Positions 1-64,000 of a stretch of 64,000 nt of DNA are shown here, piece by piece. The notes beneath the pieces are model-generated. The model saw only the letters and a list, made by a program, of their open reading frames with translations, was not told the DNA's origin and ran no database searches. The stretch spans positions 6,087 to 70,086 of the forward strand of contig JAKAWT010000001.1 in assembly GCA_021816845.1 (NCBI GenBank), read 5' to 3'. The stretch comes from a bacterium. GTDB taxonomy: Bacteria; Patescibacteriota; Dojkabacteria; JAKAPS01; JAJZLI01. Position numbers and translations under genes: made by a program. Within the stretch, counting starts at the first letter, position 1. Each line of letters starts with the position of its first letter.

Positions 1-402
1 AAGAATAATAAAAAATCTCATAATAAACTTATTTTAGAATTTGCTGAATGGATGGATATTCAAATTGGCAATGATATTATAGCCGGACATAACCCATTTT
101 TTGATACCAGCTTCCTATTCTATTCATATAATAAATGTAAAATAATACCAACATTCCGTCATAGAATAGTAGATCTCCATTCAATATGTTATGCAAAAAT
201 ACTTAAAAATATAGAACTAAAAAATAATACAAATAGACTAACATCGAATGCTATATTCAATTATGTAGGACTTGACGATGAACCTAATCCACACAACGGT
301 CTTATGGGAGCCAAAATGGAGACAGAAGCATTATCACGCTTAATATTTGGAAAAAATATACTCTTAGAATTTAAAAAATTTAAAATACCAAAATATCTAT
401 AA
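1..402 (+). CDS. DEDDh-type 3'-5' exonuclease (DnaQ/oligoribonuclease-like), C-terminal part; 5' end lies outside the window
   Basis: Frame 1 is open from position 1. Exo III-like motif H-x-G-L-M-G-A-x-M-E-T (HNGLMGAKMETEAL) near the C-terminus. Confidence 0.45.
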   Translation, partial: KNNKKSHNKLILEFAEWMDIQIGNDIIAGHNPFFDTSFLFYSYNKCKIIPTFRHRIVDLHSICYAKILKNIELKNNTNRLTSNAIFNYVGLDDEPNPHNGLMGAKMETEALSRLIFGKNILLEFKKFKIPKYL

Positions 403-639
403 AATCATTATTAACCTGAACTAGCAATAGTTTATACTGAATTGATAGCATATCTATTGTTTTTGATCCCAAACATCCTTGACTCAAAAAAAATACTTTA
501 ATATCATTTATATACGGATACCTAGATATTACATTGTAATAATATCTATTACTATGGAATTTTTATGGGTAATTTATGATAATGACATAATTACGGTATT
601 CATTATAAAAATAGGACACAAGATACAAATACTAAAATT

Positions 640-1128
640 TTACTTATTCTTCCTATTCTCAAAATATGAACCAGTATATATGAAAAGTATACCAAATGCC
701 ATTGATAATATTGTAGATAATACAAATAATATCATCATTTCAAAAAAATATGATGAAGGAGTAAGGTATGTTATTGGAATACCTTGAGATTTGAATAAAT
801 GTTGGTTATTTTTTATTACTTGATTTTGATATATCCAAGGATGTGTCATAAGATCTATAATAAAAGTTAAAAGTGTACCCAATATTCCTGATATAAGATT
901 TAGAAAAACTGCGAAAAACACAATATTTTTCATAGAGAATTTAGCCCTTTGCATAAGATGTCCAACATACATGAAAAATAGTATAAAACCTATAAGTATA
1001 AACAAAGAAATTATATCGGGAACTATTGTCTTATATAAAATATCATCTATAAAGGTTAAAACTAAGTAGACTATTAAAAACCCCACACCATATAACTTTC
1101 TTGACATAACATTAATAGATAAATTCAA
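640..1128 (-). CDS. polytopic membrane protein of unknown function (paralog of 1163..1633)
   Basis: 162 aa with 4-5 hydrophobic helices. Shares a T(E/H)PW(V/I)Y motif and overall architecture with the adjacent ORF. Confidence 0.45.
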   Translation of the reverse strand: MNLSINVMSRKLYGVGFLIVYLVLTFIDDILYKTIVPDIISLFILIGFILFFMYVGHLMQRAKFSMKNIVFFAVFLNLISGILGTLLTFIIDLMTHPWIYQNQVIKNNQHLFKSQGIPITYLTPSSYFFEMMILFVLSTILSMAFGILFIYTGSYFENRKNK

Positions 1129-1162
1129 AAATTATTTAATCCAATGATCTGGTTCCTAGAAA

Positions 1163-1633
1163 TTAGTTTCTAGTTTTTGTATATTCATGGATTTTAGTGC
1201 CCATATATACAAATGCCAGATAAAATATAGTTAAAATCACTAGGTCCAATATGAATGACATAGATATTTGACCGTAAAAAGCTGTCTGAGATATTGATTC
1301 TATACTTTTATGGTTTATCGAATAATATAAATTAGAGAAATATACCCAGGGTTCTGTATATGAATCTATAAAGACTATAGTTACAAAACCAAGTATCTTT
1401 GTTGCAAAAATTACTAAAAATGCATATAAATAAGGTTCCATTTTAATATATTTTTTAAAATAGAAACCAAAATATACAAAAAACAATATAGAGACAACAA
1501 TCATAAAATAATATAATATTTCAGATAAAATAGTAGTCTGATAGAAAATCCCAGTAAAAATTGATACAAGAATATTTAGAAGAAAATATAGAATTATATA
1601 CCTTTGGATCAACCCTCTTTTTATGTTTCTCAT
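1163..1633 (-). CDS. polytopic membrane protein of unknown function (paralog of 640..1128)
   Basis: 156 aa, multiple TM helices, TEPWVY motif; tandem paralog. Confidence 0.45.
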   Translation of the reverse strand: MRNIKRGLIQRYIILYFLLNILVSIFTGIFYQTTILSEILYYFMIVVSILFFVYFGFYFKKYIKMEPYLYAFLVIFATKILGFVTIVFIDSYTEPWVYFSNLYYSINHKSIESISQTAFYGQISMSFILDLVILTIFYLAFVYMGTKIHEYTKTRN

Positions 1634-1730
1634 TAGATATAATTATTACATAACTGGGTATTAATATACAATACAACTCTAACAAAATTCACTGCAGAAA
1701 TTCAATTTTTATTTGATAAAGATAATAGAC

Positions 1731-3062
1731 TTATTTAAATATATAGAAATCCCCAGATAGGTTATCTGCATAAAATTTACCATTTGCATAAAACATACCA
1801 CCTACTGCAACCTTCCCTCCTGTAGTACGAGTAGCTAAATATTTACCTGTATTTTTATTATATACCTGAATATTTCCAAGACCGTTATCAAAATAAAGAA
1901 GATTACCAACTACAATGAAAGGTTTATTATTTAACCCAGCTGAGTGGATAGACCATATTATCTTTCCTGTACTTGTATTTACTGCGAGAATCTTTTGTGT
2001 TGCAGTAGACCCAACATAAACTATATTACCACTTATTGTAGGAACACTTCCTATCATTTGTGCACCATTAGGTAAATTCAAAGGTCCGTAGCCTTCATTT
2101 AGTGACCATACTATAGACCCTGTATTAGCATTTATTTTATACAAATACTCATATCCAGAGTTAGTCTTATCACTAACTAGTTTTGCTGCATCAGTGTAAA
2201 TATAACCGTTTGAATATGCAGGTATTACATCATCAAGCCCTTCATTAATTCCAATTTTTCCAAAATTGTTTTTCCATACTATTTGATGTGTTTGAATATT
2301 CACATCAAATAAATAGTAAGGATAAGAACCTCCAAAATATAGATTATTACCAACCAGAAGTGGAGATGCTTGTGAAGATATTGATCCATAATCTAGACTC
2401 CATAATACTTTTCCAGTACTAACATCAAGTGCATATAACATTCTATTTCCACCTATCGTATAAATCACTCCATTTTTGTATGCAGGGGTTGGTTTTCTTT
2501 GACCATTATTGACCGTAAATTTCCACAGAATCTTACCACTACTAATATCCAAAGCATAAACACCACTTAATCCAGTACCTCTATTAAAAGTGGTTTTAGA
2601 TGTTTTGAAAAACTCATCATTTCCTGTACTAACAATAACTAAGCCTAGTTGAGATAATACTAAAGGGTTATTCATTACAAGATTAGGAAAGTTTGTCTTC
2701 CATAGAATCTTCCCAGTATTGTTATCTATTTTTACTGTAGCACCCTGATAATTAGGGTTAGACACCCCATATGTTTGGAAGTAATTAGCTGTATCCAAAA
2801 AAGAGTAATCTCCTGAAACTACCGGTTGAGAAAAAAATGGAAGTCCATAATTTTTACTTAATACAACATTCTCTAAATATGTTTCTGTCTTCTTTACTAC
2901 AGAATTATTCCCCTCACTCCCATAAGCTGAAGAGACATTACCAGTATAGTAAGCAGTATGTGGTTTCAATATAACAGGCTTTTTAGTTACCAAAGACACC
3001 ACAACAACCAATGCTACTACTAACAAAACAGCAATAATGTATTTTTTATTATTTATTCTCAT
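1731..3062 (-). CDS. membrane-anchored PQQ-like beta-propeller repeat protein (BamB-like fold)
   Basis: N-terminal TM helix. Repeated G-K-(I/V)-(L/I)-W-(K/S) blade motifs (GKILWKT, GKVLWSL, GSIVWSL, GKIIWSI). Confidence 0.6.
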   Translation of the reverse strand: MRINNKKYIIAVLLVVALVVVVSLVTKKPVILKPHTAYYTGNVSSAYGSEGNNSVVKKTETYLENVVLSKNYGLPFFSQPVVSGDYSFLDTANYFQTYGVSNPNYQGATVKIDNNTGKILWKTNFPNLVMNNPLVLSQLGLVIVSTGNDEFFKTSKTTFNRGTGLSGVYALDISSGKILWKFTVNNGQRKPTPAYKNGVIYTIGGNRMLYALDVSTGKVLWSLDYGSISSQASPLLVGNNLYFGGSYPYYLFDVNIQTHQIVWKNNFGKIGINEGLDDVIPAYSNGYIYTDAAKLVSDKTNSGYEYLYKINANTGSIVWSLNEGYGPLNLPNGAQMIGSVPTISGNIVYVGSTATQKILAVNTSTGKIIWSIHSAGLNNKPFIVVGNLLYFDNGLGNIQVYNKNTGKYLATRTTGGKVAVGGMFYANGKFYADNLSGDFYIFK

Positions 3063-3499
3063 CTACTGATTATATATACATTTATAAAATAAAAAAAGTT
3101 TCACATATAAATGGAATATTTCATCTAAGTCTAAAATTCTCTTTCCATATAATCCTTAACCAATTATCTGAATATTCCTTTACATCAGTCATGCTATGGT
3201 TTGAGTATATAAGTACTTGCGTATTTGTACCATAGATATATTTTTGAGATATTTACCCTTATTGATTAGTATAGCTCTAAAATAGAATTCTTGATAAAAC
3301 TTAAGGACGCATTGATATATATTTTTTGGATAATTTAAAAATAATTTTCTAGATTCTTCAGCTGGTTCTGTCTTTAAACTCATATACTAATGTTTTATGT
3401 AGATTATAAGGAGACTTTCTGTTAATATTTCAATACCAAGTATAATTCATATACCAAAATTATAGTATTTCCCCTTCAAGAAAATTCCTTCTAAAAAAT

Positions 3500-4162
3500 T
3501 TATTCTATATAAAATACTATTGTTATTTCTCCTTTTATAGAAGTTTTACCTTTGTAGTATTCATATACCTTGGTTATATCTCCACTTTTAATATCCTCAT
3601 GCATTTTGGATATTTCTCTAGCTACAGTGATTTTTAGATTGGGATAATTTTTTTTCAAGATTGATAATGTCTTCAATATTCTATAAGGAGATTCAAAACA
3701 TATGCATGTGATACCTTTATATTGATCAATAAGACTAACCAACTTATTTTCTTTTTTTGAGAGAAATCCTAAGAATATAAATTTATCAGTGGGAAGACCA
3801 GAATAAATTAAAGCTGGCAATATACTTGATGCCCCAGGCAAAACTTCATATTTTATATCTTGTAATTTAAGTTCCCTTATAAGCTTATATCCTGGATCTG
3901 AAATTAATGGCATACCAGCATCTGATACAATTCCTACATTTTTTAAAAGTTTAATCTCTCCCACAATATCATAAATTAATCTTTCTTCGTTATGCTCTGT
4001 ATATCTTCGTAATTCATTTATCTTAATATCATAACATTTCAACATAAGATTGGTCCTTTGAGGATTTTCACAATACAATACATCTAGTGACTTCAGTACC
4101 TCTTTTGCTCTATCAGTGATATCTTTCAAATTTCCTATTGGCGTGGGAATTATATAAAACAT
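3500..4162 (-). CDS. rsmI: 16S rRNA (cytidine1402-2'-O)-methyltransferase RsmI-like (tetrapyrrole methylase fold)
   Basis: MFYIIPTPIGN N-terminus and GIVSDAGMPLISDPG motif typical of RsmI; 4-bp overlap with glyQS. Confidence 0.7.
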   Translation of the reverse strand: MFYIIPTPIGNLKDITDRAKEVLKSLDVLYCENPQRTNLMLKCYDIKINELRRYTEHNEERLIYDIVGEIKLLKNVGIVSDAGMPLISDPGYKLIRELKLQDIKYEVLPGASSILPALIYSGLPTDKFIFLGFLSKKENKLVSLIDQYKGITCICFESPYRILKTLSILKKNYPNLKITVAREISKMHEDIKSGDITKVYEYYKGKTSIKGEITIVFYIE

Positions 4163-5502
4163 GAGTCTAGGTATGAATCTATATCAGCTATTTTTATCCT
4201 TTCTTGTTCAGTTGTATCTCTGTCTCTTACTGTTACCATGTTATCATCTAGAGTTTGCACATCAAATGTTATACATTTTGGTGTACCTATCTCATCCTGT
4301 CTCCTATACCTTTTTCCAATAGACCCAGCATCATCATATACTACTCTATATTTAAACTTCAAAAGATTATATAGATCTAGTGCCATTTTATCTATCTTTC
4401 CATCTTTAAGCAGAGGAAATATACCTATCTGATATGGAGATAGTCTGTGTGATAATTTTAAAAATATCCTCTTCCTTCCATTAACTTCCTCCTCTCTATA
4501 ACCGTTAACAAGTAGTGCTAAAATCAATCTATCCAAACCAATGGATGGTTCAATTACAAACGGAATAAAACTTTCTCTTTTTTCTTGATCATTATAATTT
4601 AAGTTTTTTCCTGACGCTTGGGAATGCTTAGTAAGATCATAATCTCCTCTATTTGCAAATGATTCAAGCTCTTTAAATCCAAAAGGAAAATTAAAATATA
4701 TATCTATCGTCTTTTTTGAATAATGAGCTCTTTGGTTTTCATCTAATTCAACATATTTAAGGTTTTTTTTGTGTATCCCTATATGGGAGTACCATTTTTC
4801 AGTATACTTTAAAAGCTCATCAAAATATTTATCAGCATCCCTTGGATTTATGAAATATTCAATCTCTAATTGTTCAAATTCTAACGTTCTAAATATAAAA
4901 TTTCCTGCAGTAATCTCATTTCTAAACACCTTACCAATTTGTGCAACTCCAAAAGGTATTTTTACCCTACTGCTTTTTAAAATGTTATCAAAATTAATAA
5001 AAATCCCTTGTGCAGTTTCCGGTCTTAAAAAAACTGTCTCACCATTATCTTCTAAAGAACCTAGCGTTGTCTTAAACATCATGTTGAAATTTCTTACTTT
5101 AGTAAAACTCCCTCCACATACCTCACATTTAATATTATTCTCAAATATGAGTTTATCCATATCTTCATTTTTTAAACCTTCAGCCTTAATATTTAATTTT
5201 TCTTCTAATATCTGATCTGCTCTAAATCTTTTTTTGCATTTTAAACAATCAATAAGTGGATCATGAAAATGATCAACATGACCAGAGGCCTCCCATACTT
5301 TTGAACTTTGTAAAATTGAAGAATCTAATAAGACTATATCATCCCTAGACGTTACAAAAAACTTAATCCATTCATTCTTAATGTTATTTTTAAGTAAAGT
5401 CCCTAGAGGACCATAATCCCAAGAATTTGCGAGACCACCATAAATTCCTGACGACTGGAACAGAAAACCTCTTCTTTTAGCTAAAGATACTATGTTATCC
5501 AT
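4150..5502 (-). CDS. glyQS: glycine--tRNA ligase, alpha2 (single-chain) type
   Basis: 450 aa; class II aaRS motifs and a C-terminal anticodon-binding domain (FDVQTLDDNMVTVRDRDT); typical size and sequence of dimeric GlyRS. Confidence 0.85.
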   Translation of the reverse strand: MDNIVSLAKRRGFLFQSSGIYGGLANSWDYGPLGTLLKNNIKNEWIKFFVTSRDDIVLLDSSILQSSKVWEASGHVDHFHDPLIDCLKCKKRFRADQILEEKLNIKAEGLKNEDMDKLIFENNIKCEVCGGSFTKVRNFNMMFKTTLGSLEDNGETVFLRPETAQGIFINFDNILKSSRVKIPFGVAQIGKVFRNEITAGNFIFRTLEFEQLEIEYFINPRDADKYFDELLKYTEKWYSHIGIHKKNLKYVELDENQRAHYSKKTIDIYFNFPFGFKELESFANRGDYDLTKHSQASGKNLNYNDQEKRESFIPFVIEPSIGLDRLILALLVNGYREEEVNGRKRIFLKLSHRLSPYQIGIFPLLKDGKIDKMALDLYNLLKFKYRVVYDDAGSIGKRYRRQDEIGTPKCITFDVQTLDDNMVTVRDRDTTEQERIKIADIDSYLDSCFI

Positions 5503-5510
5503 ATATTTAG

Positions 5511-5538
5511 ATTATACCAATCTAGATTGTACACAATC
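5511..5538 (-). promoter_or_regulatory. putative promoter of glyQS: -10 TATAAT (5511-5516, minus) only 8 nt from the ATG (leaderless-type), overlapped upstream by hairpin AGATTG-TACA-CAATCT
   Basis: The reverse complement reads TATAAT with the glyQS ATG at 5500-5502. The palindrome at 5523-5538 overlaps the -35 position. Confidence 0.35.
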
Positions 5539-5547
5539 TTTAGCGTA

Positions 5548-5605
5548 TAGTCTAGGATATAAGTACCTAAGGTACAAGTACCTAGGGTACAAGTACCTAG
5601 GTAAT
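5548..5605. repeat. tandem array of about 3.5 copies of a 15-bp unit AAGTACCTAGGGTAC, rich in nested palindromes (GTAC, CCTAGG, GGTACC)
   Basis: Direct reading: aagtacctaaggtac / aagtacctagggtac / aagtacctaggta, with a partial copy upstream. Intergenic, upstream of glyQS on the minus strand. Confidence 0.6.
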
Positions 5606-5650
5606 AATCGAAAATTCAAAAATACTAACAACAGTTCAAGATCATAATTT

Positions 5651-6268
5651 CTACAACATTTTAGACTGTTTTCTTAGAAAATCTTTTACCTCATCCCAGT
5701 TTACATTGTATATAAGATTGATTGGAGTCTCATCTTCATCAGCAATATCAAAAAATGTTAGGGATTTTATATAGTGAAACTCATTCAAACTACTTTCACT
5801 AAACTTTTTATGAAAAACATCAAACAAATCTGTTATTGAATAATAATCCTTTAAAATAAAATAGAGATCATAAAAATCTTTTTTTACTCCCCTACTCCCA
5901 ATCGCTATGATCTTCATAAGGGCAATATCTTTTATTGATGCTAAATAAATACCTTTATACATTTTTCTCTTATCAACTAAGGGGTATTGGTAAAGAAAAA
6001 AACTTATCTCACAACCATCTGTAAATCCACGTAAGCTACCATCCGTTATAGTAACATCATGTAATTTAAATACCTTGTCAAGAGATTTTAATAAAACTGG
6101 ACTTTTGAATATATCAGGTGTAAAAAAATCCAAATCATAAGAAATTCTATGTCCAATTTGTAAAGATAAAGCTGTTCCTCAAGCAAGGTAGAAATTATTT
6201 ACAGCTTTGATATCTTTTAGTAAGGCCAGAGCACTTTTTGCTCCGGTATTGACTGTTTTGTCAAACAT
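5651..6268 (-). pseudogene. AbiEii/DUF1814-family nucleotidyltransferase (type IV TA toxin-like), disrupted by an in-frame TGA
   Basis: In the frame of the 160-aa ORF, ATG at 6266-6268 gives MFDKTVNTGAKSALALLKDIKAVNNFYLA*GTALSLQIGHRISYDLDFF... The TGA sits where the first Gly of the GGTAL motif is expected. The C-terminal KKDFYDLYFILKDY matches the family's conserved KDxYDLyyLL block. Confidence 0.5.
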
Positions 6269-6510
6269 AAAATTGGCTTTGAAATATTAAAGTAATTTTT
6301 AAAAAAATATGCTGTACGTCTACTGATTTCAGAAGAATGAATGATTGCATCAATTATTTCTTCATCTGAAAACAATTTTTGGATTTTTTTAAAATCTTCT
6401 AAAGTTCCATGATCTAATACTCTGCCTATGATATAGTTTTTATTCTTATGAATATCTAATTCATCAAACTTTGCATCATAAAGATACCTTTTAAATTCTT
6501 GAGGAATCAT
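6217..6510 (-). CDS. hypothetical protein overlapping the 5' end of the AbiEii-like pseudogene; possible cognate antitoxin, or a reading-frame artefact
   Basis: 97-aa ORF in a different frame, overlapping 6217-6268. No recognisable motif. Confidence 0.25.
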   Translation of the reverse strand: MIPQEFKRYLYDAKFDELDIHKNKNYIIGRVLDHGTLEDFKKIQKLFSDEEIIDAIIHSSEISRRTAYFFKNYFNISKPILCLTKQSIPEQKVLWPY

Positions 6511-6572
6511 ACTATTATTATAACAAATGGCTTCATAATAAACAATAAATTATATCTTCTATAAAAATAAGA

Positions 6573-7289
6573 TTATAAAATATAATTCTTTGATAATAAT
6601 TTTATATCAAATGACGATTCTAACAAATTTGTAGAAAATAATAAAATTTCCTTTAACACTGTCTCTTTAATATCAAATCCTAAATGAGGTGCTTTCAAAT
6701 CCAAATCTTTTATATACCTAAGAAGTTTTACTGTATCAATAGAGATTGGATAACCTCTAACATTGTATTCTCTAAGATCACATCCAAAATGTGATATACC
6801 CATCATGGATGATATGTTCTGGATATCAACTTCCAACGGTTTCAAGCATACAAAACAGTTTGTAAAATCTGATAATAAACCTTCATACAGCAGTGTTTTT
6901 ATGTTAAACAGTGATATATACAAATCTTGGTTTTTATAAAGGTTGGATAATGTAAAATTCAAAAGATCAAATAACTGACTTTCGTCCTGATCTACCCTAT
7001 CAATTTTAGATATGACCTCTAAAGGGTAAAAAATATATAATGAAGATTTATCTTTTGAAAGATGGAAAGAATTTCTCATAGATATTGTTGTTATAATATC
7101 TAATCCTTTACTTTTTATAGTCTGGAATTCTATATAGTTTGCAAGATCCAATAAGTTAGCCCTTTTACCTGATTTTGCACCCTTTGCTATTACACTCAGT
7201 TTTCCCTTTTTTGTAAAAATTGTGAGGATTTTATCATTATCTTTAAAATCAACCTGTTTTATAATAAAACCATTTTCTAAATTTTGCAT
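6573..7289 (-). CDS. recO: DNA repair protein RecO
   Basis: N-terminal OB-fold region (FIIKQVDFKDNDKILTIFTKKGKLSVIAKGAKS) and a C-terminal Cys-containing region typical of RecO. Confidence 0.7.
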   Translation of the reverse strand: MQNLENGFIIKQVDFKDNDKILTIFTKKGKLSVIAKGAKSGKRANLLDLANYIEFQTIKSKGLDIITTISMRNSFHLSKDKSSLYIFYPLEVISKIDRVDQDESQLFDLLNFTLSNLYKNQDLYISLFNIKTLLYEGLLSDFTNCFVCLKPLEVDIQNISSMMGISHFGCDLREYNVRGYPISIDTVKLLRYIKDLDLKAPHLGFDIKETVLKEILLFSTNLLESSFDIKLLSKNYIL

Positions 7290-7290
7290 A

Positions 7291-9237
7291 CTATAAATTT
7301 ATTGATAGATCCTTTGTTATATAGAATGATTTATTCAAGGATGTAGATCCTGATCCAGAGGATCCTGATCCAGATTCAAAATTAATCTTCTCCCATTCTC
7401 CTTTAATTCCTGGTTGCTTTTGAATTAAATAATGAGTCATATTAATTCCTTTAGGTAGATAGTATGTTATTGTCATGGTACCCTTTGCTGGAGGATCTGA
7501 CTTTGAAAGACGAGGAAGTATCCTTATATGGTTACCAAAAACTGTTTTTCCTACAGTTGTATTGTTATAATCCTGCGTGAATCCATCAACGCCTTTCATA
7601 GATATTAGGGTGGATCCAAGAGGAACATAAATCCTAACCCACGCCATATATGGACCTACAAGCCAATTATCATATATAGCTGGATTAGTCCAAGTTATAC
7701 TAACACTCTGCTCATATCTACCATTTGATGCTTTTTTAATATTTGAAACCACCGTCTCTCCCATAAAATAATTATCTTTAGCTCCTGCAAGGTTTGCTTC
7801 CACTACCTGAAGATAATCACCTTTTACGGAGGTTGGTATTACCCCTCCCCAGTTATAATGGTTAATTAGATTCTCAGTCTTTGGGTTATTGAAATATAAT
7901 AAGATTTGTTTTTGATCAAGAGAATCAAAAACTGTTTTAATAACATTTGTTAAAGTATTACCTGTAGAATGAAACACTTTTGTTATAAGTTCATGCATCA
8001 TGACTGAAATAAAATCTTTTCTTTCATTTTGAGGAAGATTAGATTTTTCAGCCATATATTCCATATAGTAATTAGCATTATTAGATGTTAAAACAAGATT
8101 ATTCCCATATAAACTTGGCATTGTAATATTTCCAACAGCTTTTATCAGAGAATCTACAAACCATGTATTTATAAAAATAACCCCATTAATTTGTGGAGCT
8201 CTAGGTATTGAATTATAGAATTTATATATATTAGCTACAGATGTTGGAACATTAGGAGAAGTATTTGCATCCCTTAGATGCCAGTGGTAAGTTCCGTTAT
8301 AAACATATAATGGTTTTGGAGCAAGAGGTACGTAATGGACTACGTTTGATAGAGCATAAATATTTTGAGCTGATATTTGGCCTAAATTTCCATTATTAAA
8401 ATTAATAAATCCAAAGGCAGTCATAAAACCTCCCGTAGGTCTAATTTCGCCTGAATTTTGGAACATCAGAAGATACCTCGTAGGGGTAGGTACACCTAAT
8501 GCATTTTCAATAACATTTACTGATCTATCAAAGATTGGTAAATTTAACGATATACCGGAAAAAATACTTTTTAAAGAAGATAAGGTTATACCATGAGACT
8601 TTAATAAAGATTCTGGGAAATAATTAGGATTTATCTTTTGTATATATAAATTTGCTTTTGTAAAATATGGATCAGCTGTATCCAAGGCTGGACCAAGTTT
8701 TGGTAAGGAATGTACAAATGCAGATATCTTTTGTTTTCCAGATAGAACCTGTGCTGATTTTTGAGTACTTGTTTGATATCCATCTAGTGTTGCTAGATTT
8801 GACAAAGATGGCATCAAGGTTTGCAACCCAGAAACAGCATAATATCCCCCATCAAGTAAATCTACAGCATTGTTATAATATCCACTCGCTATGGGCACAA
8901 TAGAAAGATACCCTAAAGTTCTTAAATTCGACTGCATAGAGATTATATTAGACTTAATTGTAGGTACTTCACTAGAAATCCCAACAAAATCTTTTGATTT
9001 CTGATAAGTTTTTGCTTTCTCAATATTGGAATATAGAATATCAAAGTTACTTTTTAAAGATAAAAGAGGAAGAACTAGAAAGAAAACTAATAGTATTATT
9101 AATACTACAACAAAGGACACAGTAGCAATAAACCACCTTTTTTTTATAAAGGCCCATTTTTGTTTAGGCTGATATTGAGCTAAATTTATAACTGTCATAA
9201 CTGATTTAGTAAGCTCCTCTTTTTGAGAAAACTGCAA
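7291..9237 (-). CDS. large membrane-anchored extracytoplasmic protein, possibly DUF4012 family (associated with polysaccharide clusters)
   Basis: 648 aa. N-terminal TM helix at about residues 33-58. C-terminal SGSGSSGSGS linker encoded by GGATCC-type palindromes. Sits first in a sugar transferase/GT4 cluster. Confidence 0.4.
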   Translation of the reverse strand: MQFSQKEELTKSVMTVINLAQYQPKQKWAFIKKRWFIATVSFVVVLIILLVFFLVLPLLSLKSNFDILYSNIEKAKTYQKSKDFVGISSEVPTIKSNIISMQSNLRTLGYLSIVPIASGYYNNAVDLLDGGYYAVSGLQTLMPSLSNLATLDGYQTSTQKSAQVLSGKQKISAFVHSLPKLGPALDTADPYFTKANLYIQKINPNYFPESLLKSHGITLSSLKSIFSGISLNLPIFDRSVNVIENALGVPTPTRYLLMFQNSGEIRPTGGFMTAFGFINFNNGNLGQISAQNIYALSNVVHYVPLAPKPLYVYNGTYHWHLRDANTSPNVPTSVANIYKFYNSIPRAPQINGVIFINTWFVDSLIKAVGNITMPSLYGNNLVLTSNNANYYMEYMAEKSNLPQNERKDFISVMMHELITKVFHSTGNTLTNVIKTVFDSLDQKQILLYFNNPKTENLINHYNWGGVIPTSVKGDYLQVVEANLAGAKDNYFMGETVVSNIKKASNGRYEQSVSITWTNPAIYDNWLVGPYMAWVRIYVPLGSTLISMKGVDGFTQDYNNTTVGKTVFGNHIRILPRLSKSDPPAKGTMTITYYLPKGINMTHYLIQKQPGIKGEWEKINFESGSGSSGSGSTSLNKSFYITKDLSINL

Positions 9238-9844
9238 ATGGGGTCTTAAATAAAATAATTATATTCCTTTTTATAGATCTCATCTTAGCATATTCTAAAT
9301 CAATTTTGATCCTTTTGTCAAAAGATATCTCTGAACGACCAGATATTTGCCATACACCTGTCAATCCTGGTTTGATACCAGTAATGATTGCAATGTCTTC
9401 TTCAACTTCTGGATTCATTGATATATAATACTCAAGTTCATCAAAATAATAGGCCCTAGGACCCACCAGTGACATATCCCCTTTTAATATATTGAAAAAT
9501 TGTGGGAATTCATCTATAGAATATTTCCTTATGAATTTACCGACCTTGGTTACTCTAGGATCATTCTTTAATTTATAACTATTTTTTTTATATTCCTTGT
9601 ATAATTTAGAATATTTGGGATCCTCTTTCAACATTGTATGTGCAGAAACGACCATAGATCTAAATTTATAAAATTTAAATGGCTGGTAATTCCGTCCAAC
9701 TCTTTCTGGCACATCCGCAAGTATTGGCCCTTTAGAGTCTATCATTATAAGTATCGCCGTAATTAGCATGATAGGAGAAAAGATTATTATCGCAAAGATA
9801 GAGACAATAATATCAATAATTCTTGTTACTATTTCATATACCAT
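9206..9844 (-). CDS. small monotopic phosphoglycosyl transferase (bacterial sugar transferase, PglC/WbaP C-terminal-domain type)
   Basis: N-terminal re-entrant helix and a DEFPQFFNILKGDMSLVGPRA signature. Confidence 0.8.
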   Translation of the reverse strand: MVYEIVTRIIDIIVSIFAIIIFSPIMLITAILIMIDSKGPILADVPERVGRNYQPFKFYKFRSMVVSAHTMLKEDPKYSKLYKEYKKNSYKLKNDPRVTKVGKFIRKYSIDEFPQFFNILKGDMSLVGPRAYYFDELEYYISMNPEVEEDIAIITGIKPGLTGVWQISGRSEISFDKRIKIDLEYAKMRSIKRNIIILFKTPFAVFSKRGAY

Positions 9845-10958
9845 TTTTTATTATATTATTAATTTTATTTTCTAAATTCTTTTTGAATATATCCTTAGAA
9901 AATCTCCTTGCATTATCTATACACTCTATAGGGTTAGATGGATTATCATAAATCTTCTTTAATGCTTTTTCAAGAGACCTAGATCCAAGAGATGTATCTT
10001 CATAGAAAAAATATCCTGTGACCCCCTCTTTTACACTTTCCATAGCCCCATCCTTAAATAATGCTACTACACCTTTCCCACAGGCCTGGGCTTCAATAGG
10101 TACAAGCCCAAAATCTTCTGCCCCAGGAAAGATAATAGCTTTAGACTGATTTATTATATCAATCATATCATCATCCCCAACATTGCCCAAAAATTCAATA
10201 TTAGATGATGATATCTTCTCTAGTTGATTTTTATATCCACCATCACCTATTATTTTTAATTTATAGTTAAGTTTTATACAAGTTTTTATTGCTATATCAA
10301 TATTTTTATACTTTTCTAGTCTTGATACAATTAGAAAGTAATCTCCATCAGTGAATTTATCATTTTTTAAAAATTTATTTGTATCAACATACGGATATAT
10401 AACGACACTATCCCTCCTATAAAATTTCTTTACTCTCCTTGATACTGCATTTGATATTGTAAAAAGATGATCTACCCTTTGGGCTGATGCAAAATCAATA
10501 ATCCTTAAATAATTATTGATAAAATATAAAGGTATTTTTTTTAGACCAGAGAAGGTATCTTGTCTAGAGTTAGGTAATCCCCATAAAAATCTAGGGGGTG
10601 TTAATATATAAGATATATGTAGAGTTGTATCAGATATAACAATGTTTTTTGCAAAACCAGCTGTAAGAGATAACACAATATCGTACTCATCAAAATTAAA
10701 TTCTTCAAATGCTAATGGATATAAAGGTGTCATAAACGGCCCAAAATATTTAAATAGTTTATTATACTTGCTCTCTATAATATTATATTCTCTAAACTTA
10801 TCTGGAAGTTTCTCTTTAATATACAAAGTTGTAAAAATTGGGGCATTTGGAAAGACTTCCATAATAGCTTCAAGATGCCTCTCTGCACCACCATATATTT
10901 TAAGAAAATCACATACTATAGCAATTTTAAAATCTGAATTCTTTACATTTTTTTCCAT
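9834..10958 (-). CDS. glycosyltransferase family 4
   Basis: GT-B fold. E-x7-E-like C-terminal motif region (FPGAEDFGLVPIEAQACGKGVVA). Confidence 0.75.
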   Translation of the reverse strand: MEKNVKNSDFKIAIVCDFLKIYGGAERHLEAIMEVFPNAPIFTTLYIKEKLPDKFREYNIIESKYNKLFKYFGPFMTPLYPLAFEEFNFDEYDIVLSLTAGFAKNIVISDTTLHISYILTPPRFLWGLPNSRQDTFSGLKKIPLYFINNYLRIIDFASAQRVDHLFTISNAVSRRVKKFYRRDSVVIYPYVDTNKFLKNDKFTDGDYFLIVSRLEKYKNIDIAIKTCIKLNYKLKIIGDGGYKNQLEKISSSNIEFLGNVGDDDMIDIINQSKAIIFPGAEDFGLVPIEAQACGKGVVALFKDGAMESVKEGVTGYFFYEDTSLGSRSLEKALKKIYDNPSNPIECIDNARRFSKDIFKKNLENKINNIIKNGI

Positions 10959-12064
10959 TTTGAGTTTACAAATTCTTCAATCTTTTCTCTAAATATTTCT
11001 CTGCTAAATCCCAAAGACACTCTTCTTAAATAATCTATATCAAATTCTATCTTCTCAAATCTTATAACTCCATCAATAACACTTTCTTTATCTTGTTTTT
11101 TAAAGAAGACACCTGTTTTTTGATCCTCTATGATATCTTTCACACCACCTTTGCCATATGCTATTACTCCTTTCCCACAAGCTAAAGCTTCAACAGGAAC
11201 TATTCCGAAATCTTCTTTTGATGGAAATAACAAACCCTTACATTTTAGTAATTGACTTTTTACCTCGTTATCATTTAAACCTTCATAAAATTTAATATTA
11301 TCTGTAAGACTTTCTTTAAGTCTATTTATATATGAGGATTCTCCATTACCTACAATATGTAACGGATATCCTAAAAATTTAAAAGCATCAATTAGAATAT
11401 CTACCCTTTTCCATGGAACAATTCTACCTATATACAGATAGTATCCTTGATCTTCTACTTTTCCATTTATGAATCTTTCAACATCAACTGGCGGATTGAT
11501 TATAACACTATCTTTATTATAGAATTTTTTTATTCTTTTTTGAGTAAATTCTGAATTTGCAATAAAAAAATCTGGTCTATAAGATGCCTGATAATCCCAA
11601 ATTCTCAAATATGAAACTAGTAATGGTAATATTTTCTTTTTTATACCTTTAATATTATACATCTTAATATATTCGTGATAGTCCCATATATAACGCGAAG
11701 GAGAATGCATATAGCATATATGCAACGTTCCTGGTTTGGTTATAATTCCATGAGCAAATCTAGTTGATGAAGAAATGACAACATCAAATTCATCAAAATT
11801 AAAACTTTCAAATGCTAAAGGGTATAAAAAGAAAAAACTTTTAGGATGTTTTTTTATAATTTTATATTTATTCAAAAAAGACATCCTTAAATTTCCAATT
11901 TTGTTAGGAATTTTTGATACTACAATATCTGATGATAAAGCAGTATACAAAGGAGGTTTTTCATACATATCAGATAGTTCTAATACCACTCTTTCAGCCC
12001 CTCCAAATTGGCATAGGTCATCATGAGCAAGAGCAATATTAATACCTACATCTTTATATTTCAT
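10943..12064 (-). CDS. glycosyltransferase family 4
   Basis: FPSKEDFGIVPVEALACGKGVIA motif; paralogous to the preceding GT4. Confidence 0.75.
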   Translation of the reverse strand: MKYKDVGINIALAHDDLCQFGGAERVVLELSDMYEKPPLYTALSSDIVVSKIPNKIGNLRMSFLNKYKIIKKHPKSFFFLYPLAFESFNFDEFDVVISSSTRFAHGIITKPGTLHICYMHSPSRYIWDYHEYIKMYNIKGIKKKILPLLVSYLRIWDYQASYRPDFFIANSEFTQKRIKKFYNKDSVIINPPVDVERFINGKVEDQGYYLYIGRIVPWKRVDILIDAFKFLGYPLHIVGNGESSYINRLKESLTDNIKFYEGLNDNEVKSQLLKCKGLLFPSKEDFGIVPVEALACGKGVIAYGKGGVKDIIEDQKTGVFFKKQDKESVIDGVIRFEKIEFDIDYLRRVSLGFSREIFREKIEEFVNSKWKKM

Positions 12065-12139
12065 ATTTGCATTATATCATCAGATATTTTTTTATGTATA
12101 TATTGACTTTACTAGAGATTTAGGAATAAATTATATAAT

Positions 12140-13126
12140 ATGAAAAATATATTAGTTCTTGGTGGTGCTGGATATATAGGGTCTCATACAGTATTAATGC
12201 TTGAAAGTCGAGGGTATAAGGCTATAGTTTTAGATAATTTATCTTCTGGACATAAACAATCCTTAAAAAATACTAATGCCACTATATATATTGATGAGAT
12301 ATCAAAAGAAAATCTAGAAAAGATAGCAGAAAAACACAAAATTGACGGAATTATATATTTTGCTGGATCTATAGCGGTTGGAGAATCTATGAGCAACCCT
12401 TCACTCTATCTACATAACAATCTTTTTAATGGGGTTACTATATTAGATTTTATGAAAGATAAGAACATTAATAAAATGGTTTTTTCTTCTTCAGCGGCTG
12501 TATATGGTATACCTTTAAAAGTCCCAATTTTTGAAGATGATAGAAAAAGTCCAATAAATGTTTATGGGTTTTCAAAAGCTGCATATGAAGATATTTTGAA
12601 GTTTTATGATCAAATATTTGGGATAAAATCAGTTTCATTAAGATATTTTAATGCAGCAGGTGCATCTTTAAAAAATAATATTGGGGAAGATCATAAAGAA
12701 GAAACACATCTTATTCCTCTAATTTTAAAAACAGCATTGGGTCAAAGAGAGTCAATAAAAATATATGGAGACACTTATAAAACATTGGATGGAACATGTA
12801 TTAGAGATTATATACATGTAGATGATTTAGCCCAAGCTCATATACTTGCATTAGAATATCTTCAAAATCATGGAGATAGTGATTATTTCAATATAGGCAA
12901 TGGATCTGGTCATTCTGTAAAAGAGATTATTGATTTATCAAAAAAGATAACAAATATTGACTTTAAGGTTGAGATAGAGGGTAAAAGAGAAGGTGATCCT
13001 GATATTTTAATTGCATCATCTTCAAAGATACAAAAAAAACTACATTGGAACTCACAATTTTCTATAGAAGATATAATAAAAAGCGCATGGACATGGCATA
13101 AAAATAACCCTAATGGTTTTGTATAA
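12140..13126 (+). CDS. galE: UDP-glucose 4-epimerase (NAD-dependent epimerase/dehydratase)
   Basis: N-terminal GGAGYIGSH Rossmann motif; catalytic YGFSKAAYE (YxxxK); 328 aa. Confidence 0.85.
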   Translation: MKNILVLGGAGYIGSHTVLMLESRGYKAIVLDNLSSGHKQSLKNTNATIYIDEISKENLEKIAEKHKIDGIIYFAGSIAVGESMSNPSLYLHNNLFNGVTILDFMKDKNINKMVFSSSAAVYGIPLKVPIFEDDRKSPINVYGFSKAAYEDILKFYDQIFGIKSVSLRYFNAAGASLKNNIGEDHKEETHLIPLILKTALGQRESIKIYGDTYKTLDGTCIRDYIHVDDLAQAHILALEYLQNHGDSDYFNIGNGSGHSVKEIIDLSKKITNIDFKVEIEGKREGDPDILIASSSKIQKKLHWNSQFSIEDIIKSAWTWHKNNPNGFV

Positions 13127-13185
13127 TGCTTTGTAATATATTGTTTTTGTAGTATACTCACTATTATTTTTAAACAGGGATTTAA

Positions 13186-14322
13186 ATGAAGTATATAGGT
13201 ATAGATTGTAGAGGTATAGAAGAAAAGCAAACAGGTATAGGAAACTATACAAAAAGCTTATTATCTGAAATCGTAAAGGAGGATAAAAATAATATATATT
13301 ATTTAATTTTTAATCAAAATAATATATTTTTAAAATATAAGGAACAATACACAAAATATAAAAATGTGAAAGTAGTTTCTATATTTTCTAAAAGACAAAA
13401 CCCTTTATCAGAAATAACCCTAGCTTTTGAACTTAGAGGTTTAAAAATTGACCTTTTTTGGACAGATATTTGGGGCAGTGTATACTATCATGGAGTAGAT
13501 TATGTTTTGTCACTACATGACATTATTGGTGTAAAAAGGAAAGATTTCGTAAGTTTGAAATATAGGATATATAATCTCTTCCATTTAAAATGGACAGTAA
13601 AACATGCATCTTTTGTATTTGTGCCTACCAAAGCTGTTAAGGATGATATAATAAAATATTTAAAAATAAGAAAGGGATCTAGATTACACAGATTTGGACC
13701 CAAGAGAATAAAAGTAACTGGAGAAGGTCTAACACGATTAAGATCATCGGTAGATCCAGAACTTGATAATGGAACATTTGAGAATATCTCTAAAAAATAT
13801 GGAATCAAAAATCCATATTTTATATATGTTGGTAACGATAGACCTCATAAGAATATAGAGGGATTGGTGAAAACATTTATAAGTTTTAAGAAAAAATATA
13901 AAAATGGTGCTCATTTAATACTTTGTGGAGTACCTAGAAATAATAAATACATTAAGAAAAGAAATAAAAGTTATATAGAGGCATTAGGGTATGTTTCTGA
14001 ATCTGAAAAATTTGCACTCTTAGAGCATGCTGTAGCATTTGTCACACTATCTTTTGATGAAGGATTCGGATTACCTCTCTTGGAAGCAACTGCATCGGGG
14101 TGTCCTGTTGTTTGTAGTGACATCCCTGTATTTAGAGAAATTATGGGGGATAGTGGAGCAATATTTGTGGATCCATATAGAGTCAGACCTGTTGCCAAAA
14201 GCTTAAATTTATTATACAGTGATAATATAAAAAGAGATGATCTTGTAAAAGAAGCTAAGAAAAATCTCAAGAGATTTAGCTGGACTAAAACGGCAAAAAG
14301 GATATTAAAATATTTAAGATAA
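13186..14322 (+). CDS. glycosyltransferase family 4
   Basis: C-terminal SFDEGFGLPLLEATASGCPVVCS motif typical of GT4. Confidence 0.7.
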   Translation: MKYIGIDCRGIEEKQTGIGNYTKSLLSEIVKEDKNNIYYLIFNQNNIFLKYKEQYTKYKNVKVVSIFSKRQNPLSEITLAFELRGLKIDLFWTDIWGSVYYHGVDYVLSLHDIIGVKRKDFVSLKYRIYNLFHLKWTVKHASFVFVPTKAVKDDIIKYLKIRKGSRLHRFGPKRIKVTGEGLTRLRSSVDPELDNGTFENISKKYGIKNPYFIYVGNDRPHKNIEGLVKTFISFKKKYKNGAHLILCGVPRNNKYIKKRNKSYIEALGYVSESEKFALLEHAVAFVTLSFDEGFGLPLLEATASGCPVVCSDIPVFREIMGDSGAIFVDPYRVRPVAKSLNLLYSDNIKRDDLVKEAKKNLKRFSWTKTAKRILKYLR

Positions 14323-14334
14323 AGGAATCTATAG

Positions 14335-15591
14335 ATGCCTCCTATAAAACTTAAAATTCCAAATAACATACTCTTAATACACCTTCTTAGAATTATTATC
14401 CTGGTTCTATTACTTTACCCTCTTTATTTGTATCTATCTAAAATTAATGCACTTTCATCAATATATTTAGTAATTATTGCTATTTTTATAAATGAAATAT
14501 TGAAGTTTCTATCTTCATTATTAATATATAAATTTGGTGTGGATAACATATTAATTGGGATGATTTCTTCTGTTATTGAAGGTTTAATAATTGTATTTAT
14601 ATTAAACTATATTGGTATATTATTCTCTATTGGAGATATTGTTTTAGCATTATCAATACTTGCAAACGCTATACTCTTCTCCTGGGAGGCAATACTGATT
14701 GAGGCAGTTATTGTTGGATTTACATACTTTTTTATAAATTTTGAAAAATATTCTATCACAAATTTAATTTACTATTTGTTACAGTCATTATTTATTCTAT
14801 CTGTAGGTATATTAAACTTTTTCATGCAGAAAAAATTTATCAAATTAGAAGACATGGTTTTAAAAAAATCAACAATAAAGGATTCAAAAAGTGCTGAAGA
14901 TGTTAAAGATGAATTTACAATTATAGCATCTCATAATCTTAGAACTCCTCTAGCAGCACTAAGAGGTTATCTTCAACTGCTTGATGGCACAGATGATGAT
15001 GAAACAAGAAAAAATTATTTAAATCTTTTAAAAATTAACGTGGATAAATTATCAAATATCATTGAAGAGATAGTAGGGATGCTTACTATAGGTGATCAAA
15101 CATCAGACAATAAAATCAATATTAGAATAATATTGACAGAATTGATAGAAGGATTTAGAGAACAAGTAAGGCCAAAAAATATCCATATTAATCTCCACTA
15201 TGATGAGGGTGTACCAGATGTAAATTTGAATGAATATAGAATTAAAATAATATTGAAAAATATAATAGACAATGCAGTAAAATACTCCTATAACAATGCT
15301 AATATAGATATCAATGTAAAATCAGATGTAAGTGATTTAATTATAAGCATACAAGATTATGGAGTAGGGATAGATCCTGAACAGTTAAAAAATATTTTTA
15401 ATAAATATCATAAAACATCTGATATTATGGACACAAATTTTGAAGGTATGGGACTGGGTCTATATTTAGTAAAAAATTTACTTGATATTGAGATGGGTAA
15501 AATAGAGGTCAGATCTGAAAAAGGGAAAGGAACAGAATTTATTTTAAGATTTCCAATAAATGATGTTTTACAATCTCTAGAAAGAAAATAA
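14335..15591 (+). CDS. sensor histidine kinase with polytopic (about 6 TM) N-terminal sensor domain
   Basis: H-box IASHNLRTPLAALRGY; HATPase_c N/G boxes (DNAVKYS, GMGLGLYLVK). Confidence 0.75.
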   Translation: MPPIKLKIPNNILLIHLLRIIILVLLLYPLYLYLSKINALSSIYLVIIAIFINEILKFLSSLLIYKFGVDNILIGMISSVIEGLIIVFILNYIGILFSIGDIVLALSILANAILFSWEAILIEAVIVGFTYFFINFEKYSITNLIYYLLQSLFILSVGILNFFMQKKFIKLEDMVLKKSTIKDSKSAEDVKDEFTIIASHNLRTPLAALRGYLQLLDGTDDDETRKNYLNLLKINVDKLSNIIEEIVGMLTIGDQTSDNKINIRIILTELIEGFREQVRPKNIHINLHYDEGVPDVNLNEYRIKIILKNIIDNAVKYSYNNANIDINVKSDVSDLIISIQDYGVGIDPEQLKNIFNKYHKTSDIMDTNFEGMGLGLYLVKNLLDIEMGKIEVRSEKGKGTEFILRFPINDVLQSLERK

Positions 15592-15634
15592 TTATAAATA
15601 TTCTATCTTTACTTATTTTTATATTTAATATAAA

Positions 15635-16897
15635 TTGGTATTAGATATGTTAAAAAAAGAGTTTTTTAAATTTCAAAGTGACTCTAGAATCTCTACTCCT
15701 GTAGCTTATGTAATATTTATAAGAATCTTTGTTAAGATTATAATTTTTGTTTCTGCACTATATTTTAAAGTTAGTATAGTAGATATTTTTATAATAGTCC
15801 TCATATTTCTAATATCTGAAATATATAGAAATCTAGGTACAATATTAGTTTCTTTAGGAAAACTACCAGAAGAGGCCGTAGGTGGAATTGTATCCGCAAT
15901 AGATGGTGCATTATTAGTGATACTTTTATATTATACAAACCTTTTAAGTACTGATCTATATCTCTTCATATTAATTTCAATTGCCTTTGATACAATAGAG
16001 TATGGTCTTGTTGCAGCATTTGCAGAAGGTGTAACAGCCAGTTTTTCATATGCCGCTTTTGCATTTTTGACAATGACCATAAGCCCTTTTTTCATATTAG
16101 TAAAAGTAGTTTTCATCATAACATTATCTTTAATAACAGGATGGCTATCTGAAAATTTAAAATCTACACAAATGGTATTACAAAACACACTTGAGAGGAC
16201 TAATAAAGAAGAAAGTTTAAATAAAATGAAAGATGAATTTATAGGGGCAGCTTCACATAATCTAAGAACACCTTTAAGTGTGATGAAGGGGTATATAGAA
16301 CTTATCCTGAATCATAGAGTAGGCCCAATAAATGATAAACAAAAAGATTATCTTTTAAATATAGAAACAAATATAGAATTATTACAAACATCTAGTGAAG
16401 ATTTGCTTAATATAATATCTCTTCAGGATAATCAAGTAACAGTAACTCCATCTTCAAATATAATATATGACTTCCTTAATGATATAGCGTTTGACTTCAA
16501 ATGGACTTTTAAAATTAAAGGAGTTAATTTAGAGACAAAATTTAATATCCCTACAAAGAAAATGGCAATATTTGATAATGATAAGCTCAAAATTGCAATA
16601 ACAAATATATTACATAAAGCTATATCTAATGCTAGAAAAGAAGTTTCATTTAAATCTAATATTGAGCAACAATATTGGACTATGGTCATTAAAGATGACG
16701 GACACGGTATCTCAAAAAAGGAAATTACTGATATTTTTAACAAAAATCAAGATATATTTGATACTATGAAGTCTTTACAGAAAAACGGAATTGGATTATA
16801 CATATCTAATGTTATAATAGAGTCTCATAAAGGACATATGGAAATTGTCTCAGTTGAAGGCGTAGGAACAACATTTAGAATTTACATCCCTATATGA
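15635..16897 (+). CDS. sensor histidine kinase, tandem paralog of 14335..15591
   Basis: H-box GAASHNLRTPLSVMKGY; polytopic N-terminus; HATPase_c C-terminus (GIGLYISNVIIESHKG). Confidence 0.75.
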   Translation: MVLDMLKKEFFKFQSDSRISTPVAYVIFIRIFVKIIIFVSALYFKVSIVDIFIIVLIFLISEIYRNLGTILVSLGKLPEEAVGGIVSAIDGALLVILLYYTNLLSTDLYLFILISIAFDTIEYGLVAAFAEGVTASFSYAAFAFLTMTISPFFILVKVVFIITLSLITGWLSENLKSTQMVLQNTLERTNKEESLNKMKDEFIGAASHNLRTPLSVMKGYIELILNHRVGPINDKQKDYLLNIETNIELLQTSSEDLLNIISLQDNQVTVTPSSNIIYDFLNDIAFDFKWTFKIKGVNLETKFNIPTKKMAIFDNDKLKIAITNILHKAISNARKEVSFKSNIEQQYWTMVIKDDGHGISKKEITDIFNKNQDIFDTMKSLQKNGIGLYISNVIIESHKGHMEIVSVEGVGTTFRIYIPI

Positions 16898-17256
16898 GTA
16901 AGATATTAATTGTAGAAGACAATAAAGATATATTAAGTATCTATAAAAAGGAGTTGGAGTATAACAAATACGAAGTAGAGTCAGCAGAAACTGGACAAGC
17001 TGGTATAGGTCTGATTGAAAAAGATTCTTTTGATCTAATTGTATTAGATATTATGCTTCCAGATATGTCAGGGATTGATTTACTTAAAAAAGCAAAAGAG
17101 AAAGATAAGAAACAAAAAGTTGTAATGTTAACTAATGTTGATATTCCTGCAGTTGTAAATGAAGCATATGCAAATGGCGCGGATGGATACTTGATCAAAG
17201 CTGAGTTATTACCATCTCAGGTTGTTGAAGAGATACAAAGATATCTAAACGGATAA
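16894..17256 (+). CDS. single-domain response regulator (REC only, CheY-like)
   Basis: 120 aa, D-D...D phospho-acceptor pattern (IVEDN...LIVLDIMLPDMSG), no output domain; 4-bp overlap with the upstream HK. Confidence 0.75.
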   Translation: MSKILIVEDNKDILSIYKKELEYNKYEVESAETGQAGIGLIEKDSFDLIVLDIMLPDMSGIDLLKKAKEKDKKQKVVMLTNVDIPAVVNEAYANGADGYLIKAELLPSQVVEEIQRYLNG

Positions 17257-17344
17257 AATTAATATCTTGCATTCAACAAAATTCATAATTTTATTGATAA
17301 AGATTATCATTTCGTATAAAATTGTGATAATAAAGGTATAATCA

Positions 17345-19036
17345 ATGAGTATTCTTATTACATATACAACAATAATACTTGCCTCAGCACTTATAGGGGG
17401 ATATATTGCTTCAAGATTTAATCAATATATTATTGTTGGATACATAATAATAGGATTAATACTAGGTTCATTCATAATATCATCACATTCTTCCCAAGAC
17501 TATTTAAATAGTCTTGCATACATTGGAGTAGCTTTATTAGTATTTTCAAACGGGACAGAATTTTCACTTTCAAAAATTCTAAACTATAGAAAAATAATAA
17601 TCTCTGGAACTTTGTTGCAAACTCTCTTAACTTCATTAATTCTAACTGTAATATTTCTATTTTTTGGACTTGCTATAATTCCTGCATTTGTTATTGGATC
17701 AGCTTTTGCAATGAGTTCTACAATAATTGTTACTAAGGTTTTAAAAGATCTTGATAGAAATTATTCCCAAGAGGGAGAGATGACTTTTTCCTGGTTGATG
17801 GTACAAGATATACTAACTATCCCACTACTTGTTTTTTTGACTAATCTTAGTATATCCGGAGGAAACTTACTGATACCTATACTAATAGCAATCCTCAAAA
17901 GTATACTTATTTTCCTAGTACTGTATTATTTAGGTTTGATAATAATTCCTTATATTCTATCTAAAATAGCTCAGACAGAAATAAGAGAACTTATGATATT
18001 GGCTATTATATCAATACTATTTATAATCATAGTAATATCATCATATTTTGGAATATCACCTATTATCGCAGCTTTCATGGCAGGGTTAATAATATCTAAA
18101 GGAATGATGAACCATCAAATAGCATCTGAAATAAAACCTTTTAAAGACCTATTTTCAGTATTTTTCTTCGTCCTTATAGGTGCAGTTACACCTCTTTCTT
18201 TTATAATAGGCAATTTTTTCATCATAATACTAATAGCATCATTAATAATTCTCGTAAAAATAGTCACGACTTATACAGAACTAAGAATATATAAATTCCA
18301 TTCTATGACATCATTTATTGTTGCATTAAATATGTTTCAAGCAGGAGAATTTTCTTTTGTAATAGGGACAGTAGCCTATCAAGGACATATAATATCTGCA
18401 TTTTCATACCACCTTCTACTCGGAGTTACGATATTAACCATGATATTAACTCCTGTTATAATCAAAAGAAATACTAGTATATATGACCATTTAAGTCTAT
18501 TTATAGATAAACATTTACATTTTCTGCATCATAAACTTTTTGACCGCAAAATTAAAGATAGTATTAAGAAAGAGAAACATAAAGAAATTATTATTGCAGG
18601 ATATGGGAGAGTAGGAAGGCAAATAGTAGATATTTTGAAGAAAAATAATGTAGAATGCAGTGTCATAGATTTTAACAAGGGCATAATGGAAGAACATAAT
18701 AGTCATAGCGTGAATTTTATATATGGTAATGCAGATAGTATGGATATATTAAAAGTTGCAGACATTATACATGCAAAAATAATGATAATAACAACCCCAG
18801 ATATAGAAATTAATTATAAAATAGCTCAAATATCAAAAAGTGTAAATCCAGCTATTAAAATTATAGCTCGTTCACACCTACCTCATCACAAAGATATTTT
18901 ACTGCAATCTGGAGTAGAATACGTTATAGAACCTGAAAAAGAAACCGCAATAACAATAGCAGATTTACTTTTAAGATATCTTGGTAAGGGTAAATCAGAT
19001 CTACGATTATCATTTGAGGGTACAAATACATTATGA
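17345..19036 (+). CDS. CPA2-family cation:proton antiporter (Kef-type) with C-terminal RCK/TrkA-N domain
   Basis: About 12 TM helices, then a Rossmann motif IIIAGYGRVGRQIVDIL. Confidence 0.7.
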   Translation: MSILITYTTIILASALIGGYIASRFNQYIIVGYIIIGLILGSFIISSHSSQDYLNSLAYIGVALLVFSNGTEFSLSKILNYRKIIISGTLLQTLLTSLILTVIFLFFGLAIIPAFVIGSAFAMSSTIIVTKVLKDLDRNYSQEGEMTFSWLMVQDILTIPLLVFLTNLSISGGNLLIPILIAILKSILIFLVLYYLGLIIIPYILSKIAQTEIRELMILAIISILFIIIVISSYFGISPIIAAFMAGLIISKGMMNHQIASEIKPFKDLFSVFFFVLIGAVTPLSFIIGNFFIIILIASLIILVKIVTTYTELRIYKFHSMTSFIVALNMFQAGEFSFVIGTVAYQGHIISAFSYHLLLGVTILTMILTPVIIKRNTSIYDHLSLFIDKHLHFLHHKLFDRKIKDSIKKEKHKEIIIAGYGRVGRQIVDILKKNNVECSVIDFNKGIMEEHNSHSVNFIYGNADSMDILKVADIIHAKIMIITTPDIEINYKIAQISKSVNPAIKIIARSHLPHHKDILLQSGVEYVIEPEKETAITIADLLLRYLGKGKSDLRLSFEGTNTL

Positions 19037-21291
19037 AGGTAAATGAAATAATTAATAATAAAGTTATACTTAAAATTGCAGTTCCTAAGAACAATGATAA
19101 AACACCTTTAGCAGCAGAACAAATGTTTGCTTCATTACATGGAATTATAGGTGATAATAAAAAATCAGCAGAACACATAGGATTTGAGATAGTATCATCT
19201 AAAACTGGCATTTTATTCTTTGCTATAACTACAAGAAATTATAAAGATTTTGTTATGGGACAGATATATGCACAATATCCTCACGCAGAGATTGATGAAG
19301 TAAATGATTATACAGAATCTTTTAAACATTTTAAATATTTTGCAATATCAGAAATATCATTAAAGAAAAACTACATTCTACCCATAAAAACTTTTGCTAA
19401 TTTTGACGTTGATCCTTTGTCAGCATTAACTAATGCTATGATTAAGAATAATTCTGATAATCTTTCTTCAATACAAATATTATTAAGACCTATTAATGGG
19501 GGTTGGCATAATAAGGCAAAAAAATATATCAATAGCAGTCGAGGAGCAGATATTGGATCTAGTATAACTACGTCATTATTAAAAATTATCACATCAGAAA
19601 TAGTATCAAACAAGAATAAAACTACACAAGTATCAAAGCCTACACTATCAAGTTTAGAGCAAGGCGCCTTATCAGAAATAGAGAAGAAAATAACAAAAGT
19701 AGGATATGAGGTTTTAATAAGGATTATATCTCTATCAAACAATAGTTATGAGCCTGAAAATACCATATCTCATATACAGGCAGCATTCAATCAATATAAC
19801 TACCCTCATTTAAATGCCTTTGATGTAAAGAAAACTAAAGATAAAGGACATATAATATATCAACAATTTATAAATAGATATATGGGTAAAAAAATATCAA
19901 CAGTACTAAATACAGAAGAAGTAGCATCTTTATACCATTTACCAGACTTATCAGTAGAGACACCGTCTATAATATACTCCAAAGCAAAAAAAGCAGAACC
20001 ACCAATAAATCTACCAACAGAAAATGTTAACTATATTGGAATAACATCTTTTAGAGGCATGAGTAATAGATTTGGCATAAAGACAGAGGACCGAAGACGA
20101 CATATGTATATATTAGGGAAAACAGGCACGGGAAAATCTACGATGATAAAGAATATGGTGATTCAAGATATTATTAATGGTAAAGGCGTTGGTATATTTG
20201 ACCCTCATGGAGATCTAGTAGAAGATATCTTAAATTTTATACCTCCTCAAAGGATAAATGATGTTGTAATAATTGATCCATCTGATACTGAGTACCCTGT
20301 ATCTATAAACCTTTTAGAATTAAAAGATTTATCTTTAAAAGATCTTGTTGCTGATAATATAGTATCCGTTTTTAAAAAACATTTTGATTCTTGGGGACCT
20401 AGATTAGAATATCTTTTACACAACTGTATCCTTACTCTAATCCAAGTAGATAATACATCTCTACTTGGTATACAAAGGATTCTCGTAGATAAAATATATA
20501 GGGAAAAAGTATTAAAACAAATAGATGACCCTATACTATTAAGGTTCTGGAATGAGGAGTATACAGCAATGGAAAAAAATCCTAGACTTGCTTCTGAGGC
20601 AATAGCACCTATACAAAACAAAGTTGGTAGATTTCTATCTAGTCAAACAATGAGGAATATTGTAGGTCAGGTAACATCAACAATAGATCTTGAAGAGATA
20701 ATGAATAATAATAAAATTCTCATTGTAAATTTATCTCAAGGTAAAATAGGTGAAGAACAGGCTTCATTATTTGGAGGAATGCTAATAACAAGACTACAAT
20801 CTGCAGCTATGAGTAGAATAAAAATAAAAGATGAAGAAAAAAGAAATGATTTTTACCTTTATGTTGATGAATTTCAAGTTTTTGCAACTAATGCTTTTGC
20901 AAAAATATTATCTGAAGCTAGAAAGTTTAGACTAAATCTAATTCTAGCACACCAATATATAGCTCAACTAGATATTGATATCAAAGATGCTATATTCGGT
21001 AATATAGGTACTACAATATGTTTTGTTGTAGGTCCTCAAGATGCAGGAGAACTTGAGAAAGAATTTATGCCAGTATTTTCACAAGAAGATCTAATATCTC
21101 TAGAAAAACATCATTTTTATACAAAATTAATGATTGATGGTATGATATCTACCCCATTTAGTGCAATATCTGAAGATCTTAGATATACAAAAAATGATAA
21201 CAAAGATAAGGTTATAAAAGTTTCCAGAGAGAGATATGCAAGAAGCAAAAGTGATATTGAGGATAAGATATCAAGATGGACAAAAAATTAA
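19033..21291 (+). CDS. soluble P-loop ATPase of the TraD/VirD4/TrwB (type IV coupling protein / FtsK-HerA) superfamily
   Basis: Walker A ILGKTGTGKST; Walker B FYLYVDEFQVF; C-terminal ARKFRLNLILAHQYIAQL resembles the T4SS-DNA_transf/TraM-recognition region; no N-terminal TM; ATGA overlap with the antiporter gene. Confidence 0.55.
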   Translation: MKVNEIINNKVILKIAVPKNNDKTPLAAEQMFASLHGIIGDNKKSAEHIGFEIVSSKTGILFFAITTRNYKDFVMGQIYAQYPHAEIDEVNDYTESFKHFKYFAISEISLKKNYILPIKTFANFDVDPLSALTNAMIKNNSDNLSSIQILLRPINGGWHNKAKKYINSSRGADIGSSITTSLLKIITSEIVSNKNKTTQVSKPTLSSLEQGALSEIEKKITKVGYEVLIRIISLSNNSYEPENTISHIQAAFNQYNYPHLNAFDVKKTKDKGHIIYQQFINRYMGKKISTVLNTEEVASLYHLPDLSVETPSIIYSKAKKAEPPINLPTENVNYIGITSFRGMSNRFGIKTEDRRRHMYILGKTGTGKSTMIKNMVIQDIINGKGVGIFDPHGDLVEDILNFIPPQRINDVVIIDPSDTEYPVSINLLELKDLSLKDLVADNIVSVFKKHFDSWGPRLEYLLHNCILTLIQVDNTSLLGIQRILVDKIYREKVLKQIDDPILLRFWNEEYTAMEKNPRLASEAIAPIQNKVGRFLSSQTMRNIVGQVTSTIDLEEIMNNNKILIVNLSQGKIGEEQASLFGGMLITRLQSAAMSRIKIKDEEKRNDFYLYVDEFQVFATNAFAKILSEARKFRLNLILAHQYIAQLDIDIKDAIFGNIGTTICFVVGPQDAGELEKEFMPVFSQEDLISLEKHHFYTKLMIDGMISTPFSAISEDLRYTKNDNKDKVIKVSRERYARSKSDIEDKISRWTKN

Positions 21292-21339
21292 ACATTTTGA
21301 AAATTTGCAATAAGACCAATATTTTATTAAAATAATACT

Positions 21340-21891
21340 ATGCTTAGAAGAGACTTAAACAACAAAATGATATTTGGTGTATGTTCTGGTTTATCAGAAT
21401 ATTTTAATATTGATGTTACTATAATAAGAATAGTTTTTATACTAGGGATATTCGTTGGAGGTATTTCTTTTGTACTTTATTTAATATTAGCTATAATTAT
21501 GTCAACGCCCGAAGGAAATACAGATAAACCTCATACTACAAAAAAATTAAATAAAAATGATATTAAGGTAGAATCCGGAATAATGGATAAAGCCAAAATA
21601 ACAAATCTAAATATGAATTATGATAAACGTAATGGTGCTTATTTTTTAATTTTACTTGGAATATTGATTTTATTATCTAACACTAATTTTTTGTATATAT
21701 TAACCTCAACACTATTTTGGGGTTTAGTTTTCATAATATTTGGGATACTTTCAATATTAAGTAAAGATAGATTATCATTTATTAAGATATTACTCATATT
21801 CATATTAATAATGATTTTAGCACTAGTATTGCAATGGTTATTCAAATACTTATCAGTAATACTCCCATATCCATTTAATGGATACTTATAA
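21340..21891 (+). CDS. PspC-domain membrane protein
   Basis: N-terminal KMIFGVCSGLSEYFNIDVTIIRIVFIL matches the PspC domain consensus; followed by TM helices. Confidence 0.6.
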   Translation: MLRRDLNNKMIFGVCSGLSEYFNIDVTIIRIVFILGIFVGGISFVLYLILAIIMSTPEGNTDKPHTTKKLNKNDIKVESGIMDKAKITNLNMNYDKRNGAYFLILLGILILLSNTNFLYILTSTLFWGLVFIIFGILSILSKDRLSFIKILLIFILIMILALVLQWLFKYLSVILPYPFNGYL

Positions 21892-21894
21892 TTA

Positions 21895-22173
21895 ATGAAT
21901 ATTGCTAATTTAGAAATATTAATAAATCATATTGCTATTGATTACCCGGTTGCTATAATATTTGCAATAATTATATTTATCATTTTCAGAAGATTTGTTA
22001 TTAAAAATTTCTTAATAGATTTTCTAGTATCATTTATAATTTTTACAATAGTCCTGGTATTTATATATCCAATATTGGATTTTAGTATCTACATACAACC
22101 CGTAATATTTATAAATAACCATATTACACAATTCATAAATTATCTAGTAAATATTATACTACTACATAAATAA
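21895..22173 (+). CDS. small hydrophobic membrane protein, unknown function
   Basis: 92 aa, 2-3 TM helices, 4 nt after the PspC gene. Confidence 0.3.
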   Translation: MNIANLEILINHIAIDYPVAIIFAIIIFIIFRRFVIKNFLIDFLVSFIIFTIVLVFIYPILDFSIYIQPVIFINNHITQFINYLVNIILLHK

Positions 22174-22187
22174 CTAGATTAATTTAA

Positions 22188-22718
22188 TTATGCCGGTTCT
22201 ACTAGACCAAAAGTGAAACCATCATCTCTTATATAAACCATAGCATACTTATCATTTTCTATATTTTTAAATATAAATGATTTATGGCCTAAAAGTGTCA
22301 TTCTTTCTATGGCCTCCTGAGGATGCATTGGTGTGTCATCTTCATATTTTTTTACTTTTATAACAGGTCTATATTCAACAAATGGCTTTTCATCTGTATT
22401 TTCAAAATCTTGCCATGGGGATTCACCTTCAAAATATTTTCTTGTCTTATCCTTATATCTTATTATATTTTCTTTCAGACTATCTATTGATTTTTCTAAG
22501 ATATCATAGAATTTAGAATCTTTTTTAGAAACTCTTATTGTTACGTGATCTAGTTTAACCTGTATATCTATTTTATATAATTTTCTTTTTTCTTCTGTTA
22601 TTTTAATGTCAATAGTTGAATTTGGAATTATGCTATTGAGCTTTGATATGTGATCTTCTATAAAGGATTTATCTCCATCTGTAAGTATATAGTTTATTAA
22701 TGTATATTTTATATCCAT
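22188..22718 (-). CDS. hpf: ribosome hibernation promoting factor, long form
   Basis: MDIKYTLINY... RaiA/HPF N-domain plus C-terminal dimerisation domain. Start moved to the internal ATG at 22716-22718, which has a GGAGGA SD 6 nt upstream; the longer ORF would overlap serS. Confidence 0.8.
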   Translation of the reverse strand: MDIKYTLINYILTDGDKSFIEDHISKLNSIIPNSTIDIKITEEKRKLYKIDIQVKLDHVTIRVSKKDSKFYDILEKSIDSLKENIIRYKDKTRKYFEGESPWQDFENTDEKPFVEYRPVIKVKKYEDDTPMHPQEAIERMTLLGHKSFIFKNIENDKYAMVYIRDDGFTFGLVEPA

Positions 22719-22734
22719 ATTGATTCCTCCTGGA

Positions 22735-24099
22735 TCAAGATCCTTTGATAAAATTAAAGCCAAGATAATCTCTCAAAACACTAGGTACCTTTATACTACC
22801 ATCTTTTTGCTGATAATTTTCCATTATAGCTATTAATGTCCTACCTATAGCACTACCTGTATCGTTGAGAGTGTGAGCAAATTGCAACTTTCCATCACTA
22901 TCCTTGTATCGGATATTAAATACTCTAGACTGGAAATCTGAAGCATTTGTATCGGTACCAACTTCCATAAATTTTTGTTGAGAAGGTATCCATGCCTCAA
23001 TATCATATTGTTTTGATGCAGCATAATATCCAGAATCACCACTACATTTTAGAATTACATGATAAGGGATTTCTAAAGATTCCCAAAACCATTTATTTAT
23101 ATCTAATAATTTCTCAAATACCTTATTTGACTCTTCTATAGATGACACAGCGCCCATCTCTAATTTATCAAATTGATGCAACCTTTTTATACCCTTAACA
23201 TCTTTCCCCCAAGATCCAGCTTCAGATCTAAAACAGCTGGTTACAGCAAAAAAATATTGAGGAAGATCATTTTCATTTAATATCTTATCCATAAAATACC
23301 CAAAATTAGATGGTTCTGAAGAGCCAACAAGGTATAATCTATTATGCTCTTCTGTATAATCTTTTTCTATTGCATATATCTGATCCTGATCAGCTGGAAA
23401 ATGGCTTGTCCCATACAATGCTCTATCTTTTACCAATAGAGGAGGAACTAGAGGCATAAATTTTTCTTTAATAAGTTTTCTAGATAAAAAATCAATAATA
23501 GCCATCTGAAGCAATACTGCTTCATTCTTTAGATATACAAATCTAGATCCAGACACTAAAGCTCCCTGATTAGTATCTATCATGTCCAAATCCCTTCCTA
23601 ATTCTAAATGATCTTTTATTTTGAAATCATGACTATCAGCATGAACGATATGCTCTGGCATATATTTTTTTGAAGCATCAAACATTCCAAGTTTATTTTT
23701 CTGAAGTTCACCATATTTTGGAGTCCATGCATAGATTTCAACATTATCTTCTTCACCAGATCCTACAGGAACATCTTCAGACAACATATTAGGAATCCAA
23801 TTGATAAGAGAGTTAAATTGTAGATTAATTTCTTTAAATTGTATATCTAATTTATCCCTTTCTTCTTTTATTTTTTTACCTTTTTCCCTTAACTTTAAAT
23901 TATGAGAAGATTCTTCCTGGAAAGCTTCTTTTGCAATTTTGTTACGTTCTTCATTTAAATTATTAATTTTTTGAATTATTGAAATTCTTTTAGAATCTAT
24001 TTCAAGGAGTTTATCAAGGTTGGATGGGTCAACCTTTCTAGAAATCATATTTTTCCTTACAGAATCTCTATTTTCTCTTATATATTCTATAGATAGCAT
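22735..24099 (-). CDS. serS: serine--tRNA ligase
   Basis: N-terminal coiled-coil arm and class II core (FRSEAGSWGKD, GSAIGRTLIA). Confidence 0.9.
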   Translation of the reverse strand: MLSIEYIRENRDSVRKNMISRKVDPSNLDKLLEIDSKRISIIQKINNLNEERNKIAKEAFQEESSHNLKLREKGKKIKEERDKLDIQFKEINLQFNSLINWIPNMLSEDVPVGSGEEDNVEIYAWTPKYGELQKNKLGMFDASKKYMPEHIVHADSHDFKIKDHLELGRDLDMIDTNQGALVSGSRFVYLKNEAVLLQMAIIDFLSRKLIKEKFMPLVPPLLVKDRALYGTSHFPADQDQIYAIEKDYTEEHNRLYLVGSSEPSNFGYFMDKILNENDLPQYFFAVTSCFRSEAGSWGKDVKGIKRLHQFDKLEMGAVSSIEESNKVFEKLLDINKWFWESLEIPYHVILKCSGDSGYYAASKQYDIEAWIPSQQKFMEVGTDTNASDFQSRVFNIRYKDSDGKLQFAHTLNDTGSAIGRTLIAIMENYQQKDGSIKVPSVLRDYLGFNFIKGS

Positions 24100-24188
24100 T
24101 ATAATTTTATATTATCACATAAAAGGGTCAATTTACTATACTTATAATACTATTTACATGGAAAAATAAATACTGTATCATATCTTTA

Positions 24189-24578
24189 ATGAATAAAAAA
24201 ATAGGTTATACTAAATCAACAGATAAACCAGTAGACTATATAAAAAGGGTACTCCAGGAAGAATTCAGGAAGGAAGGGTTTGTTCCTATATTTGATTTAG
24301 ATATGAAAAATACAGCCAATGAGAAGTTATCTGAGAATTTTACTCAATACTACATATTAGGCTATTACAATATTTCATATGCTATTAGTGCTATAGAAAG
24401 GAATCCTAACGCAGGATTACTCATTCCTACAGTTCTGGTTTTATATGAGATTAATGGTATAAGGTACTTATCGGGAACTGAACCAACAAATATAGATAGT
24501 TTATCTGATGAAATGGAAAGCTTTATAACACAGATTGATAGCATTATAAAATCAGTTATTGACAATGCTATTGATTAG
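24189..24578 (+). CDS. DUF302-family protein
   Basis: 129 aa; the GLLIPTVLVLYEINGIRYLS block resembles the DUF302 core. Confidence 0.45.
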   Translation: MNKKIGYTKSTDKPVDYIKRVLQEEFRKEGFVPIFDLDMKNTANEKLSENFTQYYILGYYNISYAISAIERNPNAGLLIPTVLVLYEINGIRYLSGTEPTNIDSLSDEMESFITQIDSIIKSVIDNAID

Positions 24579-24579
24579 A

Positions 24580-25704
24580 TTAGTCCCATCTGAAGTATTT
24601 AAGATTGATAGCAAAGAATATTAGAAACCAGACAAATAGTCCTACTAAATCTCCTTTGATACTAAATAGTGAATAACCATTCAGATATACTCCACGTAAA
24701 GCATTAACAAAAAATGTCAGAGGTAAGTAAGCAGCTATTTGTGCTAGCCAGGAAGGTAAGCTTGTAGTAGCAAAAAATACCCCTGAGAGGAAAAACATAG
24801 GTAGGGTTATAATATTTGCTATTGGCATTGCAGTATTAACTGAATTTGATAGAGAAGATAATAGTAATGCTAGAGTTATAAACATAAGGCTACCTAGTAT
24901 AATGACAATTCCAAGATTTATATAACTGCCTTTTGGTACAATATTATAAACACCTGCAACAACTGCAAATAGGACTATAGCTTGGAATATTGCGACTACA
25001 AGCCTTGATAATGTTAAACTAGCTAGAAAATTAGACTTTGTTAAAGGTGTTAGAAATAATCTTCGTAGAATCTGTAGCTCCCTATAATTAATAATTATAG
25101 TAATAACACCAAAAATAATACCATTCATTATACCCAAAGCCACGATACCGGGAGTTAAAAACGTTATATAACTATAACCTCCTTTTGAGATCACATTTTT
25201 CTGAGAGAAAGTAAATATTTGATTTTTCAAACCTTCTTGTTGTAGTGCACTATATTTAATTTGATCTATCAAAAGCAATACATATGAATAATTTTGATCA
25301 TTTTTATTTGTATAAAAAACAACATTATACCGAGGTGTAACTATAGGTAATAATCTAGTATTGTAAGGTTCTACTGGGGGTTTATTTTGAAACTTCACAG
25401 CTTGAAGATCAATCACAAGATCTACATTTCCTTTATTAAGATTTGAAGTTGCTTTGGCAAGATTATTTAAATTTGTGGTTTTTATAGATCCTGCTTTTTT
25501 AAATATTTTATCATACAAAGCTGCAATTGTAGCTGTTTTATTATTAGATATAATATCAATTTTTAGAGTAGGTGCTTTTTGGGAGTTGAAAAGACCAAAA
25601 ACAAGAATAAAAACCAAGGGAAAAAATAATGTAAAAAATAGATTGGTCCTATTTCTAAAGGTCATTTTTAAAAATGCAATTGTGAGATAATAGGTTCTTT
25701 TCAT
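24580..25704 (-). CDS. ABC-2 type transporter permease
   Basis: N-terminal TM, a large extracytoplasmic loop, then 5 C-terminal TM helices; adjacent to the ABC ATPase. Confidence 0.65.
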   Translation of the reverse strand: MKRTYYLTIAFLKMTFRNRTNLFFTLFFPLVFILVFGLFNSQKAPTLKIDIISNNKTATIAALYDKIFKKAGSIKTTNLNNLAKATSNLNKGNVDLVIDLQAVKFQNKPPVEPYNTRLLPIVTPRYNVVFYTNKNDQNYSYVLLLIDQIKYSALQQEGLKNQIFTFSQKNVISKGGYSYITFLTPGIVALGIMNGIIFGVITIIINYRELQILRRLFLTPLTKSNFLASLTLSRLVVAIFQAIVLFAVVAGVYNIVPKGSYINLGIVIILGSLMFITLALLLSSLSNSVNTAMPIANIITLPMFFLSGVFFATTSLPSWLAQIAAYLPLTFFVNALRGVYLNGYSLFSIKGDLVGLFVWFLIFFAINLKYFRWD

Positions 25705-25707
25705 AAT

Positions 25708-26469
25708 TTAATCTCTTAATTTATTACCGGTAAGATCTATAAATACATCTTCTAAGTTAGCTCTTGTATCTTGAACTTTTTTTTCAAACCCTCTATCAAG
25801 GAGACTCTTAATAAGATTGCTTGGTGTATCATTAACAATGATTTTACCGTTATCCATAATGGCGACTCTATCTGATAGATATTGTGCCTCATCCATAAAA
25901 TGAGTAGTTAATAATATTGTCTTACCTGCAACCTTCAAAGATTTAACAATATCCCATAAGTGCCTTCGTGCTTGAGGATCTAATCCATTAGTAGGTTCAT
26001 CCAAAAATAGAATTTTAGGGTTATTTATGAGTGCCAAAGCTATAACAAATCTCTGTTTTTGTCCTCCAGAAATATCTTTATATAATACTTTTGCTTTCTC
26101 ACTTAAAGATACTTTTTCTAAGAATTCTCCAGTGTTTACATCTATACCAAAAAGGTGTCCAAATAATTTTAATATATCTGTTATCGATAAATCATCAAAA
26201 AAATTATTTGCCTGAAGAGTCACACCTATTATTTTCTTTATATCACTGCTATGTTTTGCTATATCCATTCCATCAATGACGACACTACCTTTATCCATAC
26301 TAAGAAGACCTTCTATCATCTCTACTGTAGTCGTTTTACCAGCACCATTAGGACCAAGAAGGCTAAATATTTCACCATCATTTACACTAAACGATACTCC
26401 TCTTACAGCTTTTATTTTTCCGTCCTTAAAAGTTTTCTCTAAATTATCTACTTTTATAATGGGATTCAT
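25708..26469 (-). CDS. ABC transporter ATP-binding protein
   Basis: Walker A GPNGAGKTT; signature ISGGQKQR; Walker B ILFLDEPT. Confidence 0.85.
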   Translation of the reverse strand: MNPIIKVDNLEKTFKDGKIKAVRGVSFSVNDGEIFSLLGPNGAGKTTTVEMIEGLLSMDKGSVVIDGMDIAKHSSDIKKIIGVTLQANNFFDDLSITDILKLFGHLFGIDVNTGEFLEKVSLSEKAKVLYKDISGGQKQRFVIALALINNPKILFLDEPTNGLDPQARRHLWDIVKSLKVAGKTILLTTHFMDEAQYLSDRVAIMDNGKIIVNDTPSNLIKSLLDRGFEKKVQDTRANLEDVFIDLTGNKLRD

Positions 26470-26543
26470 CTCAAATTATGATAACAAAAACATATTTACT
26501 ATTCAACGGTTATGTTATAATCAATTTTAAGGATTAGTATCCA

Positions 26544-27152
26544 ATGGAAAGCAATGCTCAAATAAGAAACCTACTCATAGCAACATTTATACTCATAATA
26601 GTTATTATAATACTTACGTTGTCTCCCCCTAAAAATAAGGGCGAATTGGTTGGAAAGATCACGAGGTCAGGATTAAGTGCAAATAATAGTCAAGGTAATT
26701 CAGATGGAGTACATAAATATAAGGAATACAATGGAGTATTAAATCTGAAAACTAAATTTTCTTTTCAATATCCGTCTACATGGAAAATAGTGTCCTTAGA
26801 AAAACCTTTTTATAAAAATACAACATATTCAATATCATTAGAAGATCAAAATATATTAACTAGGCTGACAGTGTATCCAAGTTGCGTTGCTATACCAACC
26901 GTAACTTCCTTAAAACCATATTACGTGGTAAATTCAAAAAAAATAAAAACTGGAGGAATAGAGTATCTTCTATATGAAAATGATACAATTGTAGCAATAT
27001 TTTATTATAACAATAATATTAGTATACTATTAAATTACCATAAAATAGTGACTAATTATTTTGGGTCTTCTATAGATAAAAATACTGAGAGTGAGTTTAA
27101 TATATTAGTGTATTCTGTAAAAATAATAGGTGGAGAATACAAGTGCAGCTAG
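26544..27152 (+). CDS. membrane-anchored extracytoplasmic protein, unknown function
   Basis: One N-terminal TM helix, then about 170 soluble residues; no recognisable motif. Confidence 0.4.
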   Translation: MESNAQIRNLLIATFILIIVIIILTLSPPKNKGELVGKITRSGLSANNSQGNSDGVHKYKEYNGVLNLKTKFSFQYPSTWKIVSLEKPFYKNTTYSISLEDQNILTRLTVYPSCVAIPTVTSLKPYYVVNSKKIKTGGIEYLLYENDTIVAIFYYNNNISILLNYHKIVTNYFGSSIDKNTESEFNILVYSVKIIGGEYKCS

Positions 27153-27156
27153 ATGA

Positions 27157-27621
27157 TTATATATGGGATATAATATAATATATTAAAATTCCATATGCAG
27201 TAGCTACATTTAGCGAATTTTTTTTACCATACATTGGAATCTCAATAATTTTATCTGAAGCATCTAGTATATTATCCTCAACTCCAGATATTTCATTACC
27301 CATTACAAGACACATTCTTTGTGGGTATGTAATAGAGTTATATAATACACTTTTTTTTGTTTGTTCAGCAGAGAATATTGGAATTTTCTCATCTTTAAAT
27401 TTTTTAATAAATATATTAACATCCTTCTCATATTCCCAATCCACAAAATCTAGAGACCCTAATGCTGTTTTTTCTAGTTTTAAATTAGCTGGGGTTGGAG
27501 AATAACCAGACAAATATATTTTAGATATCCCTGCAGCATCTGATGTTCTAAAAATAGATCCTACATTAAATGCACTCCTTATATTATTAATCAATACATA
27601 GATTTCTGGTTTTAAGTTCAT
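27157..27621 (-). CDS. SpoU/TrmH-family RNA 2'-O-methyltransferase (TrmL-like size)
   Basis: 154 aa. AFNVGSIFRTSDAAGISKIYLSGY and MGNEISGV motifs of the SPOUT class. Confidence 0.65.
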   Translation of the reverse strand: MNLKPEIYVLINNIRSAFNVGSIFRTSDAAGISKIYLSGYSPTPANLKLEKTALGSLDFVDWEYEKDVNIFIKKFKDEKIPIFSAEQTKKSVLYNSITYPQRMCLVMGNEISGVEDNILDASDKIIEIPMYGKKNSLNVATAYGILIYYIISHI

Positions 27622-27644
27622 AAGAATATATTAACAAATGACGA

Positions 27645-27692
27645 GAGGAAGATACATATTACACAGATTGTGTAAAAATGTAGAGCTTCCTC
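27645..27692 (-). terminator. stem-loop (GAGGAAG...CTTCCTC with nested ACACA-GAT-TGTGT) downstream of the 27730..28101 gene
   Basis: 7-bp outer stem, a nested inner hairpin, and a moderately U-rich 3' flank on the minus strand. Confidence 0.3.
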
Positions 27693-27729
27693 TAATCACA
27701 CGCCCATAAATGGGAGAAGTTACTATTAA

Positions 27730-28101
27730 CTAGCCATCCTGGCGAATACCTCCATTACGTTGGTCAAACTTATGTATTTGTGTTTCCACAAATGCCATTA
27801 GGACTACTACTAACGCAAAAAGTATTTCTCTTGGAGTAAACAAAAACCAAACTTGCAGGAAGATTCCAAATGAGAATGGTAATGCATACTGAATGAGAAA
27901 CCTTTTGTTTCCACCTTTCATAAATACCGTAAAAACAAGGATTAGAATCATAAAAACCAAAGAGTCATTTACTCCCAAAACAAATGCTTTAGCAATATGT
28001 TCTGTTATATAAAAGACAATCCCAGGGATCAGTGTTCCAAAAAGTGCTATAGATAGTACAATAAGAATAGAACGAATATTGCCAAGACGACGCGAGCTCA
28101 T
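27730..28101 (-). CDS. small integral membrane protein (4 TM), unknown function
   Basis: 123 aa, hydrophobic, SD AAAGGGG 5-6 nt upstream; lies downstream of the hammerhead motif; GC-elevated. Confidence 0.45.
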   Translation of the reverse strand: MSSRRLGNIRSILIVLSIALFGTLIPGIVFYITEHIAKAFVLGVNDSLVFMILILVFTVFMKGGNKRFLIQYALPFSFGIFLQVWFLFTPREILFALVVVLMAFVETQIHKFDQRNGGIRQDG

Positions 28102-28234
28102 AAAAACCCCTTTCTTATGACAACCTAAGACCTAGAGAATATCCAGGTGTTCGGCATGTCTTGTAAACGTGCTTTTGGATTTTATCATAAAAAATACTAT
28201 AAGGCAATTTATGTAAATCACTTTTAGGCTATAA

Positions 28235-28287
28235 TTCTCTTTCGTCATTTTTGACTCATCAGATCAAGTACACACTTGATGAGAGAA
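28235..28287 (-). ncRNA. hammerhead ribozyme motif, type III topology (open stem III)
   Basis: Minus-strand RNA 5'-UUCUCUC|AUCAAGU-GUGU-ACUUGAU-CUGAUGA-GUCA-AAAA-UGAC-GAA-AGAGAA-3'. Stem I 7 bp; conserved CUGAUGA core; stem II 4 bp with G10.1-C11.1; G12-A13-A14; stem III 6 bp AGAGAA/UUCUCU; cleavage triplet CUC with predicted cut after + position 28281. Confidence 0.6.
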
Positions 28288-28288
28288 G

Positions 28289-28336
28289 GACAAACCTTAA
28301 GTTTTTAATTTTTTAGATTAAAAATTAAGGTCTGTC
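28289..28336 (-). terminator. long imperfect hairpin (about 17 bp) just after the 28354..29475 stop and just 5' of the hammerhead motif
   Basis: GACAAACCTTAAGTTTTTAAT / ATTAAAAATTAAGGTCTGTC inverted repeat with one mismatch and one G.U pair. Confidence 0.4.
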
Positions 28337-28353
28337 CAATCCCGGCTTAGTTC

Positions 28354-29475
28354 TCAGAAATTTCTCTGTATGATAGTTTCTCCTTTCTTTCCTAGAGGAT
28401 TAAATCCAGTATCAGTATTTGGATTGTATCCAGGTAGCAGCTGGTTGAATGGGATATCCCAAATATATATGCCTTTAACAAAAGACAGACTTCTGAGTGA
28501 AGTAAATGCAGCATCATAATAGTCTGCTTGAGCAGAAGAACTATATATACCAGTGCTACTTGATACCCATGGTTTGCTATAAGATCCCTCCTGTGAAGCT
28601 GCTCCAATTTCTGTTACCACTATAGGCATATTATACTGTTTGTATGCCTGCTCAAGTGCTGACAAATAGGGGCTCCAAGAAGATATCATATCTGTAAGGC
28701 TCGGACCTTGTACTGGCACAAATAGATCTGTACTTATGAAATTGAGTTTATTCCAAAATTGTACATTACTAGATACCAATTGTGGCCACCAATTACTAGA
28801 ATAGGTTATCTCCCCACTAAAAACACTTCTAACCTTTTGTATAAGAGTATCCCAATACCCTGTATACTGCTCCATGGAATTTAGTTCAGCACCTACTGTA
28901 AGTATGCTCCCTTGAGCACTTTGTAGTAACATCGCATAACGAACAATCATATTTGTGTATGATTGAAACCAACTTGAGATATCCTGAGGTTTTATTATAC
29001 CTCTCCAGCCATCACCTCCTCCCTTGAGATTCTTTTGATCCAATATTGGCCTTAGATTAGTACTCAGACCAAAACTGTGTGCTGTTTCCAGTATATCCAT
29101 GAGCTCCAGACTAGTAGGAGTGGATTCACCTGTATACACGCTTGATGCATACAAGTTATCCATGTAGAAAGGGAAATTGATAGATATACTGTTTACTCCA
29201 ATGCTCTTAAGATGAGTAAACAGACTACTAGAAAGTCCTTTTATATCAGGATAGTTCCCGTATAGAAGAATATCAATGCCCTTTTGATAGGATACCTGTA
29301 TTGGTAGTTCTGGTGTCTTGGGACTTGTTACTGGTTTTGGTGTTGTAGTTTTACCTTTTCCCTGGCTTGTTATTTTAATTGTATTTGTAGTTGTTGCACA
29401 TCCTGAAAGAATTGATGCAAAAAGGACAAATACTAACAACCCTCCTATCTTAGATCCTTTTTTGTATGACATCAA
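28354..29475 (-). CDS. lipoprotein glycoside hydrolase (TIM-barrel, clan GH-A-like; GH5/GH113-like)
   Basis: Signal peptide plus lipobox LSGC; Thr/Pro-rich linker; candidate catalytic residues GAELNSME and VVTEIGA. Confidence 0.5.
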   Translation of the reverse strand: MMSYKKGSKIGGLLVFVLFASILSGCATTTNTIKITSQGKGKTTTPKPVTSPKTPELPIQVSYQKGIDILLYGNYPDIKGLSSSLFTHLKSIGVNSISINFPFYMDNLYASSVYTGESTPTSLELMDILETAHSFGLSTNLRPILDQKNLKGGGDGWRGIIKPQDISSWFQSYTNMIVRYAMLLQSAQGSILTVGAELNSMEQYTGYWDTLIQKVRSVFSGEITYSSNWWPQLVSSNVQFWNKLNFISTDLFVPVQGPSLTDMISSWSPYLSALEQAYKQYNMPIVVTEIGAASQEGSYSKPWVSSSTGIYSSSAQADYYDAAFTSLRSLSFVKGIYIWDIPFNQLLPGYNPNTDTGFNPLGKKGETIIQRNF

Positions 29476-30859
29476 ACCCTTCCTTACGCAGTAGGAACTC
29501 TATAAGACCTAGAAGAGACGTTATTGATTCCACTACTGGAATCAGGAATACTCCTGGTATAGCTACTGCCATATGAAGATACTTCTTTAAAGTACCTCCT
29601 TTCTCTGATACACCTAGATTGATTTTAACACCTTCCATATAGCTCCATATTTGAAAAGCCATATTGAAACTCCAAAGTAAAACAATGCCTTTGAAGACAG
29701 GTGCAGTATCTTGACCAATCAGTAACCCTATAAGGATTACAACCCAAACGTTCTGTGCAAAACCAACGAGCCATATAAAGACTGCATAGGATAAAACCTT
29801 TTTGTCTCTAAGATGGATGGATTTATCTGAAATGAGATGTATCAGTCCAGAAGACCACCTCCGACGTTGCTTTATTAGGTCTTTCACACTTGATGGAGAT
29901 GATCCATAAGTTGCACTATTTAAGAATCCAGATTTACCAGGATATTTCTTTGCAAAGAAAAGTGCAAAATAAGCATCCTCTACTTTAACTTTTTTTCCGA
30001 AATCCCAACCTATTGTTTCTTCTATATCACTTCTTAGGAGTAGATGTTCCCCGTGTAATCCCATCCTGGGAGTTCCACCACCTGTGAAAAAATAGAATTT
30101 TGATAGATCATCAATCGGTCTAATTGAATCAGCGAATCTACTTATTGCACTATTTGAACGCTCATACGGAAAGGTCAGTACTCCTTGTGCTAGATAAAAT
30201 TCATTGCCTTTTTTGGAAATGAATTCTGCTATTGATGATATTGTGTCAGACCTTACAGAAGTATCATCATCAAGATGATACACCCAAGTGTTTGCACAGT
30301 TTTCTCCATCAATAGCTCTAACCATCATTGCATATTGATTAGCTCTCGCTTTGTACTTAGTACCATTAGGAGTAGAGTAATCATGAGGAACTACAAGAAT
30401 CCTTACCAAATTACTAGATCCATAGATCTTCTGTAGTATTGAGATACCTTCCGAGCCTTCGTCAACGACAACGTCTATTCTGAAATTTACCATATTGAAT
30501 GGAGCAAATTCCAGAACTGAATCTATCACCCTTTTTAAAGCTGGAATTACATTTGATCTTGCGACAGACGGGACTATAAATATTACTTGATTATTTATAG
30601 TTTCACAGAACCTAGATGGAACTACTTTATACCTCTTTAGGGCTACTATTCCTAAGAATGATATAACCGCTAGTGGAACATTCAAACTCCAAATTAAGGT
30701 TACATACCAATTAAGGGCCTGATATCTAGAACCACCAGTGATATACCAAGAGATTGCACCAAGTATTGTAAAAACTAATAGAAACCTCCAAATATTGACA
30801 TTGAATATACTACGCTTCCTACGACCAGATTCCCCAATATATATTGGAACTGTAGACAA
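29450..30859 (-). CDS. processive family-2 glycosyltransferase (PgaC/IcaA/NodC/cellulose synthase-like polysaccharide synthase)
   Basis: 2 N-terminal and about 4 C-terminal TM helices; central GT-A domain with DDD motifs and a Q-R-R-R-W (QxxRW) motif (IKQRRRWSSG). Confidence 0.7.
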   Translation of the reverse strand: MSTVPIYIGESGRRKRSIFNVNIWRFLLVFTILGAISWYITGGSRYQALNWYVTLIWSLNVPLAVISFLGIVALKRYKVVPSRFCETINNQVIFIVPSVARSNVIPALKRVIDSVLEFAPFNMVNFRIDVVVDEGSEGISILQKIYGSSNLVRILVVPHDYSTPNGTKYKARANQYAMMVRAIDGENCANTWVYHLDDDTSVRSDTISSIAEFISKKGNEFYLAQGVLTFPYERSNSAISRFADSIRPIDDLSKFYFFTGGGTPRMGLHGEHLLLRSDIEETIGWDFGKKVKVEDAYFALFFAKKYPGKSGFLNSATYGSSPSSVKDLIKQRRRWSSGLIHLISDKSIHLRDKKVLSYAVFIWLVGFAQNVWVVILIGLLIGQDTAPVFKGIVLLWSFNMAFQIWSYMEGVKINLGVSEKGGTLKKYLHMAVAIPGVFLIPVVESITSLLGLIEFLLRKEGFDVIQKRI

Positions 30860-31198
30860 CTGTGACTTATCCTCCTTTTAGTTGTAAAAGAACTTGCCGG
30901 ATTATACGTGTACCAATACTACTAACATTACTGTCATTTATATATGGTATACACAAAGTGCATTGTACTAAAAAATAAATTTATAATCAAATGTATAGTG
31001 TCTACATAAGTTGAGATACTAACCTTTTTTTTAAAACATTAGATTTTTTATACAATAATTAAATCCTATAGTGTAATAGGGAATAGGGTATGATTTTAAA
31101 AGCAGGGAGGGTTTATCAACTACATAAATTATACAAAAGAACAATATAAAATAACTGAGTATAATATTATTAGTGGGGGATAGGGTAGGGAGCCATAA

Positions 31199-33943
31199 TT
31201 AGATATTCTTTCCATGACAATTTTTATATTTTTTTCCAGAACCACAGAAACAAGGATCATTCCTTCCAATCTTACTTGCACCAGAAGGTAAATTGGATTT
31301 TTTAGTATTAGTCATTGTTACCTTACTATTATTTTGAGACAAATTAGCTTCTATCTTTTCCAAATTCTCCAACATTAATGGTTCCTGTACTTCTACTTTC
31401 TGGACGTAAAATACTCTTCTTGCAAATTCATACTCGACTGCATTAATGAATCTATCAAACATAGTAAACGCTTCCTGTTTATATGCAACTAGAGGATCAA
31501 CCTGAGCATATCCTTGTAACCCTATACTCTGTTTTAAATAATCCATAGCATCAATATGATCAGTCCAAAGGTAAGATAATACTTGTAGATAAGAATCCTT
31601 CATTATTTGTCTAAACACCTCCTTAGTAAATATCTCTTCTTGCATTGATAGTGCTTCTTCTACTATTTTCTTCAACTGATCCAAAAGATCTTCTTTAATG
31701 ATAACTTTAGATTTTATTGATTCTGATTGTCCAAACAATAAATCTTTCCAATCATTATATGAGATCCCTGATGATTTCAAAACTGTCTCAAAGATCTCTT
31801 TGGGGATAATCGCATATAAGTCATTTATTAAAGTTTCTAATTCTTCTTTAGTTATATCTTCATTTGGGGCTATAGATTCTACTATATTGGTAACTTGGAG
31901 ATTAATTTTATCCAGTACTTCTTTTTTATAGTCAAATTTTTCATCTTCCATATTGTTCAGAAATTTTTTCCTTTTTCTGAATACAACTTCTCTATGTTTA
32001 TTCATAACATCATCATAGTCAACAAGAGATTTTCTAGTATCAAAATTATATGCTTCTATCTTCTTTTGGGATGATTCAATCTGTTTAGAAATAATACCTG
32101 CTTCTATAGGAACATTTTCATCTACTTTCAAAGTAGAAAGAATTCTTGCTACAGACTCTCCTCCAAATATTCGCATTAAATCATCATCAAGTGACACGTA
32201 AAATCTAGCTGATCCAGGATCACCTTGTCTTCCAGTTCTACCTCTAAGCTGATTATCAATCCTTCTCGATTCATGCCTTTGAGTTCCTATAACATGTAAA
32301 CCCCCAAGTTCCTTAACACCTTCACCCAAAACTATATCAGTACCTCTTCCTGCCATATTAGTAGCTATAGTTACTTGTCCTTTTTCTCCAGCATGAGATA
32401 TTATTTCAGCTTCCTGTTCATGATATTTAGCGTTTAAAACAGTATGGGGAATACCTTCTTTAGAAAGTAGATTAGATAGATATTCAGATGTGTCCACAGA
32501 GGTTGTACCAACAAGTAGTGGTCTCTTTTTTTTATTATTTTCTTTGATTTCATCTATTACAGCTCTAAACTTAGCATCCTTATTTCTATATACCCTATCG
32601 GCATAATCTATCCTTATATTAGGTCTGTTAGGAGGTATAGCAATAACATCAAGATGATAAATCTTGAAAAATTCTTCAGCTTCTGTCATTGCTGTCCCAG
32701 TCATTCCTGCAAGGTATTTATATAATCTAAAGAAATTTTGGAAAGTTATCGTAGCTAAAGTTCTACTCTCTTGTAAAATTTCAACTCCCTCTTTAGCTTC
32801 TATTGCTTGATGAAGACCTTCTGAAAATCTTCTATCAGGCATTATTCTACCTGTAAATTCATCAACTATTATAACTTTTCCATCTTTTACAAGGTATTCA
32901 TCATCCTTAATGAAAAATGATTTAGCTTTTAAAGCATTTTCCAGATGATATGTGTTCTTATAATCACTCCATATATCATCAACATGCATAATCTTCTCTA
33001 TTTTGTCTATACCGTTTTCTGTCAAAGTTACAGACTGTATTTTCTCATCAAGAATATAATCATCTCCAACCTGTAATTGTTGCGCAATTTGGGCAAAACG
33101 TGTATATAAAGATACATCACTCTCAACTGGGTCAGATATAATTAATGGGGTTCTAGATTCATCAATTAATACTGAATCAGCTTCATCAACTATGCAAAAA
33201 AAGAGTTCTCTTTGAGAAAAATCAGATTTTGAATATACAAGATTATCTCTCAGATAATCAAATCCAAAATCATTATTTGTACCATATGTAATATCACATT
33301 CATATGCTTCTTTTTTTGTACATTCAAAAAGTTGTGCACCATGCATACTATTAAGCCTAAATCCTTCCTTTTTAAGTGAATCTATTTCAGACTCTGTTTT
33401 TCCATATTCTTTTAATTTATCTAAAGGAATAAACTTATATGTTTTATCAGAAGTAACAACTCCTACTGAGAGTCCTAAAAAAGAATAAATATGTCCACAC
33501 CATTCAGCATCTCTTTTTGCAAGATAATCATTAACAGTAACAATATGAGCTCCCTTTTTAAATAAAGCATATAAAGTCAGTGGTAGTGTAGCAACAAGAG
33601 TCTTTCCTTCTCCTGTTAAAAGCTCTACAAGCCTTCCTTGTGCCATGGCAAGACCAGCCATAAGCTGAACATCATAGTGCCTATGATTTAAAGACCTTTT
33701 AGCAGCTTCTCTCACTATTGCAAAAACTTCTGGAAAAAACTCATCTCTCATCCTCTCTATATCATCATCTTTAGTCTTAGAGAGTTTCTTTATTATATCT
33801 TGAATCTTAACTCTCATCTCATCATCAGATAATTTTGATACTTTATCCTCAAGATTATTTATAAGTATAATTTTTCCCTCAAGCCTTTTTACCTGTTTTT
33901 GATTGGAATCGAAAAATTTATTAAAAATAGACATAACAGTCAA
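31199..33943 (-). CDS. secA: preprotein translocase ATPase SecA
   Basis: 914 aa; DEAD-motor motifs (GEGKTLVATL, IVDEADSVLIDE); C-terminal zinc finger CFCGSGKKYKNCHG. Confidence 0.95.
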   Translation of the reverse strand: MTVMSIFNKFFDSNQKQVKRLEGKIILINNLEDKVSKLSDDEMRVKIQDIIKKLSKTKDDDIERMRDEFFPEVFAIVREAAKRSLNHRHYDVQLMAGLAMAQGRLVELLTGEGKTLVATLPLTLYALFKKGAHIVTVNDYLAKRDAEWCGHIYSFLGLSVGVVTSDKTYKFIPLDKLKEYGKTESEIDSLKKEGFRLNSMHGAQLFECTKKEAYECDITYGTNNDFGFDYLRDNLVYSKSDFSQRELFFCIVDEADSVLIDESRTPLIISDPVESDVSLYTRFAQIAQQLQVGDDYILDEKIQSVTLTENGIDKIEKIMHVDDIWSDYKNTYHLENALKAKSFFIKDDEYLVKDGKVIIVDEFTGRIMPDRRFSEGLHQAIEAKEGVEILQESRTLATITFQNFFRLYKYLAGMTGTAMTEAEEFFKIYHLDVIAIPPNRPNIRIDYADRVYRNKDAKFRAVIDEIKENNKKKRPLLVGTTSVDTSEYLSNLLSKEGIPHTVLNAKYHEQEAEIISHAGEKGQVTIATNMAGRGTDIVLGEGVKELGGLHVIGTQRHESRRIDNQLRGRTGRQGDPGSARFYVSLDDDLMRIFGGESVARILSTLKVDENVPIEAGIISKQIESSQKKIEAYNFDTRKSLVDYDDVMNKHREVVFRKRKKFLNNMEDEKFDYKKEVLDKINLQVTNIVESIAPNEDITKEELETLINDLYAIIPKEIFETVLKSSGISYNDWKDLLFGQSESIKSKVIIKEDLLDQLKKIVEEALSMQEEIFTKEVFRQIMKDSYLQVLSYLWTDHIDAMDYLKQSIGLQGYAQVDPLVAYKQEAFTMFDRFINAVEYEFARRVFYVQKVEVQEPLMLENLEKIEANLSQNNSKVTMTNTKKSNLPSGASKIGRNDPCFCGSGKKYKNCHGKNI

Positions 33944-33952
33944 CCAATGTAT

Positions 33953-34438
33953 CTAATTTTCTATACTTAATATAGTATATTCTACTATATCATCACCCAC
34001 GGTTACATTAACACTATCCCCTTTCTTTTTTTTAACTAAAGCTGCTCCTATAGGAGAATCAACTGATATTTTACCCTCCATAGGGTTACTCTCTGAAACA
34101 CCTACCATTATAAGTGTCTTTTCACCTTTATCTGATTTTACAACAATTTTAGAACCTATTTGGACTATATTGTCATCTCCTCTATCTGTTGCAATAACAT
34201 AGTTTTTTAGTATATCTTCAATCTCACTTATCCTAGCCTCGTTAAGCTCTCTCTCAAGCATAGCAGCAGAGTATGCACCATTTTCAGATAAATCACCTTC
34301 TAAACGTGCTCTATTAATATCATCATTAATACTTTTTCTTTGTATATTAACTTTATTACTGTATTCCTCTTTTAGAGCCTCCAGTCCTTTTTTAGTTAAT
34401 AAAAATTTGTTAGAAAAATCTCTGTTTTTCTTTATCAT
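33953..34438 (-). CDS. greA: transcription elongation factor GreA
   Basis: 161 aa; N-terminal coiled-coil with acidic tip and a C-terminal FKBP-like domain. Confidence 0.85.
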   Translation of the reverse strand: MIKKNRDFSNKFLLTKKGLEALKEEYSNKVNIQRKSINDDINRARLEGDLSENGAYSAAMLERELNEARISEIEDILKNYVIATDRGDDNIVQIGSKIVVKSDKGEKTLIMVGVSESNPMEGKISVDSPIGAALVKKKKGDSVNVTVGDDIVEYTILSIEN

Positions 34439-34569
34439 AACACTTAATTATATAAATCAATAGGAAAAATAAGCCTCCTTCTAAATAAGCTTACTTGTAA
34501 TGTACGATTGTAGCATAAATAGTAATATTTTCATATATCAAAAATACTATTATTATAGGTGTATACAAC

Positions 34570-35544
34570 TTAATAGTGATATGCCAATCCTGCTACAGTG
34601 ACAGCATTATCTGTACATAATTCTATTGGAGGGAAATACAGGCTAAATTCATCCCTGTACTTTTCAAATTCTTTTCTTATCCTTAAATTTGCAGCAACCC
34701 CTCCAGCTATTGTGATTGTATTTATATTAAGAGTTCTTGCTGCTTTTATAGTTTTCCTAACTAATATATCTGCAACTGCAAACTGAAATGATGCAAGTAC
34801 ATCTTCCCTATTTACACCTTTATGACTTTTCATATAATATAATACTGACGTTTTCAACCCTGAGAATGAGAAATTAAAATCATTAGATCCTATCATTGGC
34901 CTTGGAAAATCTACAAAATTTTCATTACCAGAATCAGATATCTTTGATATATGTGGTCCTCCAGGATAAGGTAGTCCAAACATTCTTGCAACCTTATCAA
35001 ATGCCTCCCCTGCTGCATCATCAACAGTTTGACCTATAACTTCCATGGATGTTGCTGATAATACTTTTATTATCTGAGTATGACCTCCAGATATTAGTAG
35101 AGAAATATGTGGAAACTCTATATTAGGATTTGTTAGAATATTAGCATATACATGAGCATATAAATGATTAATATTAACAATTGGTAAACCTTTTGTCTTG
35201 GATCTAGATCCCCAGGATCCAGATCCCTTGGGTCTAGACCCCTTGGCAAAGCCATGGGCAAAAGAAACCCCTACTAATAAGGCTGGAACCAATCCTGGAT
35301 TCAGGGTTACAGCTATCTTTGAAATTTCAATATTAGAATTTCTATTTATTATCTTATCAATTAATAGTGGTAAAACTTCAATATGCATTCTTGAGGCTTT
35401 TTCAGGAACAACTCCACCAGTATCAACATGATCTTGAGAAGATAACAGAGAATCTATTATCACAAAACCATTCTTTACTATTGCAACTCCAGTATCATCA
35501 CAAGATGTTTCAATGCCTAATATATTAATATCACTTTTTTTCAT
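34570..35544 (-). CDS. tsaD: tRNA N6-adenosine threonylcarbamoyltransferase TsaD, with a low-complexity insertion
   Basis: N-terminus ILGIETSCDDTGVAIV; His pair (HLYAHVYA); about 16 extra aa (KGSRPKGSGSWGSRSKTKG) relative to canonical TsaD, encoded by GGATCTAGATCC-type palindromes. Confidence 0.85.
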   Translation of the reverse strand: MKKSDINILGIETSCDDTGVAIVKNGFVIIDSLLSSQDHVDTGGVVPEKASRMHIEVLPLLIDKIINRNSNIEISKIAVTLNPGLVPALLVGVSFAHGFAKGSRPKGSGSWGSRSKTKGLPIVNINHLYAHVYANILTNPNIEFPHISLLISGGHTQIIKVLSATSMEVIGQTVDDAAGEAFDKVARMFGLPYPGGPHISKISDSGNENFVDFPRPMIGSNDFNFSFSGLKTSVLYYMKSHKGVNREDVLASFQFAVADILVRKTIKAARTLNINTITIAGGVAANLRIRKEFEKYRDEFSLYFPPIELCTDNAVTVAGLAYHY

Positions 35545-36056
35545 AATGTTTTTATGTATAGAGGAAGTACATATAAAGGATCATCAAATTCTCTACTCTT
35601 TATTTTCCTTTTTATAATTTTAAAAAAAATATTATAATCTAGCTCAATAGGTATAAATTCCTCATCATGTATAATTTCATAACCTTTAACGTTGGATCTA
35701 GATTCTGAGGATTTAGATCCATTTTTTATAAATATATTTCCCCTTCCTGCAGATACAATCTCAGGCTTTCCCATTTCTTTGAGTACATCAAATGATGATA
35801 TAGCCACAATAGGAGTTTTCCTTGCAAGTGAGTATCCTTTAACATAAGCTAGAGATGCTCTAGTACTTGTAAAAGAACCAGGCCCTTTATTAATACCTAT
35901 AAATCTCACGTTACCAAACACATCGAAAATATTGTCTAGAGATAAGAATACATTATTAAGTTCACCTTCAAACTTTTTTTCAACCTTATCATCCTTATAT
36001 AAAAAACATTTTAGTTTATCTTTTGTAGCATCAATTATTAAGATTTCCATATTCAA
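35541..36056 (-). CDS. tsaB: tRNA threonylcarbamoyladenosine biosynthesis protein TsaB (YeaZ-like, short)
   Basis: 171 aa; FIGINKGPGSFTSTRASLAYVKG; adjacent to and overlapping tsaD and tsaE. Confidence 0.65.
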   Translation of the reverse strand: MNMEILIIDATKDKLKCFLYKDDKVEKKFEGELNNVFLSLDNIFDVFGNVRFIGINKGPGSFTSTRASLAYVKGYSLARKTPIVAISSFDVLKEMGKPEIVSAGRGNIFIKNGSKSSESRSNVKGYEIIHDEEFIPIELDYNIFFKIIKRKIKSREFDDPLYVLPLYIKTL

Positions 36057-36528
36057 CCTCTATTTCCCTAACATTATTACTTCTAGAACCATATGATTCC
36101 AATTGTACATGTTTAAAATATATTTTTATAATTTCACCCTGATTGGAGAATTTTGATCCTAAAGATGCAGATTTAAGACTATCTATAATATGATTAAATT
36201 TATCTGCCCACTCAATAATTACCACACCATGCCCCAAAACATCATAAAAATCTACTCTCTCCAAATCCTCTGGATCATCTAACCTATACCAGTCAAAATG
36301 ATATAGAAACATACCATTATTTTCATGATCTGCCCTTATTATAAAGGTAGGAGATGTTATCTCGTCTTCGAACCCTAATGATTTAGCTAACATTTTTGTA
36401 AATGTAGTTTTACCTGCCCCTAGATCCCCGTATAAACATAAAATTTCATTACCCTTTATGCTCTTTGCTAATTTTTCTGCAACTCTATTTGTATCAGAAA
36501 CATCTTCTGATTTATATTTCATTATCAT
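36031..36528 (-). CDS. tsaE: tRNA threonylcarbamoyladenosine biosynthesis ATPase TsaE
   Basis: Walker A GDLGAGKTTFTK; 165 aa. Confidence 0.75.
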   Translation of the reverse strand: MIMKYKSEDVSDTNRVAEKLAKSIKGNEILCLYGDLGAGKTTFTKMLAKSLGFEDEITSPTFIIRADHENNGMFLYHFDWYRLDDPEDLERVDFYDVLGHGVVIIEWADKFNHIIDSLKSASLGSKFSNQGEIIKIYFKHVQLESYGSRSNNVREIEVEYGNLNN

Positions 36529-36635
36529 ATAAAAACAAATTAAACCTTATTATACTATAAAAGTATCACATCAATACAATTATTAGTAAAATAAATTAAT
36601 AGGATATTTCAGAACTAAAGAATTATTTTGATAAT

Positions 36636-37067
36636 TCAATACCTTTTTAAATTTCTATTTATAATTCTCTGCAATATAGTATTCCCATACTTATACCTAT
36701 TCAAATTTCCCAAAGATAAATTAATTTCATCCTTTATATTTTTTGGGATCTCATTCCATGATTTTATATCTGTTTTTTTTAAGACTAAATTTTCAGCTAA
36801 TATATTAGCTTCTCCTTTATTGATTTTTAATTTTAAAAGAATACTGACTACCTCACTACGAACTTTTAAAAGTCTATACATGTACCTAAATTCATAAAAC
36901 AACTTTGTTGTGTAAAAAGCTATAAAAAGTACAATAGCAACGTAAATTACAGACAAATAAAAATTTAGGTGTACTACACTCTCATATGCATTATATGTAA
37001 AATATATTCCTACTACTATGAGAGCAAATAATATAAGGGATTTAATTCTTTGATCGTTTTTGCTCAT
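36636..37067 (-). CDS. membrane protein (2 TM plus cytoplasmic tail), last gene of the cyt b-like operon
   Basis: 143 aa; preferred over the antisense ORF 36628..36897; overlaps the upstream gene. Confidence 0.4.
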   Translation of the reverse strand: MSKNDQRIKSLILFALIVVGIYFTYNAYESVVHLNFYLSVIYVAIVLFIAFYTTKLFYEFRYMYRLLKVRSEVVSILLKLKINKGEANILAENLVLKKTDIKSWNEIPKNIKDEINLSLGNLNRYKYGNTILQRIINRNLKRY

Positions 37068-38028
37068 TATAGAACCTTCTCCATATAATCTTATACACTG
37101 GTATTATGTATGGTATCCTACGTAACCCAGGAATTAGGGGTAGAAATGTAATGATTGCAATCAGCAGAGAGAAAGTTGCAAAGGCCATAAGATCTGCTGC
37201 TGGTGAATTAGCATAAAAAGGTGTTTGGTATAAAGATGTATAAAATACAAGCCACCAAGGACCAGGATAAGGACCAGTTTCTTTTAATATACCCCACTCT
37301 CCTCCAAGCATATTTAGACTCGCAGCCTTAGCTTGCAGTGGTGCTCCTTGAAGGAATAGTAATCTATTTTGTTCATTATAGGTATATACTCCATTATTAT
37401 CTACATTTTCTCTTGTCAATGCTCTTGAGAACAAACCACTTTGTCCTAATTTTAAAAGTTCATTTAACATTTGTACTACTGGTCCATAGTTACCATTAGG
37501 AAATATAACAAGCCCATCTTCATATCTAGCATTAGGAAGAGCTTTTAGGGTATTCTGTTCCCAAATATTTTGTTGTCTTTTTGTTGCATTATTATATTCG
37601 TTAAGTATTAAACTGATGTTAGGGTTAATACTTGATTCCATCTGCAATGGAATTATCACAAAATCATTTTTTGTATTAATTGGCAATGTTACTCCTTCAA
37701 TACCTCCAGGCGATATTGGCCCTATATTTTGCGCTGTGCCATTGTTATTAAATGGAGGTCCATATGTTGCAATCGCACTTGTACCCATAAGATCATGTAG
37801 TGTAGTTGTAACAAAACCAATTGGGTGATTTTTAGCATACCCTCTAACTGATAAAGGTGGGGTATTAGGAGATTTTAGAAATATAGAAAGCAGTATAACT
37901 AAAACTATAATCGCAATAAAGCTCACAGATGCTTCTTTCACTAAATCTGATTCTTTCAAACCTATATTTTGTGAATCTAGACTCCTTGAGTCAAGACTCT
38001 TTGTATCAACATTTCTATTATCCATCAT
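37042..38028 (-). CDS. cytochrome b C-terminal-domain / subunit IV-like protein fused to a large Cys-free extracytoplasmic domain
   Basis: N-terminal TM, about 230-aa ectodomain, then PGPWWLVFY (PEWY-like Qo motif) and 1-2 TM helices; overlaps the cyt b6-like gene by 11 nt. Confidence 0.4.
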   Translation of the reverse strand: MMDNRNVDTKSLDSRSLDSQNIGLKESDLVKEASVSFIAIIVLVILLSIFLKSPNTPPLSVRGYAKNHPIGFVTTTLHDLMGTSAIATYGPPFNNNGTAQNIGPISPGGIEGVTLPINTKNDFVIIPLQMESSINPNISLILNEYNNATKRQQNIWEQNTLKALPNARYEDGLVIFPNGNYGPVVQMLNELLKLGQSGLFSRALTRENVDNNGVYTYNEQNRLLFLQGAPLQAKAASLNMLGGEWGILKETGPYPGPWWLVFYTSLYQTPFYANSPAADLMAFATFSLLIAIITFLPLIPGLRRIPYIIPVYKIIWRRFYNEQKRSKN

Positions 38029-38611
38029 AACCTATTGGAGGTACAACATTTTTGCTCCTTATAAAATATAAATGTATCACTAAAAGCAAAATTAAAACTA
38101 AAGGTAGAATTACTACATGCAATCCATATACCTGACCGTTATCTAATATATTAAAAAAGAATGTCGCTCCTATAGCATTCATAGCGTCTTTAGCTTGTAC
38201 CTGATTCCATTGGGCAAAAAACCCTCCTCCCATTAAATATCCCATAAAAGCTTCAAACATAGATATACCAAATAGTAAGGATCCACTTATCCATGTAATT
38301 ATTCTTCCTTTTCTCCATCCTGCTATAAAAAAATTTGTAAGAAAATGTACTGTCATAAAGAAAAAGAAAACTTGGGCTGCCCAAAAATGCATAGACCTAA
38401 AAAAGAATCCTATTTGTGAGTATTGATACCATATAGGACCTTCATAAACCATAATAATTCCTGTAATTATAAGTGTCACAAAACAAGCAAGGGTCAAAGA
38501 TCCAAACATATAAACAAATGAAGATACATATATTGGTAATTCTTCTGGAAGGAGTGTGTCTGGGTCTAAATCTTTTTTTATTCTTTTTTTAAGTTCACTT
38601 GTCAGATTCAT
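38018..38611 (-). CDS. cytochrome b6-type (N-terminal four-helix, di-heme) subunit
   Basis: Helix B FRSMHFWAAQVFFFFMTVHF (His spacing 14) and helix D LHVVILPLVLILLLVIHLYF (His spacing 15) align with b6/QcrB. Confidence 0.7.
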   Translation of the reverse strand: MNLTSELKKRIKKDLDPDTLLPEELPIYVSSFVYMFGSLTLACFVTLIITGIIMVYEGPIWYQYSQIGFFFRSMHFWAAQVFFFFMTVHFLTNFFIAGWRKGRIITWISGSLLFGISMFEAFMGYLMGGGFFAQWNQVQAKDAMNAIGATFFFNILDNGQVYGLHVVILPLVLILLLVIHLYFIRSKNVVPPIGYDG

Positions 38612-38793
38612 TCTCTTTCTTTTTTGATTTCTTGCTTTCGAATGATGGATATGGAAGAATTATTGCTACTATAAATACAACTATCAATAATCCATATATA
38701 AAAATATCTATAGCTAAAGACGACGTCATAATAGAGTTACATTACTATCAATTATGAGTTTTGTCAATAATAAATCTGAGAGTAATTAGAATC

Positions 38794-39348
38794 CTAATTT
38801 TTAAATGCAATAATTTGATAAAAATTTTCTGATATATCTTGTACTTTAATATCTGAAAAATTGGTTCTTTTTAATAGCTCTTCTGCCTCAGTTTCAGATA
38901 ATCTTATACTCAATGGAGGTCCCATTTTTGTATCTTTCTTCTTCCAATCAAAATCAACTAATTTACCTTTATTTTTTAACATTGAAAAAGAGTTTTGTAA
39001 AACTTTAAAAGGGTCTTTAAAATCATGTAATACTGTACCAAGGAAAATAATGTCTGCAATATTTTCTCCCCCTAAAAAATTCTCACCCTCTGATATAACA
39101 GTCTCTATATTATTAATACCATTATCCATAATTTTATTTTTGAGTCTCTCTATAGCAGTAGAATCTATATCAATAGCATAAACCTTACCATTTAACCCCA
39201 CTATTTTAGATGCAGGAACAGAGAAAAATCCATCGTTTGATCCTATATCTATAAAGGTATACCCCTCTTTTAAACCTATACTTTTAAGTATTTTAAAAGG
39301 GTCTTGAATCTTTAATCTTATCTCTTCGTTATATTGGAATTTATGCAT
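38794..39348 (-). CDS. class I SAM-dependent methyltransferase
   Basis: Motif I FIDIGSNDGFFS and motif II region; 184 aa. Confidence 0.6.
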   Translation of the reverse strand: MHKFQYNEEIRLKIQDPFKILKSIGLKEGYTFIDIGSNDGFFSVPASKIVGLNGKVYAIDIDSTAIERLKNKIMDNGINNIETVISEGENFLGGENIADIIFLGTVLHDFKDPFKVLQNSFSMLKNKGKLVDFDWKKKDTKMGPPLSIRLSETEAEELLKRTNFSDIKVQDISENFYQIIAFKN

Positions 39349-39450
39349 TTTGTATTGTATGAAGTATCGTCATAGTAGATAGAGAACATTAATATTAAAT
39401 TAATAAAAAAATTTGTACAAAAACTATAGGTTATGGCATAGTTTGTACTT

Positions 39451-39768
39451 ATGGAAATTAATCAAATACAAAATAACGAAACCTTAGAAGAAACATTACC
39501 AGGAGTAATAATGCTCATGGGAAAAGGAGACCCTTGGAAAGATGAAGCTGAAATGGCTGCACTAAGATCAATGGCAACATCAACAGCACTGCTATGGCAC
39601 TTAGCTCCAGATTCAAGAAAGCCATATATACTGTCAACCGCAGCTAATATTGAAGATAGTGATAACCCTCAATGTCAAGAATACTCAGATGTTTTATCAT
39701 CGCAACTTTTAGATCTTGGATCTGGATCCCTTGGAATAGATCCTAAATATTTTATTTTTAGAGATTGA
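39451..39768 (+). CDS. hypothetical protein (GC-elevated, no homology recognised); possibly a gene remnant
   Basis: 105-aa ORF followed by non-coding sequence holding an acylphosphatase-like fragment (…GKGRIEIVAFHNKERVKKLLSFL) in another frame. Confidence 0.25.
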   Translation: MEINQIQNNETLEETLPGVIMLMGKGDPWKDEAEMAALRSMATSTALLWHLAPDSRKPYILSTAANIEDSDNPQCQEYSDVLSSQLLDLGSGSLGIDPKYFIFRD

Positions 39769-40024
39769 GCATTTGAGACAAACATAGAATTAAGGCTTCT
39801 AAGGAGATTATACCTTTCTCATTTTAAAGGCACAGGTAAAGGAAGAATAGAAATTGTGGCATTCCATAATAAGGAAAGAGTGAAGAAATTATTATCTTTT
39901 CTAAGTACTCAAGATAAAGATATTCCTGGAGAAATAATAGAAGAAAAACATATAGAAGAAAGGCTATTGATATGGTAAACCAATTATCTAAAATATGAAA
40001 TAACTACAGTATTTGTAGTATTAA

Positions 40025-40098
40025 TTGACCTTGGCGGGATTCGAACCCGCGATCTTTAGGATGAGAACCTAATATCCTAGACCACTAGACGACAAGGC
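40025..40098 (-). tRNA. tRNA-Glu (anticodon CUC)
   Basis: Minus-strand GGCCUUG acceptor stem (G2.U71), D-arm UCGUCUAGUGGUCUAGGAU, anticodon stem UUAGG/CCUAA with loop UUCUCAU, T-arm GCGGGUUCGAAUCCCGC, discriminator A, no encoded CCA. Confidence 0.8.
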
Positions 40099-40158
40099 CA
40101 TATTGAAGATTATATATTAAGAATAATGTTTTGTGAAATCAATTGGTATTCAATATTC

Positions 40159-41349
40159 TTATAGAGTTGAATACAAAGTACTATCATCTGATCCTAGAAT
40201 AACTATTATATTCCCAGTATAAAAAGATGGGTTGTGTTTAATTAATTTTACATTACTTGGACCTAAAATATCTATTATCTGATTCACTTCATATTTATAT
40301 TGAGAATAATTGCCAACATATATCTCATCTTTTGTTAGTGTTTGATTATATATACCTATAGATGATATTGTACCTCCAAGGTTTTGTATATATCTTGAAA
40401 ACTGATATACTGCATTATTTGATGAGGAAGAATCTAATATTTGTACTGAAACGCCACTCTTTGCAAATGTTGTACTTGTAAAATTAGACCTTATAAATGC
40501 ATCAATATTTTTTAAATTAATCAAACCACTAGCCTTATATTCTAATAAATTAATATTTTGAATTTTGAGTTTATATATAGCATATAGTAGATTAAATATA
40601 TTTTGACCTTCTATATTAGATCTGAAAATAGTTTGTATATATCCTATATCTGAACTAGTATTAAGCAAACTTAAAGGTGATAGTATATTTGATAAAATAC
40701 CTTGAAAAATAAGATTTTTAATATACAGATTATCAAATGTATCTGATTTTGAAGATAGTATTATTATTGCTTGGCCTGCAGTTAATGTATTTTCTCCATC
40801 ATTTATTGGAACACCGTCAATATTAGTACTTAAAGATGACACTATGGATATATTTCTAGTTCCTAGTAAAGAACTAGAACTTAGTGATATATATCCATCT
40901 ATTGGTATTGCTAAATTATATCTTATAACTTTTAAAAGAAGATTCATGCCATCTTTTGGAGCATTTAAATTTCCAATTGGATAAATAGTTCTTAAAGTCT
41001 GATTTGATGAGAGAGAAGTATAAAAGTTCATATTAGATGGTAAAGCCATCAAAGTTGTAGATGTTCCAGGAGTAACAGTTAGGATAGCATTATATGTATT
41101 AACGGTGAATCCATTATCTTTAGATTCATAAACAATGAGTATACTGGTGGTGTTATTAGATGATACTGTAGCTAGTCCACCACTATATCCAGAATCTCCA
41201 TTAATAGTTATATTATTTAATCTTGTAACATTAGAAAACAAGAAATAAATAATATATAAGAATATTATAATAGCAATTATTATTATAAGGTGACTTGATT
41301 TTCTTCTCTTTTTATAGGCTTGCATAGTATTTATATAAAACATTAACAT
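40159..41349 (-). CDS. LytR-CpsA-Psr (LCP) family cell-envelope polymer transferase with LytR_C-like C-terminal domain
   Basis: N-terminal TM; LCP core blocks (ILIVYESKDNG…NTYNAILTV…TLMALPSNM…KDGMNLLLKVIRYNLAIPIDGY); C-terminal VQILDSSSSNNAVYQFSRYIQNLGG. Confidence 0.65.
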   Translation of the reverse strand: MLMFYINTMQAYKKRRKSSHLIIIIAIIIFLYIIYFLFSNVTRLNNITINGDSGYSGGLATVSSNNTTSILIVYESKDNGFTVNTYNAILTVTPGTSTTLMALPSNMNFYTSLSSNQTLRTIYPIGNLNAPKDGMNLLLKVIRYNLAIPIDGYISLSSSSLLGTRNISIVSSLSTNIDGVPINDGENTLTAGQAIIILSSKSDTFDNLYIKNLIFQGILSNILSPLSLLNTSSDIGYIQTIFRSNIEGQNIFNLLYAIYKLKIQNINLLEYKASGLINLKNIDAFIRSNFTSTTFAKSGVSVQILDSSSSNNAVYQFSRYIQNLGGTISSIGIYNQTLTKDEIYVGNYSQYKYEVNQIIDILGPSNVKLIKHNPSFYTGNIIVILGSDDSTLYSTL

Positions 41350-41390
41350 TAAAAATTTACTTTGTAAAATATTTTTAGTAGAATAAGCTT

Positions 41391-42158
41391 ATGTTTACCA
41401 AGTTTAAATCAATATTTTTCCCTACTAAGGAAAATAAATATCATTCACCAATATTATCCTACAAAGTACTCCTGATTTTTATAGTGTTCTTATCTTTTAT
41501 CAATCTTGCACTCCCCTCTTTTGCATATGGCTCTGGTATAAACAATAGTCAGATATTTATAAGTTTAAATAAGATCAGACAAGATAACAATGAGTCCACA
41601 TTATACATGAACCAAAACTTGGATCTATATGCAAAAAATATAGTTAATAATATGTTTCAATATCAGTATTTTGGAAGAATAAATCCGGTAAAAGGTACAT
41701 CTTTCTATTCATTTGTAAATATGAATAAATTCAGCAATATGAATTTGATTCTATTTAAAAACTATGTCTCACAATCATCATTTTCAAATACACTAATACA
41801 GAATTATAAAAATATTATTACCAGTCCCAATATTAATGATATAGGCATTTATGAAGGCAATGGAGTTTTAAATGGAAATAATGTCAATATTATTGCCATT
41901 CTAACAGCTAAAGGTGTTCCTTCAAATATTATTCCGTTATTTTCTAATAATAATCAAAGTAGTTTTATAAATTATAAAATTATTGAATATACCGATCTTT
42001 TTGTACTACTTTTTATAACATTACTTCTTATCACTGATGTGATAGTTACTTATTATTACAAAATTGAAAGAGAAAAAATGATATCAAATATGCATTTACC
42101 TCTACTTTTTGTATCTATAATAGTTGTATTTGTACTTATAATAGGGATATCTTTATGA
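41391..42158 (+). CDS. CAP/SCP (YkwD-like) domain protein with C-terminal TM anchor
   Basis: Signal/TM at the N-terminus; LNKIRQDNNESTLYMNQNLDLYAKNIVNNM and NIITSPNINDIGIYEG blocks resemble CAP domain motifs. Confidence 0.45.
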   Translation: MFTKFKSIFFPTKENKYHSPILSYKVLLIFIVFLSFINLALPSFAYGSGINNSQIFISLNKIRQDNNESTLYMNQNLDLYAKNIVNNMFQYQYFGRINPVKGTSFYSFVNMNKFSNMNLILFKNYVSQSSFSNTLIQNYKNIITSPNINDIGIYEGNGVLNGNNVNIIAILTAKGVPSNIIPLFSNNNQSSFINYKIIEYTDLFVLLFITLLLITDVIVTYYYKIEREKMISNMHLPLLFVSIIVVFVLIIGISL

Positions 42159-42979
42159 AAAATATAATAAGATATGAAATAGAATTTACCACAAGTATAT
42201 TTTTTATACTCTTAGAAATATTATTTTTTGTAATATTGTTATCTTCAATAACTATAGTAGTTGCTTATGTAATACTATCAACAATATTTTTCATCCTTTT
42301 TATAATTGATAGTATAAAAAGATTTAGAAAATATATAAAACAGATTAATTCTGAGGAAGCTAAAAAAATAAATAAAAATATCTATTTGTTTAATCAGATA
42401 ATTTTACCAATTGCAACATATATTGGAACTCTATCTTTTATACTTTTAAACACATTGGACTTATTAACTATCCAATTTTTTATAGTACTATCCACTGCAC
42501 TCTTCTATATTCTTATAAAACATATAGAAGTATATCTTGAAACTTTTGAATTTGATGAGAGAACCCACTATATAATAAATGGAGTCAAAGTATACATTTT
42601 CTTTCTTTTATCATATTCAGTTTTACAAATATCTTCTATTATAAATTTATCTAACCTCCTTGTTCCTGTGTTCATATTTTCTATATCTTTAACTCTACTG
42701 TTATTACTTATACAAAGAAATAAACAATTCCTAAATAGTACTATCTGGTATGCTATATTAATATCATTTGTGATCGGATGCTCTGTATTCTTGATGGATA
42801 TATTTGTTAATAATGCAATAATAACTGCATTCACAATAACTTCTCTCTTTTACTTTTTTGAAGCAATTCTACACCATAAATTAGAGAATAAGCTATCTAA
42901 TGAACTCATAATAGAATATATCCTATTTTTAGTCATTATATTCCTTATAATTAAAGGGTTATTTGGAATTTATGTGTAG
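42155..42979 (+). CDS. polytopic membrane protein, unknown function
   Basis: 274 aa, about 8 TM helices, ATGA overlap with the CAP-domain gene. Confidence 0.4.
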   Translation: MKNIIRYEIEFTTSIFFILLEILFFVILLSSITIVVAYVILSTIFFILFIIDSIKRFRKYIKQINSEEAKKINKNIYLFNQIILPIATYIGTLSFILLNTLDLLTIQFFIVLSTALFYILIKHIEVYLETFEFDERTHYIINGVKVYIFFLLSYSVLQISSIINLSNLLVPVFIFSISLTLLLLLIQRNKQFLNSTIWYAILISFVIGCSVFLMDIFVNNAIITAFTITSLFYFFEAILHHKLENKLSNELIIEYILFLVIIFLIIKGLFGIYV

Positions 42980-42992
42980 AAACTATTTAGAA

Positions 42993-44261
42993 TCAAAATA
43001 CTATTGCAGAAAAGATACCCGATTCTGAATATGTAATACCACCACCCATATATTGTCCAAATGTCAAATTTGGACCAAACCAAGGATCTTGCATTGTACC
43101 TGTAGCACCTAAAGGACCAGTCATGGTAACAAAATGTGTACCAAATTGATTATCATTGGTATATAAACCAACGACTACTGGGGTAGATGGTGATGCATAT
43201 GTATTAATTAAATCTATTGATGATGTATTACCAAAAGATTCTGTTTGTATACCAGGAAAATCACTAAAAATTGCACCGTTACTGTCCCAATATTGAGAAG
43301 AATTTACATCATATGGATTAAATCCTGTATTGCCAATAAGATTTTCAGCTATAATAGCTGCAATTAATGAACAGCCAGCGTTCGAGTAAGTGTATCCAGT
43401 ATTAGCCAGATCAATATTACCCCATGCTGGACACTCTTGTGAATAATATGCACCTATATTACAAGGGGCATTTCCAATTACTCCTGGCGTTCCAGATTGT
43501 AATGCAAGCCTGTCAATTTGGGCAAGTATACTTTGCATCTTGGCTTGAGTTTGAGCATTTTGTGAACTTAAACTATTATTTACATTTGCAAGAGAATTTT
43601 TTTCTTGTTGTAGTGTACTTTGATCAGCAAGTAATGTTTGTTGTTGTGTTTCAAGACTGTTATATAAATTAGTAGCATCCTTCTGATTTAATGCTACTGT
43701 AGCTTTATTCGAATTAAGTCTTGAAATTATAACAATTAATTCTTGCGCTAACTGATTCTGATGTTGGATTGATGCATTAAAATATTCAACTGATGCAAGA
43801 GCGTTATTTATATTAGGGTTACCTATAAACATTTCTGCAGGAGGAATATATGTTTGCTCATATCCAGATTTAGCATTACTATTTATTTTACCCTTTATAA
43901 CAAGAATTTTTGATTGTTCTTGGGCAATTTGTATATTTAGCTGAGCAATTTGATTATTTAACTGATTTATCTGTACTTGTTCATTAGAAATGAGTGCCTG
44001 TTTTTGTAAGATCAATTGCTGATAAGTATTAATCTGTGGTATAAGATTTGCAATTGCTCCGTTATTAGCATTGATTTTTGATTGATTCTGATTTATTAAA
44101 CCTTCTAACTGTTGATATTGTTGTTGCAAGGAATTTAGAGAATCACCAGCACCTACAGTATGAGGACTAGTAATTAATAGGGTAGAAAAAAATGATAGTG
44201 TTATAATTGAAAATAAAACTATCCTAAAAGACTTATTTTTATACAACTTAAATATTCTCAT
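42993..44261 (-). CDS. PcsB-like secreted protein: Gln-rich coiled-coil N-terminal domain plus C-terminal Cys/His (CHAP or NlpC/P60-like) putative peptidoglycan hydrolase domain
   Basis: Signal peptide; long heptad Q/N/L-rich region; C-terminal domain with candidate Cys (NAGCSLIAA) and His (GTHFVTMTG); immediately downstream of ftsE-ftsX. Confidence 0.55.
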   Translation of the reverse strand: MRIFKLYKNKSFRIVLFSIITLSFFSTLLITSPHTVGAGDSLNSLQQQYQQLEGLINQNQSKINANNGAIANLIPQINTYQQLILQKQALISNEQVQINQLNNQIAQLNIQIAQEQSKILVIKGKINSNAKSGYEQTYIPPAEMFIGNPNINNALASVEYFNASIQHQNQLAQELIVIISRLNSNKATVALNQKDATNLYNSLETQQQTLLADQSTLQQEKNSLANVNNSLSSQNAQTQAKMQSILAQIDRLALQSGTPGVIGNAPCNIGAYYSQECPAWGNIDLANTGYTYSNAGCSLIAAIIAENLIGNTGFNPYDVNSSQYWDSNGAIFSDFPGIQTESFGNTSSIDLINTYASPSTPVVVGLYTNDNQFGTHFVTMTGPLGATGTMQDPWFGPNLTFGQYMGGGITYSESGIFSAIVF

Positions 44262-44358
44262 ACTTATATATTGACACGAATAAATATAGCATTATATAAG
44301 ATTTTTTACAAACACAACAATAAGAATACTAACACTATAGTATTTTAAAGAGGTCTAT

Positions 44359-45279
44359 TTATTTTAAATATTTTGTAATAGAGATAGAGGAAGCTATAGC
44401 TCCTATCACTATACCTATAAGAGCCTCTACACCAACTACCTCTAAAACTAGAAACAAAGAATAATGTGGGAGTGGAACTCCTTGAAAAAATTGTTCTAGT
44501 GGAAACAAGATGGTAGCTCTATAATAAGTACTTATAATAATAAATATTAGGTATAAAACAATACTAGAAATAAAAACTCCTAAAACTCCATACAAGGCTC
44601 CCTCCATTATAAAAGGCCCTACTACATATGTAGTAGATGCACCCACTAATTTCATAATTTCAATATCCTCAGAATGTGAATTTATTGTTATAGCTATAGT
44701 TATGATTATAATAACAAATGCTATAATACTAAGGAATATTATAAGCCCCAGACCAACATCACTTATTACTGATACTGCCTGCTTTAGAAACTGTACAACA
44801 TTTTTAAAATATAGTATGTTATCAATCTCTCCATGGCTATTTTTCTTTAATTTATATAAAGTATTTGCAACATCCTGAAGATTAGAAAGATTTTGGGTAC
44901 TAACTTCAAAAGATGGTGGTAAAGCATTCATATCTACTGATTTTGCTAAAGTAGGATTCTGGGTTTTTAATAATTTTACAAACCTTTGATACGCAACTTC
45001 TTTTGATATGAATTTGATTGATGTAACCTTCCCAGTATCTTCTATATTAGTCTTTACCTGGGATATGTAAGTTTGAGATGCTTGTGGGTTAAAGAATACA
45101 ATAATTTGAGATTTTGATTCATAATAGTGAAGAATAACATTCACAGAATAAAGAGTAAATATGAATATAGATATAACAAAGAACGTTAGCGTCATTATTG
45201 CAACAGAAGAGAATGATAACCATCCATTTCTTCTTATATGTTCATACGTATATTTTATTAATCTCCTAACTTTTATCAT
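44359..45279 (-). CDS. ftsX: cell division permease FtsX-like
   Basis: 4 TM helices with a large first extracytoplasmic loop; 4-bp overlap with ftsE. Confidence 0.75.
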   Translation of the reverse strand: MIKVRRLIKYTYEHIRRNGWLSFSSVAIMTLTFFVISIFIFTLYSVNVILHYYESKSQIIVFFNPQASQTYISQVKTNIEDTGKVTSIKFISKEVAYQRFVKLLKTQNPTLAKSVDMNALPPSFEVSTQNLSNLQDVANTLYKLKKNSHGEIDNILYFKNVVQFLKQAVSVISDVGLGLIIFLSIIAFVIIIITIAITINSHSEDIEIMKLVGASTTYVVGPFIMEGALYGVLGVFISSIVLYLIFIIISTYYRATILFPLEQFFQGVPLPHYSLFLVLEVVGVEALIGIVIGAIASSISITKYLK

Positions 45280-45950
45280 TCGTTATAACCTCCCATAGAA
45301 TCTCTAACAATTTTACCTTCATCCAGAGAGATTACTCTCTTTTGCAGTGAATTGACTATATCAGAAGCATGTGTTGCCATTAGGATCGTAGTACCCCAAT
45401 TATTTATTTTATTTAAAAGTTGTACTATATCCCATGAAACATTAGGATCCAAATTTCCAGTAGGTTCATCTGCAATCAATATATGTGGGTTGTTTACCAT
45501 TGCTCTTGCTATAGCAATCCTTTGTTTCTCTCCTCCTGATAACTGGTGAGGGAATGACCTGGATTTTGCTGAAAGTCCAACAAGATCCAACATATAATTA
45601 ACGGCCTTTTTTATTTCTCTATTAGAAAAATCAGAAACCTCCATAGCAAAAGCTACATTTTCAAATGCAGTTTTCCTAGGTAATAGTTTGAAATCCTGAA
45701 AAACAACCCCAATTTCACGACGTAGATGTGGGAGAGCTTTACGGGACAATTGCTCTATATCATATCCAGCAAAATGTATACTACCGGATGTTGGAGTCTC
45801 TTCTCTTATTAAAAGTTTTACTAAAGTACTCTTTCCAGCTCCAGAGTGACCAACTAGAAAAACAAATTCTCCTTCTTCAATATGAAAATTTATATCATCA
45901 AGAGCAACTCTATTACCATATTTTTTTGAAACATCTTTGAATGTAAGCAT
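45276..45950 (-). CDS. ftsE: cell division ATP-binding protein FtsE
   Basis: Walker A GHSGAGKST; signature LSGGEKQR; 224 aa. Confidence 0.85.
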   Translation of the reverse strand: MLTFKDVSKKYGNRVALDDINFHIEEGEFVFLVGHSGAGKSTLVKLLIREETPTSGSIHFAGYDIEQLSRKALPHLRREIGVVFQDFKLLPRKTAFENVAFAMEVSDFSNREIKKAVNYMLDLVGLSAKSRSFPHQLSGGEKQRIAIARAMVNNPHILIADEPTGNLDPNVSWDIVQLLNKINNWGTTILMATHASDIVNSLQKRVISLDEGKIVRDSMGGYNE

Positions 45951-46003
45951 ACTACATATTACAGGATATAATAAAAATCATCAATTTTCAAATGCCTATG
46001 AAG

Positions 46004-47077
46004 TTATAATTTAATCTCTTCAAAAATAAACATATCTAAATCTCCTCCTAACACAGCTTCTGTATTAGTTGTTTCCATCTTTGTACGCAAATCCTTGACA
46101 AGTTTATATGGATTTAGAACGTAATTCCTTATCTGGTTTCCCCACATAGCAACTTTGTGTTCGCCTTTAAGGTCAGACATTTCTTTTTGTTTTTTTTCCT
46201 CACCAAGCTTAAAAAGTTGTGCCTTTAATTTTCTCATAGCATACTCTCTGTTTTGCACTTGAGTTCTTTCTGATCCAGCAGAAACTACTATGCCAGTTGG
46301 TATATGTTTTATAATAACCTTGGAATTAACTTTATTAACGTTCTGCCCACCAGGGCCACCACTTCGTGTAGTTTGGAATTCTAAATCATCATTTTTTATT
46401 TCTATCTCATCATCATCTTCTATAATAGGCATAACCTCAACTAGAGCAAAAGATGTCTGTCTTAATCCTTGAGCATTAAAAGGAGATACACGCACTAATC
46501 TATGAGTACCACTCTCTCTTTTTAGATATCCATAAGCATAAATGCCATTTACTTCCATACTAACGCTAGATATCCCAGCTTCATTACCAGAAAGAATATC
46601 AGTAATTTCATATTTCCATCCTTTTTTATTAAAATATCTTGTATACATCCTAAATAACATATCTGTCCAATCCATAGCCTCTGTACCGCCTTGACCAGCA
46701 TGTATAGAGAAAATAGCTCCAGCCTTATCATATTTAGATGATAAGTACGTGCTTAGTTCCATTTCATCACACTCTTTTTTAATTTTTTCTATCTCTTTTG
46801 TAATTTCAATATAATCTTCTTCCTTAGATAACAAAAAGAGTTCATCAATATATTTTATCTTCTCCTCAAGGTCTAGAATTTTATTAACTTCACCTTGGTT
46901 AAAGGTTAATTCTTTTGCTATTTTAGTAGCATTCAAACTATCTTCCCAAAAACCTTCAGTAGAACTCTCTATTTCAAGTTCCTCTATCCTTTTCTCTAAA
47001 GCGGGTATATTTATTTTATCCCGTATATTTTTTATCCTTTCAGTTAATATGGATATTTGTTCTTTTATATCATTCAT
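46004..47077 (-). CDS. prfB: peptide chain release factor 2
   Basis: SPF tripeptide (VRVSPFNA); GGQ motif (SGGPGGQNVNK); full-length ORF, so no programmed frameshift is needed. Confidence 0.85.
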   Translation of the reverse strand: MNDIKEQISILTERIKNIRDKINIPALEKRIEELEIESSTEGFWEDSLNATKIAKELTFNQGEVNKILDLEEKIKYIDELFLLSKEEDYIEITKEIEKIKKECDEMELSTYLSSKYDKAGAIFSIHAGQGGTEAMDWTDMLFRMYTRYFNKKGWKYEITDILSGNEAGISSVSMEVNGIYAYGYLKRESGTHRLVRVSPFNAQGLRQTSFALVEVMPIIEDDDEIEIKNDDLEFQTTRSGGPGGQNVNKVNSKVIIKHIPTGIVVSAGSERTQVQNREYAMRKLKAQLFKLGEEKKQKEMSDLKGEHKVAMWGNQIRNYVLNPYKLVKDLRTKMETTNTEAVLGGDLDMFIFEEIKL

Positions 47078-47487
47078 CAGGATTCTTTCAATTTCAGTAT
47101 TTCTTTTACTTCATCAAGTACTTGTTGGGGGTTTTGATAAGATTTTATTAGGTATCCAGAAGCCTGTCTAGCAAATCCTTCTTTTATAGTAGTTTCATCA
47201 GAAAGATTAGTTAACAGTATTACAGGAATATTCATTGTAGACGGAGATGTTTTAAGCTCTTTTAGTACATCTAACCCATTAATACCTGGGAGCATTATAT
47301 CAAGAACTATAATATTTGGTTTCTCATTTTTTGCTAGTATTAAACCATCCTCTCCATTATATGCATTAACAACAGAAAATGAGTCGTTTTCAAATATTCT
47401 TGAATAAATAAATGCTAGATCCACATCATCCTCAACAAACAGTACTTTAATTTTATTTCTAGAATTCATACTATCTACATTATACAT
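47077..47487 (-). CDS. single-domain response regulator (REC only)
   Basis: VLFVEDDVD…IIVLDIMLPGINGLDVLKELK; 136 aa; 1-nt overlap with the prfB start. Confidence 0.7.
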   Translation of the reverse strand: MYNVDSMNSRNKIKVLFVEDDVDLAFIYSRIFENDSFSVVNAYNGEDGLILAKNEKPNIIVLDIMLPGINGLDVLKELKTSPSTMNIPVILLTNLSDETTIKEGFARQASGYLIKSYQNPQQVLDEVKEILKLKES

Positions 47488-47551
47488 ATTGCATGTAAAA
47501 ATTAAAGCTCACTACGAAAGCTATTGATTTTTTTTATATTGCAAGTATACT

Positions 47552-47992
47552 ATGAGATATGATATACTCCATTTTCTTATGATAGAGCAAGAACCAACAG
47601 AAAACACAGAAATACTAGATCCTCGAAAGGTTGAAGAGGAATTATATATAAAGATGAGAGGATTCAATTCCCATCTTCATGCCAGGTTAGAATCAGTTGA
47701 CATGGGGACTATAAAATGTAACTATGTATATTCTGATGAAAGGGATAGTGTATTACCTCATGAAAAAACAATATTTGTAGATCCTGAGAATGACGAAATA
47801 TTAAGAACAGATTATATTGGTGATAAATTAAAAGTTACCGTATGGTTCAATGCTAAAACCAGAAGAAATTCTAGTATAATACAGTTTGAAAACCCTATTA
47901 TAACTTTATTTTCACCCGAAGAAGATATGGATTATGTTTCATATTTACCACTGAAAGACAAATTTATAAGGACAATTATTCCAAAAAGATAA
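47552..47992 (+). CDS. hypothetical small acidic protein (family member 1 of 3)
   Basis: 146 aa; weak similarity to the two downstream ORFs. Confidence 0.35.
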   Translation: MRYDILHFLMIEQEPTENTEILDPRKVEEELYIKMRGFNSHLHARLESVDMGTIKCNYVYSDERDSVLPHEKTIFVDPENDEILRTDYIGDKLKVTVWFNAKTRRNSSIIQFENPIITLFSPEEDMDYVSYLPLKDKFIRTIIPKR

Positions 47993-48027
47993 ATTTTAGA
48001 TTTAGATTATTTTAGTTTTTTAATATT

Positions 48028-48429
48028 ATGTTAGAACAATTCACATTTACTGAACAACCACAAAATATGTTACTTACAGCAGAGGACACAGAGAGAGATA
48101 TCAAAGAGACATTAAAAGGTATTTCTTTTATGGAAGATGTAAGAGTAATTATTAAAACCAAAGAAAAACAACAGCTTTCAGTTAATGGTGAAGAATATGG
48201 ACCATTCGAAATAGAAAATGATATGTATCCAAAAAACGAAACAATCAAAATAACAGTAGAAAATGGCCAAACTATTGTTTCACTAAAGGCTAGACATCCA
48301 GGTAATTATGTTATATCTATAAAAGATCCAGAAACAATAACAATACATGATAAAAATATGGACTTGATAAGGGGATATATTCATACAACTGAAGGACATT
48401 TTCAATTAATGGAAATTTTAACTTATTAA
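48028..48429 (+). CDS. hypothetical small acidic protein (family member 2 of 3)
   Basis: 133 aa; LKGI…IK.K…NG…F…D and IKI..E blocks shared with 48434..48823. Confidence 0.4.
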   Translation: MLEQFTFTEQPQNMLLTAEDTERDIKETLKGISFMEDVRVIIKTKEKQQLSVNGEEYGPFEIENDMYPKNETIKITVENGQTIVSLKARHPGNYVISIKDPETITIHDKNMDLIRGYIHTTEGHFQLMEILTY

Positions 48430-48433
48430 ATAT

Positions 48434-48823
48434 ATGGGAGAAACTGAGACAATATTCGAACAACAAGAACAATATGAAGATCTAAAACCAGAAGATATAT
48501 ATCCCTATTTAAAAGGTATCTTGGATACCAAAGAAAAAGCATTTATAAAGATTAAAGGAGATGGAGAACCAGCATATATTAATGGTCATCCAACATTTGA
48601 CATGGATAGAGATGTATTTCTTGTATTAGTTGATAATAACACAGAGAATTCTCCCTCTATAAAGATTGCTATAGAAAAAGTATACCTACATAATACTAGG
48701 CCAAATATTCATATTATTGTTAACAATTTAGATGAGATAGTTATATATACAATGGATGGACAAACAAAAACAAGAAGGTATAAGAAAGATAAAGAAGGGG
48801 TATTCAGAGTTTCTATTGACTAG
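48434..48823 (+). CDS. hypothetical small acidic protein (family member 3 of 3)
   Basis: 129 aa; paralog of the preceding ORF; 4-nt spacing. Confidence 0.4.
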   Translation: MGETETIFEQQEQYEDLKPEDIYPYLKGILDTKEKAFIKIKGDGEPAYINGHPTFDMDRDVFLVLVDNNTENSPSIKIAIEKVYLHNTRPNIHIIVNNLDEIVIYTMDGQTKTRRYKKDKEGVFRVSID

Positions 48824-48831
48824 ATATTAAG

Positions 48832-48850
48832 AACAAATATTTGTTTTTTA
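48832..48850 (+). terminator. palindrome AACAAATATTTGTT followed by TTTTT downstream of the small-protein triplet
   Basis: Perfect 14-bp palindrome directly followed by a T-run. Confidence 0.4.
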
Positions 48851-48898
48851 CCCAAATTAGGTATAGAATTACTTCATTAATATAAACTTAAATAACAT

Positions 48899-49822
48899 AT
48901 GCAAGAGAGCATGCCCGGGAGATCTCCGGCAAGTCCATTAGCTTCAGTTCTATTTCTACTAATTATAGTTGTTGGATTTTTTATTGGACTTCCTTTATTC
49001 TCATCAAATTTTCAACTTGCGGTAACATTATGGGTAATATTTTTCTTGCTTGCACTTTTAGTCTCAATATCTGTACATACAGCAGCAGAATGGGATAGAG
49101 CAACAGTTTTAAGATTAGGAAAATTTGCTCGAATATCTGGACCAGGGATATTTTTTATAATACCTGTTTTTGAAACTATTCCATATTGGATAGATTTAAG
49201 GACAATGTCAGTACCAATCAAGGCGGAACAGACATTAACCAAGGATAGTGTTCCAGTATCAGTTGAAGCAATTTTGTTCTTTAGAGTTATCAACGCAAAA
49301 ATGGCATCTCTAGCCGTTGCAGACTATTACAACTCAGGAATCCTTGCAGCACAAACTGCACTAAGAGATATTATAGGTAAGAGTGAATTATCCACCGTAC
49401 TATCAGAAAGAGAAAATATTGACGAGGCATTGAAAGTAGTCATAAGTAAAAGGGTAAGTCCTTGGGGTATTGAAGTTATATCTGTAGAAATGAGAGATGT
49501 TATTATTCCAGAGAATCTTCAAAATGCAATGAGTCAAAAAGCACAATCAGAAAGAGAAAGAGAATCTAGAGTAATCCTTGGTGATTCAGAAAGAATAATT
49601 GCAGATAGCTTCAGACAAGCAGCAGAAAAATACAGAGATAACCCTATGGCATTACATTTAAGAGCTATGAATATGCTATTTGAAGGTTTGAAAGAAAAAG
49701 GAGCGTTGATGATAGTCCCATCTTCGGCCCTAGATTCAATGAATCTAGGTACTCTATCTGGGCTTGCATCTTTAGGTGGTGAAAGATTAAATCAAGATAA
49801 ACCAAAGAATCCAAAAAAATAA
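48899..49822 (+). CDS. SPFH/Band-7 (stomatin/prohibitin-like) membrane protein
   Basis: Two N-terminal TM helices, then an SPFH domain (VSVPIKAEQTLTKDSVPVSVEAILFFRV…) and a coiled-coil C-terminus. Confidence 0.75.
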   Translation: MQESMPGRSPASPLASVLFLLIIVVGFFIGLPLFSSNFQLAVTLWVIFFLLALLVSISVHTAAEWDRATVLRLGKFARISGPGIFFIIPVFETIPYWIDLRTMSVPIKAEQTLTKDSVPVSVEAILFFRVINAKMASLAVADYYNSGILAAQTALRDIIGKSELSTVLSERENIDEALKVVISKRVSPWGIEVISVEMRDVIIPENLQNAMSQKAQSERERESRVILGDSERIIADSFRQAAEKYRDNPMALHLRAMNMLFEGLKEKGALMIVPSSALDSMNLGTLSGLASLGGERLNQDKPKNPKK

Positions 49823-49849
49823 TCTCAATATTTATCCATAAGAACTCTC

Positions 49850-50701
49850 ATGAAAAAAATCGTAATTGTAGGAGGAACAGCCTCTGGTAAAACTAGTTTA
49901 GCATATAATATTGCAAAAACTTTTGATGGCGAAATCATATCTTCTGACTCAAGACAAGTGTATAAATACCTTGATATAGGGTCATCTAAAGAAAGATTTA
50001 AAGATATAAAAACACACCTTATAGATATCATAAACCCAGATCAAAGATATTCTGCATTTTTATTTAAACAAGATGCAAAAAAAATAATAAAAGATATCGA
50101 GCTAAAAGGTAAAATCCCTATAATAGTTGGAGGTACTGGGCTTTATACAAAAGCACTTGTATATAATCTTTCTTTAGGCAAAAGTCCTAATTTTAAACTT
50201 AGAAAGGAACTTAAAAATAAAACAAAAGAAGAATTACAAAATACATTATATTCTATAAACCCAAGATTTAAAGAAATATTAAATAATTCAGATATAAATA
50301 ATAAAGTAAGATTAATAAGATATATAGAGAAAGGTGAAATAACAAAAGATCAATTTAAAAATAAAGAATATTTGCAAGTACAAATAAACATAGACAAAGA
50401 AGAAGTAATAAAAAGAATAAAAAATAGAACTGACAATATGATTGAGTCTGGCATCATTGATGAAACTTTAAATGTATTAAAACTAGGTTACAAAAAAGAT
50501 GATCCGGGACTTTGTATGATAGGATACAAAGAGTCCATAGAATTTATTGAAAATAAGATAAATCAACAGGAATTGATTGAGAAAATTAACAAAAATACAA
50601 TCAATTTATTAAAAAGACAAATAACATATTTTAGGAATGATAAAAATATCCATACTCTAGATAGTGATAAAATATTAGATTTTATAAAAACTACCATCTA
50701 A
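49850..50701 (+). CDS. miaA: tRNA dimethylallyltransferase
   Basis: P-loop IVIVGGTASGKTSLA; SDSRQVYKYLDIGSSK motif. Confidence 0.75.
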   Translation: MKKIVIVGGTASGKTSLAYNIAKTFDGEIISSDSRQVYKYLDIGSSKERFKDIKTHLIDIINPDQRYSAFLFKQDAKKIIKDIELKGKIPIIVGGTGLYTKALVYNLSLGKSPNFKLRKELKNKTKEELQNTLYSINPRFKEILNNSDINNKVRLIRYIEKGEITKDQFKNKEYLQVQINIDKEEVIKRIKNRTDNMIESGIIDETLNVLKLGYKKDDPGLCMIGYKESIEFIENKINQQELIEKINKNTINLLKRQITYFRNDKNIHTLDSDKILDFIKTTI

Positions 50702-50809
50702 TTGAAAATCTGAACTACATAGTATATACTATGCCAGTCCTCATAAAATGATGCAATTGATATTGGACATTCCAGTATCCATCTTAATGAGAAAGCAAGG
50801 GAGTCCTTT

Positions 50810-51103
50810 ATGAAAAGTAGTATTATCGTGGTATTTGTCTTTATTGCTCTTGCAATAGTAACTCATTTCGCTTTCTTATATATTCTTGGTAGTACACCAA
50901 TAGTTGCACAAGGAACACTATCATCAGCTATGAAAGATACAGTAGGAATACTAAAAAGCATTAGGGTTGTATGTTTATACATTATACCAGCAATTTTTTG
51001 TATTGCCGCTTTTATAGCATGGGTGTATGCAAGAACAGATCCTAGATACATAATTCAGAGTGATTACTACAATCAGCATAGCTCCTTTGGCGAGTGGTCT
51101 TGA
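50810..51103 (+). CDS. small membrane protein (2 TM), unknown function
   Basis: 97 aa, SD AAGGGAG upstream; locally GC-elevated. Confidence 0.35.
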   Translation: MKSSIIVVFVFIALAIVTHFAFLYILGSTPIVAQGTLSSAMKDTVGILKSIRVVCLYIIPAIFCIAAFIAWVYARTDPRYIIQSDYYNQHSSFGEWS

Positions 51104-51220
51104 TCAGCAAAAGCTGAAAAAGATTCGAAAACCTAGCAAGAGAGCTGGATAAGAATGATCTTTGGATATAAAAATCCATTGTTTCCTTCTTACCCAGCCT
51201 CTCTGCTACACATATATTAT

Positions 51221-51253
51221 TGTATAAAAAAACAAACCCCACTTCTATGTGGG
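51221..51253 (-). terminator. rho-independent terminator of hup
   Basis: Minus-strand CCCAC-AUAGAA-GUGGG hairpin followed by GUUUGUUUUUUU, 30 nt after the hup stop. Confidence 0.55.
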
Positions 51254-51284
51254 ATTTGAAATTTTACTTATTAAAAAATAAAGC

Positions 51285-51557
51285 TTATTTTACTGCTACT
51301 TTTAGTGCCTTTCCAGCTCTAAATGCAGGAGATTTTGTTGCTGCAATTCTGATTTTTGCTCCAGTTTGAGGATTTCTTCCTTCTCTTTCGGATCTACTTC
51401 TAACTTCAAACTTACCAAAACCAGTAATTAAAACATCATCTCCTTTTCTTAAAGCTTCAGTAACTGCATCTACAAAAGCATCTAATGCTTGATTTGCAGC
51501 TCTTTTTGTAAGCCCTGTTGAGGCTGCCATTTTCTCAGCTAATTCTGTTCTTAACAT
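51285..51557 (-). CDS. hup: DNA-binding protein HU
   Basis: 90 aa; MLRTELAEKMA…GFGKFEVRSRSEREGRNPQTG…; strong SD AGGAGGTGA 7 nt upstream. Confidence 0.85.
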   Translation of the reverse strand: MLRTELAEKMAASTGLTKRAANQALDAFVDAVTEALRKGDDVLITGFGKFEVRSRSEREGRNPQTGAKIRIAATKSPAFRAGKALKVAVK

Positions 51558-51754
51558 TGATAATCACCTCCTTTATTTGAATCACTTTTGGGTATTTCTA
51601 AATGTCGACACTATAGAAAATACCTCTATGATAACATTTAAAGGAAGTATATACATATTTAGCTGTAATTGCAATATATATGCAACTAATTATTAAATTA
51701 TGCCTTTAATTCAACACTTTTCTGTATACAATTTCCTTTATAATTTATATATAT

Positions 51755-52258
51755 TTATTTGGGATCTTTATATAGAATTTCCAAGTCTTTGTCTGTTAAA
51801 AGTTTAATGGGTTCTTCCATCCTATCAAGAAACATTAATCCATCCATATGATCAATTTCATGTTGTAATAAATGAGAATAGAAACCCTCAAATTGCATTA
51901 TCCTTCTTTTAAATGACTCATCTTTATATTCAACTATAATTTTAGATGGTCTTTTAACATTACCATATAAATTACCTTCCTTAAGACTCATACATCCTTC
52001 CCACTCATCAGACATAGTATTTGATCTATATATTATTTTAGGGTTAATAAAAACATTCCACTTACCATCTATCTCTGCTACACACATTCTTTTATTCTCT
52101 CCAACCTGACACCCACACAGCCCAACACAGTTATTTACAGATTGTCCATATTTAATCATTTCTAAGGATAACTTCTTTAAATCTTTATCAAACTTAGATA
52201 CCTCCTCTGATTTTTGAGTTAACCTCTTATCGCCTTTTAATATAATATTAATACTCAT
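51755..52258 (-). CDS. def: peptide deformylase
   Basis: Motifs GLCGCQVG (G-x-G-x-A-A-x-Q-like), EGCMS (EGCLS) and HEIDHMDG (HExxH). Confidence 0.8.
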   Translation of the reverse strand: MSINIILKGDKRLTQKSEEVSKFDKDLKKLSLEMIKYGQSVNNCVGLCGCQVGENKRMCVAEIDGKWNVFINPKIIYRSNTMSDEWEGCMSLKEGNLYGNVKRPSKIIVEYKDESFKRRIMQFEGFYSHLLQHEIDHMDGLMFLDRMEEPIKLLTDKDLEILYKDPK

Positions 52259-54216
52259 TGTCTTTTTACTTTATTTACACCCTTTATATCTTGTAGAGTT
52301 ATTATTATATCATTAAGCTGATTTTTTGTGGACACATTTATATCTATTACAGTTTCAAAATGATCATCCAAAGATTTAGTGTTAAAGTTTTCTATCGTTA
52401 TTTGTTTTTTTAATATTATATTTAAAATATTATCAATACTGGCTTTATTTGAGCTCTCTACAAAAAGGGAAGTTGTTATACAAGCATCCTTATTATTCCA
52501 TATAACATCTACGTATCTATGTTTATCATCAGATATTCCTAAATCTATATTTTTACACGAAGATTTGTGTATCATAATAAGTCCAGATAAAGAGACACAG
52601 CCAGTAATATGATCTGGAGGTATAGGATTGCAACATTTTGCAAATTTATATGGAACATTTGATGCTCCTTTTATAATTACTATATCCTTACTTTGATCAT
52701 TATGTTTTTTAAATTTTATATTTTGATCATGTACTTTACCAATTTCCAAATTTTTATTCTGTTCATTCAATTTCTTCTCTTCGTCTTCTATCCTCAACCA
52801 TTTCCTTATAACATTTCTTGTCTGAGACATTTTAGCGTAATTAAGCCAATCTCTTTTAGGATATTTCCTTTTATTGTCTACAATTATCTCTATAATATCT
52901 CCAGTTTGTAATTTGGTATCTATAGGAGATAACTTCCCGTTAATTTTAGCCCCATTCATAGCATTTCCTATATGGGTGTGTATTGTATATGCAAAATCTA
53001 CAGGTGTAGAATCCTTATCAAGCTCCTTAACAAGACCTTCTGGGGTACATACAAAAATACGATTAAATATAAGGTCTTGGTCAAGAAGAATATCTCTCTT
53101 ATTCCATTCCATTAAATTCTTTATCCAAGCGAATTTATCTGTACCACTATCCCCATTTCCTTTAATTTTATAGGCAATGTGGGATGCAGGCCCATATTCA
53201 TTATATTCATGCATTCTATGTGTTTTAATTTGTATCTCTACAGGTTTATTATCAATACTAACGGTTGTTTGTATAGCTTTAAATCCGTTCTTCTTGGGAC
53301 TTGCTATATAATCATCAAACTTATCTCTTTCATAATTGTATGTAGTATGTATAACTCCCAAACTACGATAACAAGCTTCTTTAGTGTCCACAAGAACTGT
53401 AAATGCCCACAAATCAGATAATCTAGATATATATTCCACATCAAAATAACCATTACGTTTCAATATTTTATTATATATACTATACAAATTTTTCCTTCTT
53501 CCAAATACCTTGGATCTAATACCAGCTCTCTTTAGGTCATGAAAAATTTGTAATTCTGTTTTTTTTATAAATTGAGCATTGTATTCAGTATGAGATTTAA
53601 AATATTCATTTATCATTAGACTCTCTTCGGGATTCAATATTCCAAAGCATATATCATCAAGTTCAGCTTTCATAGCTCCCATACCAAGATATTCAGATAT
53701 TGGAGAATAAACCATCATTGTATCTTTTGCATATTTTATCTGTTCTTCTTCAGTTTTTACCCCTATAGTTCTCATATTATGCAGTCTATCTGCAATTTTT
53801 AGGATAATAATCCTGATATCTCCAGAAGATGAGATTAATAATTTTCTTAAATTTTCAAAATTCTGATTCTTAGAATCACTACTTTTATGAGCTATAGTTT
53901 TTATTTTTGTCACCCCATCAACGATATTTGAAACTGTTTTCCCAAATTTTTCTTCTATTTCTGGTAATGTAACATCAGAATCTTCTACAACATCATGAAG
54001 GAGTGCAGCAATTATGGAATCTCCGTCAAGACCAAGATTAGACAGTATTAATGCAACAGCTAAAGGGTGGTGTATAAATGGTTCCCCAGTTAATCTAAAG
54101 GTCCCTTTATGTGCATTTCTAGCTAGTTCATAAGCCTCTTCAATTTTGACCAAATTTGAAGTTATCTTTTTCTTTCTTATATTAGAAATTAAATCTGAAT
54201 ATTCTACTATCTCCAT
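52255..54216 (-). CDS. rel: bifunctional (p)ppGpp synthetase/hydrolase, RelA/SpoT family
   Basis: HD domain (HDVVEDS); RelA_SpoT synthetase domain; TGS and ACT-like C-terminal domains; 653 aa. Confidence 0.85.
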   Translation of the reverse strand: MEIVEYSDLISNIRKKKITSNLVKIEEAYELARNAHKGTFRLTGEPFIHHPLAVALILSNLGLDGDSIIAALLHDVVEDSDVTLPEIEEKFGKTVSNIVDGVTKIKTIAHKSSDSKNQNFENLRKLLISSSGDIRIIILKIADRLHNMRTIGVKTEEEQIKYAKDTMMVYSPISEYLGMGAMKAELDDICFGILNPEESLMINEYFKSHTEYNAQFIKKTELQIFHDLKRAGIRSKVFGRRKNLYSIYNKILKRNGYFDVEYISRLSDLWAFTVLVDTKEACYRSLGVIHTTYNYERDKFDDYIASPKKNGFKAIQTTVSIDNKPVEIQIKTHRMHEYNEYGPASHIAYKIKGNGDSGTDKFAWIKNLMEWNKRDILLDQDLIFNRIFVCTPEGLVKELDKDSTPVDFAYTIHTHIGNAMNGAKINGKLSPIDTKLQTGDIIEIIVDNKRKYPKRDWLNYAKMSQTRNVIRKWLRIEDEEKKLNEQNKNLEIGKVHDQNIKFKKHNDQSKDIVIIKGASNVPYKFAKCCNPIPPDHITGCVSLSGLIMIHKSSCKNIDLGISDDKHRYVDVIWNNKDACITTSLFVESSNKASIDNILNIILKKQITIENFNTKSLDDHFETVIDINVSTKNQLNDIIITLQDIKGVNKVKRQ

Positions 54217-54229
54217 ATATTTAAATTAA

Positions 54230-56029
54230 TCAAACTACATGTGGTTTTAGATCAATAATTTTAAGTTGTAGAGTGTGTTTATCTCTCCATATATTGTCCT
54301 CCAGAGTAAAAACAATATCAATATATGAAAAATTTATTATCTGATCAGGTTTATATATTGATGCAAACCACACAGCATCAAATATATTTTCTGAATTTTT
54401 ATCTGTAATTTTCATTTTTATAAAATTATCATTAGAACCTATATTAAATACTGACAATACTTCAGCTCCGGTAATTTTAAAAATAGGTACAGTATTCCCC
54501 CTACCATGAGGTTCTAAAATCTTAATTTTATGGAGAAAATCAAAATTTATATCGCCCAAAGATATCTCAGTATCTACATAAACTACTTTAAAGTCATTTT
54601 CAAGATTTAAGGATTTATTAAAATATGTTTTTGCAAATTTATTAAGTTCAAGGTGCAATTTCTCTATATTTTCCTTTTTTATTTTCAAACCACAAGCTCC
54701 AGCATGCCCACCATACGATTCTAAAATATTTGAGGATCTAGATCTTAAGGATCCAGATCCTGAGGATTGGTCTAGTGCCTCAATAATATTAAATCCATCT
54801 ACAGACCTTCCTGAGCCTATATACAGATCACCTTTTTTGGTTAGTGCAATAGTAGGCTTTCCGGTATCAGATGTTAGTCTACCTGCAACAAGGCCTACAA
54901 TACCTTCATGCCATGTATCATCATAAACAAGATTGAAAAAATTGTTTTTATCGATTTTGGATTTAGCTTGCTCTACAGCATACTTTGTTAACTTTTGCCT
55001 TTCAATATTCATATTATGTAATTTTTTTGATAATTTCTCTGCAACTTCTTTACTTTGTGTATTTAATAATCTAACCCCATCTAGAGCATCATATAATCTT
55101 CCTGTAGCATTAATCTTAGGGCCTAATATATATCCTATCTTATAAACGTCAATATTATCGATTTCAGATATACTAATAAGTGCATCTAAACCTTTCCTCT
55201 TTCTCATATTAATAACATTAAGACCTTTTTTTACAATTGATCTATTTTCTAGAGTTAGATTAGACACATCACAAACAGTAGCCAACGTAGCAAGATCATA
55301 ATATTCACTTATATCAAAATTTTTATATGAAGATGTTTTAGATAATGCCTCAACAATTTTCAATGCAACTCCTGCCCCACATAAATCTGGATAGTTATAA
55401 CCTATCATAGGATGAATTATTGCATATGCACTAGGGAGGATTTCAGGAGGTAGGTGGTGATCTGTAATTATAAGGTCTATTCCTAGATCTTTAGCAATTT
55501 TAGCATTCTCAACATCTCTAATACCACAATCTACAGTTATAATTAGAGTTATACCTTCTTTCGCTGCTTTTTCTATCTGATCCTTATTAAGACCATATCC
55601 ATCCGTAAATCTGGACGGGATAAATGGTCTTACATCAGCTTTCATCTTGTTATATAGAAAATCCCATAAAATTGAAGTTGCACATATACCATCAACATCA
55701 TAATCTCCATAAATCTGTATTTTTTCCCTGGATCTAGATCCATGAGACTTTACAGCTTTATTTATTCTCATAACAACACGTTTCATATCTTTAAATTTAT
55801 AGGGATCTCTATTTTTTAATATCACAGGATCTATTTCATCATAAAGAAAAGCTTTTAACTCCTCTAGACTAGAATCTTTTTTTAATATACCTCTGTTATA
55901 TAAAAGTTGGATTATAATATCATCCAAACTTAAATCTCTATATAAAGATTTATCATTTTGATTTAAATCCTTTATATCTAGGTCCAGACCCAGGTCTGTT
56001 ATTTTAGGGTATAATTTCCATTGAGCCAT
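54230..56029 (-). CDS. recJ: single-stranded-DNA-specific exonuclease RecJ
   Basis: DHH motifs (YGDYDVDG, DLIITDHH), DHHA1 region; two low-complexity palindrome-encoded insertions. Confidence 0.8.
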   Translation of the reverse strand: MAQWKLYPKITDLGLDLDIKDLNQNDKSLYRDLSLDDIIIQLLYNRGILKKDSSLEELKAFLYDEIDPVILKNRDPYKFKDMKRVVMRINKAVKSHGSRSREKIQIYGDYDVDGICATSILWDFLYNKMKADVRPFIPSRFTDGYGLNKDQIEKAAKEGITLIITVDCGIRDVENAKIAKDLGIDLIITDHHLPPEILPSAYAIIHPMIGYNYPDLCGAGVALKIVEALSKTSSYKNFDISEYYDLATLATVCDVSNLTLENRSIVKKGLNVINMRKRKGLDALISISEIDNIDVYKIGYILGPKINATGRLYDALDGVRLLNTQSKEVAEKLSKKLHNMNIERQKLTKYAVEQAKSKIDKNNFFNLVYDDTWHEGIVGLVAGRLTSDTGKPTIALTKKGDLYIGSGRSVDGFNIIEALDQSSGSGSLRSRSSNILESYGGHAGACGLKIKKENIEKLHLELNKFAKTYFNKSLNLENDFKVVYVDTEISLGDINFDFLHKIKILEPHGRGNTVPIFKITGAEVLSVFNIGSNDNFIKMKITDKNSENIFDAVWFASIYKPDQIINFSYIDIVFTLEDNIWRDKHTLQLKIIDLKPHVV

Positions 56030-56039
56030 ATAAACAATG

Positions 56040-57062
56040 CTACATCTTTGATCTTACCTCTTCTTCAATCTTTTTGTACAAAGATTCATCATCGTGAAGA
56101 AGTGTTTTCATAGCGTCTTTACCTTGAGCAAGCTGTGTATCTCCCATTTTAAACCAAGCACCCGATCTTTCTAAAACACCTAGAGTTAGTGCAGTATCAA
56201 TAAGAGCACTCTCACGAGATATTCCATCGGGAAAAATTATATCAAAAGAAGCTTCTTTAAATGGAGGCGCTACCTTATTTTTAACAACCTTAGCTAGGAC
56301 AACATGACCTATAACTGTATCTCCTTTTGTAATTTTTTCTTTTCTTCTAACATCAATTCTTATTGACGAATAAAATTTTAAAGCATTACCTCCAGTTGTA
56401 GTCTCTGGAGATCCAAACATAATGCCTATTTTCATTCTTAATTGGTTTATGAATATGACAGTACAGTTAGATCTTGCTGATATTGATGTGAGTTTCCTCA
56501 TAGCTTTTGACATTAATCTTGCCTGTAAACCCATTGAGGTGTCAGACATCTCTCCTTCTATTTCTGCCTTTGGTGTTAATGCTGCAACCGAGTCAATAAC
56601 AACAACATCTATTGATCCTGATCTTATCAGTGTCTCTGTAATTTCTAATGCCTGCTCCCCATAATCCGGTTGAGATAAAAAAAGATTATCTATATCAACT
56701 CCTATCCTCCTTGCATAATTTGGATCTAGAGCATGTTCTGCATCAATATACACTGCTTTACCACCAGCTTTTTGTGCTTCTGCTATAATATGAAGTGCCA
56801 AAGTAGTCTTACCAGAAGATTCAGGGCCATATATCTCTATTATTCTACCCCTAGGAATTCCTCCAACCCCTAATGCGTAATCCAAAGATATAGCTCCTGT
56901 TTTGTATACATCCATCTTCCCTTGAGGCCTATCTCCAAGTTTCATAACAGATCCAGATCCAAATTGTTTTTCAATCTGATCTAAAGCTATTTTTAATGTT
57001 TCATCTTTGTTGAAATCCACTTTTTTCATGTTTTCAACTTTACTATTATCTCCCTTAGCCAT
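56040..57062 (-). CDS. recA: recombinase RecA
   Basis: Walker [10 protein letters not shown]; L1/L2 loop regions; 340 aa. Confidence 0.95.
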
Positions 57063-57158
57063 GGACGCATATATATAATATTATTATTTCATTATATCAA
57101 ATTAAAAAATATATTAACATAAAATATACATTCTCTAAAATTCATTGTAATATGGAAT

Positions 57159-58478
57159 TCATTCTTTTCTTTTTGAAAGATTGACAAATTGTGCCTGTTC
57201 TTTTACAAATTTCAATTCTACCTGACCAGTCGGTCCATTCCTATGCTTTGCAATAATAACATCTGCTATGCCTTTCCTCTCTGTATCAAAATCATACAGC
57301 TCTTCCCTATCTAAAAATATTACAACATCTGCATCTTGCTCTATAGCACCTGATTCTCTCAAATCAGAAAGTTGAGGTCTACGCGATGTACGTGTTTCAA
57401 CTGCACGTGAAAGTTGGCTAGCTGCAATAACAGGAACCTTTAGTTCTCTTGCCAGATTTTTTAAAAACCTAGATATTTCTGAGACTTCCTGTACCCTATT
57501 CTCTGTATTAACACCAACAGCAAGTTGTAGATAATCAACAATAATCATATCTATCCTAGTTTCAATATTTAGCCTACGTGCTTTAGTCCTCATTTCAAGT
57601 ATAGTTTGACCTGGAGTATCATCAATAAATAAATTTGCCTCTGATAATCTTCCCATAGAATCTGCTAATTTTTCTAGTTTTGATGAATCAATATGACCCA
57701 TTCTATAATCCCATAAATTTATACCAACTTGGCTAGAAATTAAACGATCCGTTAATTCCCCAGAAGACATTTCTAAGGAAAACATTGCAATATTCTTTTT
57801 TGATGACAACGCTGCATCTCTAGCTATATCAAGTAGGAATGAAGTTTTTCCTACTGAAGGACGTGCTGCTACTATTATAAGGTTTGATTCTTGGAATCCA
57901 CCTAAAATGTTATCAAGATCAATAAAGCCAGAAACTATACCACGAAGTTTATCTCTACTTTCTTCTATTTCTTCTGCCTTCCTATAACTTTCAGACAATA
58001 AATCTTTCACTGGAACGAAATCACTTTTTATATTTGAAGATGAAACATTGAAAAGATGTTTTTCAGATTCATTAATAACATCTTGTATTTTTACATCTTC
58101 TCTAAAGGATAGATCTACAATATCAGAACCAGTTTTTATTAGTTCCCGTCTTATATATAAATCTTTTACTATTTGAGCATAATGTACAGCAGAGGATGAA
58201 AGTGATGTGTTCTCCATTAAAGAGGCAAGATAAACGTCTCCTCCTACCTTTTCTAACATTTTTCTTTTTTTAAGATTTGACTTTAGAGTTAACAAATCTA
58301 TAGGTAGCCCCTCTCCAAATAGATCTAATATAGAAGCATATATTTCTTTATTTGCATTATTATAAAAGTGTTCTGGACGTAAAAATTCAATAACATCAAG
58401 TAGAGATTCTTTGTTAATCAAAATCGCACCAAGTGTTAATACTTCTGCTTCTATATTTTGTGGAGGTATTCTTTCCAT
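57159..58478 (-). CDS. dnaB: replicative DNA helicase DnaB
   Basis: N-terminal domain (IPPQNIEAEVLTLGAIL) and C-terminal RecA-like ATPase domain (ARPSVGKTSFLL). Confidence 0.9.
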   Translation of the reverse strand: MERIPPQNIEAEVLTLGAILINKESLLDVIEFLRPEHFYNNANKEIYASILDLFGEGLPIDLLTLKSNLKKRKMLEKVGGDVYLASLMENTSLSSSAVHYAQIVKDLYIRRELIKTGSDIVDLSFREDVKIQDVINESEKHLFNVSSSNIKSDFVPVKDLLSESYRKAEEIEESRDKLRGIVSGFIDLDNILGGFQESNLIIVAARPSVGKTSFLLDIARDAALSSKKNIAMFSLEMSSGELTDRLISSQVGINLWDYRMGHIDSSKLEKLADSMGRLSEANLFIDDTPGQTILEMRTKARRLNIETRIDMIIVDYLQLAVGVNTENRVQEVSEISRFLKNLARELKVPVIAASQLSRAVETRTSRRPQLSDLRESGAIEQDADVVIFLDREELYDFDTERKGIADVIIAKHRNGPTGQVELKFVKEQAQFVNLSKRKE

Positions 58479-58519
58479 TTTATATGAACCATTAATTGTT
58501 TGGATTTAAAACCTTTAAT

Positions 58520-59179
58520 CTAATCCTTGAATAAAATAACTTTAGTTTCAAAATCTTCATCTTGGAATTCAGTTCTATTTACCTCTAATGTCTCTACCTC
58601 TAATGACATAGCAGGGAAGATATTCAGGAAATCATCAATTAAAGCTAGAGGACTCTGAGTATCTCCTTTCTCTTTATAATGCATTGGTATAATCATATGA
58701 GGGTTCAATTGTTCAATAACTTTAATGGCGTCTTTAGAGTCGATAGTATAATGACCTCCAACAGGAATAAATAATATATCAACAACTCCTAAATCTTCAA
58801 TCTGAGAATTATCAAGTATCGTTCCTAAATCCCCAAGATGGACAAAATTAACTCCATCAAAATTTACAGAATACATAGTATTCATACCTCTCTCACTACC
58901 TTTAACTTTATCATGAAAGGAATTAACTCCAATAATAGAAACCTCTGATATATCATATTCTCCAGGATTAGATACTATATAAGTTTTATCAGTAGCATAA
59001 TCTCTATTATTATGATCAGGGTGTTCATGTGTGATTAATATAATATCAGGTTTATCAGAAAGCTTTGGAGGATTAAGATTCCCTACTTTAGAATATGGAT
59101 CTATAAATACAGTAGTTTTCTTATCTGATAATTTAAAAAAAGCGTGTTTTAGATATGATACTGTGATTGAATTATACAT
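58520..59179 (-). CDS. MBL-fold metallo-hydrolase
   Basis: H-x-H-x-D-H motif (THEHPDHNN) and downstream His/Asp ligands; 219 aa. Confidence 0.6.
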   Translation of the reverse strand: MYNSITVSYLKHAFFKLSDKKTTVFIDPYSKVGNLNPPKLSDKPDIILITHEHPDHNNRDYATDKTYIVSNPGEYDISEVSIIGVNSFHDKVKGSERGMNTMYSVNFDGVNFVHLGDLGTILDNSQIEDLGVVDILFIPVGGHYTIDSKDAIKVIEQLNPHMIIPMHYKEKGDTQSPLALIDDFLNIFPAMSLEVETLEVNRTEFQDEDFETKVILFKD

Positions 59180-59240
59180 GCCCTGAGTATATCAAAATGA
59201 AAATGCAACTTCAATCTCGTGTATTAGATATTTTTACTAA

Positions 59241-59269
59241 TTGCTCAAAGTAGATTCTTTTGATATAAT
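59241..59269 (+). promoter_or_regulatory. sigma70-like promoter of rpmE (-35 TTGCTC, 17-nt spacer, -10 TATAAT), implying a leaderless transcript
   Basis: The -10 hexamer ends 7 nt before the rpmE ATG at 59277. Confidence 0.4.
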
Positions 59270-59276
59270 TGTAGTT

Positions 59277-59603
59277 ATGAAAAATATACACCCTAATTAT
59301 GTGCAATCAAAAGTAACATGTTCATGTGGAAATGTTATGACTTTCGGTTCTACAGTCCCTTCTATGACTGTAGAGCTTTGTTCTTCATGCCATCCTTTTT
59401 ACACAGGAGAACAGAAGATTGTTGATACAGCAAATAGAGTTAAGAAGTTTACAGCTAGATCAGAAACTGCACAAAAAATAAAAGCTGTTAAGAAAACACA
59501 AGAAAAAATTGTGGAAAAGGTACAAAAAAGGTCGACACCAATGACTTTAAGAGAAATGATGCAATCCTTGAATCAAGAAAATTCAAATTCTTCAAATAAA
59601 TAA
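59277..59603 (+). CDS. rpmE: 50S ribosomal protein L31 (zinc-binding type) with C-terminal Lys-rich extension
   Basis: [26 protein letters not shown]…[10 protein letters not shown]; start moved to the internal ATG at 59277. Confidence 0.85.
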
Positions 59604-59621
59604 GATTACAGGCCCAGCATC

Positions 59622-60644
59622 ATGGATCTTCAAAAATATATAAATTTTAAGGATAAACTCCCTTCTATTGAAGACAAAATACAAAATAATCCAAAAGAAA
59701 TAAACTCCGTGATAGATGAATATAATAAAGTCAAATCTTTCATAAAAGATTTTGAAGAGGTTGAATCATTAAAAAATGAGATACTAAAAAATAATAATAT
59801 TAAAGATTTAGCACTTAAAGATATTATTGAGGAAGAAAACGAAACCCTTAAAGTGAAGATACAGAATATAGAAAATAAATATAAAGGTCAAGGACAATAT
59901 GATGATAAGGATGTAATACTTGAAATAAGGCCTGGTACAGGAGGTGATGAGGCATCATTATTTGCCAGAGAAATGTATGAAATGTACAAAAAATATGTAA
60001 AAGATAAAGGTTGGAGAGAAGAGATAGTGGATATGGTATATGATGATAAAGGTGGGATAAAACAATTAGTAACTGAAATAAAAGGTAATTCTGTATACAG
60101 AGAATTTAAATATGAAAGTGGAGTACATAGAGTGCAACGTGTACCTAAAACTGAAAGTAGTGGCAGAATACATACATCCACAATATCAGTAGTGGTACTA
60201 CCAATAATTAAAACATCAGATTTTGAGATCAATGATAAGGACCTAAAAATTGATTATTATAGAGCATCAGGTGCTGGAGGGCAACATGTAAATAAGACCT
60301 CATCAGCTGTAAGAATAGTCCATATTCCCACAGGAATAATGGCAACTTCACAAAAAACTAGCTCTCAATTGCAGAATAAGGAAAATGCTATAGAAGTTTT
60401 AAGATCAAGATTATATTTAAAAAATCAAGAAGATGAAACAAAAAGGAATTCTAAACAAAGACAAGAGCAAATGGGAGGGGGTGAACGATCAGAGAAGATT
60501 AGAACATATAACTTCCTTCAAGACCGCATTACTGACCATAGATTAGGAAAACAAATGAATTTCCATATCCAAGATATATTTGAGAGAGGCAAATTACAAG
60601 AACTCATAGACCTTGTAAGAGAAAATCATGCTCAAAGTAATTGA
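59622..60644 (+). CDS. prfA: peptide chain release factor 1
   Basis: P-x-T-type tripeptide region (RVQRVPKTESSGRIHTS); GGQ (SGAGGQHVNKT). Confidence 0.85.
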   Translation: MDLQKYINFKDKLPSIEDKIQNNPKEINSVIDEYNKVKSFIKDFEEVESLKNEILKNNNIKDLALKDIIEEENETLKVKIQNIENKYKGQGQYDDKDVILEIRPGTGGDEASLFAREMYEMYKKYVKDKGWREEIVDMVYDDKGGIKQLVTEIKGNSVYREFKYESGVHRVQRVPKTESSGRIHTSTISVVVLPIIKTSDFEINDKDLKIDYYRASGAGGQHVNKTSSAVRIVHIPTGIMATSQKTSSQLQNKENAIEVLRSRLYLKNQEDETKRNSKQRQEQMGGGERSEKIRTYNFLQDRITDHRLGKQMNFHIQDIFERGKLQELIDLVRENHAQSN

Positions 60645-61389
60645 TGTATTAAAATACAATGGTATAAATACTAATAATGCTCGGGACTACAGATTAATAC
60701 TACAATCTATAATCAAGAATAAAAAAATACAGGACTTAGAATATACTCTTTCACAAAATGAAGAGAGAGAGTTTATAAACCTAAAGAGTAGAATTGACAA
60801 TGATGAGCCAATAGAATACATATTAAACACTGCATATTTTAGGAATTATACTTTTTATGTTGATAATAATGTATTGATTCCACGTAAAGAAACCGAAACT
60901 ATAGTTCCTTATTTATCTTCATATAAATCTGTCCTTGATCTTGGGTGTGGGTCAGGTGCTGTTGGTATAACACTAAAAAAAGAATATAACAATATAAATG
61001 TAACAATGTCAGATATTTCACCTGAAGCAATAAAAATTGCCCGTAGGAATTCAAAAAATATAGATATTCAAATAATAAAGTCAGATCTTGTATCTAATAT
61101 TAATATATCAGAATTCGACTGTATATTTGCTAATCTACCTTATATAGACATTGATAAAAAAGATGAAGTAGTAAAATCTGTATATTCCTATGAACCTCAT
61201 ATTGCCCTTTTTGCAAAATCAAAGGGTCTCTTTTTAATTAATAAATTAATTCAAGAATTAAATAGAAAGAGATTTAAAGGATGTCTTTTTCTAGAACTAG
61301 ATCCATGGCAAATAAGATATATATCAAAAAATAAAGAAATTATAAAAGATCAATTTGGACAAAATAGATTTATCAAGATAGAATATTAA
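60628..61389 (+). CDS. prmC: release factor glutamine N5-methyltransferase PrmC (HemK)
   Basis: Follows prfA with overlap; SAM motif LDLGCGSGAVG; NPPY-like NLPY. Confidence 0.75.
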   Translation: MLKVIDVLKYNGINTNNARDYRLILQSIIKNKKIQDLEYTLSQNEEREFINLKSRIDNDEPIEYILNTAYFRNYTFYVDNNVLIPRKETETIVPYLSSYKSVLDLGCGSGAVGITLKKEYNNINVTMSDISPEAIKIARRNSKNIDIQIIKSDLVSNINISEFDCIFANLPYIDIDKKDEVVKSVYSYEPHIALFAKSKGLFLINKLIQELNRKRFKGCLFLELDPWQIRYISKNKEIIKDQFGQNRFIKIEY

Positions 61390-61401
61390 TAATACTTAAA
61401 A

Positions 61402-62523
61402 ATGAAAACTTTCATTATTAAACAAAAATATAAGAATCTAAACAAAGTAGAAATTAGTAAGAATAGTTTGATATCTAATTATAATTATTATCAAAATCTG
61501 TACCAAGATGTAAAGATTGCCCCAGTATTGAAAAGTAATGCTTACGGACACGGTATTTTAGAAATATCCAAAATTATAGATTCTCTAAATCCTCCTTTCA
61601 TAGTTGTTGATAGCTTGTATGAGGCATACAAATTACAGAATATAAAAATTAAAACTCCTATACTTATTACTGGATACACAATAAAAAATAATTTTAAATT
61701 TAGAAAAATTTCTAATATCAAATTATCCATTTATGATATTGACACACTAAAATATATACATAAAAACCAAAATAAAATAAATATACACATATTTATAGAT
61801 ACAGGAATGCACAGGGAAGGGATACAAATACAAGATGTCCCTAATTTTATAAATAGTATATCAGAGTATAAAAACCTTAAAATTGAGGGGATCATGAGTC
61901 ATTTAGCTGATGGGAATGATACTACTTTTTCAAAATACCAACTAGATAATTTTAAGATAGCAATAGATTTGTTTGAGAAGGCAGGATATAAGTTTAAATT
62001 TAAACATATAACTGCAACATATGGATTCATTAATAAAAATTTAGATTTTAACTTTTGTAATGTAGCAAGAATAGGTTTAGGGTTATATACACCACCAAAT
62101 TTAAAGATGAGAGAATACATAAGACCTGTATTATCATTAAAATCAACTTTGGTTCAAATTAAAAATATAAAACATAATGAATTCATTGGCTATGATAGGA
62201 CTTTTAGAGTAAGACGAAAGTATGGAATGAAAATTGGAATAGTATCAGCAGGTTATTTTGAGGGAGTTGATATAAATTTATCCAGTAAAGGATTCGTATT
62301 TTATAATGGTAAATTATGTAAAATTATAGGTAAAGTAAGTATGAATATATCAACTATAGATCTATCAAATATAAAAAATCCTAATATTGAGGATGAAATT
62401 ATAATTTACAGTAATAATTCTAAAGATAAAAATAGTATCCAAAATACATCAAAAATTACAAAACAGACTCAATATACTATTTTAACTCATATACAAGATT
62501 CTATTAAAAGAGAGATTATCTAA
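61402..62523 (+). CDS. alr: alanine racemase
   Basis: PLP-lysine motif VLKSNAYGHG; two-domain size (373 aa). Confidence 0.8.
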   Translation: MKTFIIKQKYKNLNKVEISKNSLISNYNYYQNLYQDVKIAPVLKSNAYGHGILEISKIIDSLNPPFIVVDSLYEAYKLQNIKIKTPILITGYTIKNNFKFRKISNIKLSIYDIDTLKYIHKNQNKINIHIFIDTGMHREGIQIQDVPNFINSISEYKNLKIEGIMSHLADGNDTTFSKYQLDNFKIAIDLFEKAGYKFKFKHITATYGFINKNLDFNFCNVARIGLGLYTPPNLKMREYIRPVLSLKSTLVQIKNIKHNEFIGYDRTFRVRRKYGMKIGIVSAGYFEGVDINLSSKGFVFYNGKLCKIIGKVSMNISTIDLSNIKNPNIEDEIIIYSNNSKDKNSIQNTSKITKQTQYTILTHIQDSIKREII

Positions 62524-62526
62524 ATT

Positions 62527-63738
62527 CTAAAGTAGGCTTATAGCTTTATTAAGTTGAGTATCTATGCCCTTGGAAAACTCTTTTGAGGAAAGGCTAACTT
62601 TTATATTTGGTATTATAGGATGCTGAGGTGTAATCCATCTGCCTGAAGGGAGTAACCAATGTTCTGTCGTCATTATAAGTAGAGATCCATTGGAAAATGT
62701 AAATACATTCTGAGCAGTACCCTTACCATAAGTATTCTCGCCAACTACAGTAGCTCTGTGATAGTATTGCATGGCACCTGTAAGAATTTCAGCTGCTGAG
62801 GCGGTTCCCCCATTTACAAGAATAACCATTGGAGTTGATTGTAGGGGACCTTGATAACTTGTATAAAATTCATTATATGTACCATTCCTATTTTGTTGTT
62901 TTGCTACAAGGGTGTTTGCAGGTAAAAACTCTCCTGCTGCATAAATTGCAGCTTCAAAAAAACCTCCTGGATTACCCCTTAGATCTAGTACTATCCCTTT
63001 AGGATGCATTGCTATAACTTGTCCCATCTTTTGCTTAAAATCATTCTCCCATTGAGTGAGAGAATTATCAGAAAATCTTAAAATCTCTATATCCACAATC
63101 CCATTTTGCAATTGTTTTATATAAATACTTGAGACATGCACAGACTCTCTATCTAATTTATATGTCACAACACTACCTGTATCTGTTTTTAATGTGAGCG
63201 TTATAGGAGTCCCCTGTTTACCACGAACAACAGTAACTACATTATTTATGTTAGAAACTCCACTAGTTTTACCATTTATACTAACTATGGTATCACCTAC
63301 CGCTATTCCAGCCTTCTTGGCTGGAGTATTTGGTAGTACCTGTTCTATTGTTACTTGGCCATTTTTGTTATATCCAAGAGATACCCCAATACCGGCAAAA
63401 GAATTCCCAGAAACTGCTTTATAATAAAGTTGTGCTTGACTTGGATCATAAAAAACAGTATGTGGATCTCCTAGTGACGACACCATGCCAGATATGGCAC
63501 CATAATCTAGAGATACATTTGATACATTAGGATAAAAGTATTGTGTATGAATCAGATTCCATACATTATTGAAAAGACTAGAATTTACACCATTGGAAGA
63601 TAATCCTTGAGAAACTGCAGAAACCGGTACATATGATGTTTGAGGAAAATTTTCCCCCACCCAGTATCCTATAGCTACAGCAATTATCAAAGCTAAAATA
63701 ATATTTAAATGTTTCTGGTTGAAAAAATTACGCATCAT
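62527..63738 (-). CDS. ctpA: S41-family C-terminal processing peptidase with PDZ domain
   Basis: N-terminal TM; PDZ (GDTIVSINGKT); S41 core (LDLRGNPGGFFEAAIYAAGEFL; …GTASAAEIL…TYGKGT). Confidence 0.8.
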   Translation of the reverse strand: MMRNFFNQKHLNIILALIIAVAIGYWVGENFPQTSYVPVSAVSQGLSSNGVNSSLFNNVWNLIHTQYFYPNVSNVSLDYGAISGMVSSLGDPHTVFYDPSQAQLYYKAVSGNSFAGIGVSLGYNKNGQVTIEQVLPNTPAKKAGIAVGDTIVSINGKTSGVSNINNVVTVVRGKQGTPITLTLKTDTGSVVTYKLDRESVHVSSIYIKQLQNGIVDIEILRFSDNSLTQWENDFKQKMGQVIAMHPKGIVLDLRGNPGGFFEAAIYAAGEFLPANTLVAKQQNRNGTYNEFYTSYQGPLQSTPMVILVNGGTASAAEILTGAMQYYHRATVVGENTYGKGTAQNVFTFSNGSLLIMTTEHWLLPSGRWITPQHPIIPNIKVSLSSKEFSKGIDTQLNKAISLL

Positions 63739-64000
63739 TATATTATACCAATAACATCATCTGATTGCACACTAACCTCTACATTTGAATCTAGTAGTAC
63801 ATTTATATTAGATACATCTGGATTCACATTAACAACTTTGCCAGAGTATCCCCAATATGGTAGAGCAAAAATTTGGACGATATCATTAACATTCACTTTC
63901 CTTATATATGCAGATTTAACATCTTCTGCAGAGACTTTATCTGGTATAATAATAGAATTTGTTTCATTCTCTATTAATATTTGTTTTTTTTCAAAATTTT
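63738..64000 (-). CDS. unknown protein, C-terminal fragment; 5' end lies outside the window
   Basis: Open minus-strand frame ending at TAA 63738-63740 (1-nt overlap with the ctpA start); C-terminal …VQSDDVIGII. Not in the ORF track because the start lies beyond the window. Confidence 0.3.
   Translation of the reverse strand, partial: NFEKKQILIENETNSIIIPDKVSAEDVKSAYIRKVNVNDIVQIFALPYWGYSGKVVNVNPDVSNINVLLDSNVEVSVQSDDVIGII

Follow-up and report, generated by a model that had tools for sequence, protein, structure and literature searches.

A putative acquired GT2-GH113 glycan cassette with its own promoter, leader and hairpin-hammerhead transcript end in a Patescibacteria genome

Known synthase-hydrolase systems and the locus

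Synthase-dependent exopolysaccharide (EPS) systems such as BcsA-BcsZ, Listeria PssC-PssZ and clostridial CcsA-CcsZ pair a GT2 synthase with a cognate hydrolase (compare PMC7710045). A predicted operon of Clostridioides difficile holds a mannosyltransferase-like BcsA/B pair together with GH113, WecB and a CE4-like deacetylase (PMC7710045), and apart from that study we found no literature report of GH113 beside a GT2 synthase-like gene.

We analyzed a 64,000-nt stretch of Dojkabacteria DNA (contig JAKAWT010000001.1; hereafter the window), which carries on its minus strand genes for a GT2 membrane glycosyltransferase (29450..30859; 469 aa, TTG start), a GH113-family lipoprotein hydrolase (28354..29472) and a clade-restricted orphan membrane protein of 123 aa (27730..28101). 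Like the synthase-dependent EPS systems, this locus holds the gene of a membrane GT2, which shows the D, DxD, (T)ED and QxxRW motifs and a fold like that of BcsA/HAS, next to a co-oriented, coupled gene for an extracytoplasmic hydrolase from clan GH-A or a similar group. Unlike them, it has no PilZ/c-di-GMP module, BcsB-like periplasmic partner, deacetylase or epimerase, its hydrolase is a GH113 protein rather than one of GH8 or GH5, and just two of its genes are conserved, with no match between the GT2 and the curated NCBIfam synthase families. An earlier note on this DNA had likened the three genes to a PNAG (pgaABCD/icaADBC) or Bcs-type module, which we rejected: the GT2 matched no curated PgaC/IcaA or BcsA family, the deacetylase, BcsB and PilZ partners are absent, and the hydrolase belongs neither to GH153 nor to GH8. 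Its broader analogy, that of a synthase with a cognate hydrolase, was nevertheless of the right kind. The C. difficile operon resembles the locus in placing GH113 beside a GT2 synthase-like gene, and a mannose-type polymer has been argued for it (PMC7710045), but it includes BcsB, an epimerase and a deacetylase (as a prediction only), whereas the GT2 family found here is much smaller and lacks those partners.

Our preferred reading, held with moderate confidence, is that the locus is an acquired GT2-GH113 glycan cassette with its own promoter and leader and a hairpin-hammerhead transcript end. It would be a horizontally acquired, self-contained expression cassette of ~3.4 kb with a translationally coupled gene pair at its core. 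The GT2 would most likely use a nucleotide sugar at the cytoplasmic face to polymerise a beta-1,4-linked glycan and pass it across the membrane, while the GH113 protein, a retaining lipoprotein hydrolase tethered by a Thr/Pro linker on the membrane's outer face, would trim or release the glycan in a role that parallels those of BcsZ, PssZ and CcsZ. Our best guess for the GT2 product is a mannan-type glycan, so that the cassette would first make and afterwards trim a surface glycan of the beta-1,4-mannan type; the sugar is assigned solely from the known substrates of GH113 and GH26 and from automatic protein names. A promoter and a conserved leader or operator block at the 5′ end would come with the cassette itself, and the cassette's transcript end would be set by a strong hairpin with a type III hammerhead directly behind it. 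Cleavage after C28281 would leave a synthase-hydrolase mRNA ending in the hairpin, regardless of the sequence found downstream at the insertion site, and would also free a downstream RNA with a 5′-OH. The 123-aa membrane protein would be an addition specific to this lineage, with a separate promoter-like site. A small-genome Patescibacteria bacterium would on this account have acquired a synthase and a matching surface hydrolase along with their own control region and a ribozyme.

The GT2 membrane glycosyltransferase

The GT2 protein (PF13632 at 3e-17) comprises two N-terminal membrane helices, a cytosolic GT-A domain, and C-terminal membrane and interface helices. It contains DDD197-199, FFTG257, E294-D295 and QRRRW331-335, and a C-terminal FDVIQK; DDD, ED and QRxRW were invariant across 34 homologs, and in the alignment to BcsA the counterparts of ED and QRRRW are TED and QRGRW. 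Its AF2 model (pLDDT 91.6) returned BcsA, viral and frog hyaluronan synthases, CesA and Chs1 as top fold matches, all with TM-scores of only ~0.5, and its gene had a dN/dS of 0.09-0.12. We place the protein in the cellulose/hyaluronan-synthase fold class, and the sequence hallmarks by which it had been called a processive QxxRW synthase are present. QxxRW-type motifs also occur in non-processive lipid glycosyltransferases, such as glucosylceramide synthase and Egghead, and since QxxRW alone is no proof of processivity, we treat this property as a predicted one.

It is possible, though we think it doubtful, that the GT2 is instead a non-processive enzyme of the Egghead or PcManGT kind, which would attach just one beta-linked sugar to its acceptor, a lipid or a lipid-linked molecule. 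Its product would then be a surface glycolipid or a precursor of one, and GH113 would remodel or recycle a glycoconjugate rather than a free polymer. JGI automatic names for the GT2 homologs read beta-1,4-mannosyltransferase or egghead, and the fold matches include the non-polymerising PcManGT, whose target-normalised TM-score of 0.65 is the highest. The catalytic domain is followed by no more than about three hydrophobic segments; many homologs, including those of Thermoplasmatota and Acidimicrobiia, lack GH113; and the close homolog at locus L153 adjoins MGDG-synthase-like lipid glycosyltransferases. By E-value, however, the best fold matches are polymer synthases, and FFTG, ED and QRRRW are conserved along with a C-terminal F-x-V-I-x-K that we take to resemble the gating-loop motif of BcsA. 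A polymer is also the better fit for a hydrolase family that is endo-acting, tethered outside the membrane and in some loci joined by a second mannanase family, GH26. PF13632 is shared with Egghead of Drosophila and with the plant CSLA mannan synthases, a likeness drawn from Pfam and from the JGI names of homologs, and it leaves the mechanism unsettled because Egghead is non-processive and CSLA processive.

Promoter, leader and hairpin-hammerhead element

Upstream of the GT2 gene, a consensus scan located a promoter-like site, TTGATT-17-TACAAT (30962..30990, minus strand), that is conserved in the closest relatives (L006, L008, L009) and reads TTGACT-17-TACAAT before the GT2 gene of L153, in a different genomic context; we regard it as a putative promoter. 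Next to it lies a conserved 5′ block (30894..30955, minus strand), consisting of a long imperfect hairpin (~30905-30955) and then a nearly invariant AUAAUCCGG(C/U). This block stands upstream of the GT2 gene in the window's clade, in L153 (GT2 77% identical) and in L004 (65%), and so accompanies the cassette in three different chromosomal contexts. Its consensus hairpin has 5 pairs with compensatory changes, and it matched no Rfam family; it could function as a leader RNA or as an operator.

The hammerhead motif that the earlier note had placed between the hydrolase and small membrane protein genes was located there by direct reading, as a type III motif on the minus strand (28235..28287). Stem III has 5 bp plus A15.1-U16.1, stem I has 7 bp and a GUGU loop, and the core CUGAUGA is followed by stem II (4 bp, loop AAAA) and then GAAA, with cleavage predicted after C28281, between 28281 and 28280. 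A strict scan of 1.66 Mb found such motifs only downstream of GH113, in three lineages, one per locus and on the same strand, against a chance expectation of ~0.6 matches per 1.74 Mb; the GT2 proteins of the lineages bearing it are 43-65% identical to that of the window. Compensatory changes affect 9/17 pairs, and the loop sequences UGUGU and AAAA are fixed. Our covariance model R1 scored 70-86 bits on its own training members and matched nothing beyond them, and Rfam RF00008 gave the motif only 16.9 bits, far below the Rfam threshold. Most GT2-GH113 loci have no hammerhead.

A long stable hairpin of ~21 bp, identified by MFE folding (28288..28337, minus strand), abuts the 5′ strand of hammerhead stem III. 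The 132-nt folded region that contains it had z = -4.6, and no U-tract follows it. An equivalent hairpin lies immediately 5′ of the hammerhead in L004 and L019, and hence in all three lineages; in L019 the gene next to the ribozyme is convergent, which puts the ribozyme at the 3′ end of the operon. At the level of sequence, the comparison establishes the conservation and covariation of the hammerhead and its joint architecture with the hairpin, from which we infer that the RNA would cleave itself in vivo and act in forming the 3′ end.

Like described prokaryotic hammerheads (PMC3088659, PMC6155905), this motif has a canonical core and three stems and is intergenic, in the transcribed orientation and next to non-conserved ORFs. 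Unlike them, it is single-copy, not clustered, outside any prophage and below the Rfam threshold, and it occupies the 3′ end of one cellular gene pair in diverged lineages, always after a strong hairpin. We found no literature report of a hammerhead ribozyme in Patescibacteria, and the cassette offers a non-phage setting for testing what bacterial hammerheads do.

We consider it unlikely that the hammerhead serves the variable downstream genes, as part of a prophage-like unit of ribozyme and small orphan ORF that hitch-hikes on the cassette or is a remnant of the vehicle that moved it. The gene 3′ of the ribozyme in the window does encode the non-conserved 123-aa orphan, L004 has 285-aa and 118-aa proteins without Pfam matches in that position, and prokaryotic hammerheads are known to flank small non-conserved ORFs and to be linked to phages (PMC6155905, PMC3088659). 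L019, however, has no co-directional gene after the ribozyme, each locus holds a single ribozyme, the neighbourhood is free of phage genes, and IMG/VR yielded no relatives of the GT2. The hairpin 5′ of the cleavage site is the constant element, and the small gene has a conserved promoter-like site of its own 3′ of the ribozyme (28179..28207, minus strand; TTGCCT-17-TAAAAT with TG before the -10), which was detected by a consensus scan, is conserved in L006, L008 and L009 and is a candidate promoter.

The small gene is real and under purifying selection (dN/dS 0.11-0.18), with an island-like GC3 of 0.28. Hydropathy predicts 3-4 membrane helices in its product, and the AF2 model has four helices at a pLDDT of 52. 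Only 4 clusters, all at >=85% identity, were found among 5.8 billion proteins, a search of 1.84 billion representatives gave no homolog outside its own clade, and it is missing from every other GT2-GH113 locus examined. The protein, which had been likened to a small membrane accessory, is not a conserved accessory subunit.

The GT2-GH113 pair and its insertion beside secA

The hydrolase was confirmed as an extracytoplasmic lipoprotein of clan GH-A, as its earlier description as a lipoprotein TIM-barrel enzyme implied (PF22612 GH113 at 1.8e-45, 156 bits; minus strand). Its 373-aa ORF (372 aa from the ATG) has a lipobox, L-S-G-C, at ORF residues 23-26, a Thr/Pro-rich linker and catalytic Glu196 and Glu288; the gene shares 23 nt with the end of the GT2 gene and has a dN/dS of 0.14-0.16. 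The protein shares its Pfam family with GH113 beta-mannanases and mannosidases (AaManA of Alicyclobacillus acidocaldarius, 3civ/4cd6; 5ylh; 7dv7) and matched AaManA (4cd6, 3civ) at 2e-23, its acid/base and nucleophile glutamates aligning with E151 and E231, at low identity over the aligned region. Unlike AaManA-type enzymes it is membrane-tethered and coupled to a synthase instead of catabolic genes, and its substrate is putative.

A GH113-like ORF immediately adjoins the GT2 gene in 17/53 species-representative loci, 4 of which also carry a GH26 gene, and in L147 as well; 36/53 loci have no GH113 within 8 kb. The pair occurs in Patescibacteria, Chloroflexota and Actinomycetota. Every GH113 partner examined has a linker, either a signal anchor or a lipobox, and the two catalytic glutamates, which are invariant in the GT2-linked homologs. 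Other neighbours of the pair all differ between loci across the three phyla, and the conserved core of the island is these two genes, not three. That the two enzymes are functionally unrelated neighbours, GH113 scavenging host or environmental mannan while the GT2 serves another pathway, strikes us as quite improbable. Characterised GH113 enzymes are all catabolic beta-mannanases or mannosidases (PDB names; PMC7710045), yet in most of at least 18 loci the two genes share an orientation and either overlap or lie almost end to end, the hydrolase is membrane-tethered rather than secreted free, and the loci examined have no sugar transporter or downstream mannose-catabolic genes beside the pair. 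No GDP-mannose pathway gene lies within the window.

The segment at 27730-30859 has 36.7% GC against 29.4% in the remaining window and exceeds every other 3.13-kb window (mean 29.8%, sd 2.0); the proposed GC island thus stood, but its flanks have 28-31% GC rather than the 25-28% counted by hand. Codon positions agree: the three island genes have a GC3 of 0.27-0.28, against 0.19 +/- 0.026 in 60 other ORFs, and rank first to third among the 63 ORFs of the window. The GC3 excess recurs in L006 and L009; the L004 copy equals its flanks in GC3, and in L019, a Saccharibacteria locus, GC content is 59-61% in the cassette and 47% in the two genes beyond it.

Relatives with SecA 66-68% identical (L143-L146; gene order TsaE-TsaB-TsaD-GreA-SecA-SpoU) have secA directly beside the SpoU/TrmL gene, without the island and with a spacer of ~150 bp homologous to the window's secA-proximal 150 nt. 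The segment is therefore a ~3.4-kb insertion (~27640-31050, minus strand) between secA and the SpoU/TrmL-like methylase gene. The closest relatives (L006, L008, L009) share the island at this same site, so it is old within the clade, and when the window is compared with L006 or L008, the dS of GT2 and GH113 is close to that of SecA (0.7-0.9), which dates the insertion before that split. Synteny thus gave a divided answer, in that the nearest relatives share the island in place but the next ones out have an empty site. Two further lineages carry the cassette elsewhere, so that it is known from three chromosomal sites: secA|SpoU, after MurB (L153) and MarR|FAD-binding (L004). The empty site, the GC3 values and the patchy distribution across phyla bear out the horizontal acquisition that had been proposed. 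We found neither a mobility gene nor a tRNA gene at the island, and no clear repeat flanks it. That these are native genes whose GC excess reflects amino-acid composition or codon selection is very improbable, since, although GC1 and GC2 can be displaced in genes for membrane and secreted proteins (GH113 GC2 = 0.43) and the closest relatives share the island at an identical site, the excess lies at third codon positions in all three genes and the view is contradicted by the empty sites with their homologous spacer and by the two lineages with the cassette at other sites.

On the secA side, the native secA-SpoU spacer (31052..31198, minus strand) is retained outside the island, which sets the upper boundary at ~31050. 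It aligns blockwise with the entire spacer of the empty-site loci L143 and L145, through the shared blocks CTCCCCTAC, the invariant ATTATACTCAGTT, and CCCCTATTATA..CTATAGGATT, and includes C-rich tracts (G-tracts on the plus strand) and a CCCTATT..TATAGG hairpin. The G-tracts noticed upstream of the genes are indeed enriched, with 7 G3+ tracts in 30860-31198 against 1.16 +/- 1.06 per 339 bp (0.35% of windows reach 7), but they are not a property of the island, because they lie in the part homologous to the native spacer of island-free relatives. At the other end, 3′ of the small gene, an inverted repeat with an 8-9-bp stem (UAGAGGAAG...CUUCCUCU; 27639..27698, minus strand) is kept in L006 and absent from the empty sites; it is likely a terminator and marks the lower insertion boundary at ~27640.

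Composition, insertion site and spread of the island

The locus is a self-contained mobile cassette consisting of a promoter/leader block, a GT2 synthase-like gene, a GH113 hydrolase gene and a hairpin-hammerhead element, with an orphan membrane protein gene besides in the window clade. The three genes lie on the minus strand: GT2 (469 aa) at 29450-30859, the hydrolase (372 or 373 aa) at 28354-29472 or 29475, overlapping the GT2 stop by ~23 nt, and a hydrophobic small protein of 123 aa at 27730-28101. The GC elevation that the earlier note had described for this segment held up on computation, with 27730-30859 reaching 36.7% against 29.4% in the rest of the window, the top value among all 3.13-kb windows (mean 29.8%, sd 2.0); the flanks, put at 25-28% by its hand count, came to 28-31%. 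GC3 of the three genes was 0.27-0.28, compared with 0.19 ± 0.026 in the 60 other ORFs, which ranks them first to third of 63. Since the GC excess sits at third codon positions, amino-acid composition alone is insufficient to explain it, and the composition of the island is atypical for its host.

Close relatives of the window (GT2 82–89% identical, SecA ~91% identical) carry the same three genes in the order secA, island, SpoU-type methylase gene, and the GT2 protein is unchanged in the Patescibacteria MAG GCA_027425395.1 and on a 484-kb contig. Between the window and two close relatives, dS of GT2 and GH113 (0.7–0.9) equals dS of SecA, which, together with the common site, indicates that the island was passed on vertically inside the window clade; dN/dS of 0.09–0.18 for all three island genes corresponds to purifying selection. 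Further out, relatives that we located through SecA homologs and contig look-ups (L143–L146, SecA 66–68% identical) retain the synteny TsaE-TsaB-TsaD-GreA-SecA-SpoU-...-SerS-HPF, with secA followed directly by SpoU across a ~150-bp spacer and no island between them. A scan of JGI metagenome contigs for empty sites with the SpoU/TrmL protein gave best matches of 55% identity and no common synteny. The comparison of synteny suggested in the earlier note therefore has two answers, the nearest relatives carrying the island at the same place and the next relatives out having an empty site. Absence from the same site in L143–L146, along with the atypical GC and GC3, confirms the horizontal origin that had been proposed.

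The spacer of the empty-site relatives matches, block by block, the 150 nt after secA in the window, the common blocks being CTCCCCTAC, the invariant ATTATACTCAGTT, and CCCCTATTATA..CTATAGGATT. This homology bounds the insertion, which starts near 31050 and ends near 27640 just ahead of the SpoU start (~3.4 kb), so that the island includes its own upstream region. It also settles the position of the G-tracts that had been noticed upstream: their rarity stands (7 in 339 bp, a count reached by 0.35% of windows), and their link to the island falls away, as they belong to the native secA-SpoU spacer. The stretch after the secA stop (31052-31198) has C-rich tracts in the transcribed strand together with a CCCTATT..TATAGG hairpin, which relatives without the island also keep; this element may act as a terminator or Rho-dependent site for secA, or else may regulate SpoU.

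No integrase or transposase was found among the ORFs (ORF calls and Pfam) and no tRNA gene at the island, the single tRNA found in the window lying at 40025-40100. A search for flanking direct or inverted repeats at the island returned only short matches at chance level. The AT-rich 9-10-mer TTAAT(T/A)TATT is present at both junctions, is ambiguous as a duplication and is too simple for us to claim a target duplication.

Two further chromosomal sites hold the same cassette in related low-GC Patescibacteria. In L153 (GT2 77% identical) it follows GT4, MGDG-synthase-like and MurB genes, and in L003/L004 (GT2 65% identical) it lies between a MarR gene and a FAD-binding gene. Cassette GC3 is above that of the flanks in L153 and in the close relatives L006 and L009, but not in L004. 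In the Saccharibacteria locus L019 (7826-11231), a GT2-GH113-hammerhead cassette and a convergent gene for a 163-aa secreted protein have a GC content of 59–61%, compared with 47% in the two genes beyond; this cassette came separately, by transfer from a high-GC donor. No GT2 relatives were found in IMG/VR viral contigs.

Upstream of GT2, a near-consensus promoter-like site is followed by a ~60-nt block comprising a long imperfect hairpin and then AUAAUCCGG(C/U) (window 30894-30990, minus strand; L153 5870-5996; L004 7887-7980). Site and block are kept in each of the three insertion contexts (window clade, L153 and L004), although synonymous sites are nearly saturated. No Rfam family matched the block at gathering or permissive thresholds, and the few sequences at hand are compatible with either a leader RNA or a promoter-operator. 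We considered that a hairpin in the leader might sequester the RBS, and dropped this because relatives do not keep the pairing. The cassette is an example of how reduced genomes acquire functions, namely in self-contained units that bring their control elements along.

The GT2-GH113 pair and the small membrane protein

The GT2 protein matches Pfam PF13632 over residues 192-381 (3e-17). No curated NCBIfam family matched it at E <= 0.05, PgaC/IcaA models included, which rules out PgaC/IcaA, BcsA and similar families. In 34 aligned homologs, H195, D197-D199, E294-D295, Q331, R332, R334 and W335 are invariant, and the DxD nucleotide-sugar/metal motif of the GT-A domain is present. A profile of the GT2 alignment retrieved BcsA only among solved structures (E = 3e-5 over 90 residues), aligning V-E-D to TED and QRRRW to QRGRW, so that both the catalytic base and the QxxRW motif have their counterparts. 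The AlphaFold model (pLDDT 91.6) gave as best Foldseek matches E. coli and Rhodobacter BcsA, Chlorella-virus and Xenopus hyaluronan synthases, plant CesA and yeast Chs1, with the mannosyltransferase PcManGT also among them, every TM-score being near 0.5. Hydropathy places two membrane helices at the N terminus and about three hydrophobic segments past the catalytic domain, and a C-terminal F-x-V-I-x-K is conserved, which we take to resemble the BcsA gating-loop motif FxVTxK. By its sequence, then, GT2 bears the hallmarks of the processive class. QxxRW-type motifs are known also from single-addition lipid glycosyltransferases; of the processive QRRRW synthase that the earlier note had described, the hallmarks were therefore upheld, invariant and aligned to BcsA, whereas processivity itself is a prediction.

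The hydrolase, which had been described as a lipoprotein with a Thr/Pro linker, does bear a lipobox (LSGC) and a Thr/Pro-rich linker, and its family is GH113 (PF22612; 156 bits against a cut-off of 27, E 1.8e-45, profile positions 21-289 of 289). Among solved structures, its matches are the beta-mannanases AaManA, 5ylh and 7dv7 at 2e-23 to 1e-16, with the clan GH-A catalytic pair in place: VGAE196 aligns to the acid/base E151 and VTE288IG to the nucleophile E231 of AaManA, and both Glu residues are invariant in six GT2-linked GH113 homologs. In GH113 partners elsewhere, a linker accompanies either a lipobox or a signal anchor, from which the GH113 proteins of all these loci should be located on the outer face of the membrane.

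In a scan covering one genome per species, 53 loci with GT2 relatives were found in Patescibacteria, Chloroflexota, many Actinomycetota, one Bacillota MAG and Thermoplasmatota archaea. A GH113-like ORF directly adjoins GT2 in 17 of these 53 loci, from three phyla, and all other neighbours differ; the metagenomic locus L147 also holds the pair. Neighbours were searched with six-frame profiles, as longest-ORF calls gave spurious antisense ORFs in high-GC actinobacterial loci. On this comparison of sequences, the conserved unit is the GT2-GH113 pair. GH26, another mannanase family, occurs within ~1.9 kb of the pair in four loci (L011, with two copies, L014, L029 and L045), and JGI automatic names of GT2 homologs read beta-1,4-mannosyltransferase or egghead. 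Taken together, the pairing in three phyla, GH26 and these names give as best reading a synthase and its cognate surface hydrolase acting on a glycan that is probably of the beta-1,4-mannan type, the sugar being deduced solely from the known substrates of the GH113 and GH26 families. Our search for literature on bacterial GT2-GH113 or bacterial mannan-synthase systems found one precedent, an operon predicted in C. difficile that combines GH113 with a mannosyltransferase-like BcsA/B pair (PMC7710045), and nothing beyond it. The pair is thus a compact, widespread and uncharacterised candidate for making a surface glycan, and in ultra-small, host-dependent Patescibacteria an acquired surface polymer could affect host attachment or biofilm life.

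Two variants were seen beside the pair. In the Acidimicrobiaceae loci L022, L042, L043 and L048, GH113 is replaced by a 476-aa lipoprotein ~70–90 bp downstream of GT2. This lipoprotein carries a WEVGNE motif like those of clan GH-A; Pfam gave no match to it, and GH51 arabinofuranosidases resemble it only faintly. At L149 5001-9823 and L154 2478-6362, another GT2 branch (48–50% identical to that of the window) lies beside a second, Glyco_transf_21-like GT2 and conserved uncharacterised proteins, with no GH113.

The earlier note had likened the three genes to a PNAG (pgaABCD/icaADBC) or Bcs-type module with the small membrane protein as accessory, a comparison that we abandoned. Membership of the Bcs group was dropped on NCBIfam, Pfam and gene content: a Bcs synthase carries PilZ, whereas GT2 ends at residue 469 without it, and where Bcs has a BcsB partner and the GH8 hydrolase BcsZ, no ORF here is BcsB-like and the hydrolase is GH113. 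PNAG was dropped because NCBIfam identified no PgaC/IcaA-family synthase; among the three ORFs of the island, moreover, there is no match to a CE4 de-N-acetylase (PgaB/IcaB). The small PNAG partner PgaD/IcaD is conserved with its synthase, whereas the 123-aa protein is confined to its own clade. Among 5.8 billion proteins it was found in four clusters only, all at least 85% identical, a profile search of 1.84 billion representatives gave no further homolog, and it is absent from every other GT2-GH113 locus, where downstream genes are unrelated or convergent.

A dN/dS of 0.11–0.18 and an island-like GC3 argue that the 123-aa ORF is a real gene, and a promoter-like site, TTGCCT-17-TAAAAT, is conserved a short way upstream. 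Its AF2 model has four helices at a pLDDT of 52, unreliable and too poor for a fold search. On these sequence comparisons, we regard the protein as a lineage-specific orphan and not as a conserved partner of the PgaD/IcaD type. In comparisons with L006, L008 and L009, dS of the orphan gene (27730-28101) is 0.39, about half the 0.5–0.9 of its neighbours, and its 5′ untranslated region is nearly invariant among these four sequences; together these hint that the RNA itself is under added constraint, or they may be sampling noise of a short gene.

The predicted hammerhead ribozyme behind the pair

Direct reading of the minus strand at 28235-28287 gives a complete type III hammerhead motif with every core position canonical, UUCUC-U-C / AUCAAGU-GUGU-ACUUGAU-CUGAUGA-GUCA-AAAA-UGAC-GAA-A-GAGAA (slash, predicted cleavage site). 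The core comprises CUGAUGA (28262-28256), GAA (28243-28241), the A28240-U28282 pair and C28281, and is identical in all five aligned sequences. The stems have 7, 4 and 5 bp, I and II being capped and III open. In the alignment, pairing holds in 96.5% of cells and both sides have changed in 9 of the 17 pairs, values reached by 0 of 500 shuffles, although the pairing count is biased by the L019 hammerhead, which came from a structure-based scan and for which the position behind GH113 is independent evidence. The loops (UGUGU and AAAA) stay constant in these five sequences while the stems covary, suggesting a loop-loop contact. The Rfam model RF00008 gave 16.9 bits, below its gathering threshold of 48.5, and L004 and L019 likewise yielded no hammerhead family when gathering thresholds were applied.

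A strict structural scan of both strands of 1.66 Mb of fetched loci found the motif only in the window clade, the L003/L004/L010 lineage and L019, whose GT2 is 43% identical to that of the window; the chance expectation from dinucleotide shuffles is ~0.6 hits per 1.74 Mb. In all three lineages it occurs once per locus, on the coding strand and downstream of GH113, and a strong hairpin without a U-tract ends 0–5 nt before stem III. A covariance model built on the hammerheads behind GH113 was run on 62 other GT2 loci, on 80 SpoU loci and on the remainder of the window, and detected no further hammerhead. A generic hammerhead pattern matched three viral contigs. What sets the present case apart is that in three diverged lineages the hammerhead has a fixed spot behind a non-phage gene pair and is invariably preceded by a hairpin; this fixed place makes a role in 3′-end formation or insulation testable.

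As the simplest mechanism, we infer from the arrangement of these elements that the hairpin-hammerhead forms mRNA 3′ ends. Transcription would continue through the hairpin into the ribozyme; self-cleavage would then give a synthase-hydrolase mRNA whose 3′ terminus is the hairpin plus 7 nt, bearing a cyclic phosphate, and would free the downstream RNA with a 5′-OH, and a cassette landing anywhere would gain a portable, context-independent transcript end. Alternatively, the ribozyme could belong with the variable orphan genes downstream, which fits the report that prokaryotic hammerheads flank small non-conserved ORFs (PMC6155905; PMC3088659), but fits L019 less well, where the gene after the hammerhead is convergent and the ribozyme consequently closes the operon at its 3′ end. 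What prokaryotic hammerheads do biologically has been termed an open question (PMC6155905), and we found no literature on hammerheads in Patescibacteria. A wider, rather doubtful reading extends 3′-end formation by the ribozyme: the hairpin-hammerhead might be a portable mRNA 3′-end module, its hairpin protecting the defined end wherever the cassette inserts, that travels with the promoter/leader and a mobile GT2-GH113 cassette, the pair itself being an undescribed minimal synthase-dependent system, possibly for beta-mannan, in Patescibacteria, Chloroflexota and Actinomycetota. If true, a bacterial hammerhead would have a concrete function in the cell, beyond the phage setting.

Other features of the window

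Between SpoU and serS, at 24189-27152, the window holds genes for a 202-aa protein, an ABC-2 transporter (ATPase and permease) and a DUF302 protein, with GC not elevated. In empty-site relatives SpoU is followed by serS (L145) or by Ddl and serS (L143), and by gene order the segment looks like a second lineage-specific insertion beside the island. Another insertion may lie at 19033-21291, where a 752-aa DUF87/TrwB-type (VirD4/HerA-like) ATPase gene separates Na+/H+ exchanger and PspC genes that are adjacent in L143 and L145. At 7291-14322, a glycan cluster of native composition, unrelated to the island, encodes DUF4012, an initiating sugar transferase (Bac_transf), three GT4 proteins and an NAD-dependent epimerase/dehydratase.

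What the first reader, a model, noticed from the sequence alone, without database searches (positions are those of the whole stretch)
28235..28287. Complete type III hammerhead ribozyme motif between a glycoside hydrolase gene and a small membrane-protein gene
The minus-strand RNA 5'-UUCUCUC^AUCAAGU-GUGU-ACUUGAU-CUGAUGA-GUCA-AAAA-UGAC-GAA-AGAGAA-3' carries all 11 invariant hammerhead core nucleotides (CUGAUGA and GAA) in the correct order. It also has three helices in the correct topology: stem I 7 bp hairpin, stem II 4 bp starting with the conserved G10.1-C11.1 pair, and stem III 6 bp open (AGAGAA/UUCUCU). The cleavage triplet is a legal NUH (CUC), with the predicted cut after + position 28281. 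A 17-bp hairpin (28289-28336) abuts its 5' side. If active, it would split the polycistronic GT2-GH-small-TM transcript. The downstream fragment would then carry a 5'-OH just upstream of a good SD (AAAGGGG) for the small membrane protein. Self-cleaving ribozymes embedded between genes of a polysaccharide synthase/hydrolase module in a reduced genome would be unusual.
Basis: seen in the sequence. Interest (0 to 1): 0.85.

Follow-up and report, generated by a model that had tools for sequence, protein, structure and literature searches.

The report
Conserved hammerhead ribozyme ending a glycan-gene cassette
A textbook-shaped self-cutting RNA (a type III hammerhead ribozyme), fused to a long hairpin, sits at the very end of a two-gene sugar-polymer cassette in an ultra-small (Patescibacteria/CPR) bacterium, and probably trims that cassette's mRNA to a hairpin-protected end; it is a genuine new example of a known ribozyme class that the standard Rfam model misses.

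Summary
The motif is real and sits exactly where reported: minus strand 28287..28235, with predicted cleavage between C28281 and A28280. Every hammerhead core nucleotide is present, and so are the three helices.

Rfam gives only 16.9 bits against a gathering score of 48.5. That is not a refutation, because Rfam misses the whole family this element belongs to.

Comparative evidence decides the case:
- The hairpin+hammerhead unit follows the GH113 stop codon in five diverged cassettes, where GH113 protein identity is 51-81%.
- The hammerhead stays 91-100% identical and its few changes preserve the structure. The downstream DNA is unrelated.
- It belongs to a large family of compact, sTRSV-like type III hammerheads. 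I collected 167 unique copies from Patescibacteria and phage contigs, and all three stems covary.
- A family model built without the window's lineage scores the window element at 74.6 bits.

A near-identical genome lacks the whole unit (promoter, GT2, GH113, hairpin, hammerhead), so the ribozyme is the 3' end of a self-contained transcription unit.

Across the family, a hairpin ends 5-7 nt before the cut site in 47% of copies, against 7% of control positions. No U-tract follows it.

Best reading: ribozyme-made, hairpin-capped mRNA 3' ends that insulate the cassette from downstream genes. It is a new member of a known kind. Cleavage itself is untested.

The parts
28235..28287 (-). Type III hammerhead ribozyme, 53 nt. 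Stem III 5' strand 28287-28282; C17 at 28281, with the cut between 28281 and 28280; stem I hairpin 28280-28263 (7 bp, loop GUGU); core CUGAUGA 28262-28256; stem II hairpin 28255-28244 (GUCA-AAAA-UGAC); GAA 28243-28241; stem III 3' strand 28240-28235.
   Evidence: Sequence. Minimum-free-energy fold. RNAalifold on 5 orthologs. Leave-out family model R2: 74.6 bits, E 2.5e-20. Covariation in the family. 91-100% identity across cassettes with 51-81% GH113 protein identity.
28288..28337 (-). Hairpin of 21 bp with one bulge and a 7-nt loop. It starts 17 nt after the GH113 stop codon and abuts stem III with no spacer. After cleavage it would lie 7 nt from the new 3' end.
   Evidence: Fold. It is conserved, with compensatory changes, in L004, L005, L006, L008 and L022. 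Family-wide enrichment of an abutting hairpin.
28354..29475 (-). GH113-family glycoside hydrolase gene (373 aa, lipoprotein-like N-terminus). It is the last gene of the cassette.
   Evidence: ORF. Pfam PF22612 on the identical protein.
29450..30859 (-). Membrane GT2 glycosyltransferase gene (469 aa). It overlaps the GH113 gene by 26 nt.
   Evidence: ORF. Pfam Glyco_trans_2_3, E 3.4e-17.
30962..30990 (-). Promoter-like site TTGATT-17-TACAAT at the first bases of the cassette-specific DNA.
   Evidence: Consensus scan (not significant on its own). It is conserved in L004 and absent from the cassette-less L001.
28212..30990 (-). Presence/absence cassette of about 2.78 kb: promoter-like site, GT2, GH113, hairpin, hammerhead and about 25 nt. 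TACA occurs at both junctions.
   Evidence: Window versus L001 (GCA_027425355.1): the flanks are identical and the cassette is missing.
28179..28207 (-). Promoter-like site TTGCCT-17-TAAAAT (with TG) between the ribozyme and the 123-aa membrane-protein gene. It lies outside the cassette.
   Evidence: Consensus scan. It is retained in L001 and L004.
27730..28101 (-). 123-aa membrane-protein gene with no Pfam family, the downstream neighbour in this lineage only.
   Evidence: ORF. No Pfam hit. The downstream neighbours differ in L005, L006, L008 and L022.

Best explanation
The element is a functional, compact, sTRSV-like type III hammerhead ribozyme. It forms the 3' boundary of a self-contained transcription unit: promoter, GT2, GH113, hairpin, hammerhead.

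Proposed mechanism. When RNA polymerase has transcribed past position 28235, the RNA folds into the three-way junction and cuts itself between C28281 and A28280.
- The upstream product is the GT2-GH113 mRNA. It ends in a 21-bp hairpin followed by only 7 nt and a 2',3'-cyclic phosphate. This is a terminator-like, exonuclease-resistant 3' end, made without a U-tract and without polymerase termination.
- The downstream product starts with a 5'-OH that is base-paired in the stem I hairpin. It is thereby physically uncoupled from the cassette mRNA, so the stability and expression of downstream genes do not depend on the cassette transcript. This is insulation.
- The short stem III (6 bp) lets the products separate.

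What is shown: the motif, its conservation, covariation, family membership, the position of the hairpin, and the cassette boundaries.

What is inferred: self-cleavage in vivo, protection of the two new ends, and the insulating role.
For: Identity as a hammerhead:
- All core nucleotides are present and all core-adjacent pairs are standard.
- The leave-out family model gives 74.6 bits.
- Family covariation score is 0.79 against 0.24 in shuffles, with 95.7% of cells paired against 29-42% in the slid controls. Both-side changes occur in 5 of 6 pairs of stem III, 6 of 7 of stem I and 3 of 4 of stem II.
- In a viral scan that left all stems free, 91 of 91 unique hits had a perfect stem I and stem II, and 87 of 91 had a stem III of at least 4 bp.

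Selection in this lineage:
- The hammerhead is 90.6-100% identical where GH113 DNA is 61-83% identical and the next 60 nt are 44-59% identical (73% in the syntenic L004).
- The substitutions are C-G to U-A at 16.4/15.4 and U-A to U-G in stem I.

Boundary role:
- Similarity between cassettes stops at the ribozyme's 3' end.
- A near-identical genome lacks exactly the promoter-to-hammerhead block.
- The downstream gene keeps its own promoter-like site.

Hairpin role, from 167 unique family members:
- A hairpin of at least 8 bp ends 0-2 nt before stem III in 46.7% of copies against 7.2% of intergenic control positions (odds ratio 11, p 4e-39).
- Its outer pair lies 5-7 nt before the cut site.
- No U-tract follows it: 2.8 T in 8 nt, the same with or without a hairpin.
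- The median distance from the upstream stop codon to the hammerhead is 40 nt, and 132 of 157 upstream ORFs are co-oriented.

Precedent:
- Bacterial hammerheads flanking genes cleave in vitro and in E. coli (PMC3088659).
- The sTRSV ribozyme is used to make defined RNA 3' ends (PMC9519601).
- The same ribozyme is the core of the RiboJ insulator (PMC6206723).
Against: - There is no experimental or transcript-end evidence for cleavage here.
- Rfam RF00008 scores only 16.9 bits.
- In a 261-nt context the predicted minimum-free-energy fold does not keep stem III, so folding may depend on tertiary contacts or on co-transcriptional order.
- Half of the family members lack an abutting hairpin, so the hairpin is not obligatory.
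- In 48% of family members the next co-oriented gene starts within 60 nt. This fits intercistronic processing of an operon at least as well as pure 3'-end formation.
- The family was retrieved with patterns derived from this element, so the census is biased towards look-alikes.
- The ORF calls in my scripts are crude.
Confidence: 0.6

Rival explanations
1. Operon-splitting mainly for the benefit of the downstream gene. The GT2-GH113-TM transcript is polycistronic. Cleavage exists chiefly to release a downstream mRNA that has a 5'-OH and a structured 5' end, which tunes its stability or translation.
For: - All genes here are co-oriented.
- In L006, L008 and L022 the next gene starts only 33-50 nt after the ribozyme.
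- Family-wide, 48% of co-oriented downstream starts lie within 60 nt.
- In arrays, single small genes sit between successive hammerheads.
- The same idea was proposed for prophage hammerheads (PMC3088659, PMC6765202).
Against: - In this window a promoter-like site lies between the ribozyme and the TM gene, and it is kept in the cassette-less genome.
- The ribozyme travels with the upstream cassette while the downstream gene changes.
- The hairpin is on the upstream side.
Confidence: 0.2
2. The hairpin is an intrinsic, or factor-dependent, terminator and does the real work. The hammerhead is only a fail-safe that cuts read-through transcripts at nearly the same place.
For: - The hairpin follows the stop codon by 17 nt, as terminators do.
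- Cleavage would give almost the same 3' end as termination at the hairpin.
- In L006 the 8 nt after the hairpin contain 5 T.
Against: - No U-tract follows the hairpin here (UUCUCUCA), and the terminator scan does not call it.
- Family-wide, the T content after the hairpin is 2.8 of 8 and is no higher than in copies without a hairpin.
- If termination were efficient, the ribozyme would rarely be transcribed, yet it is under strong purifying selection.
Confidence: 0.12
3. The ribozyme serves the mobility or RNA life cycle of the cassette, or of a mobile element, for example excision or circularisation of an RNA intermediate.
For: - The cassette is a presence/absence polymorphism with TACA at both junctions, and it occurs in different genomic contexts.
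- Many family members are in phage contigs and in arrays next to small HTH-type genes.
- Two 366-377-nt IMG/VR records carry a similar hammerhead.
Against: - There is only one hammerhead in the 64-kb window; the next best model hit scores 12.3 bits. No RNA unit can therefore be excised.
- No reverse transcriptase, integrase or transposase lies in the cassette.
- A more distant relative, L004, has the cassette at the same site, so a deletion in L001 is the simpler history.
Confidence: 0.04
4. A chance match or a decayed, inactive relic.
For: - Rfam is sub-threshold.
- The fold z-score is only -1.2.
- The genome is AT-rich, and random sequences occasionally reach 16 stem pairs with a perfect core.
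Against: - The element is conserved at 91-100% across cassettes whose proteins are 51-81% identical, and only structure-preserving changes occur.
- The core is intact.
- It scores 74.6 bits against a model built from unrelated copies.
Confidence: 0.03

Closest known systems
[quoted passage not shown]
   Same: The core and architecture are the same. sTRSV reads GUC|ACCGGA-UGUGCUU-UCCGGU-CUGAUGA-GUCC-GUGA-GGAC-GAAAC (sequence as printed in PMC9519601). The window reads CUC|AUCAAG-UGUGUA-CUUGAU-CUGAUGA-GUCA-AAAA-UGAC-GAAAG. Both have a 6-bp variable stem I closed by a UGUG-type loop, a 4-bp stem II with a 4-nt purine-rich loop, and an open stem III.
   Different: The window element is DNA-encoded in a bacterial chromosome, not part of a circular satellite RNA. 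Loop 1 has 6 nt (UGUGUR) rather than 7. Loop 2 is RAAA rather than GUGA. The cleavage triplet is CUC rather than GUC. A hairpin is fused to the 5' side. It scores far below the RF00008 gathering score.
Bacterial and prophage hammerheads that flank genes (Perreault et al. 2011, PMC3088659)
   Same: These are also genome-encoded hammerheads lying between co-oriented genes. Arrays flank single genes or short gene blocks, as seen here in Saccharibacteria contigs. The proposed role is processing of long transcripts. Cleavage has been shown for A. tumefaciens, A. caulinodans and C. scindens examples.
   Different: This copy is solitary and in a housekeeping neighbourhood (SecA, SpoU methylase, seryl-tRNA synthetase) of a Patescibacteria genome. 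It is tied to a GT2-GH113 cassette rather than to a prophage. I did not find the abutting upstream hairpin mentioned in that paper's text. My searches that paired hammerhead with Patescibacteria, with candidate phyla radiation, or with Saccharibacteria/TM7 found no paper connecting them.
RiboJ synthetic insulator (sTRSV hammerhead plus a 23-nt hairpin; PMC6206723)
   Same: Both combine a compact type III hammerhead with a helper hairpin. The combination uncouples a gene's mRNA from neighbouring transcribed sequence and leaves a structured end on a product.
   Different: In RiboJ the hairpin is downstream of the ribozyme and serves the downstream gene. Here the hairpin is upstream and would cap the 3' end of the upstream mRNA. 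This element is natural rather than engineered.
Intrinsic terminators and intercistronic stabiliser hairpins
   Same: The end result is the same: an mRNA ending in a stable hairpin plus a few nucleotides, placed 20-70 nt after a stop codon.
   Different: There is no U-tract. The 3' end would be made by RNA self-cleavage and would carry a 2',3'-cyclic phosphate. It would not be made by polymerase release or by a protein RNase.

Membership tests
Hammerhead ribozyme (type III) | Conserved catalytic core: C3 U4 G5 A6 N7 G8 A9 between stems I and II, and G12 A13 A14 between stems II and III. | tested here: met
   CUGAUGA at 28262-28256 and GAA at 28243-28241. Both are invariant in all cassette orthologs.
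Hammerhead ribozyme (type III) | Three helices around the core. Stems I and II are closed by loops and stem III is open (type III). The helices are supported by covariation. | tested here: met
   The minimum-free-energy fold and the RNAalifold consensus both give this structure. In the family, 14 of 17 pairs show both-side changes, 95.7% of cells are paired, and the covariation score is 0.789 against 0.236 in shuffles.
Hammerhead ribozyme (type III) | Cleavage site N-U-H: an A15.1-U16.1 pair, position 17 not G, and standard pairs directly next to the core (the acceptance rule in PMC3088659). | tested here: met
   U28282-A28240, C17 at 28281, A1.1-U2.1 and G10.1-C11.1. In the family, H17 is C, A or U and never G, though my filter excluded G.
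Hammerhead ribozyme (type III) | A tertiary contact between stems I and II (loop-loop), needed for fast cleavage at physiological Mg2+. | tested here: inconclusive
   Loop 1 is conserved as UGUGUR and loop 2 as RAAA in copies retrieved without constraining loop 1. These resemble sTRSV's UGUGCUU and GUGA. No 3D test was possible.
Hammerhead ribozyme (type III) | Score at or above the Rfam RF00008 gathering threshold of 48.5 bits. | tested here: not met
   16.9 bits, E 0.47, with only a local match to model positions 9-47. Sibling copies also fail: 45.6, 36.7 and 22.5 bits in L020, and none reported in 18 Patescibacteria loci or 15 viral loci. The threshold reflects how the model was built. It is not a defining biochemical feature.
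Hammerhead ribozyme (type III) | Site-specific self-cleavage that gives 2',3'-cyclic phosphate and 5'-OH ends. | not testable with these tools
   This needs in vitro transcription or mapping of transcript ends.
Compact sTRSV-like type III hammerhead family of phages and Patescibacteria (defined here) | Fixed geometry: 6 variable bp plus a U-R pair plus a GUGU loop in stem I, a 4-bp stem II with an NAAA loop, and a 4-7-bp stem III. | tested here: met
   Model R2, built from 48 copies that exclude the window and its orthologs, gives 74.6 bits and E 2.5e-20 over all 53 positions. The next hit in the window scores 12.3 bits. Caveat: the training copies were found with a pattern taken from the window's core and stem II.
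Intrinsic (Rho-independent) terminator | A GC-rich hairpin followed directly by a U-tract. | tested here: not met
   The hairpin is followed by UUCUCUCA and is not called by the terminator scan. There is no U enrichment after abutting hairpins in the family.

The most novel reading that the evidence does not exclude
Hairpin-plus-hammerhead modules are a widespread way of making mRNA 3' ends and cutting between cistrons in phages and ultra-small (Patescibacteria/CPR) bacteria. They need no protein and no terminator. The ribozyme cuts 5-7 nt after a stable hairpin. The upstream mRNA then gets a terminator-like protected end and the downstream mRNA gets a structured 5'-OH end. This would be a natural counterpart of synthetic ribozyme insulators. 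It would also give a concrete function to a large group of 'orphan' bacterial hammerheads.
Probability: 0.35. Interest if true: 0.65.

Novelty: new member of a known kind. Interest (0 to 1): 0.5.

Why it matters
The biological role of genome-encoded bacterial hammerheads is still described as open (PMC6765202). This locus is an unusually clean case for four reasons:
- It is a single ribozyme, not a prophage array.
- It is fixed to the 3' end of a defined two-gene exopolysaccharide-type cassette across deep divergence.
- A natural cassette-less sister genome serves as a control.
- The ribozyme sits in a precise geometric relation to a hairpin.

Together these features suggest a testable function: ribozyme-made, hairpin-capped 3' ends.

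The locus also shows that Rfam's Hammerhead_3 threshold misses a whole compact family that is common in phage contigs and Patescibacteria. Ribozyme censuses of these genomes are therefore underestimates.

Tried and rejected
- Rfam at gathering threshold over the window returned only a tRNA. Rfam at a permissive E-value returned a weak local Hammerhead_3 hit plus chance microRNA and snoRNA hits on the hairpin. I rejected this as a test because the sibling copies fail it too.
- Thermodynamic z-scores were uninformative for the 61-nt element. The 261-nt fold does not keep stem III.
- The hairpin as an intrinsic terminator was rejected because no U-tract follows it.
- My first stems-free viral pattern returned nothing because I miscounted the spacer lengths. 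The corrected pattern returned more than 120 loci.
- BLAST of the 53-mer against GenBank phages gave only chance-level hits.
- Literature searches pairing hammerhead with Patescibacteria, CPR, or Saccharibacteria/TM7 found no paper connecting them.
- The sequence dataset of Perreault 2011 is not held as a supplement. I therefore could not check whether this sub-family is already in their alignment.
- ARAGORN found no tmRNA at the 65-nt tmRNA-like hits.
- The GH113 homolog at 34% identity, in a GC-rich organism, has no ribozyme downstream. The association is therefore limited to the Patescibacteria cassette clade.
- A second ribozyme bounding the cassette was looked for and not found.

Full report
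**1. Observation**

On the minus strand, 28287..28235 reads UUCUCU-C-AUCAAGU-GUGU-ACUUGAU-CUGAUGA-GUCA-AAAA-UGAC-GAA-AGAGAA. This matches a type III hammerhead at every constrained position:
- C3-A9 is CUGAUGA, and G12-A14 is GAA.
- The A15.1-U16.1 pair, C17, A1.1-U2.1 and G10.1-C11.1 are all present.
- Stems I, II and III have 7, 4 and 6 bp.

The predicted scissile bond lies between 28281 and 28280. The 61-nt minimum-free-energy structure is exactly this three-way junction, but its z-score is only -1.2.

My own descriptor finds it as the sole type III candidate in the window, which has 29.7% GC. In 535 random sequences with the same dinucleotide statistics, none reached 17 stem pairs with a perfect core and one reached 16. 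Chance is therefore about 0.002-0.005 per window or less. That is low, but not conclusive for a scan of many windows.

The neighbouring hairpin is 28337..28288, with 21 pairs, one bulge and a 7-nt loop. It begins 17 nt after the GH113 stop codon and touches stem III with no spacer.

**2. Rfam**

At gathering thresholds the window yields only a tRNA, at 40026-40099. At a permissive E-value, RF00008 Hammerhead_3 gives a local match of 16.9 bits against a gathering score of 48.5.

It is not one. Dozens of sibling ribozymes found later are also missed at gathering:
- None is reported in 18 Patescibacteria loci that contain more than 30 copies.
- Three copies in L020 score 45.6, 36.7 and 22.5 bits.
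- None is reported in 15 viral loci.

The Rfam model expects a longer loop 2 and a GUC/GAAAC stem III, so AT-rich compact copies are penalised.

**3. Orthologous loci**

The 123-aa downstream protein and the GH113 protein led to related contigs. The hairpin+hammerhead unit follows the GH113 stop codon by 62-69 nt in each of these loci:

| Locus | GH113 protein identity | Context |
|---|---|---|
| L004 | 81% | same SecA ... SpoU synteny |
| L005 | 71% | followed by a DUF87/TrwB-type ATPase gene |
| L008 | 58% | different downstream gene |
| L006, L007, L022 | 51% | different downstream genes |

The 53-nt ribozyme is 90.6-100% identical to the window's. GH113 DNA is 61-83% identical. The 60 nt after the ribozyme are 44-59% identical, apart from the syntenic L004.

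The few substitutions preserve the structure. They are C16.4-G15.4 to U-A, and U-A to U-G in stem I. The hairpin keeps its pairing through compensatory changes. RNAalifold on the five orthologs returns the hairpin plus the hammerhead junction. A 34%-identical GH113 gene in a GC-rich organism has no ribozyme downstream.

**4. The cassette**

L001 (GCA_027425355.1) is identical to the window in both flanks. It goes straight from the SecA intergenic region to the promoter-like region of the 123-aa gene.

The missing block is about 30990..28212. It starts at a promoter-like TTGATT-17-TACAAT site and contains the overlapping GT2 and GH113 genes (Pfam Glyco_trans_2_3 and GH113). It ends 25 nt after the ribozyme. 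TACA occurs at both junctions.

The more distant L004 has the cassette at the same site, so a deletion in L001 is the simplest history. Between different cassettes, similarity ends at the 3' edge of the ribozyme. The ribozyme is therefore the last conserved element of a self-contained transcription unit.

The downstream 123-aa gene has its own promoter-like site, TTGCCT-17-TAAAAT at 28207..28179. That site survives in L001.

**5. The family**

*Retrieval with the core and stem II fixed.* Scanning public collections for CTGATGAGTCANNNNTGACGAAA gave:
- 2 viral loci;
- 17 genome loci, of which 13 are titled Saccharibacteria, Paceibacteria/Paceibacterota, Taylorbacteria or Patescibacteria;
- 49 metagenome loci.

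At fixed offsets, 46 of 62 unique hits have a 7-bp stem I whose last pair is U-R, closed by a GUGU loop. Loop 2 is RAAA.

*Extra copies and arrays.* A covariance model built from these hits found many further copies with other stem II sequences. They form arrays: 5 copies in 2.3 kb of L014, 4 each in L018 and L020, and 6 in L027. The arrays flank small ORFs, one of them HTH-type. This is the arrangement described for prophage hammerheads in PMC3088659.

*Retrieval with all stems free.* A second viral scan fixed only loop 1, the core, the AAA of loop 2 and CGAAA. Among 91 unique hits, all have a 7/7 stem I and a 4/4 stem II, and 87 have a stem III of at least 4 bp.

*Covariation.* On a 48-sequence alignment that excludes the window's lineage:
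- 95.7% of cells are paired, against 69% in shuffles and 29-42% in the slid controls;
- the covariation score is 0.789, against 0.236 in shuffles;
- both-side changes occur in 5 of 6 pairs of stem III, 6 of 7 of stem I and 3 of 4 of stem II.

*The window's score.* The model built from that alignment scores the window element at 74.6 bits (E 2.5e-20) over all 53 positions. The next hit in the window scores 12.3 bits.

Caveat: the family was retrieved with patterns derived from this element. It is a look-alike set, not an unbiased census.

**6. Relation to known hammerheads**

The architecture is that of the sTRSV ribozyme, GTC|ACCGGA-TGTGCTT-TCCGGT-CTGATGA-GTCC-GTGA-GGAC-GAAAC, as printed in PMC9519601. 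That paper uses the ribozyme precisely to generate defined RNA 3' ends. sTRSV is also the core of the RiboJ insulator, which is the ribozyme plus a 23-nt hairpin (PMC6206723).

Hundreds of bacterial hammerheads are known, many near prophage integrases and in gene-flanking arrays. Cleavage has been demonstrated in vitro and in E. coli (PMC3088659). Their function is still regarded as open (PMC6765202).

I found no paper linking hammerheads with Patescibacteria/CPR.

**7. The hairpin is part of the module**

Among 167 unique compact type III hammerheads in the fetched loci:
- A hairpin of at least 8 contiguous bp ends 0-2 nt before stem III in 46.7% of copies, against 7.2% of 2737 intergenic control positions (odds ratio 11, p 4e-39).
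- The positional profile rises sharply at 5-7 nt before the cut site.
- The tail left after cleavage is 5-9 nt, most often 6-7 nt. In the window it is 7 nt.
- The 8 nt after the hairpin contain 2.8 T on average, the same as in copies without a hairpin. These hairpins are therefore not canonical intrinsic terminators.
- Upstream ORFs are co-oriented in 132 of 157 cases, and the median stop-to-ribozyme distance is 40 nt. Downstream co-oriented genes start at a median of 72 nt, and 48% start within 60 nt.

**8. Mechanism**

The best-supported reading is that the ribozyme is active. It severs the cassette transcript 7 nt after the hairpin.
- The GT2-GH113 mRNA receives a hairpin-capped end with a short tail and a 2',3'-cyclic phosphate.
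- The downstream RNA receives a 5'-OH buried in stem I.

The result is a defined, protected 3' end and insulation from downstream genes.

*Shown:* the motif, its conservation, covariation, the geometry of the hairpin, and the cassette boundary.

*Inferred:* cleavage in vivo and the stabilising effects. These rest on established hammerhead chemistry, on the general preference of 3' exonucleases for single-stranded tails, and on the 5'-end dependence of bacterial mRNA decay.

*Rivals:*
- operon-splitting for the benefit of the downstream gene, which overlaps with the main reading and is more plausible in the orthologs with 33-50-nt spacers;
- hairpin as terminator with the ribozyme as back-up, disfavoured by the absence of a U-tract;
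- a mobility role, disfavoured because there is only one ribozyme and no recombinase;
- chance or relic, essentially excluded.

**9. Verdict**

This is a genuine, strongly conserved hammerhead and a new member of a known ribozyme class, in a host group where I found none reported. The proposed Rfam test is misleading. The functional picture shifts from 'splitting a three-gene operon' to 'the 3' boundary element of a two-gene cassette'. The family-wide hairpin-ribozyme geometry is the most interesting by-product and gives a testable hypothesis for orphan bacterial hammerheads.

Noticed in passing
window 28212-30990 versus L001 2880-2900: A near-identical genome (GCA_027425355.1) lacks the whole 2.78-kb GT2-GH113-hairpin-ribozyme cassette. 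TACA occurs at both junctions. This is a natural presence/absence polymorphism of an exopolysaccharide-type module.
   Followed up: yes
L020 5922-5986 (+); L014 6449-6513 (-): A 65-nt element matches both ends of the Rfam tmRNA model (60-65 bits, above gathering) but has the central ~310 nt missing. It is a tRNA-like domain with no mRNA-like part. It lies between arrayed hammerheads in Saccharibacteria contigs, 19 nt after one of them in L020. ARAGORN calls no tmRNA there. A weak permuted-tmRNA hit (25 bits) overlaps it.
   Followed up: partly
L014 5023-7303; L018 742-2250; L020 5429-6880; L027 144-1274 and 6183-7901; L021, L024, L062: Arrays of 3-6 hammerheads spaced 400-1000 nt apart occur in Saccharibacteria and other Patescibacteria contigs. 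Each interval holds one small ORF with no Pfam family, apart from one HTH_3-like ORF. The region may be a prophage or an unknown mobile region.
   Followed up: partly
L018 742-809 and 2183-2250; L027 537-604, 6183-6250, 6970-7038 and 7834-7901; L069: A variant of the same ribozyme has a long stem II (for example GUCUCCUUGCUAAGUGGCAAGAAAAGAC) and a 5-nt loop 1 (UGUGA). It is interleaved with the compact form in the same arrays.
   Followed up: no
L121 1-366; L147 1-377: Two IMG/VR 'viral contigs' of only 366-377 nt carry a similar hammerhead (AGUGGAU-GUGU-AUCCACU-CUGAUGA-GUCC-GAAA-GGAC-GAAAC). In the canonical GUA register there seems to be an extra U between stem I and C3. The size suggests viroid-like or satellite circular RNAs.
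   Followed up: no
window 30860-30960; L004 3500-3613; L022 1480-1590: The leader upstream of the GT2 start codon contains a block conserved between cassettes with 51% GH113 identity (...AGTCAGTAGTAYTGGTA...ATAATCCGGYAAGTTCTTTTACAA). It may be a regulatory 5' UTR element.
   Followed up: no
L024 270-318; L026, L027 and L062 4575-4622; L020, L077: A conserved two-hairpin sequence (AATAGTGGTAAACCYACTAGGTTCTCGATTAACCTTAAAATCG) directly precedes several Saccharibacteria hammerheads. In L027, L062 and L077 about 1 kb upstream has no ORF of 90 aa or more. This may be an unannotated non-coding RNA that ends at a ribozyme.
   Followed up: no
L007 2140 (contig end): A Logan contig ends inside the ribozyme's 3' part (…GACGAAA), just where cassette contexts diverge. 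This is probably an assembly-graph break at the cassette boundary rather than an RNA end.
   Followed up: no

Follow-up and report, generated by a model that had tools for sequence, protein, structure and literature searches.

Frame-neutral 12-base palindromic units that look like miniature transposon-like insertions in one Patescibacteria clade

The short palindromes described here have several close counterparts. In cyanobacteria, HIP1 (GCGATCGC) is a GATC-containing palindrome that arises by substitution in existing codons, and both HIP1 and uptake sequences occur at roughly 1 per kb. Low-complexity insertions of the Plasmodium type are driven by composition, vary in length and follow the codon bias of the genome. 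Nearly precise excision of Tn10-type elements leaves as remnant a palindrome of two terminal-repeat tips that keeps the target duplication on its flanks; remnants of this kind are seen rarely, in the laboratory and at single loci. Rickettsia palindromic elements (RPEs) are ~150 bp long and carry a conserved peptide of tens of residues, whereas MITEs are shorter than 500 bp, with terminal repeats of ~4-30 bp and flanking direct repeats, and prefer AT-rich intergenic DNA, the shortest cited copies measuring 39 bp (PMC10969869).

Here we analyze a much shorter palindrome in a 64,000-nucleotide stretch of AT-rich Patescibacteria DNA (the window) and in sequences of its relatives. The 12-base palindrome, together with a 3-base duplicated target, looks like the smallest transposon-like insertion described to date. 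The data set consists exclusively of MAGs, ~210 kb in total, and the census of perfect copies covers 187 kb of clade DNA. No paper on the motif, or on such insertions in Patescibacteria, was found in the literature. A preliminary description of the window had reported in-frame palindromes in many housekeeping genes; missing from it were three features reported below, namely that the units have a 15-bp period, lie between 3-bp direct repeats and are confined to a single clade.

Unit anatomy and enrichment

The core of the unit is a 12-bp sequence, GGATC-NN-GATCC, in which inverted 5-bp arms (GGATC/GATCC) enclose a 2-nt centre that varies but is most often TG or TA. Units occur singly or in arrays of two or three with a period of exactly 15 bp, the cores in register and separated by 3-nt spacers, which gives element sizes of 12, 27 or 42 bp. 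The strong copies lie within coding sequence, and the inserts in the host genes are 5, 10 or 15 codons long. Because a core of 12 bp and a duplicated target of 3 bp add up to 15 bp, the insertion of a unit is frame-neutral. The usual codon reading is GGA TCT [A/G]GA TCC, encoding G-S-[R/G]-S, and the G-S-x-S phase is used by 23 of the 31 perfect units. The copies in the window are listed in Table 1.

Table 1 Palindromic units and arrays in the window, with positions counted from its first letter
Feature	Position	Strand	Sequence and remarks
DUF4012 protein, irregular cluster of GGATC-type hexamers	7339-7371	-	encodes ESGSGSSGSGSTS near the C-terminus; spacing not 15 bp
GT4 glycosyltransferase, single unit, by its sequence probably decayed	9975-9986	-	sense CTT GGATCTAGGTCT CTT; AAG..AAG flanks, duplicated
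serS/hpf junction, unit GGATCTTGATCC (sense)	22732-22743	-	L001 sequence differs here
tsaD, 3-unit array	35200-35241	-	reads GGATCTAGATCC-cca-GGATCCAGATCC-ctt-GGGTCTAGACCC, encodes KGSRPKGSGSWGSRSK on the minus strand
tsaB, 2-unit array	35694-35720	-	sense AAT GGATCTAAATCC TCA GAATCTAGATCC AAC
tsaE, decayed 2-unit array	36145-36174	-	AAA TCT GCA TCT TTA GGA TCA AAA TTC TCC
2-unit array with variant symmetric arms	37972-38001	-	GAGTC-TT-GACTC, GAGTC-TA-GATTC; 15-bp period
105-aa ORF (ORF 39451), single unit GGATCTGGATCC	39718-39729	+	CTT flanks at 39715-39717 and 39730-39732
recJ, 2-unit array	54734-54760	-	sense TCA GGATCTGGATCC TTA AGATCTAGATCC TCA; + strand flanks TGA..TGA
recJ, single unit GGATCTAGATCC (HGSRS)	55730-55741	-	shared with L035

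Seven perfect copies of GGATC-NN-GATCC are present in the window against ~0.011 expected from base composition, and 29 in the 187 kb of clade DNA against 0.033. With up to two mismatches allowed, GGATCYAGATCC gave 43 matches compared with 6.6 in dinucleotide shuffles, and the most over-represented 8-mer was CTAGATCC (16 versus 0.95). The count against expectation proposed in the preliminary description reveals real enrichment, which persists when synonymous codons are shuffled within the same proteins (exact matches, 5 versus 0.1; at most one mismatch, 12 versus 1.8). Outside the inserts the motif is close to the synonymous-shuffle expectation, and the overall density of units is ~1 per 10 kb. 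No general palindrome excess was detected among other GC-containing palindromes after removal of the GGATC family, and a general palindrome-forming bias is ruled out by the lack of a surplus once the GGATC arms are excluded.

The unit signal sits at the DNA level, not at the peptide level, and this bears directly on a very unlikely alternative, namely that the inserts are ordinary low-complexity Gly/Ser linker expansions, in which slippage of GS repeats is tolerated or selected as flexible loops and the palindrome results by accident from the most frequent codons (GGA TCT, with AGA TCC as its complement). Gly, Ser and Arg are indeed most often encoded by GGA, TCT and AGA. Yet the excess outlasts synonymous shuffling, and in 33 of 35 units the fourth codon, for Ser, is TCC, a rare codon that makes up 6.8% of Ser codons. 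Codon position 3 is not more variable in units than positions 1 and 2. Cores are ~94% identical to the consensus while the spacers within one array are mostly unrelated. Four in-array variants carry symmetric paired arm changes (GGGTC..GACCC, GGACC..GGTCC, GCATC..GATGC and GGAGC..GCTCC), compared with ~0.25 by our own estimate for neutral decay, and these changes alter the amino acids, introducing Pro, Cys and Ala.

Insertion sites and their distribution among relatives

On the sense strand the tsaD array reads AAG GGGTCTAGACCC AAG GGATCTGGATCC TGG GGATCTAGATCC AAG, and its + strand flanks are CTT at 35197-35199 and CTT at 35242-35244. The triple palindrome reported previously for this gene exists, although its position was given as 35209-35251 and its true start lies ~9 nt to the left. 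The 15-aa insert was said to lack a counterpart in canonical TsaD; it is missing in orthologs of 83-87% identity and in every distant TsaD. In an AF2 model of TsaD, residues 105-115, between H86-101 and E122-126, have pLDDT <50 and the rest is confident, so the insert is predicted to be a disordered loop, consistent with the surface-loop placement suggested earlier. A tsaE insertion is likewise present, as the decayed array of Table 1 and not at the previously assigned 36076-36095; at this site L001 has an intact 3-unit array (GAATCTAGATCC agt GAATCTAGATCT gga GGACCTAGGTCC) and L002 is empty.

The 10-aa insert of tsaB is found in the window only, L001, L002 and L004 being without it. The array at 37972-38001 uses the other open phase, KSLDS RSLDS, and the N-terminal segment that holds it is missing in the L001 and L002 orthologs, while the ORF 39451 ortholog in L002 reads GAT CTA GGT, without an insert. 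In recJ, the 10-aa insert at 54734-54760 is confined to the window, with empty sites in P0122/L035, P0123/L036 and all distant RecJ; the unit at 55730-55741 appears in L035 as AGA GGGTCTGGATCT AGG and is absent in L036 (TCT AGG) and in distant RecJ. At the serS/hpf junction, the centre of the unit provides the serS TGA stop (GGA TCT TGA TCC), directly upstream of the hpf ribosome-binding site.

The observation itself is real, but the preliminary description listed too many sites. At about one third of them the residues are conserved ones of catalytic or structural importance, or the match to the motif is weak. Two serS sites align without gaps to solved SerRS: 23212-23229 is class II motif 2 (fRSEAGS) and 23539-23550 is the conserved SGSRF. 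No indel relative to relatives was seen at recA 56949 (FGSGS) and 56722 (HALDP), at secA 33149 (DESRTPL) or at SPFH 48921, the last being a different palindrome that arose by substitutions; the recA and secA sites, like those in serS, are conserved motifs. The motif matches at GT4 13675 and GT2 30416 are weak. Alignment of host proteins to orthologs thus gives lineage-specific insertions at tsaD, tsaB, tsaE, recJ, 37972-38001 and ORF 39451, and not at serS or SPFH.

Among syntenic genomes that are 88-95% identical at the protein level, units vary in presence and absence, which bears out the original proposal that short palindromes have been inserted in-frame into housekeeping genes and are absent from close orthologs. 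The polymorphic loci are tsaD (two sites), tsaB, tsaE, ORF 39451, recJ (several), miaA, an RF1-type release-factor (PCRF/RF-1) gene and rpoB. In L042, rpoC carries a single unit, AAA-GGATCTGGATCC-AAA, as a filled allele alone with no empty one to compare. Unit insertions account for ~12-13 of the ~18 catalogued indels of at least 4 aa.

The flanks of the arrays (3 nt on each side) form a perfect direct repeat in 7 of 31 arrays, compared with 1.6 in permutations, and the matching flank bases summed over the 31 arrays reach 54 versus 30.4 +/- 4.5 (P<5e-5). Outer control triplets beside the arrays gave no repeat signal. In 9 of 9 comparisons between filled and empty alleles, the empty allele contains a single copy of the triplet; in rpoB, for example, the empty GAG AAA GAA corresponds to the filled GAT AAA(GGATCTGGATCC GAC GGATCTGAATCC)AAA GAT. 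The search for target-site signatures suggested in the preliminary description has in this way yielded 3-bp flanking repeats, with one copy in empty alleles. The internal spacer equals the flanking repeat in only 2 of 20 cases. Neither simple slippage by 15 bp nor repeated insertion at the duplicated target would predict spacers that mostly differ from the flanking repeat.

All sequences being from MAGs, and the motif holding widely used laboratory restriction sites (BamHI, BglII, XbaI-like), the units might be an assembly, amplification or linker artefact. We regard this as practically negligible: diverged arrays occupy the same sites in independent assemblies from different studies and samples (window versus L001 for tsaD and tsaE; window versus L035 for recJ), the genome of the window has been assembled several times with identical copies, and the units are in-frame and accompanied by target duplications.

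The trait is restricted to one small clade of Patescibacteria, which are ultra-small bacteria. A scan of 185,579 species genomes for the tandem pattern picked out 7 separate loci in a single MAG; its 20 remaining matches were unrelated simple repeats. The same pattern gave 2 matches metagenome-wide, both in unrelated GS-repeat proteins with 34-45% GC, and 1 irrelevant match in viral contigs. Among 120 TsaD homologs and 120 RecJ homologs, GS[GR]S insertions are confined to clade members, and 37 kb of sequence from relatives whose TsaD is 64% identical contained no units. The genomes clean1586/L042 have no genes in common with the window's clade in the loci examined, and their kinship to it is for this reason not established. 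Some site distributions, those of tsaD site 1 and recJ site 1 versus miaA and recJ-486, do not fit the species tree and require precise loss or hot-spot reinsertion.

These data return us to linker expansion. Slippage does happen, as evident from two tsaD units of L001 that are identical down to the spacer (GGATCTGAATCC CAC, twice); relA of L036 contains a plain 12-bp tandem duplication, and inserts lie in a disordered loop, all of which would suit this reading. It is already largely refuted, however, by inserts at sites without a GS seed (between gct and aaa in tsaD, at gag aaa gaa in rpoB and between ttt and aaa in miaA), by the 3-bp flanking repeats, and by the lack of such inserts in at least 115 further homologs of TsaD and RecJ from relatives that are just as AT-rich.

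Origin of the units

With about even confidence, we propose that the units form a family of miniature palindromic insertion modules limited to this clade, each combining a terminal inverted repeat with a target-site duplication. Each event would add a core and a duplicated 3-bp target, so that the DNA would grow in 15-bp quanta, equal to five codons. In a transposition-like insertion, a 3-nt staggered cut would be followed by joining of the palindromic module and fill-in, creating the direct repeat; the catalyst would be a putative enzyme encoded elsewhere in the clade genomes. Alternatively, the core may represent two terminal-repeat tips, the scar of a larger element lost via nearly precise excision. 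Selection would purge the TAG-creating phase and most of the copies read as D-L-D-P; what would remain are G-S-[G/R]-S peptides, located in disordered loops at the surface of proteins that are conserved elsewhere, and the inserted peptides themselves are probably without function. Neighbouring cores may pair as an 11-12-bp hairpin, and this pairing probably drives a template-switch homogenisation that would hold cores palindromic while spacers drift.

Several observations sit less easily with insertion modules, among them the mostly unlike spacers, the site distributions that do not fit the species tree and the small data set of MAGs alone. The strong phase bias must be ascribed wholly to selection, and in tsaD the slower change of cores than of spacers hints that cores are constrained or homogenised, whereas a scar that is neutral and purely selfish would have no need of this. 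To our knowledge, a 12-bp element with 5-bp arms is far below the size of any known transposase substrate. No transposase, integrase or nuclease candidate was found in ~200 kb (the window and clade loci), and a search of ~200 kb for a full-length element with GGATC...GATCC termini and matching flanks retrieved nothing but chance pairs and pairs of arrays. L039, a distant relative with DDE_Tnp_1, has transposase ends that lack GGATC termini.

A more specific version, possible but doubtful in our judgement, is that the 12-bp palindrome, or the 27-/42-bp arrays, is itself mobile. Such a 'nano-transposon' would have terminal inverted repeats of 5 bp, would duplicate 3 bp of its target and would be moved in trans by a putative enzyme.

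The preliminary description had also connected the GATC and CTAG content with methylation or restriction. GATC occurs 219 times and CTAG 183 times in the window, at or slightly above the ~173 that we calculate from composition, and neither the window nor its syntenic flanks contain restriction enzyme, DNA methyltransferase or transposase genes. This link was dropped because the two tetranucleotides are not avoided and the window has no restriction-modification genes.

We next consider the possibility that selection or molecular drive maintains the core as a functional motif of DNA or RNA, for which presence in genes is the point and not a by-product. The motif could be bound by a dimeric protein, or could act as a signal of the DNA-uptake type, a HIP1-like methylation-linked palindrome or an mRNA hairpin. 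The core is a dyad-symmetric 5+2+5 site, as expected for homodimer binding. It is conserved above the spacers, whether one compares the units of an array or the tsaD arrays of the window and L001, the one clearly orthologous pair (differences at 6/36 core and 5/9 spacer positions); the rare TCC is kept despite AT mutation pressure, and an identical core is present in at least two genome sets. Arrays also give stable hairpins, those of two units folding to 11-12-bp stems (recJ RNA, -17.8 kcal/mol, z -4.2). A hairpin role of single units is ruled out, as they fold no better than shuffles. We nevertheless consider a functional motif unlikely. Copies arise by 15-bp insertion with a duplicated triplet and not by substitution, with the motif near expectation outside the inserts; conserved G-S-x-S peptides in recA (FGSGS, encoded GGA TCT GGA TCT) and serS (GSRF) do without the motif codons; the 64 kb of the window encode neither a cognate methyltransferase nor an uptake receptor; GATC and CTAG are neither avoided nor strongly enriched; and the density of merely ~1 per 10 kb contrasts with that of uptake sequences and HIP1. 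Compensated arm changes would moreover create new half-sites, intolerable to a sequence-specific protein.

Replication offers a further route to symmetric sequence. Quasi-palindrome template switching is known to preserve symmetry via paired changes, AlwI-type IIS and nicking enzymes have GGATC as their site, and a polymerase acting with a restriction or nicking enzyme can make tandem palindromes in vitro. The cores might thus be made de novo, through fold-back or template switching at stalled forks or through nickase- or restriction-enzyme-stimulated synthesis round GGATC, with the 3-nt spacer as the hairpin loop. Such an origin would suit the palindrome symmetry held through paired changes, the pairing of adjoining units as a 12-bp stem with a short loop and the fact that no transposase was found; the AlwI-type site is a lead, nothing more. 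We judge it quite improbable. A polymerase alone should copy local sequence, yet there is no general palindrome excess and one core is used everywhere; flanking direct repeats with a single copy in empty alleles are not predicted by fold-back; and the window encodes no such nuclease. Formation of arrays from a hairpin, in alternating orientation, is ruled out, since asymmetric units in arrays are direct and the spacers show no complementary alternation.

If the insertion-module reading is true, mobile DNA could spread even when reduced to some twelve bases, and a length rule, that element and target duplication together make a multiple of three, would permit residence in essential genes without being lethal to the host. 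For one Patescibacteria clade, the units would then be the main origin of protein insertions several codons long and a natural marker of recent insertion or excision in unculturable organisms. The gene whose distribution matches that of the units would offer a handle on the insertion enzyme, whose substrate needs could be unusually minimal. Should the nano-transposon itself be real, it would be the smallest known mobile DNA and a new sequence-specific source of loop insertions in Patescibacteria proteins, with frame neutrality opening even rpoB, rpoC, tsaD and recJ to colonisation.

Comparison with described elements

The likeness to RPEs drawn in the preliminary description is apt in behaviour, both being in-frame palindromes in housekeeping genes. 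Rickettsia palindromic elements, like the units, have many in-frame insertions in unrelated housekeeping genes, at places that the fold tolerates (PMC10969869), and both are found in small genomes of host-dependent bacteria. The units differ in being 12 bp long (4 residues), in growing by 15-bp quanta, in their clear 3-bp flanking duplication and in their short phased arrays; they have no sequence relationship to RPEs, and their host phylum, Patescibacteria, is a different one.

With HIP1 the units share a short GATC palindrome that is hugely over-represented, lies in coding regions and belongs to one lineage, but they are insertions with target duplication at ~1 per 10 kb. Like Plasmodium insertions, they form lineage-specific, non-conserved hydrophilic loops within conserved enzymes, although they use a fixed, relatively GC-rich DNA core and a rare codon. 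REP/BIME sequences are RAYT-mobilised, extragenic, 20-40 bp imperfect hairpins without target duplication, whereas the units are intragenic, 12 bp long and flanked by a 3-bp duplication, and single units lack a significant fold. They are also distinct from a simple tandem repeat, in that their spacers are not derived from one another and the rare TCC is fixed.

The units resemble MITEs in having terminal inverted repeats and flanking direct repeats that fade with age, in being multi-copy and in being polymorphic between close relatives. They are, however, an order of magnitude shorter than the 39 bp copies, have essentially no internal sequence, reside in coding and not in AT-rich intergenic DNA, and have no identified parent insertion sequence. 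Compared with excision remnants, they are recurrent coding insertions for which no parent element has been seen, but the layout of the Tn10-type remnant is exactly that of the unit, triplet-GGATCN/NGATCC-triplet.

Enrichment and symmetry of the 12-bp core

Matches to GGATCYAGATCC with up to two mismatches numbered 43 in the window compared with 6.6 ± 3.5 in dinucleotide shuffles, and the most over-represented 8-mer was CTAGATCC (16 versus 0.95). As a control for peptide bias, synonymous codons were permuted with all protein sequences held fixed. The excess persisted (exact matches, 5 versus 0.1; up to one mismatch, 12 versus 1.8), and the signal therefore lies in the DNA and not only in Gly/Ser-rich peptides. 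The over-representation suspected in the preliminary description is thus real, and codon usage of the encoded dipeptides does not explain it.

The unit is best described as GGATC-NN-GATCC, a pair of 5-bp inverted arms separated by two unconstrained nucleotides. Composition predicts about 0.011 such sites for the window and 0.033 for 187 kb of clade DNA; the counts are seven and 29, and no other palindrome of the 5+2+5 form is an outlier. Once the GGATC family was left out, other GC-containing palindromes were at the synonymous-shuffle expectation, ruling out a general palindrome-making tendency and leaving one specific sequence family.

Core composition was tallied on 35 units oriented by host gene. 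Position 6 was T in 34, position 7 was split evenly between A and G (17 each) with a single C, and the fourth codon was TCC, which makes up only 6.8% of Ser codons, in 33. Third codon positions varied no more than first and second positions. Most changes in the arms were G-to-A at positions 2 and 8. Four in-array units carried paired changes that keep complementarity (GGGTC..GACCC, GGACC..GGTCC, GCATC..GATGC and GGAGC..GCTCC); these and the GAGTC..GACTC pair at 37972 change the encoded peptide, bringing in Pro, Cys or Ala. Under independent decay about 0.25 compensated variants would be expected, an estimate of ours based on perfect units outnumbering single-arm mutants 29:21. Folding of single units gave no significant structure; two-unit arrays fold as 11–12-bp stems. 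The 12-bp core is specific and dyad-symmetric.

Insertion sites and turnover among close relatives

All internal indels were catalogued in comparisons of the window with the syntenic relatives L001 (GCA_021805885.1), L002, L003 and L036 (ENA ERZ27237304/200), L004 (GCA_054637275.1) and L035 (JGI 3300045129), which share 88–91% identity with it over concatenated proteins and about 0.60–0.62 at 4-fold sites. Of the ~18 indels that span 4 aa or more, about 12–13 are of the unit type, with lengths of 5, 10 or 15 codons. Strong sites repeat at exactly 15 bp (a 12-bp core and a 3-nt spacer) and share a single reading phase, GGA TCT (A/G)GA TCC.

Sites of the units and other loci (window coordinates unless a relative is named)
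Locus	Coordinates	Content	Relatives
tsaD site 1 (minus-strand gene)	35200-35241	3 units; plus strand GGATCTAGATCC cca GGATCCAGATCC ctt GGGTCTAGACCC	15 aa in window and L001 (GGATCTGAATCC CAC GGATCTGAATCC CAC GGATCTGGATCC); none in L002, L004, all distant TsaD
tsaD site 2		AAT GGATCTGGATCC AAA GCATCTGGATGC	L004's own insert, other position
tsaB		2 units	window only
tsaE	36145-36174	decayed array	three units in L001; none in L002
recJ	54734	2 units	
recJ	55730	1 unit	
recJ site 1			the 55730 unit; window and L035, not L036
recJ site 2 (the 54734 array)			window only
ORF 39451	39718-39729	1 unit	window only
Variant-arm array	37972-38001	2 units, 15-bp period, arms GAGTC/GACTC for GGATC/GATCC	missing from L001 and L002 orthologs
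miaA		none in window	two units in L036; one decayed unit in L035
RF1-type release-factor (PCRF/RF-1) gene		1 unit	L035 only
serS end	22732-22743	unit, centre TT; provides serS stop codon (GGA TCT TGA TCC); directly upstream of hpf ribosome-binding site	L001 sequence there unrelated
SPFH/Band_7 gene, codons 5-10	48913-48930	GC-rich quasi-palindrome CCGGGAGATCTCCGG, core GGAGATCTCC	same codons in L035, L036: CCAGGAAGGTCAGCA, CCAGAAAGATCACCT
Intergenic variant GGATCTATATCC	L001 14556-14567; L036 14881-14892		different neighbouring genes
relA/spoT	L036 ~13490 (window ortholog 52255-54216)	12-bp tandem duplication CTTGACTTAGGT/CTTGATTTAGGT, LDLG LDLG	L036
AbiEii-type fragment (160 aa) and DUF6922 protein	5651-6510		
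HerA/TraD-like ATPase (752 aa)	19033-21291	DUF87, TrwB_AAD_bind; PADLOC 'mad8' model 3e-16	
Four adjoining ORFs (396, 255, 274, 422 aa)	40159-44261	no Pfam, NCBIfam or PADLOC family	
DDE_Tnp_1 (IS4/IS5-type) transposase genes	L039 1-144 and 6488-6784	upstream of tsaE, with several toxin-antitoxin pairs	

Presence and absence among such close relatives, as in tsaD, tsaB, tsaE and recJ, bear out the proposal that the units are lineage-specific insertions. Of the in-frame sites first proposed, those in tsaD, tsaB, tsaE (decayed, and at 36145-36174 instead of about 36076-36095), recJ (two), ORF 39451 and 37972-38001 stand, while two in serS and the SPFH site fall away. Class II motif 2 accounts for the serS sequence at 23212 and the conserved SGSRF for that at 23539; both align gap-free to solved SerRS. 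No indel was present at the SPFH site, nor, against relatives, at the conserved residues recA FGSGS and HALDP or secA DESRTPL. The SPFH quasi-palindrome, unusual in a 29% GC genome, arose in the window by substitutions alone. The intergenic variant could be the decayed form of a unit or have another origin. The array at 37972-38001 represents two paired arm changes and uses the second open phase, giving KSLDS RSLDS. GAGTC and GGATC are both recognised by related type IIS/nicking enzymes, which may be coincidence.

The tsaD array lies about 9 nt to the left of the 35209-35251 first assigned to it and encodes KGSRP KGSGS WGSRS K, a peptide that indeed has no canonical counterpart. In an AlphaFold2 model of the window TsaD (mean pLDDT 86.8), the insert is a loop (residues 105-115, pLDDT <50) that links helix 86-101 to strand 122-126 and directly precedes the metal-binding His motif, in keeping with the surface-loop placement first suggested. 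The units sit in tolerated loops of essential genes.

Orthologous tsaD arrays differ at 6 of 36 core positions and 5 of 9 spacer positions. The window and L001/L035 have in common the inserts at site 1 of tsaD and site 1 of recJ, and L035 and L036 have in common those in miaA and at recJ-486; L035/L001 are slightly nearer to L036/L002 than to the window. This sharing, at odds with the species tree, would require either that inserts were lost precisely or that one triplet was hit again (a hot spot). Units turn over among close relatives. The plain relA/spoT duplication in L036 indicates that ordinary slippage is also at work in the clade.

Target duplication, reading phase and distribution

The 3 nt flanking the arrays form direct repeats well beyond chance, perfect in 7 of 31 arrays versus 1.6 in permutations (P=0.0004), with 54 summed matching bases versus 30.4 ± 4.5 (P<5e-5); triplets one step outward gave no repeat signal in the same 31. 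The empty allele held a single triplet copy in all nine filled-versus-empty comparisons. Such a pattern marks insertion at a cut with a 3-nt stagger. One event adds 12+3=15, 27+3 or 42+3 bp, so every insert holds a whole number of codons whatever its landing phase. Insertion is recurrent, in 15-bp quanta, with a 3-bp target duplication. Internal spacers equal the flank in 2 of 20 cases. Ordinary GS low-complexity expansion is largely ruled out, since the rare codon is constant, insertion sites lack a GS seed and flank repeats are present. Among 31 perfect units, 23 are read as G-S-x-S, seven as D-x-D-P and one in the remaining phase, where a TA centre creates TAG.

The window (29% GC) belongs to a Patescibacteria genome: named best matches for its TsaD and RecJ are Patescibacteria, the nearest named class being Dojkabacteria. 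Among 120 TsaD and 120 RecJ homologs, GS(G/R)S inserts are confined to clade members, and 37 kb from relatives with 64% TsaD identity held no unit. Scanning 185,579 species genomes for the pattern gave 27 matches, of which seven came from the MAG clean1586 and 20 were unrelated simple repeats. In this MAG identical units lie in rpoB, in a NifS-like and an RluD-like gene, and elsewhere. An RpoB of 95% identity lacks the rpoB insert (empty allele GAG AAA GAA; filled allele GAT AAA GGATCTGGATCC GAC GGATCTGAATCC AAA GAT); that relative's rpoC carries AAA GGATCTGGATCC AAA. The loci compared showed no gene shared by these two genomes and the window's clade. JGI metagenomes gave two matches, both unrelated, and viral contigs one. 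Units are limited to one clade.

Candidate mechanism and relation to known systems

A methylation or restriction context had been proposed from the GATC/CTAG content. The window contains 219 GATC and 183 CTAG, versus ~173 expected by composition in our calculation, so neither is avoided, and no transposase, restriction enzyme or DNA methyltransferase was found in the window or syntenic flanks; the proposal is not upheld. The distant relative L039 (64% TsaD identity), which lacks units, has transposase genes whose visible ends do not begin with GGATC. Elsewhere in the window, the AbiEii fragment and DUF6922 protein may form a type IV toxin-antitoxin pair, the HerA/TraD-like ATPase is surrounded by two-component-system and transporter genes, and the 422-aa ORF, last of its four, shows only weak coiled-coil, SMC-like similarity.

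The flank repeats suggest transposition-like insertion by an enzyme that would be encoded elsewhere in these genomes. Alternatively, the core could be what remains of a larger terminal-repeat element, as a scar made of its two tips; no element of greater length sharing these termini occurred in ~200 kb examined. Following transposition-like insertion, selection would purge the stop-containing phase and most D-L-D-P copies, and neighbouring cores may pair, template-switch correction keeping them palindromic as spacers drift. The insertion reading does not account for the mismatch between spacers and flanks, the lower divergence of cores than spacers, or the tree-conflicting sites. It is possible, though less likely than not, that the core represents in its own right a new and minimal kind of mobile DNA.

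Our literature search found no paper describing the motif. The unit does not resemble HIP1 or an uptake sequence, because the copies are insertions, at ~1 per 10 kb. The unit is like a MITE in its architecture of terminal inverted repeats and flanking direct repeats (PMC10969869). Unlike MITEs it prefers coding DNA, and no parent element was found in ~200 kb. As the preliminary description recognised, it behaves like Rickettsia palindromic elements, which colonise housekeeping genes in-frame (PMC10969869), at roughly a tenth of the length of either.
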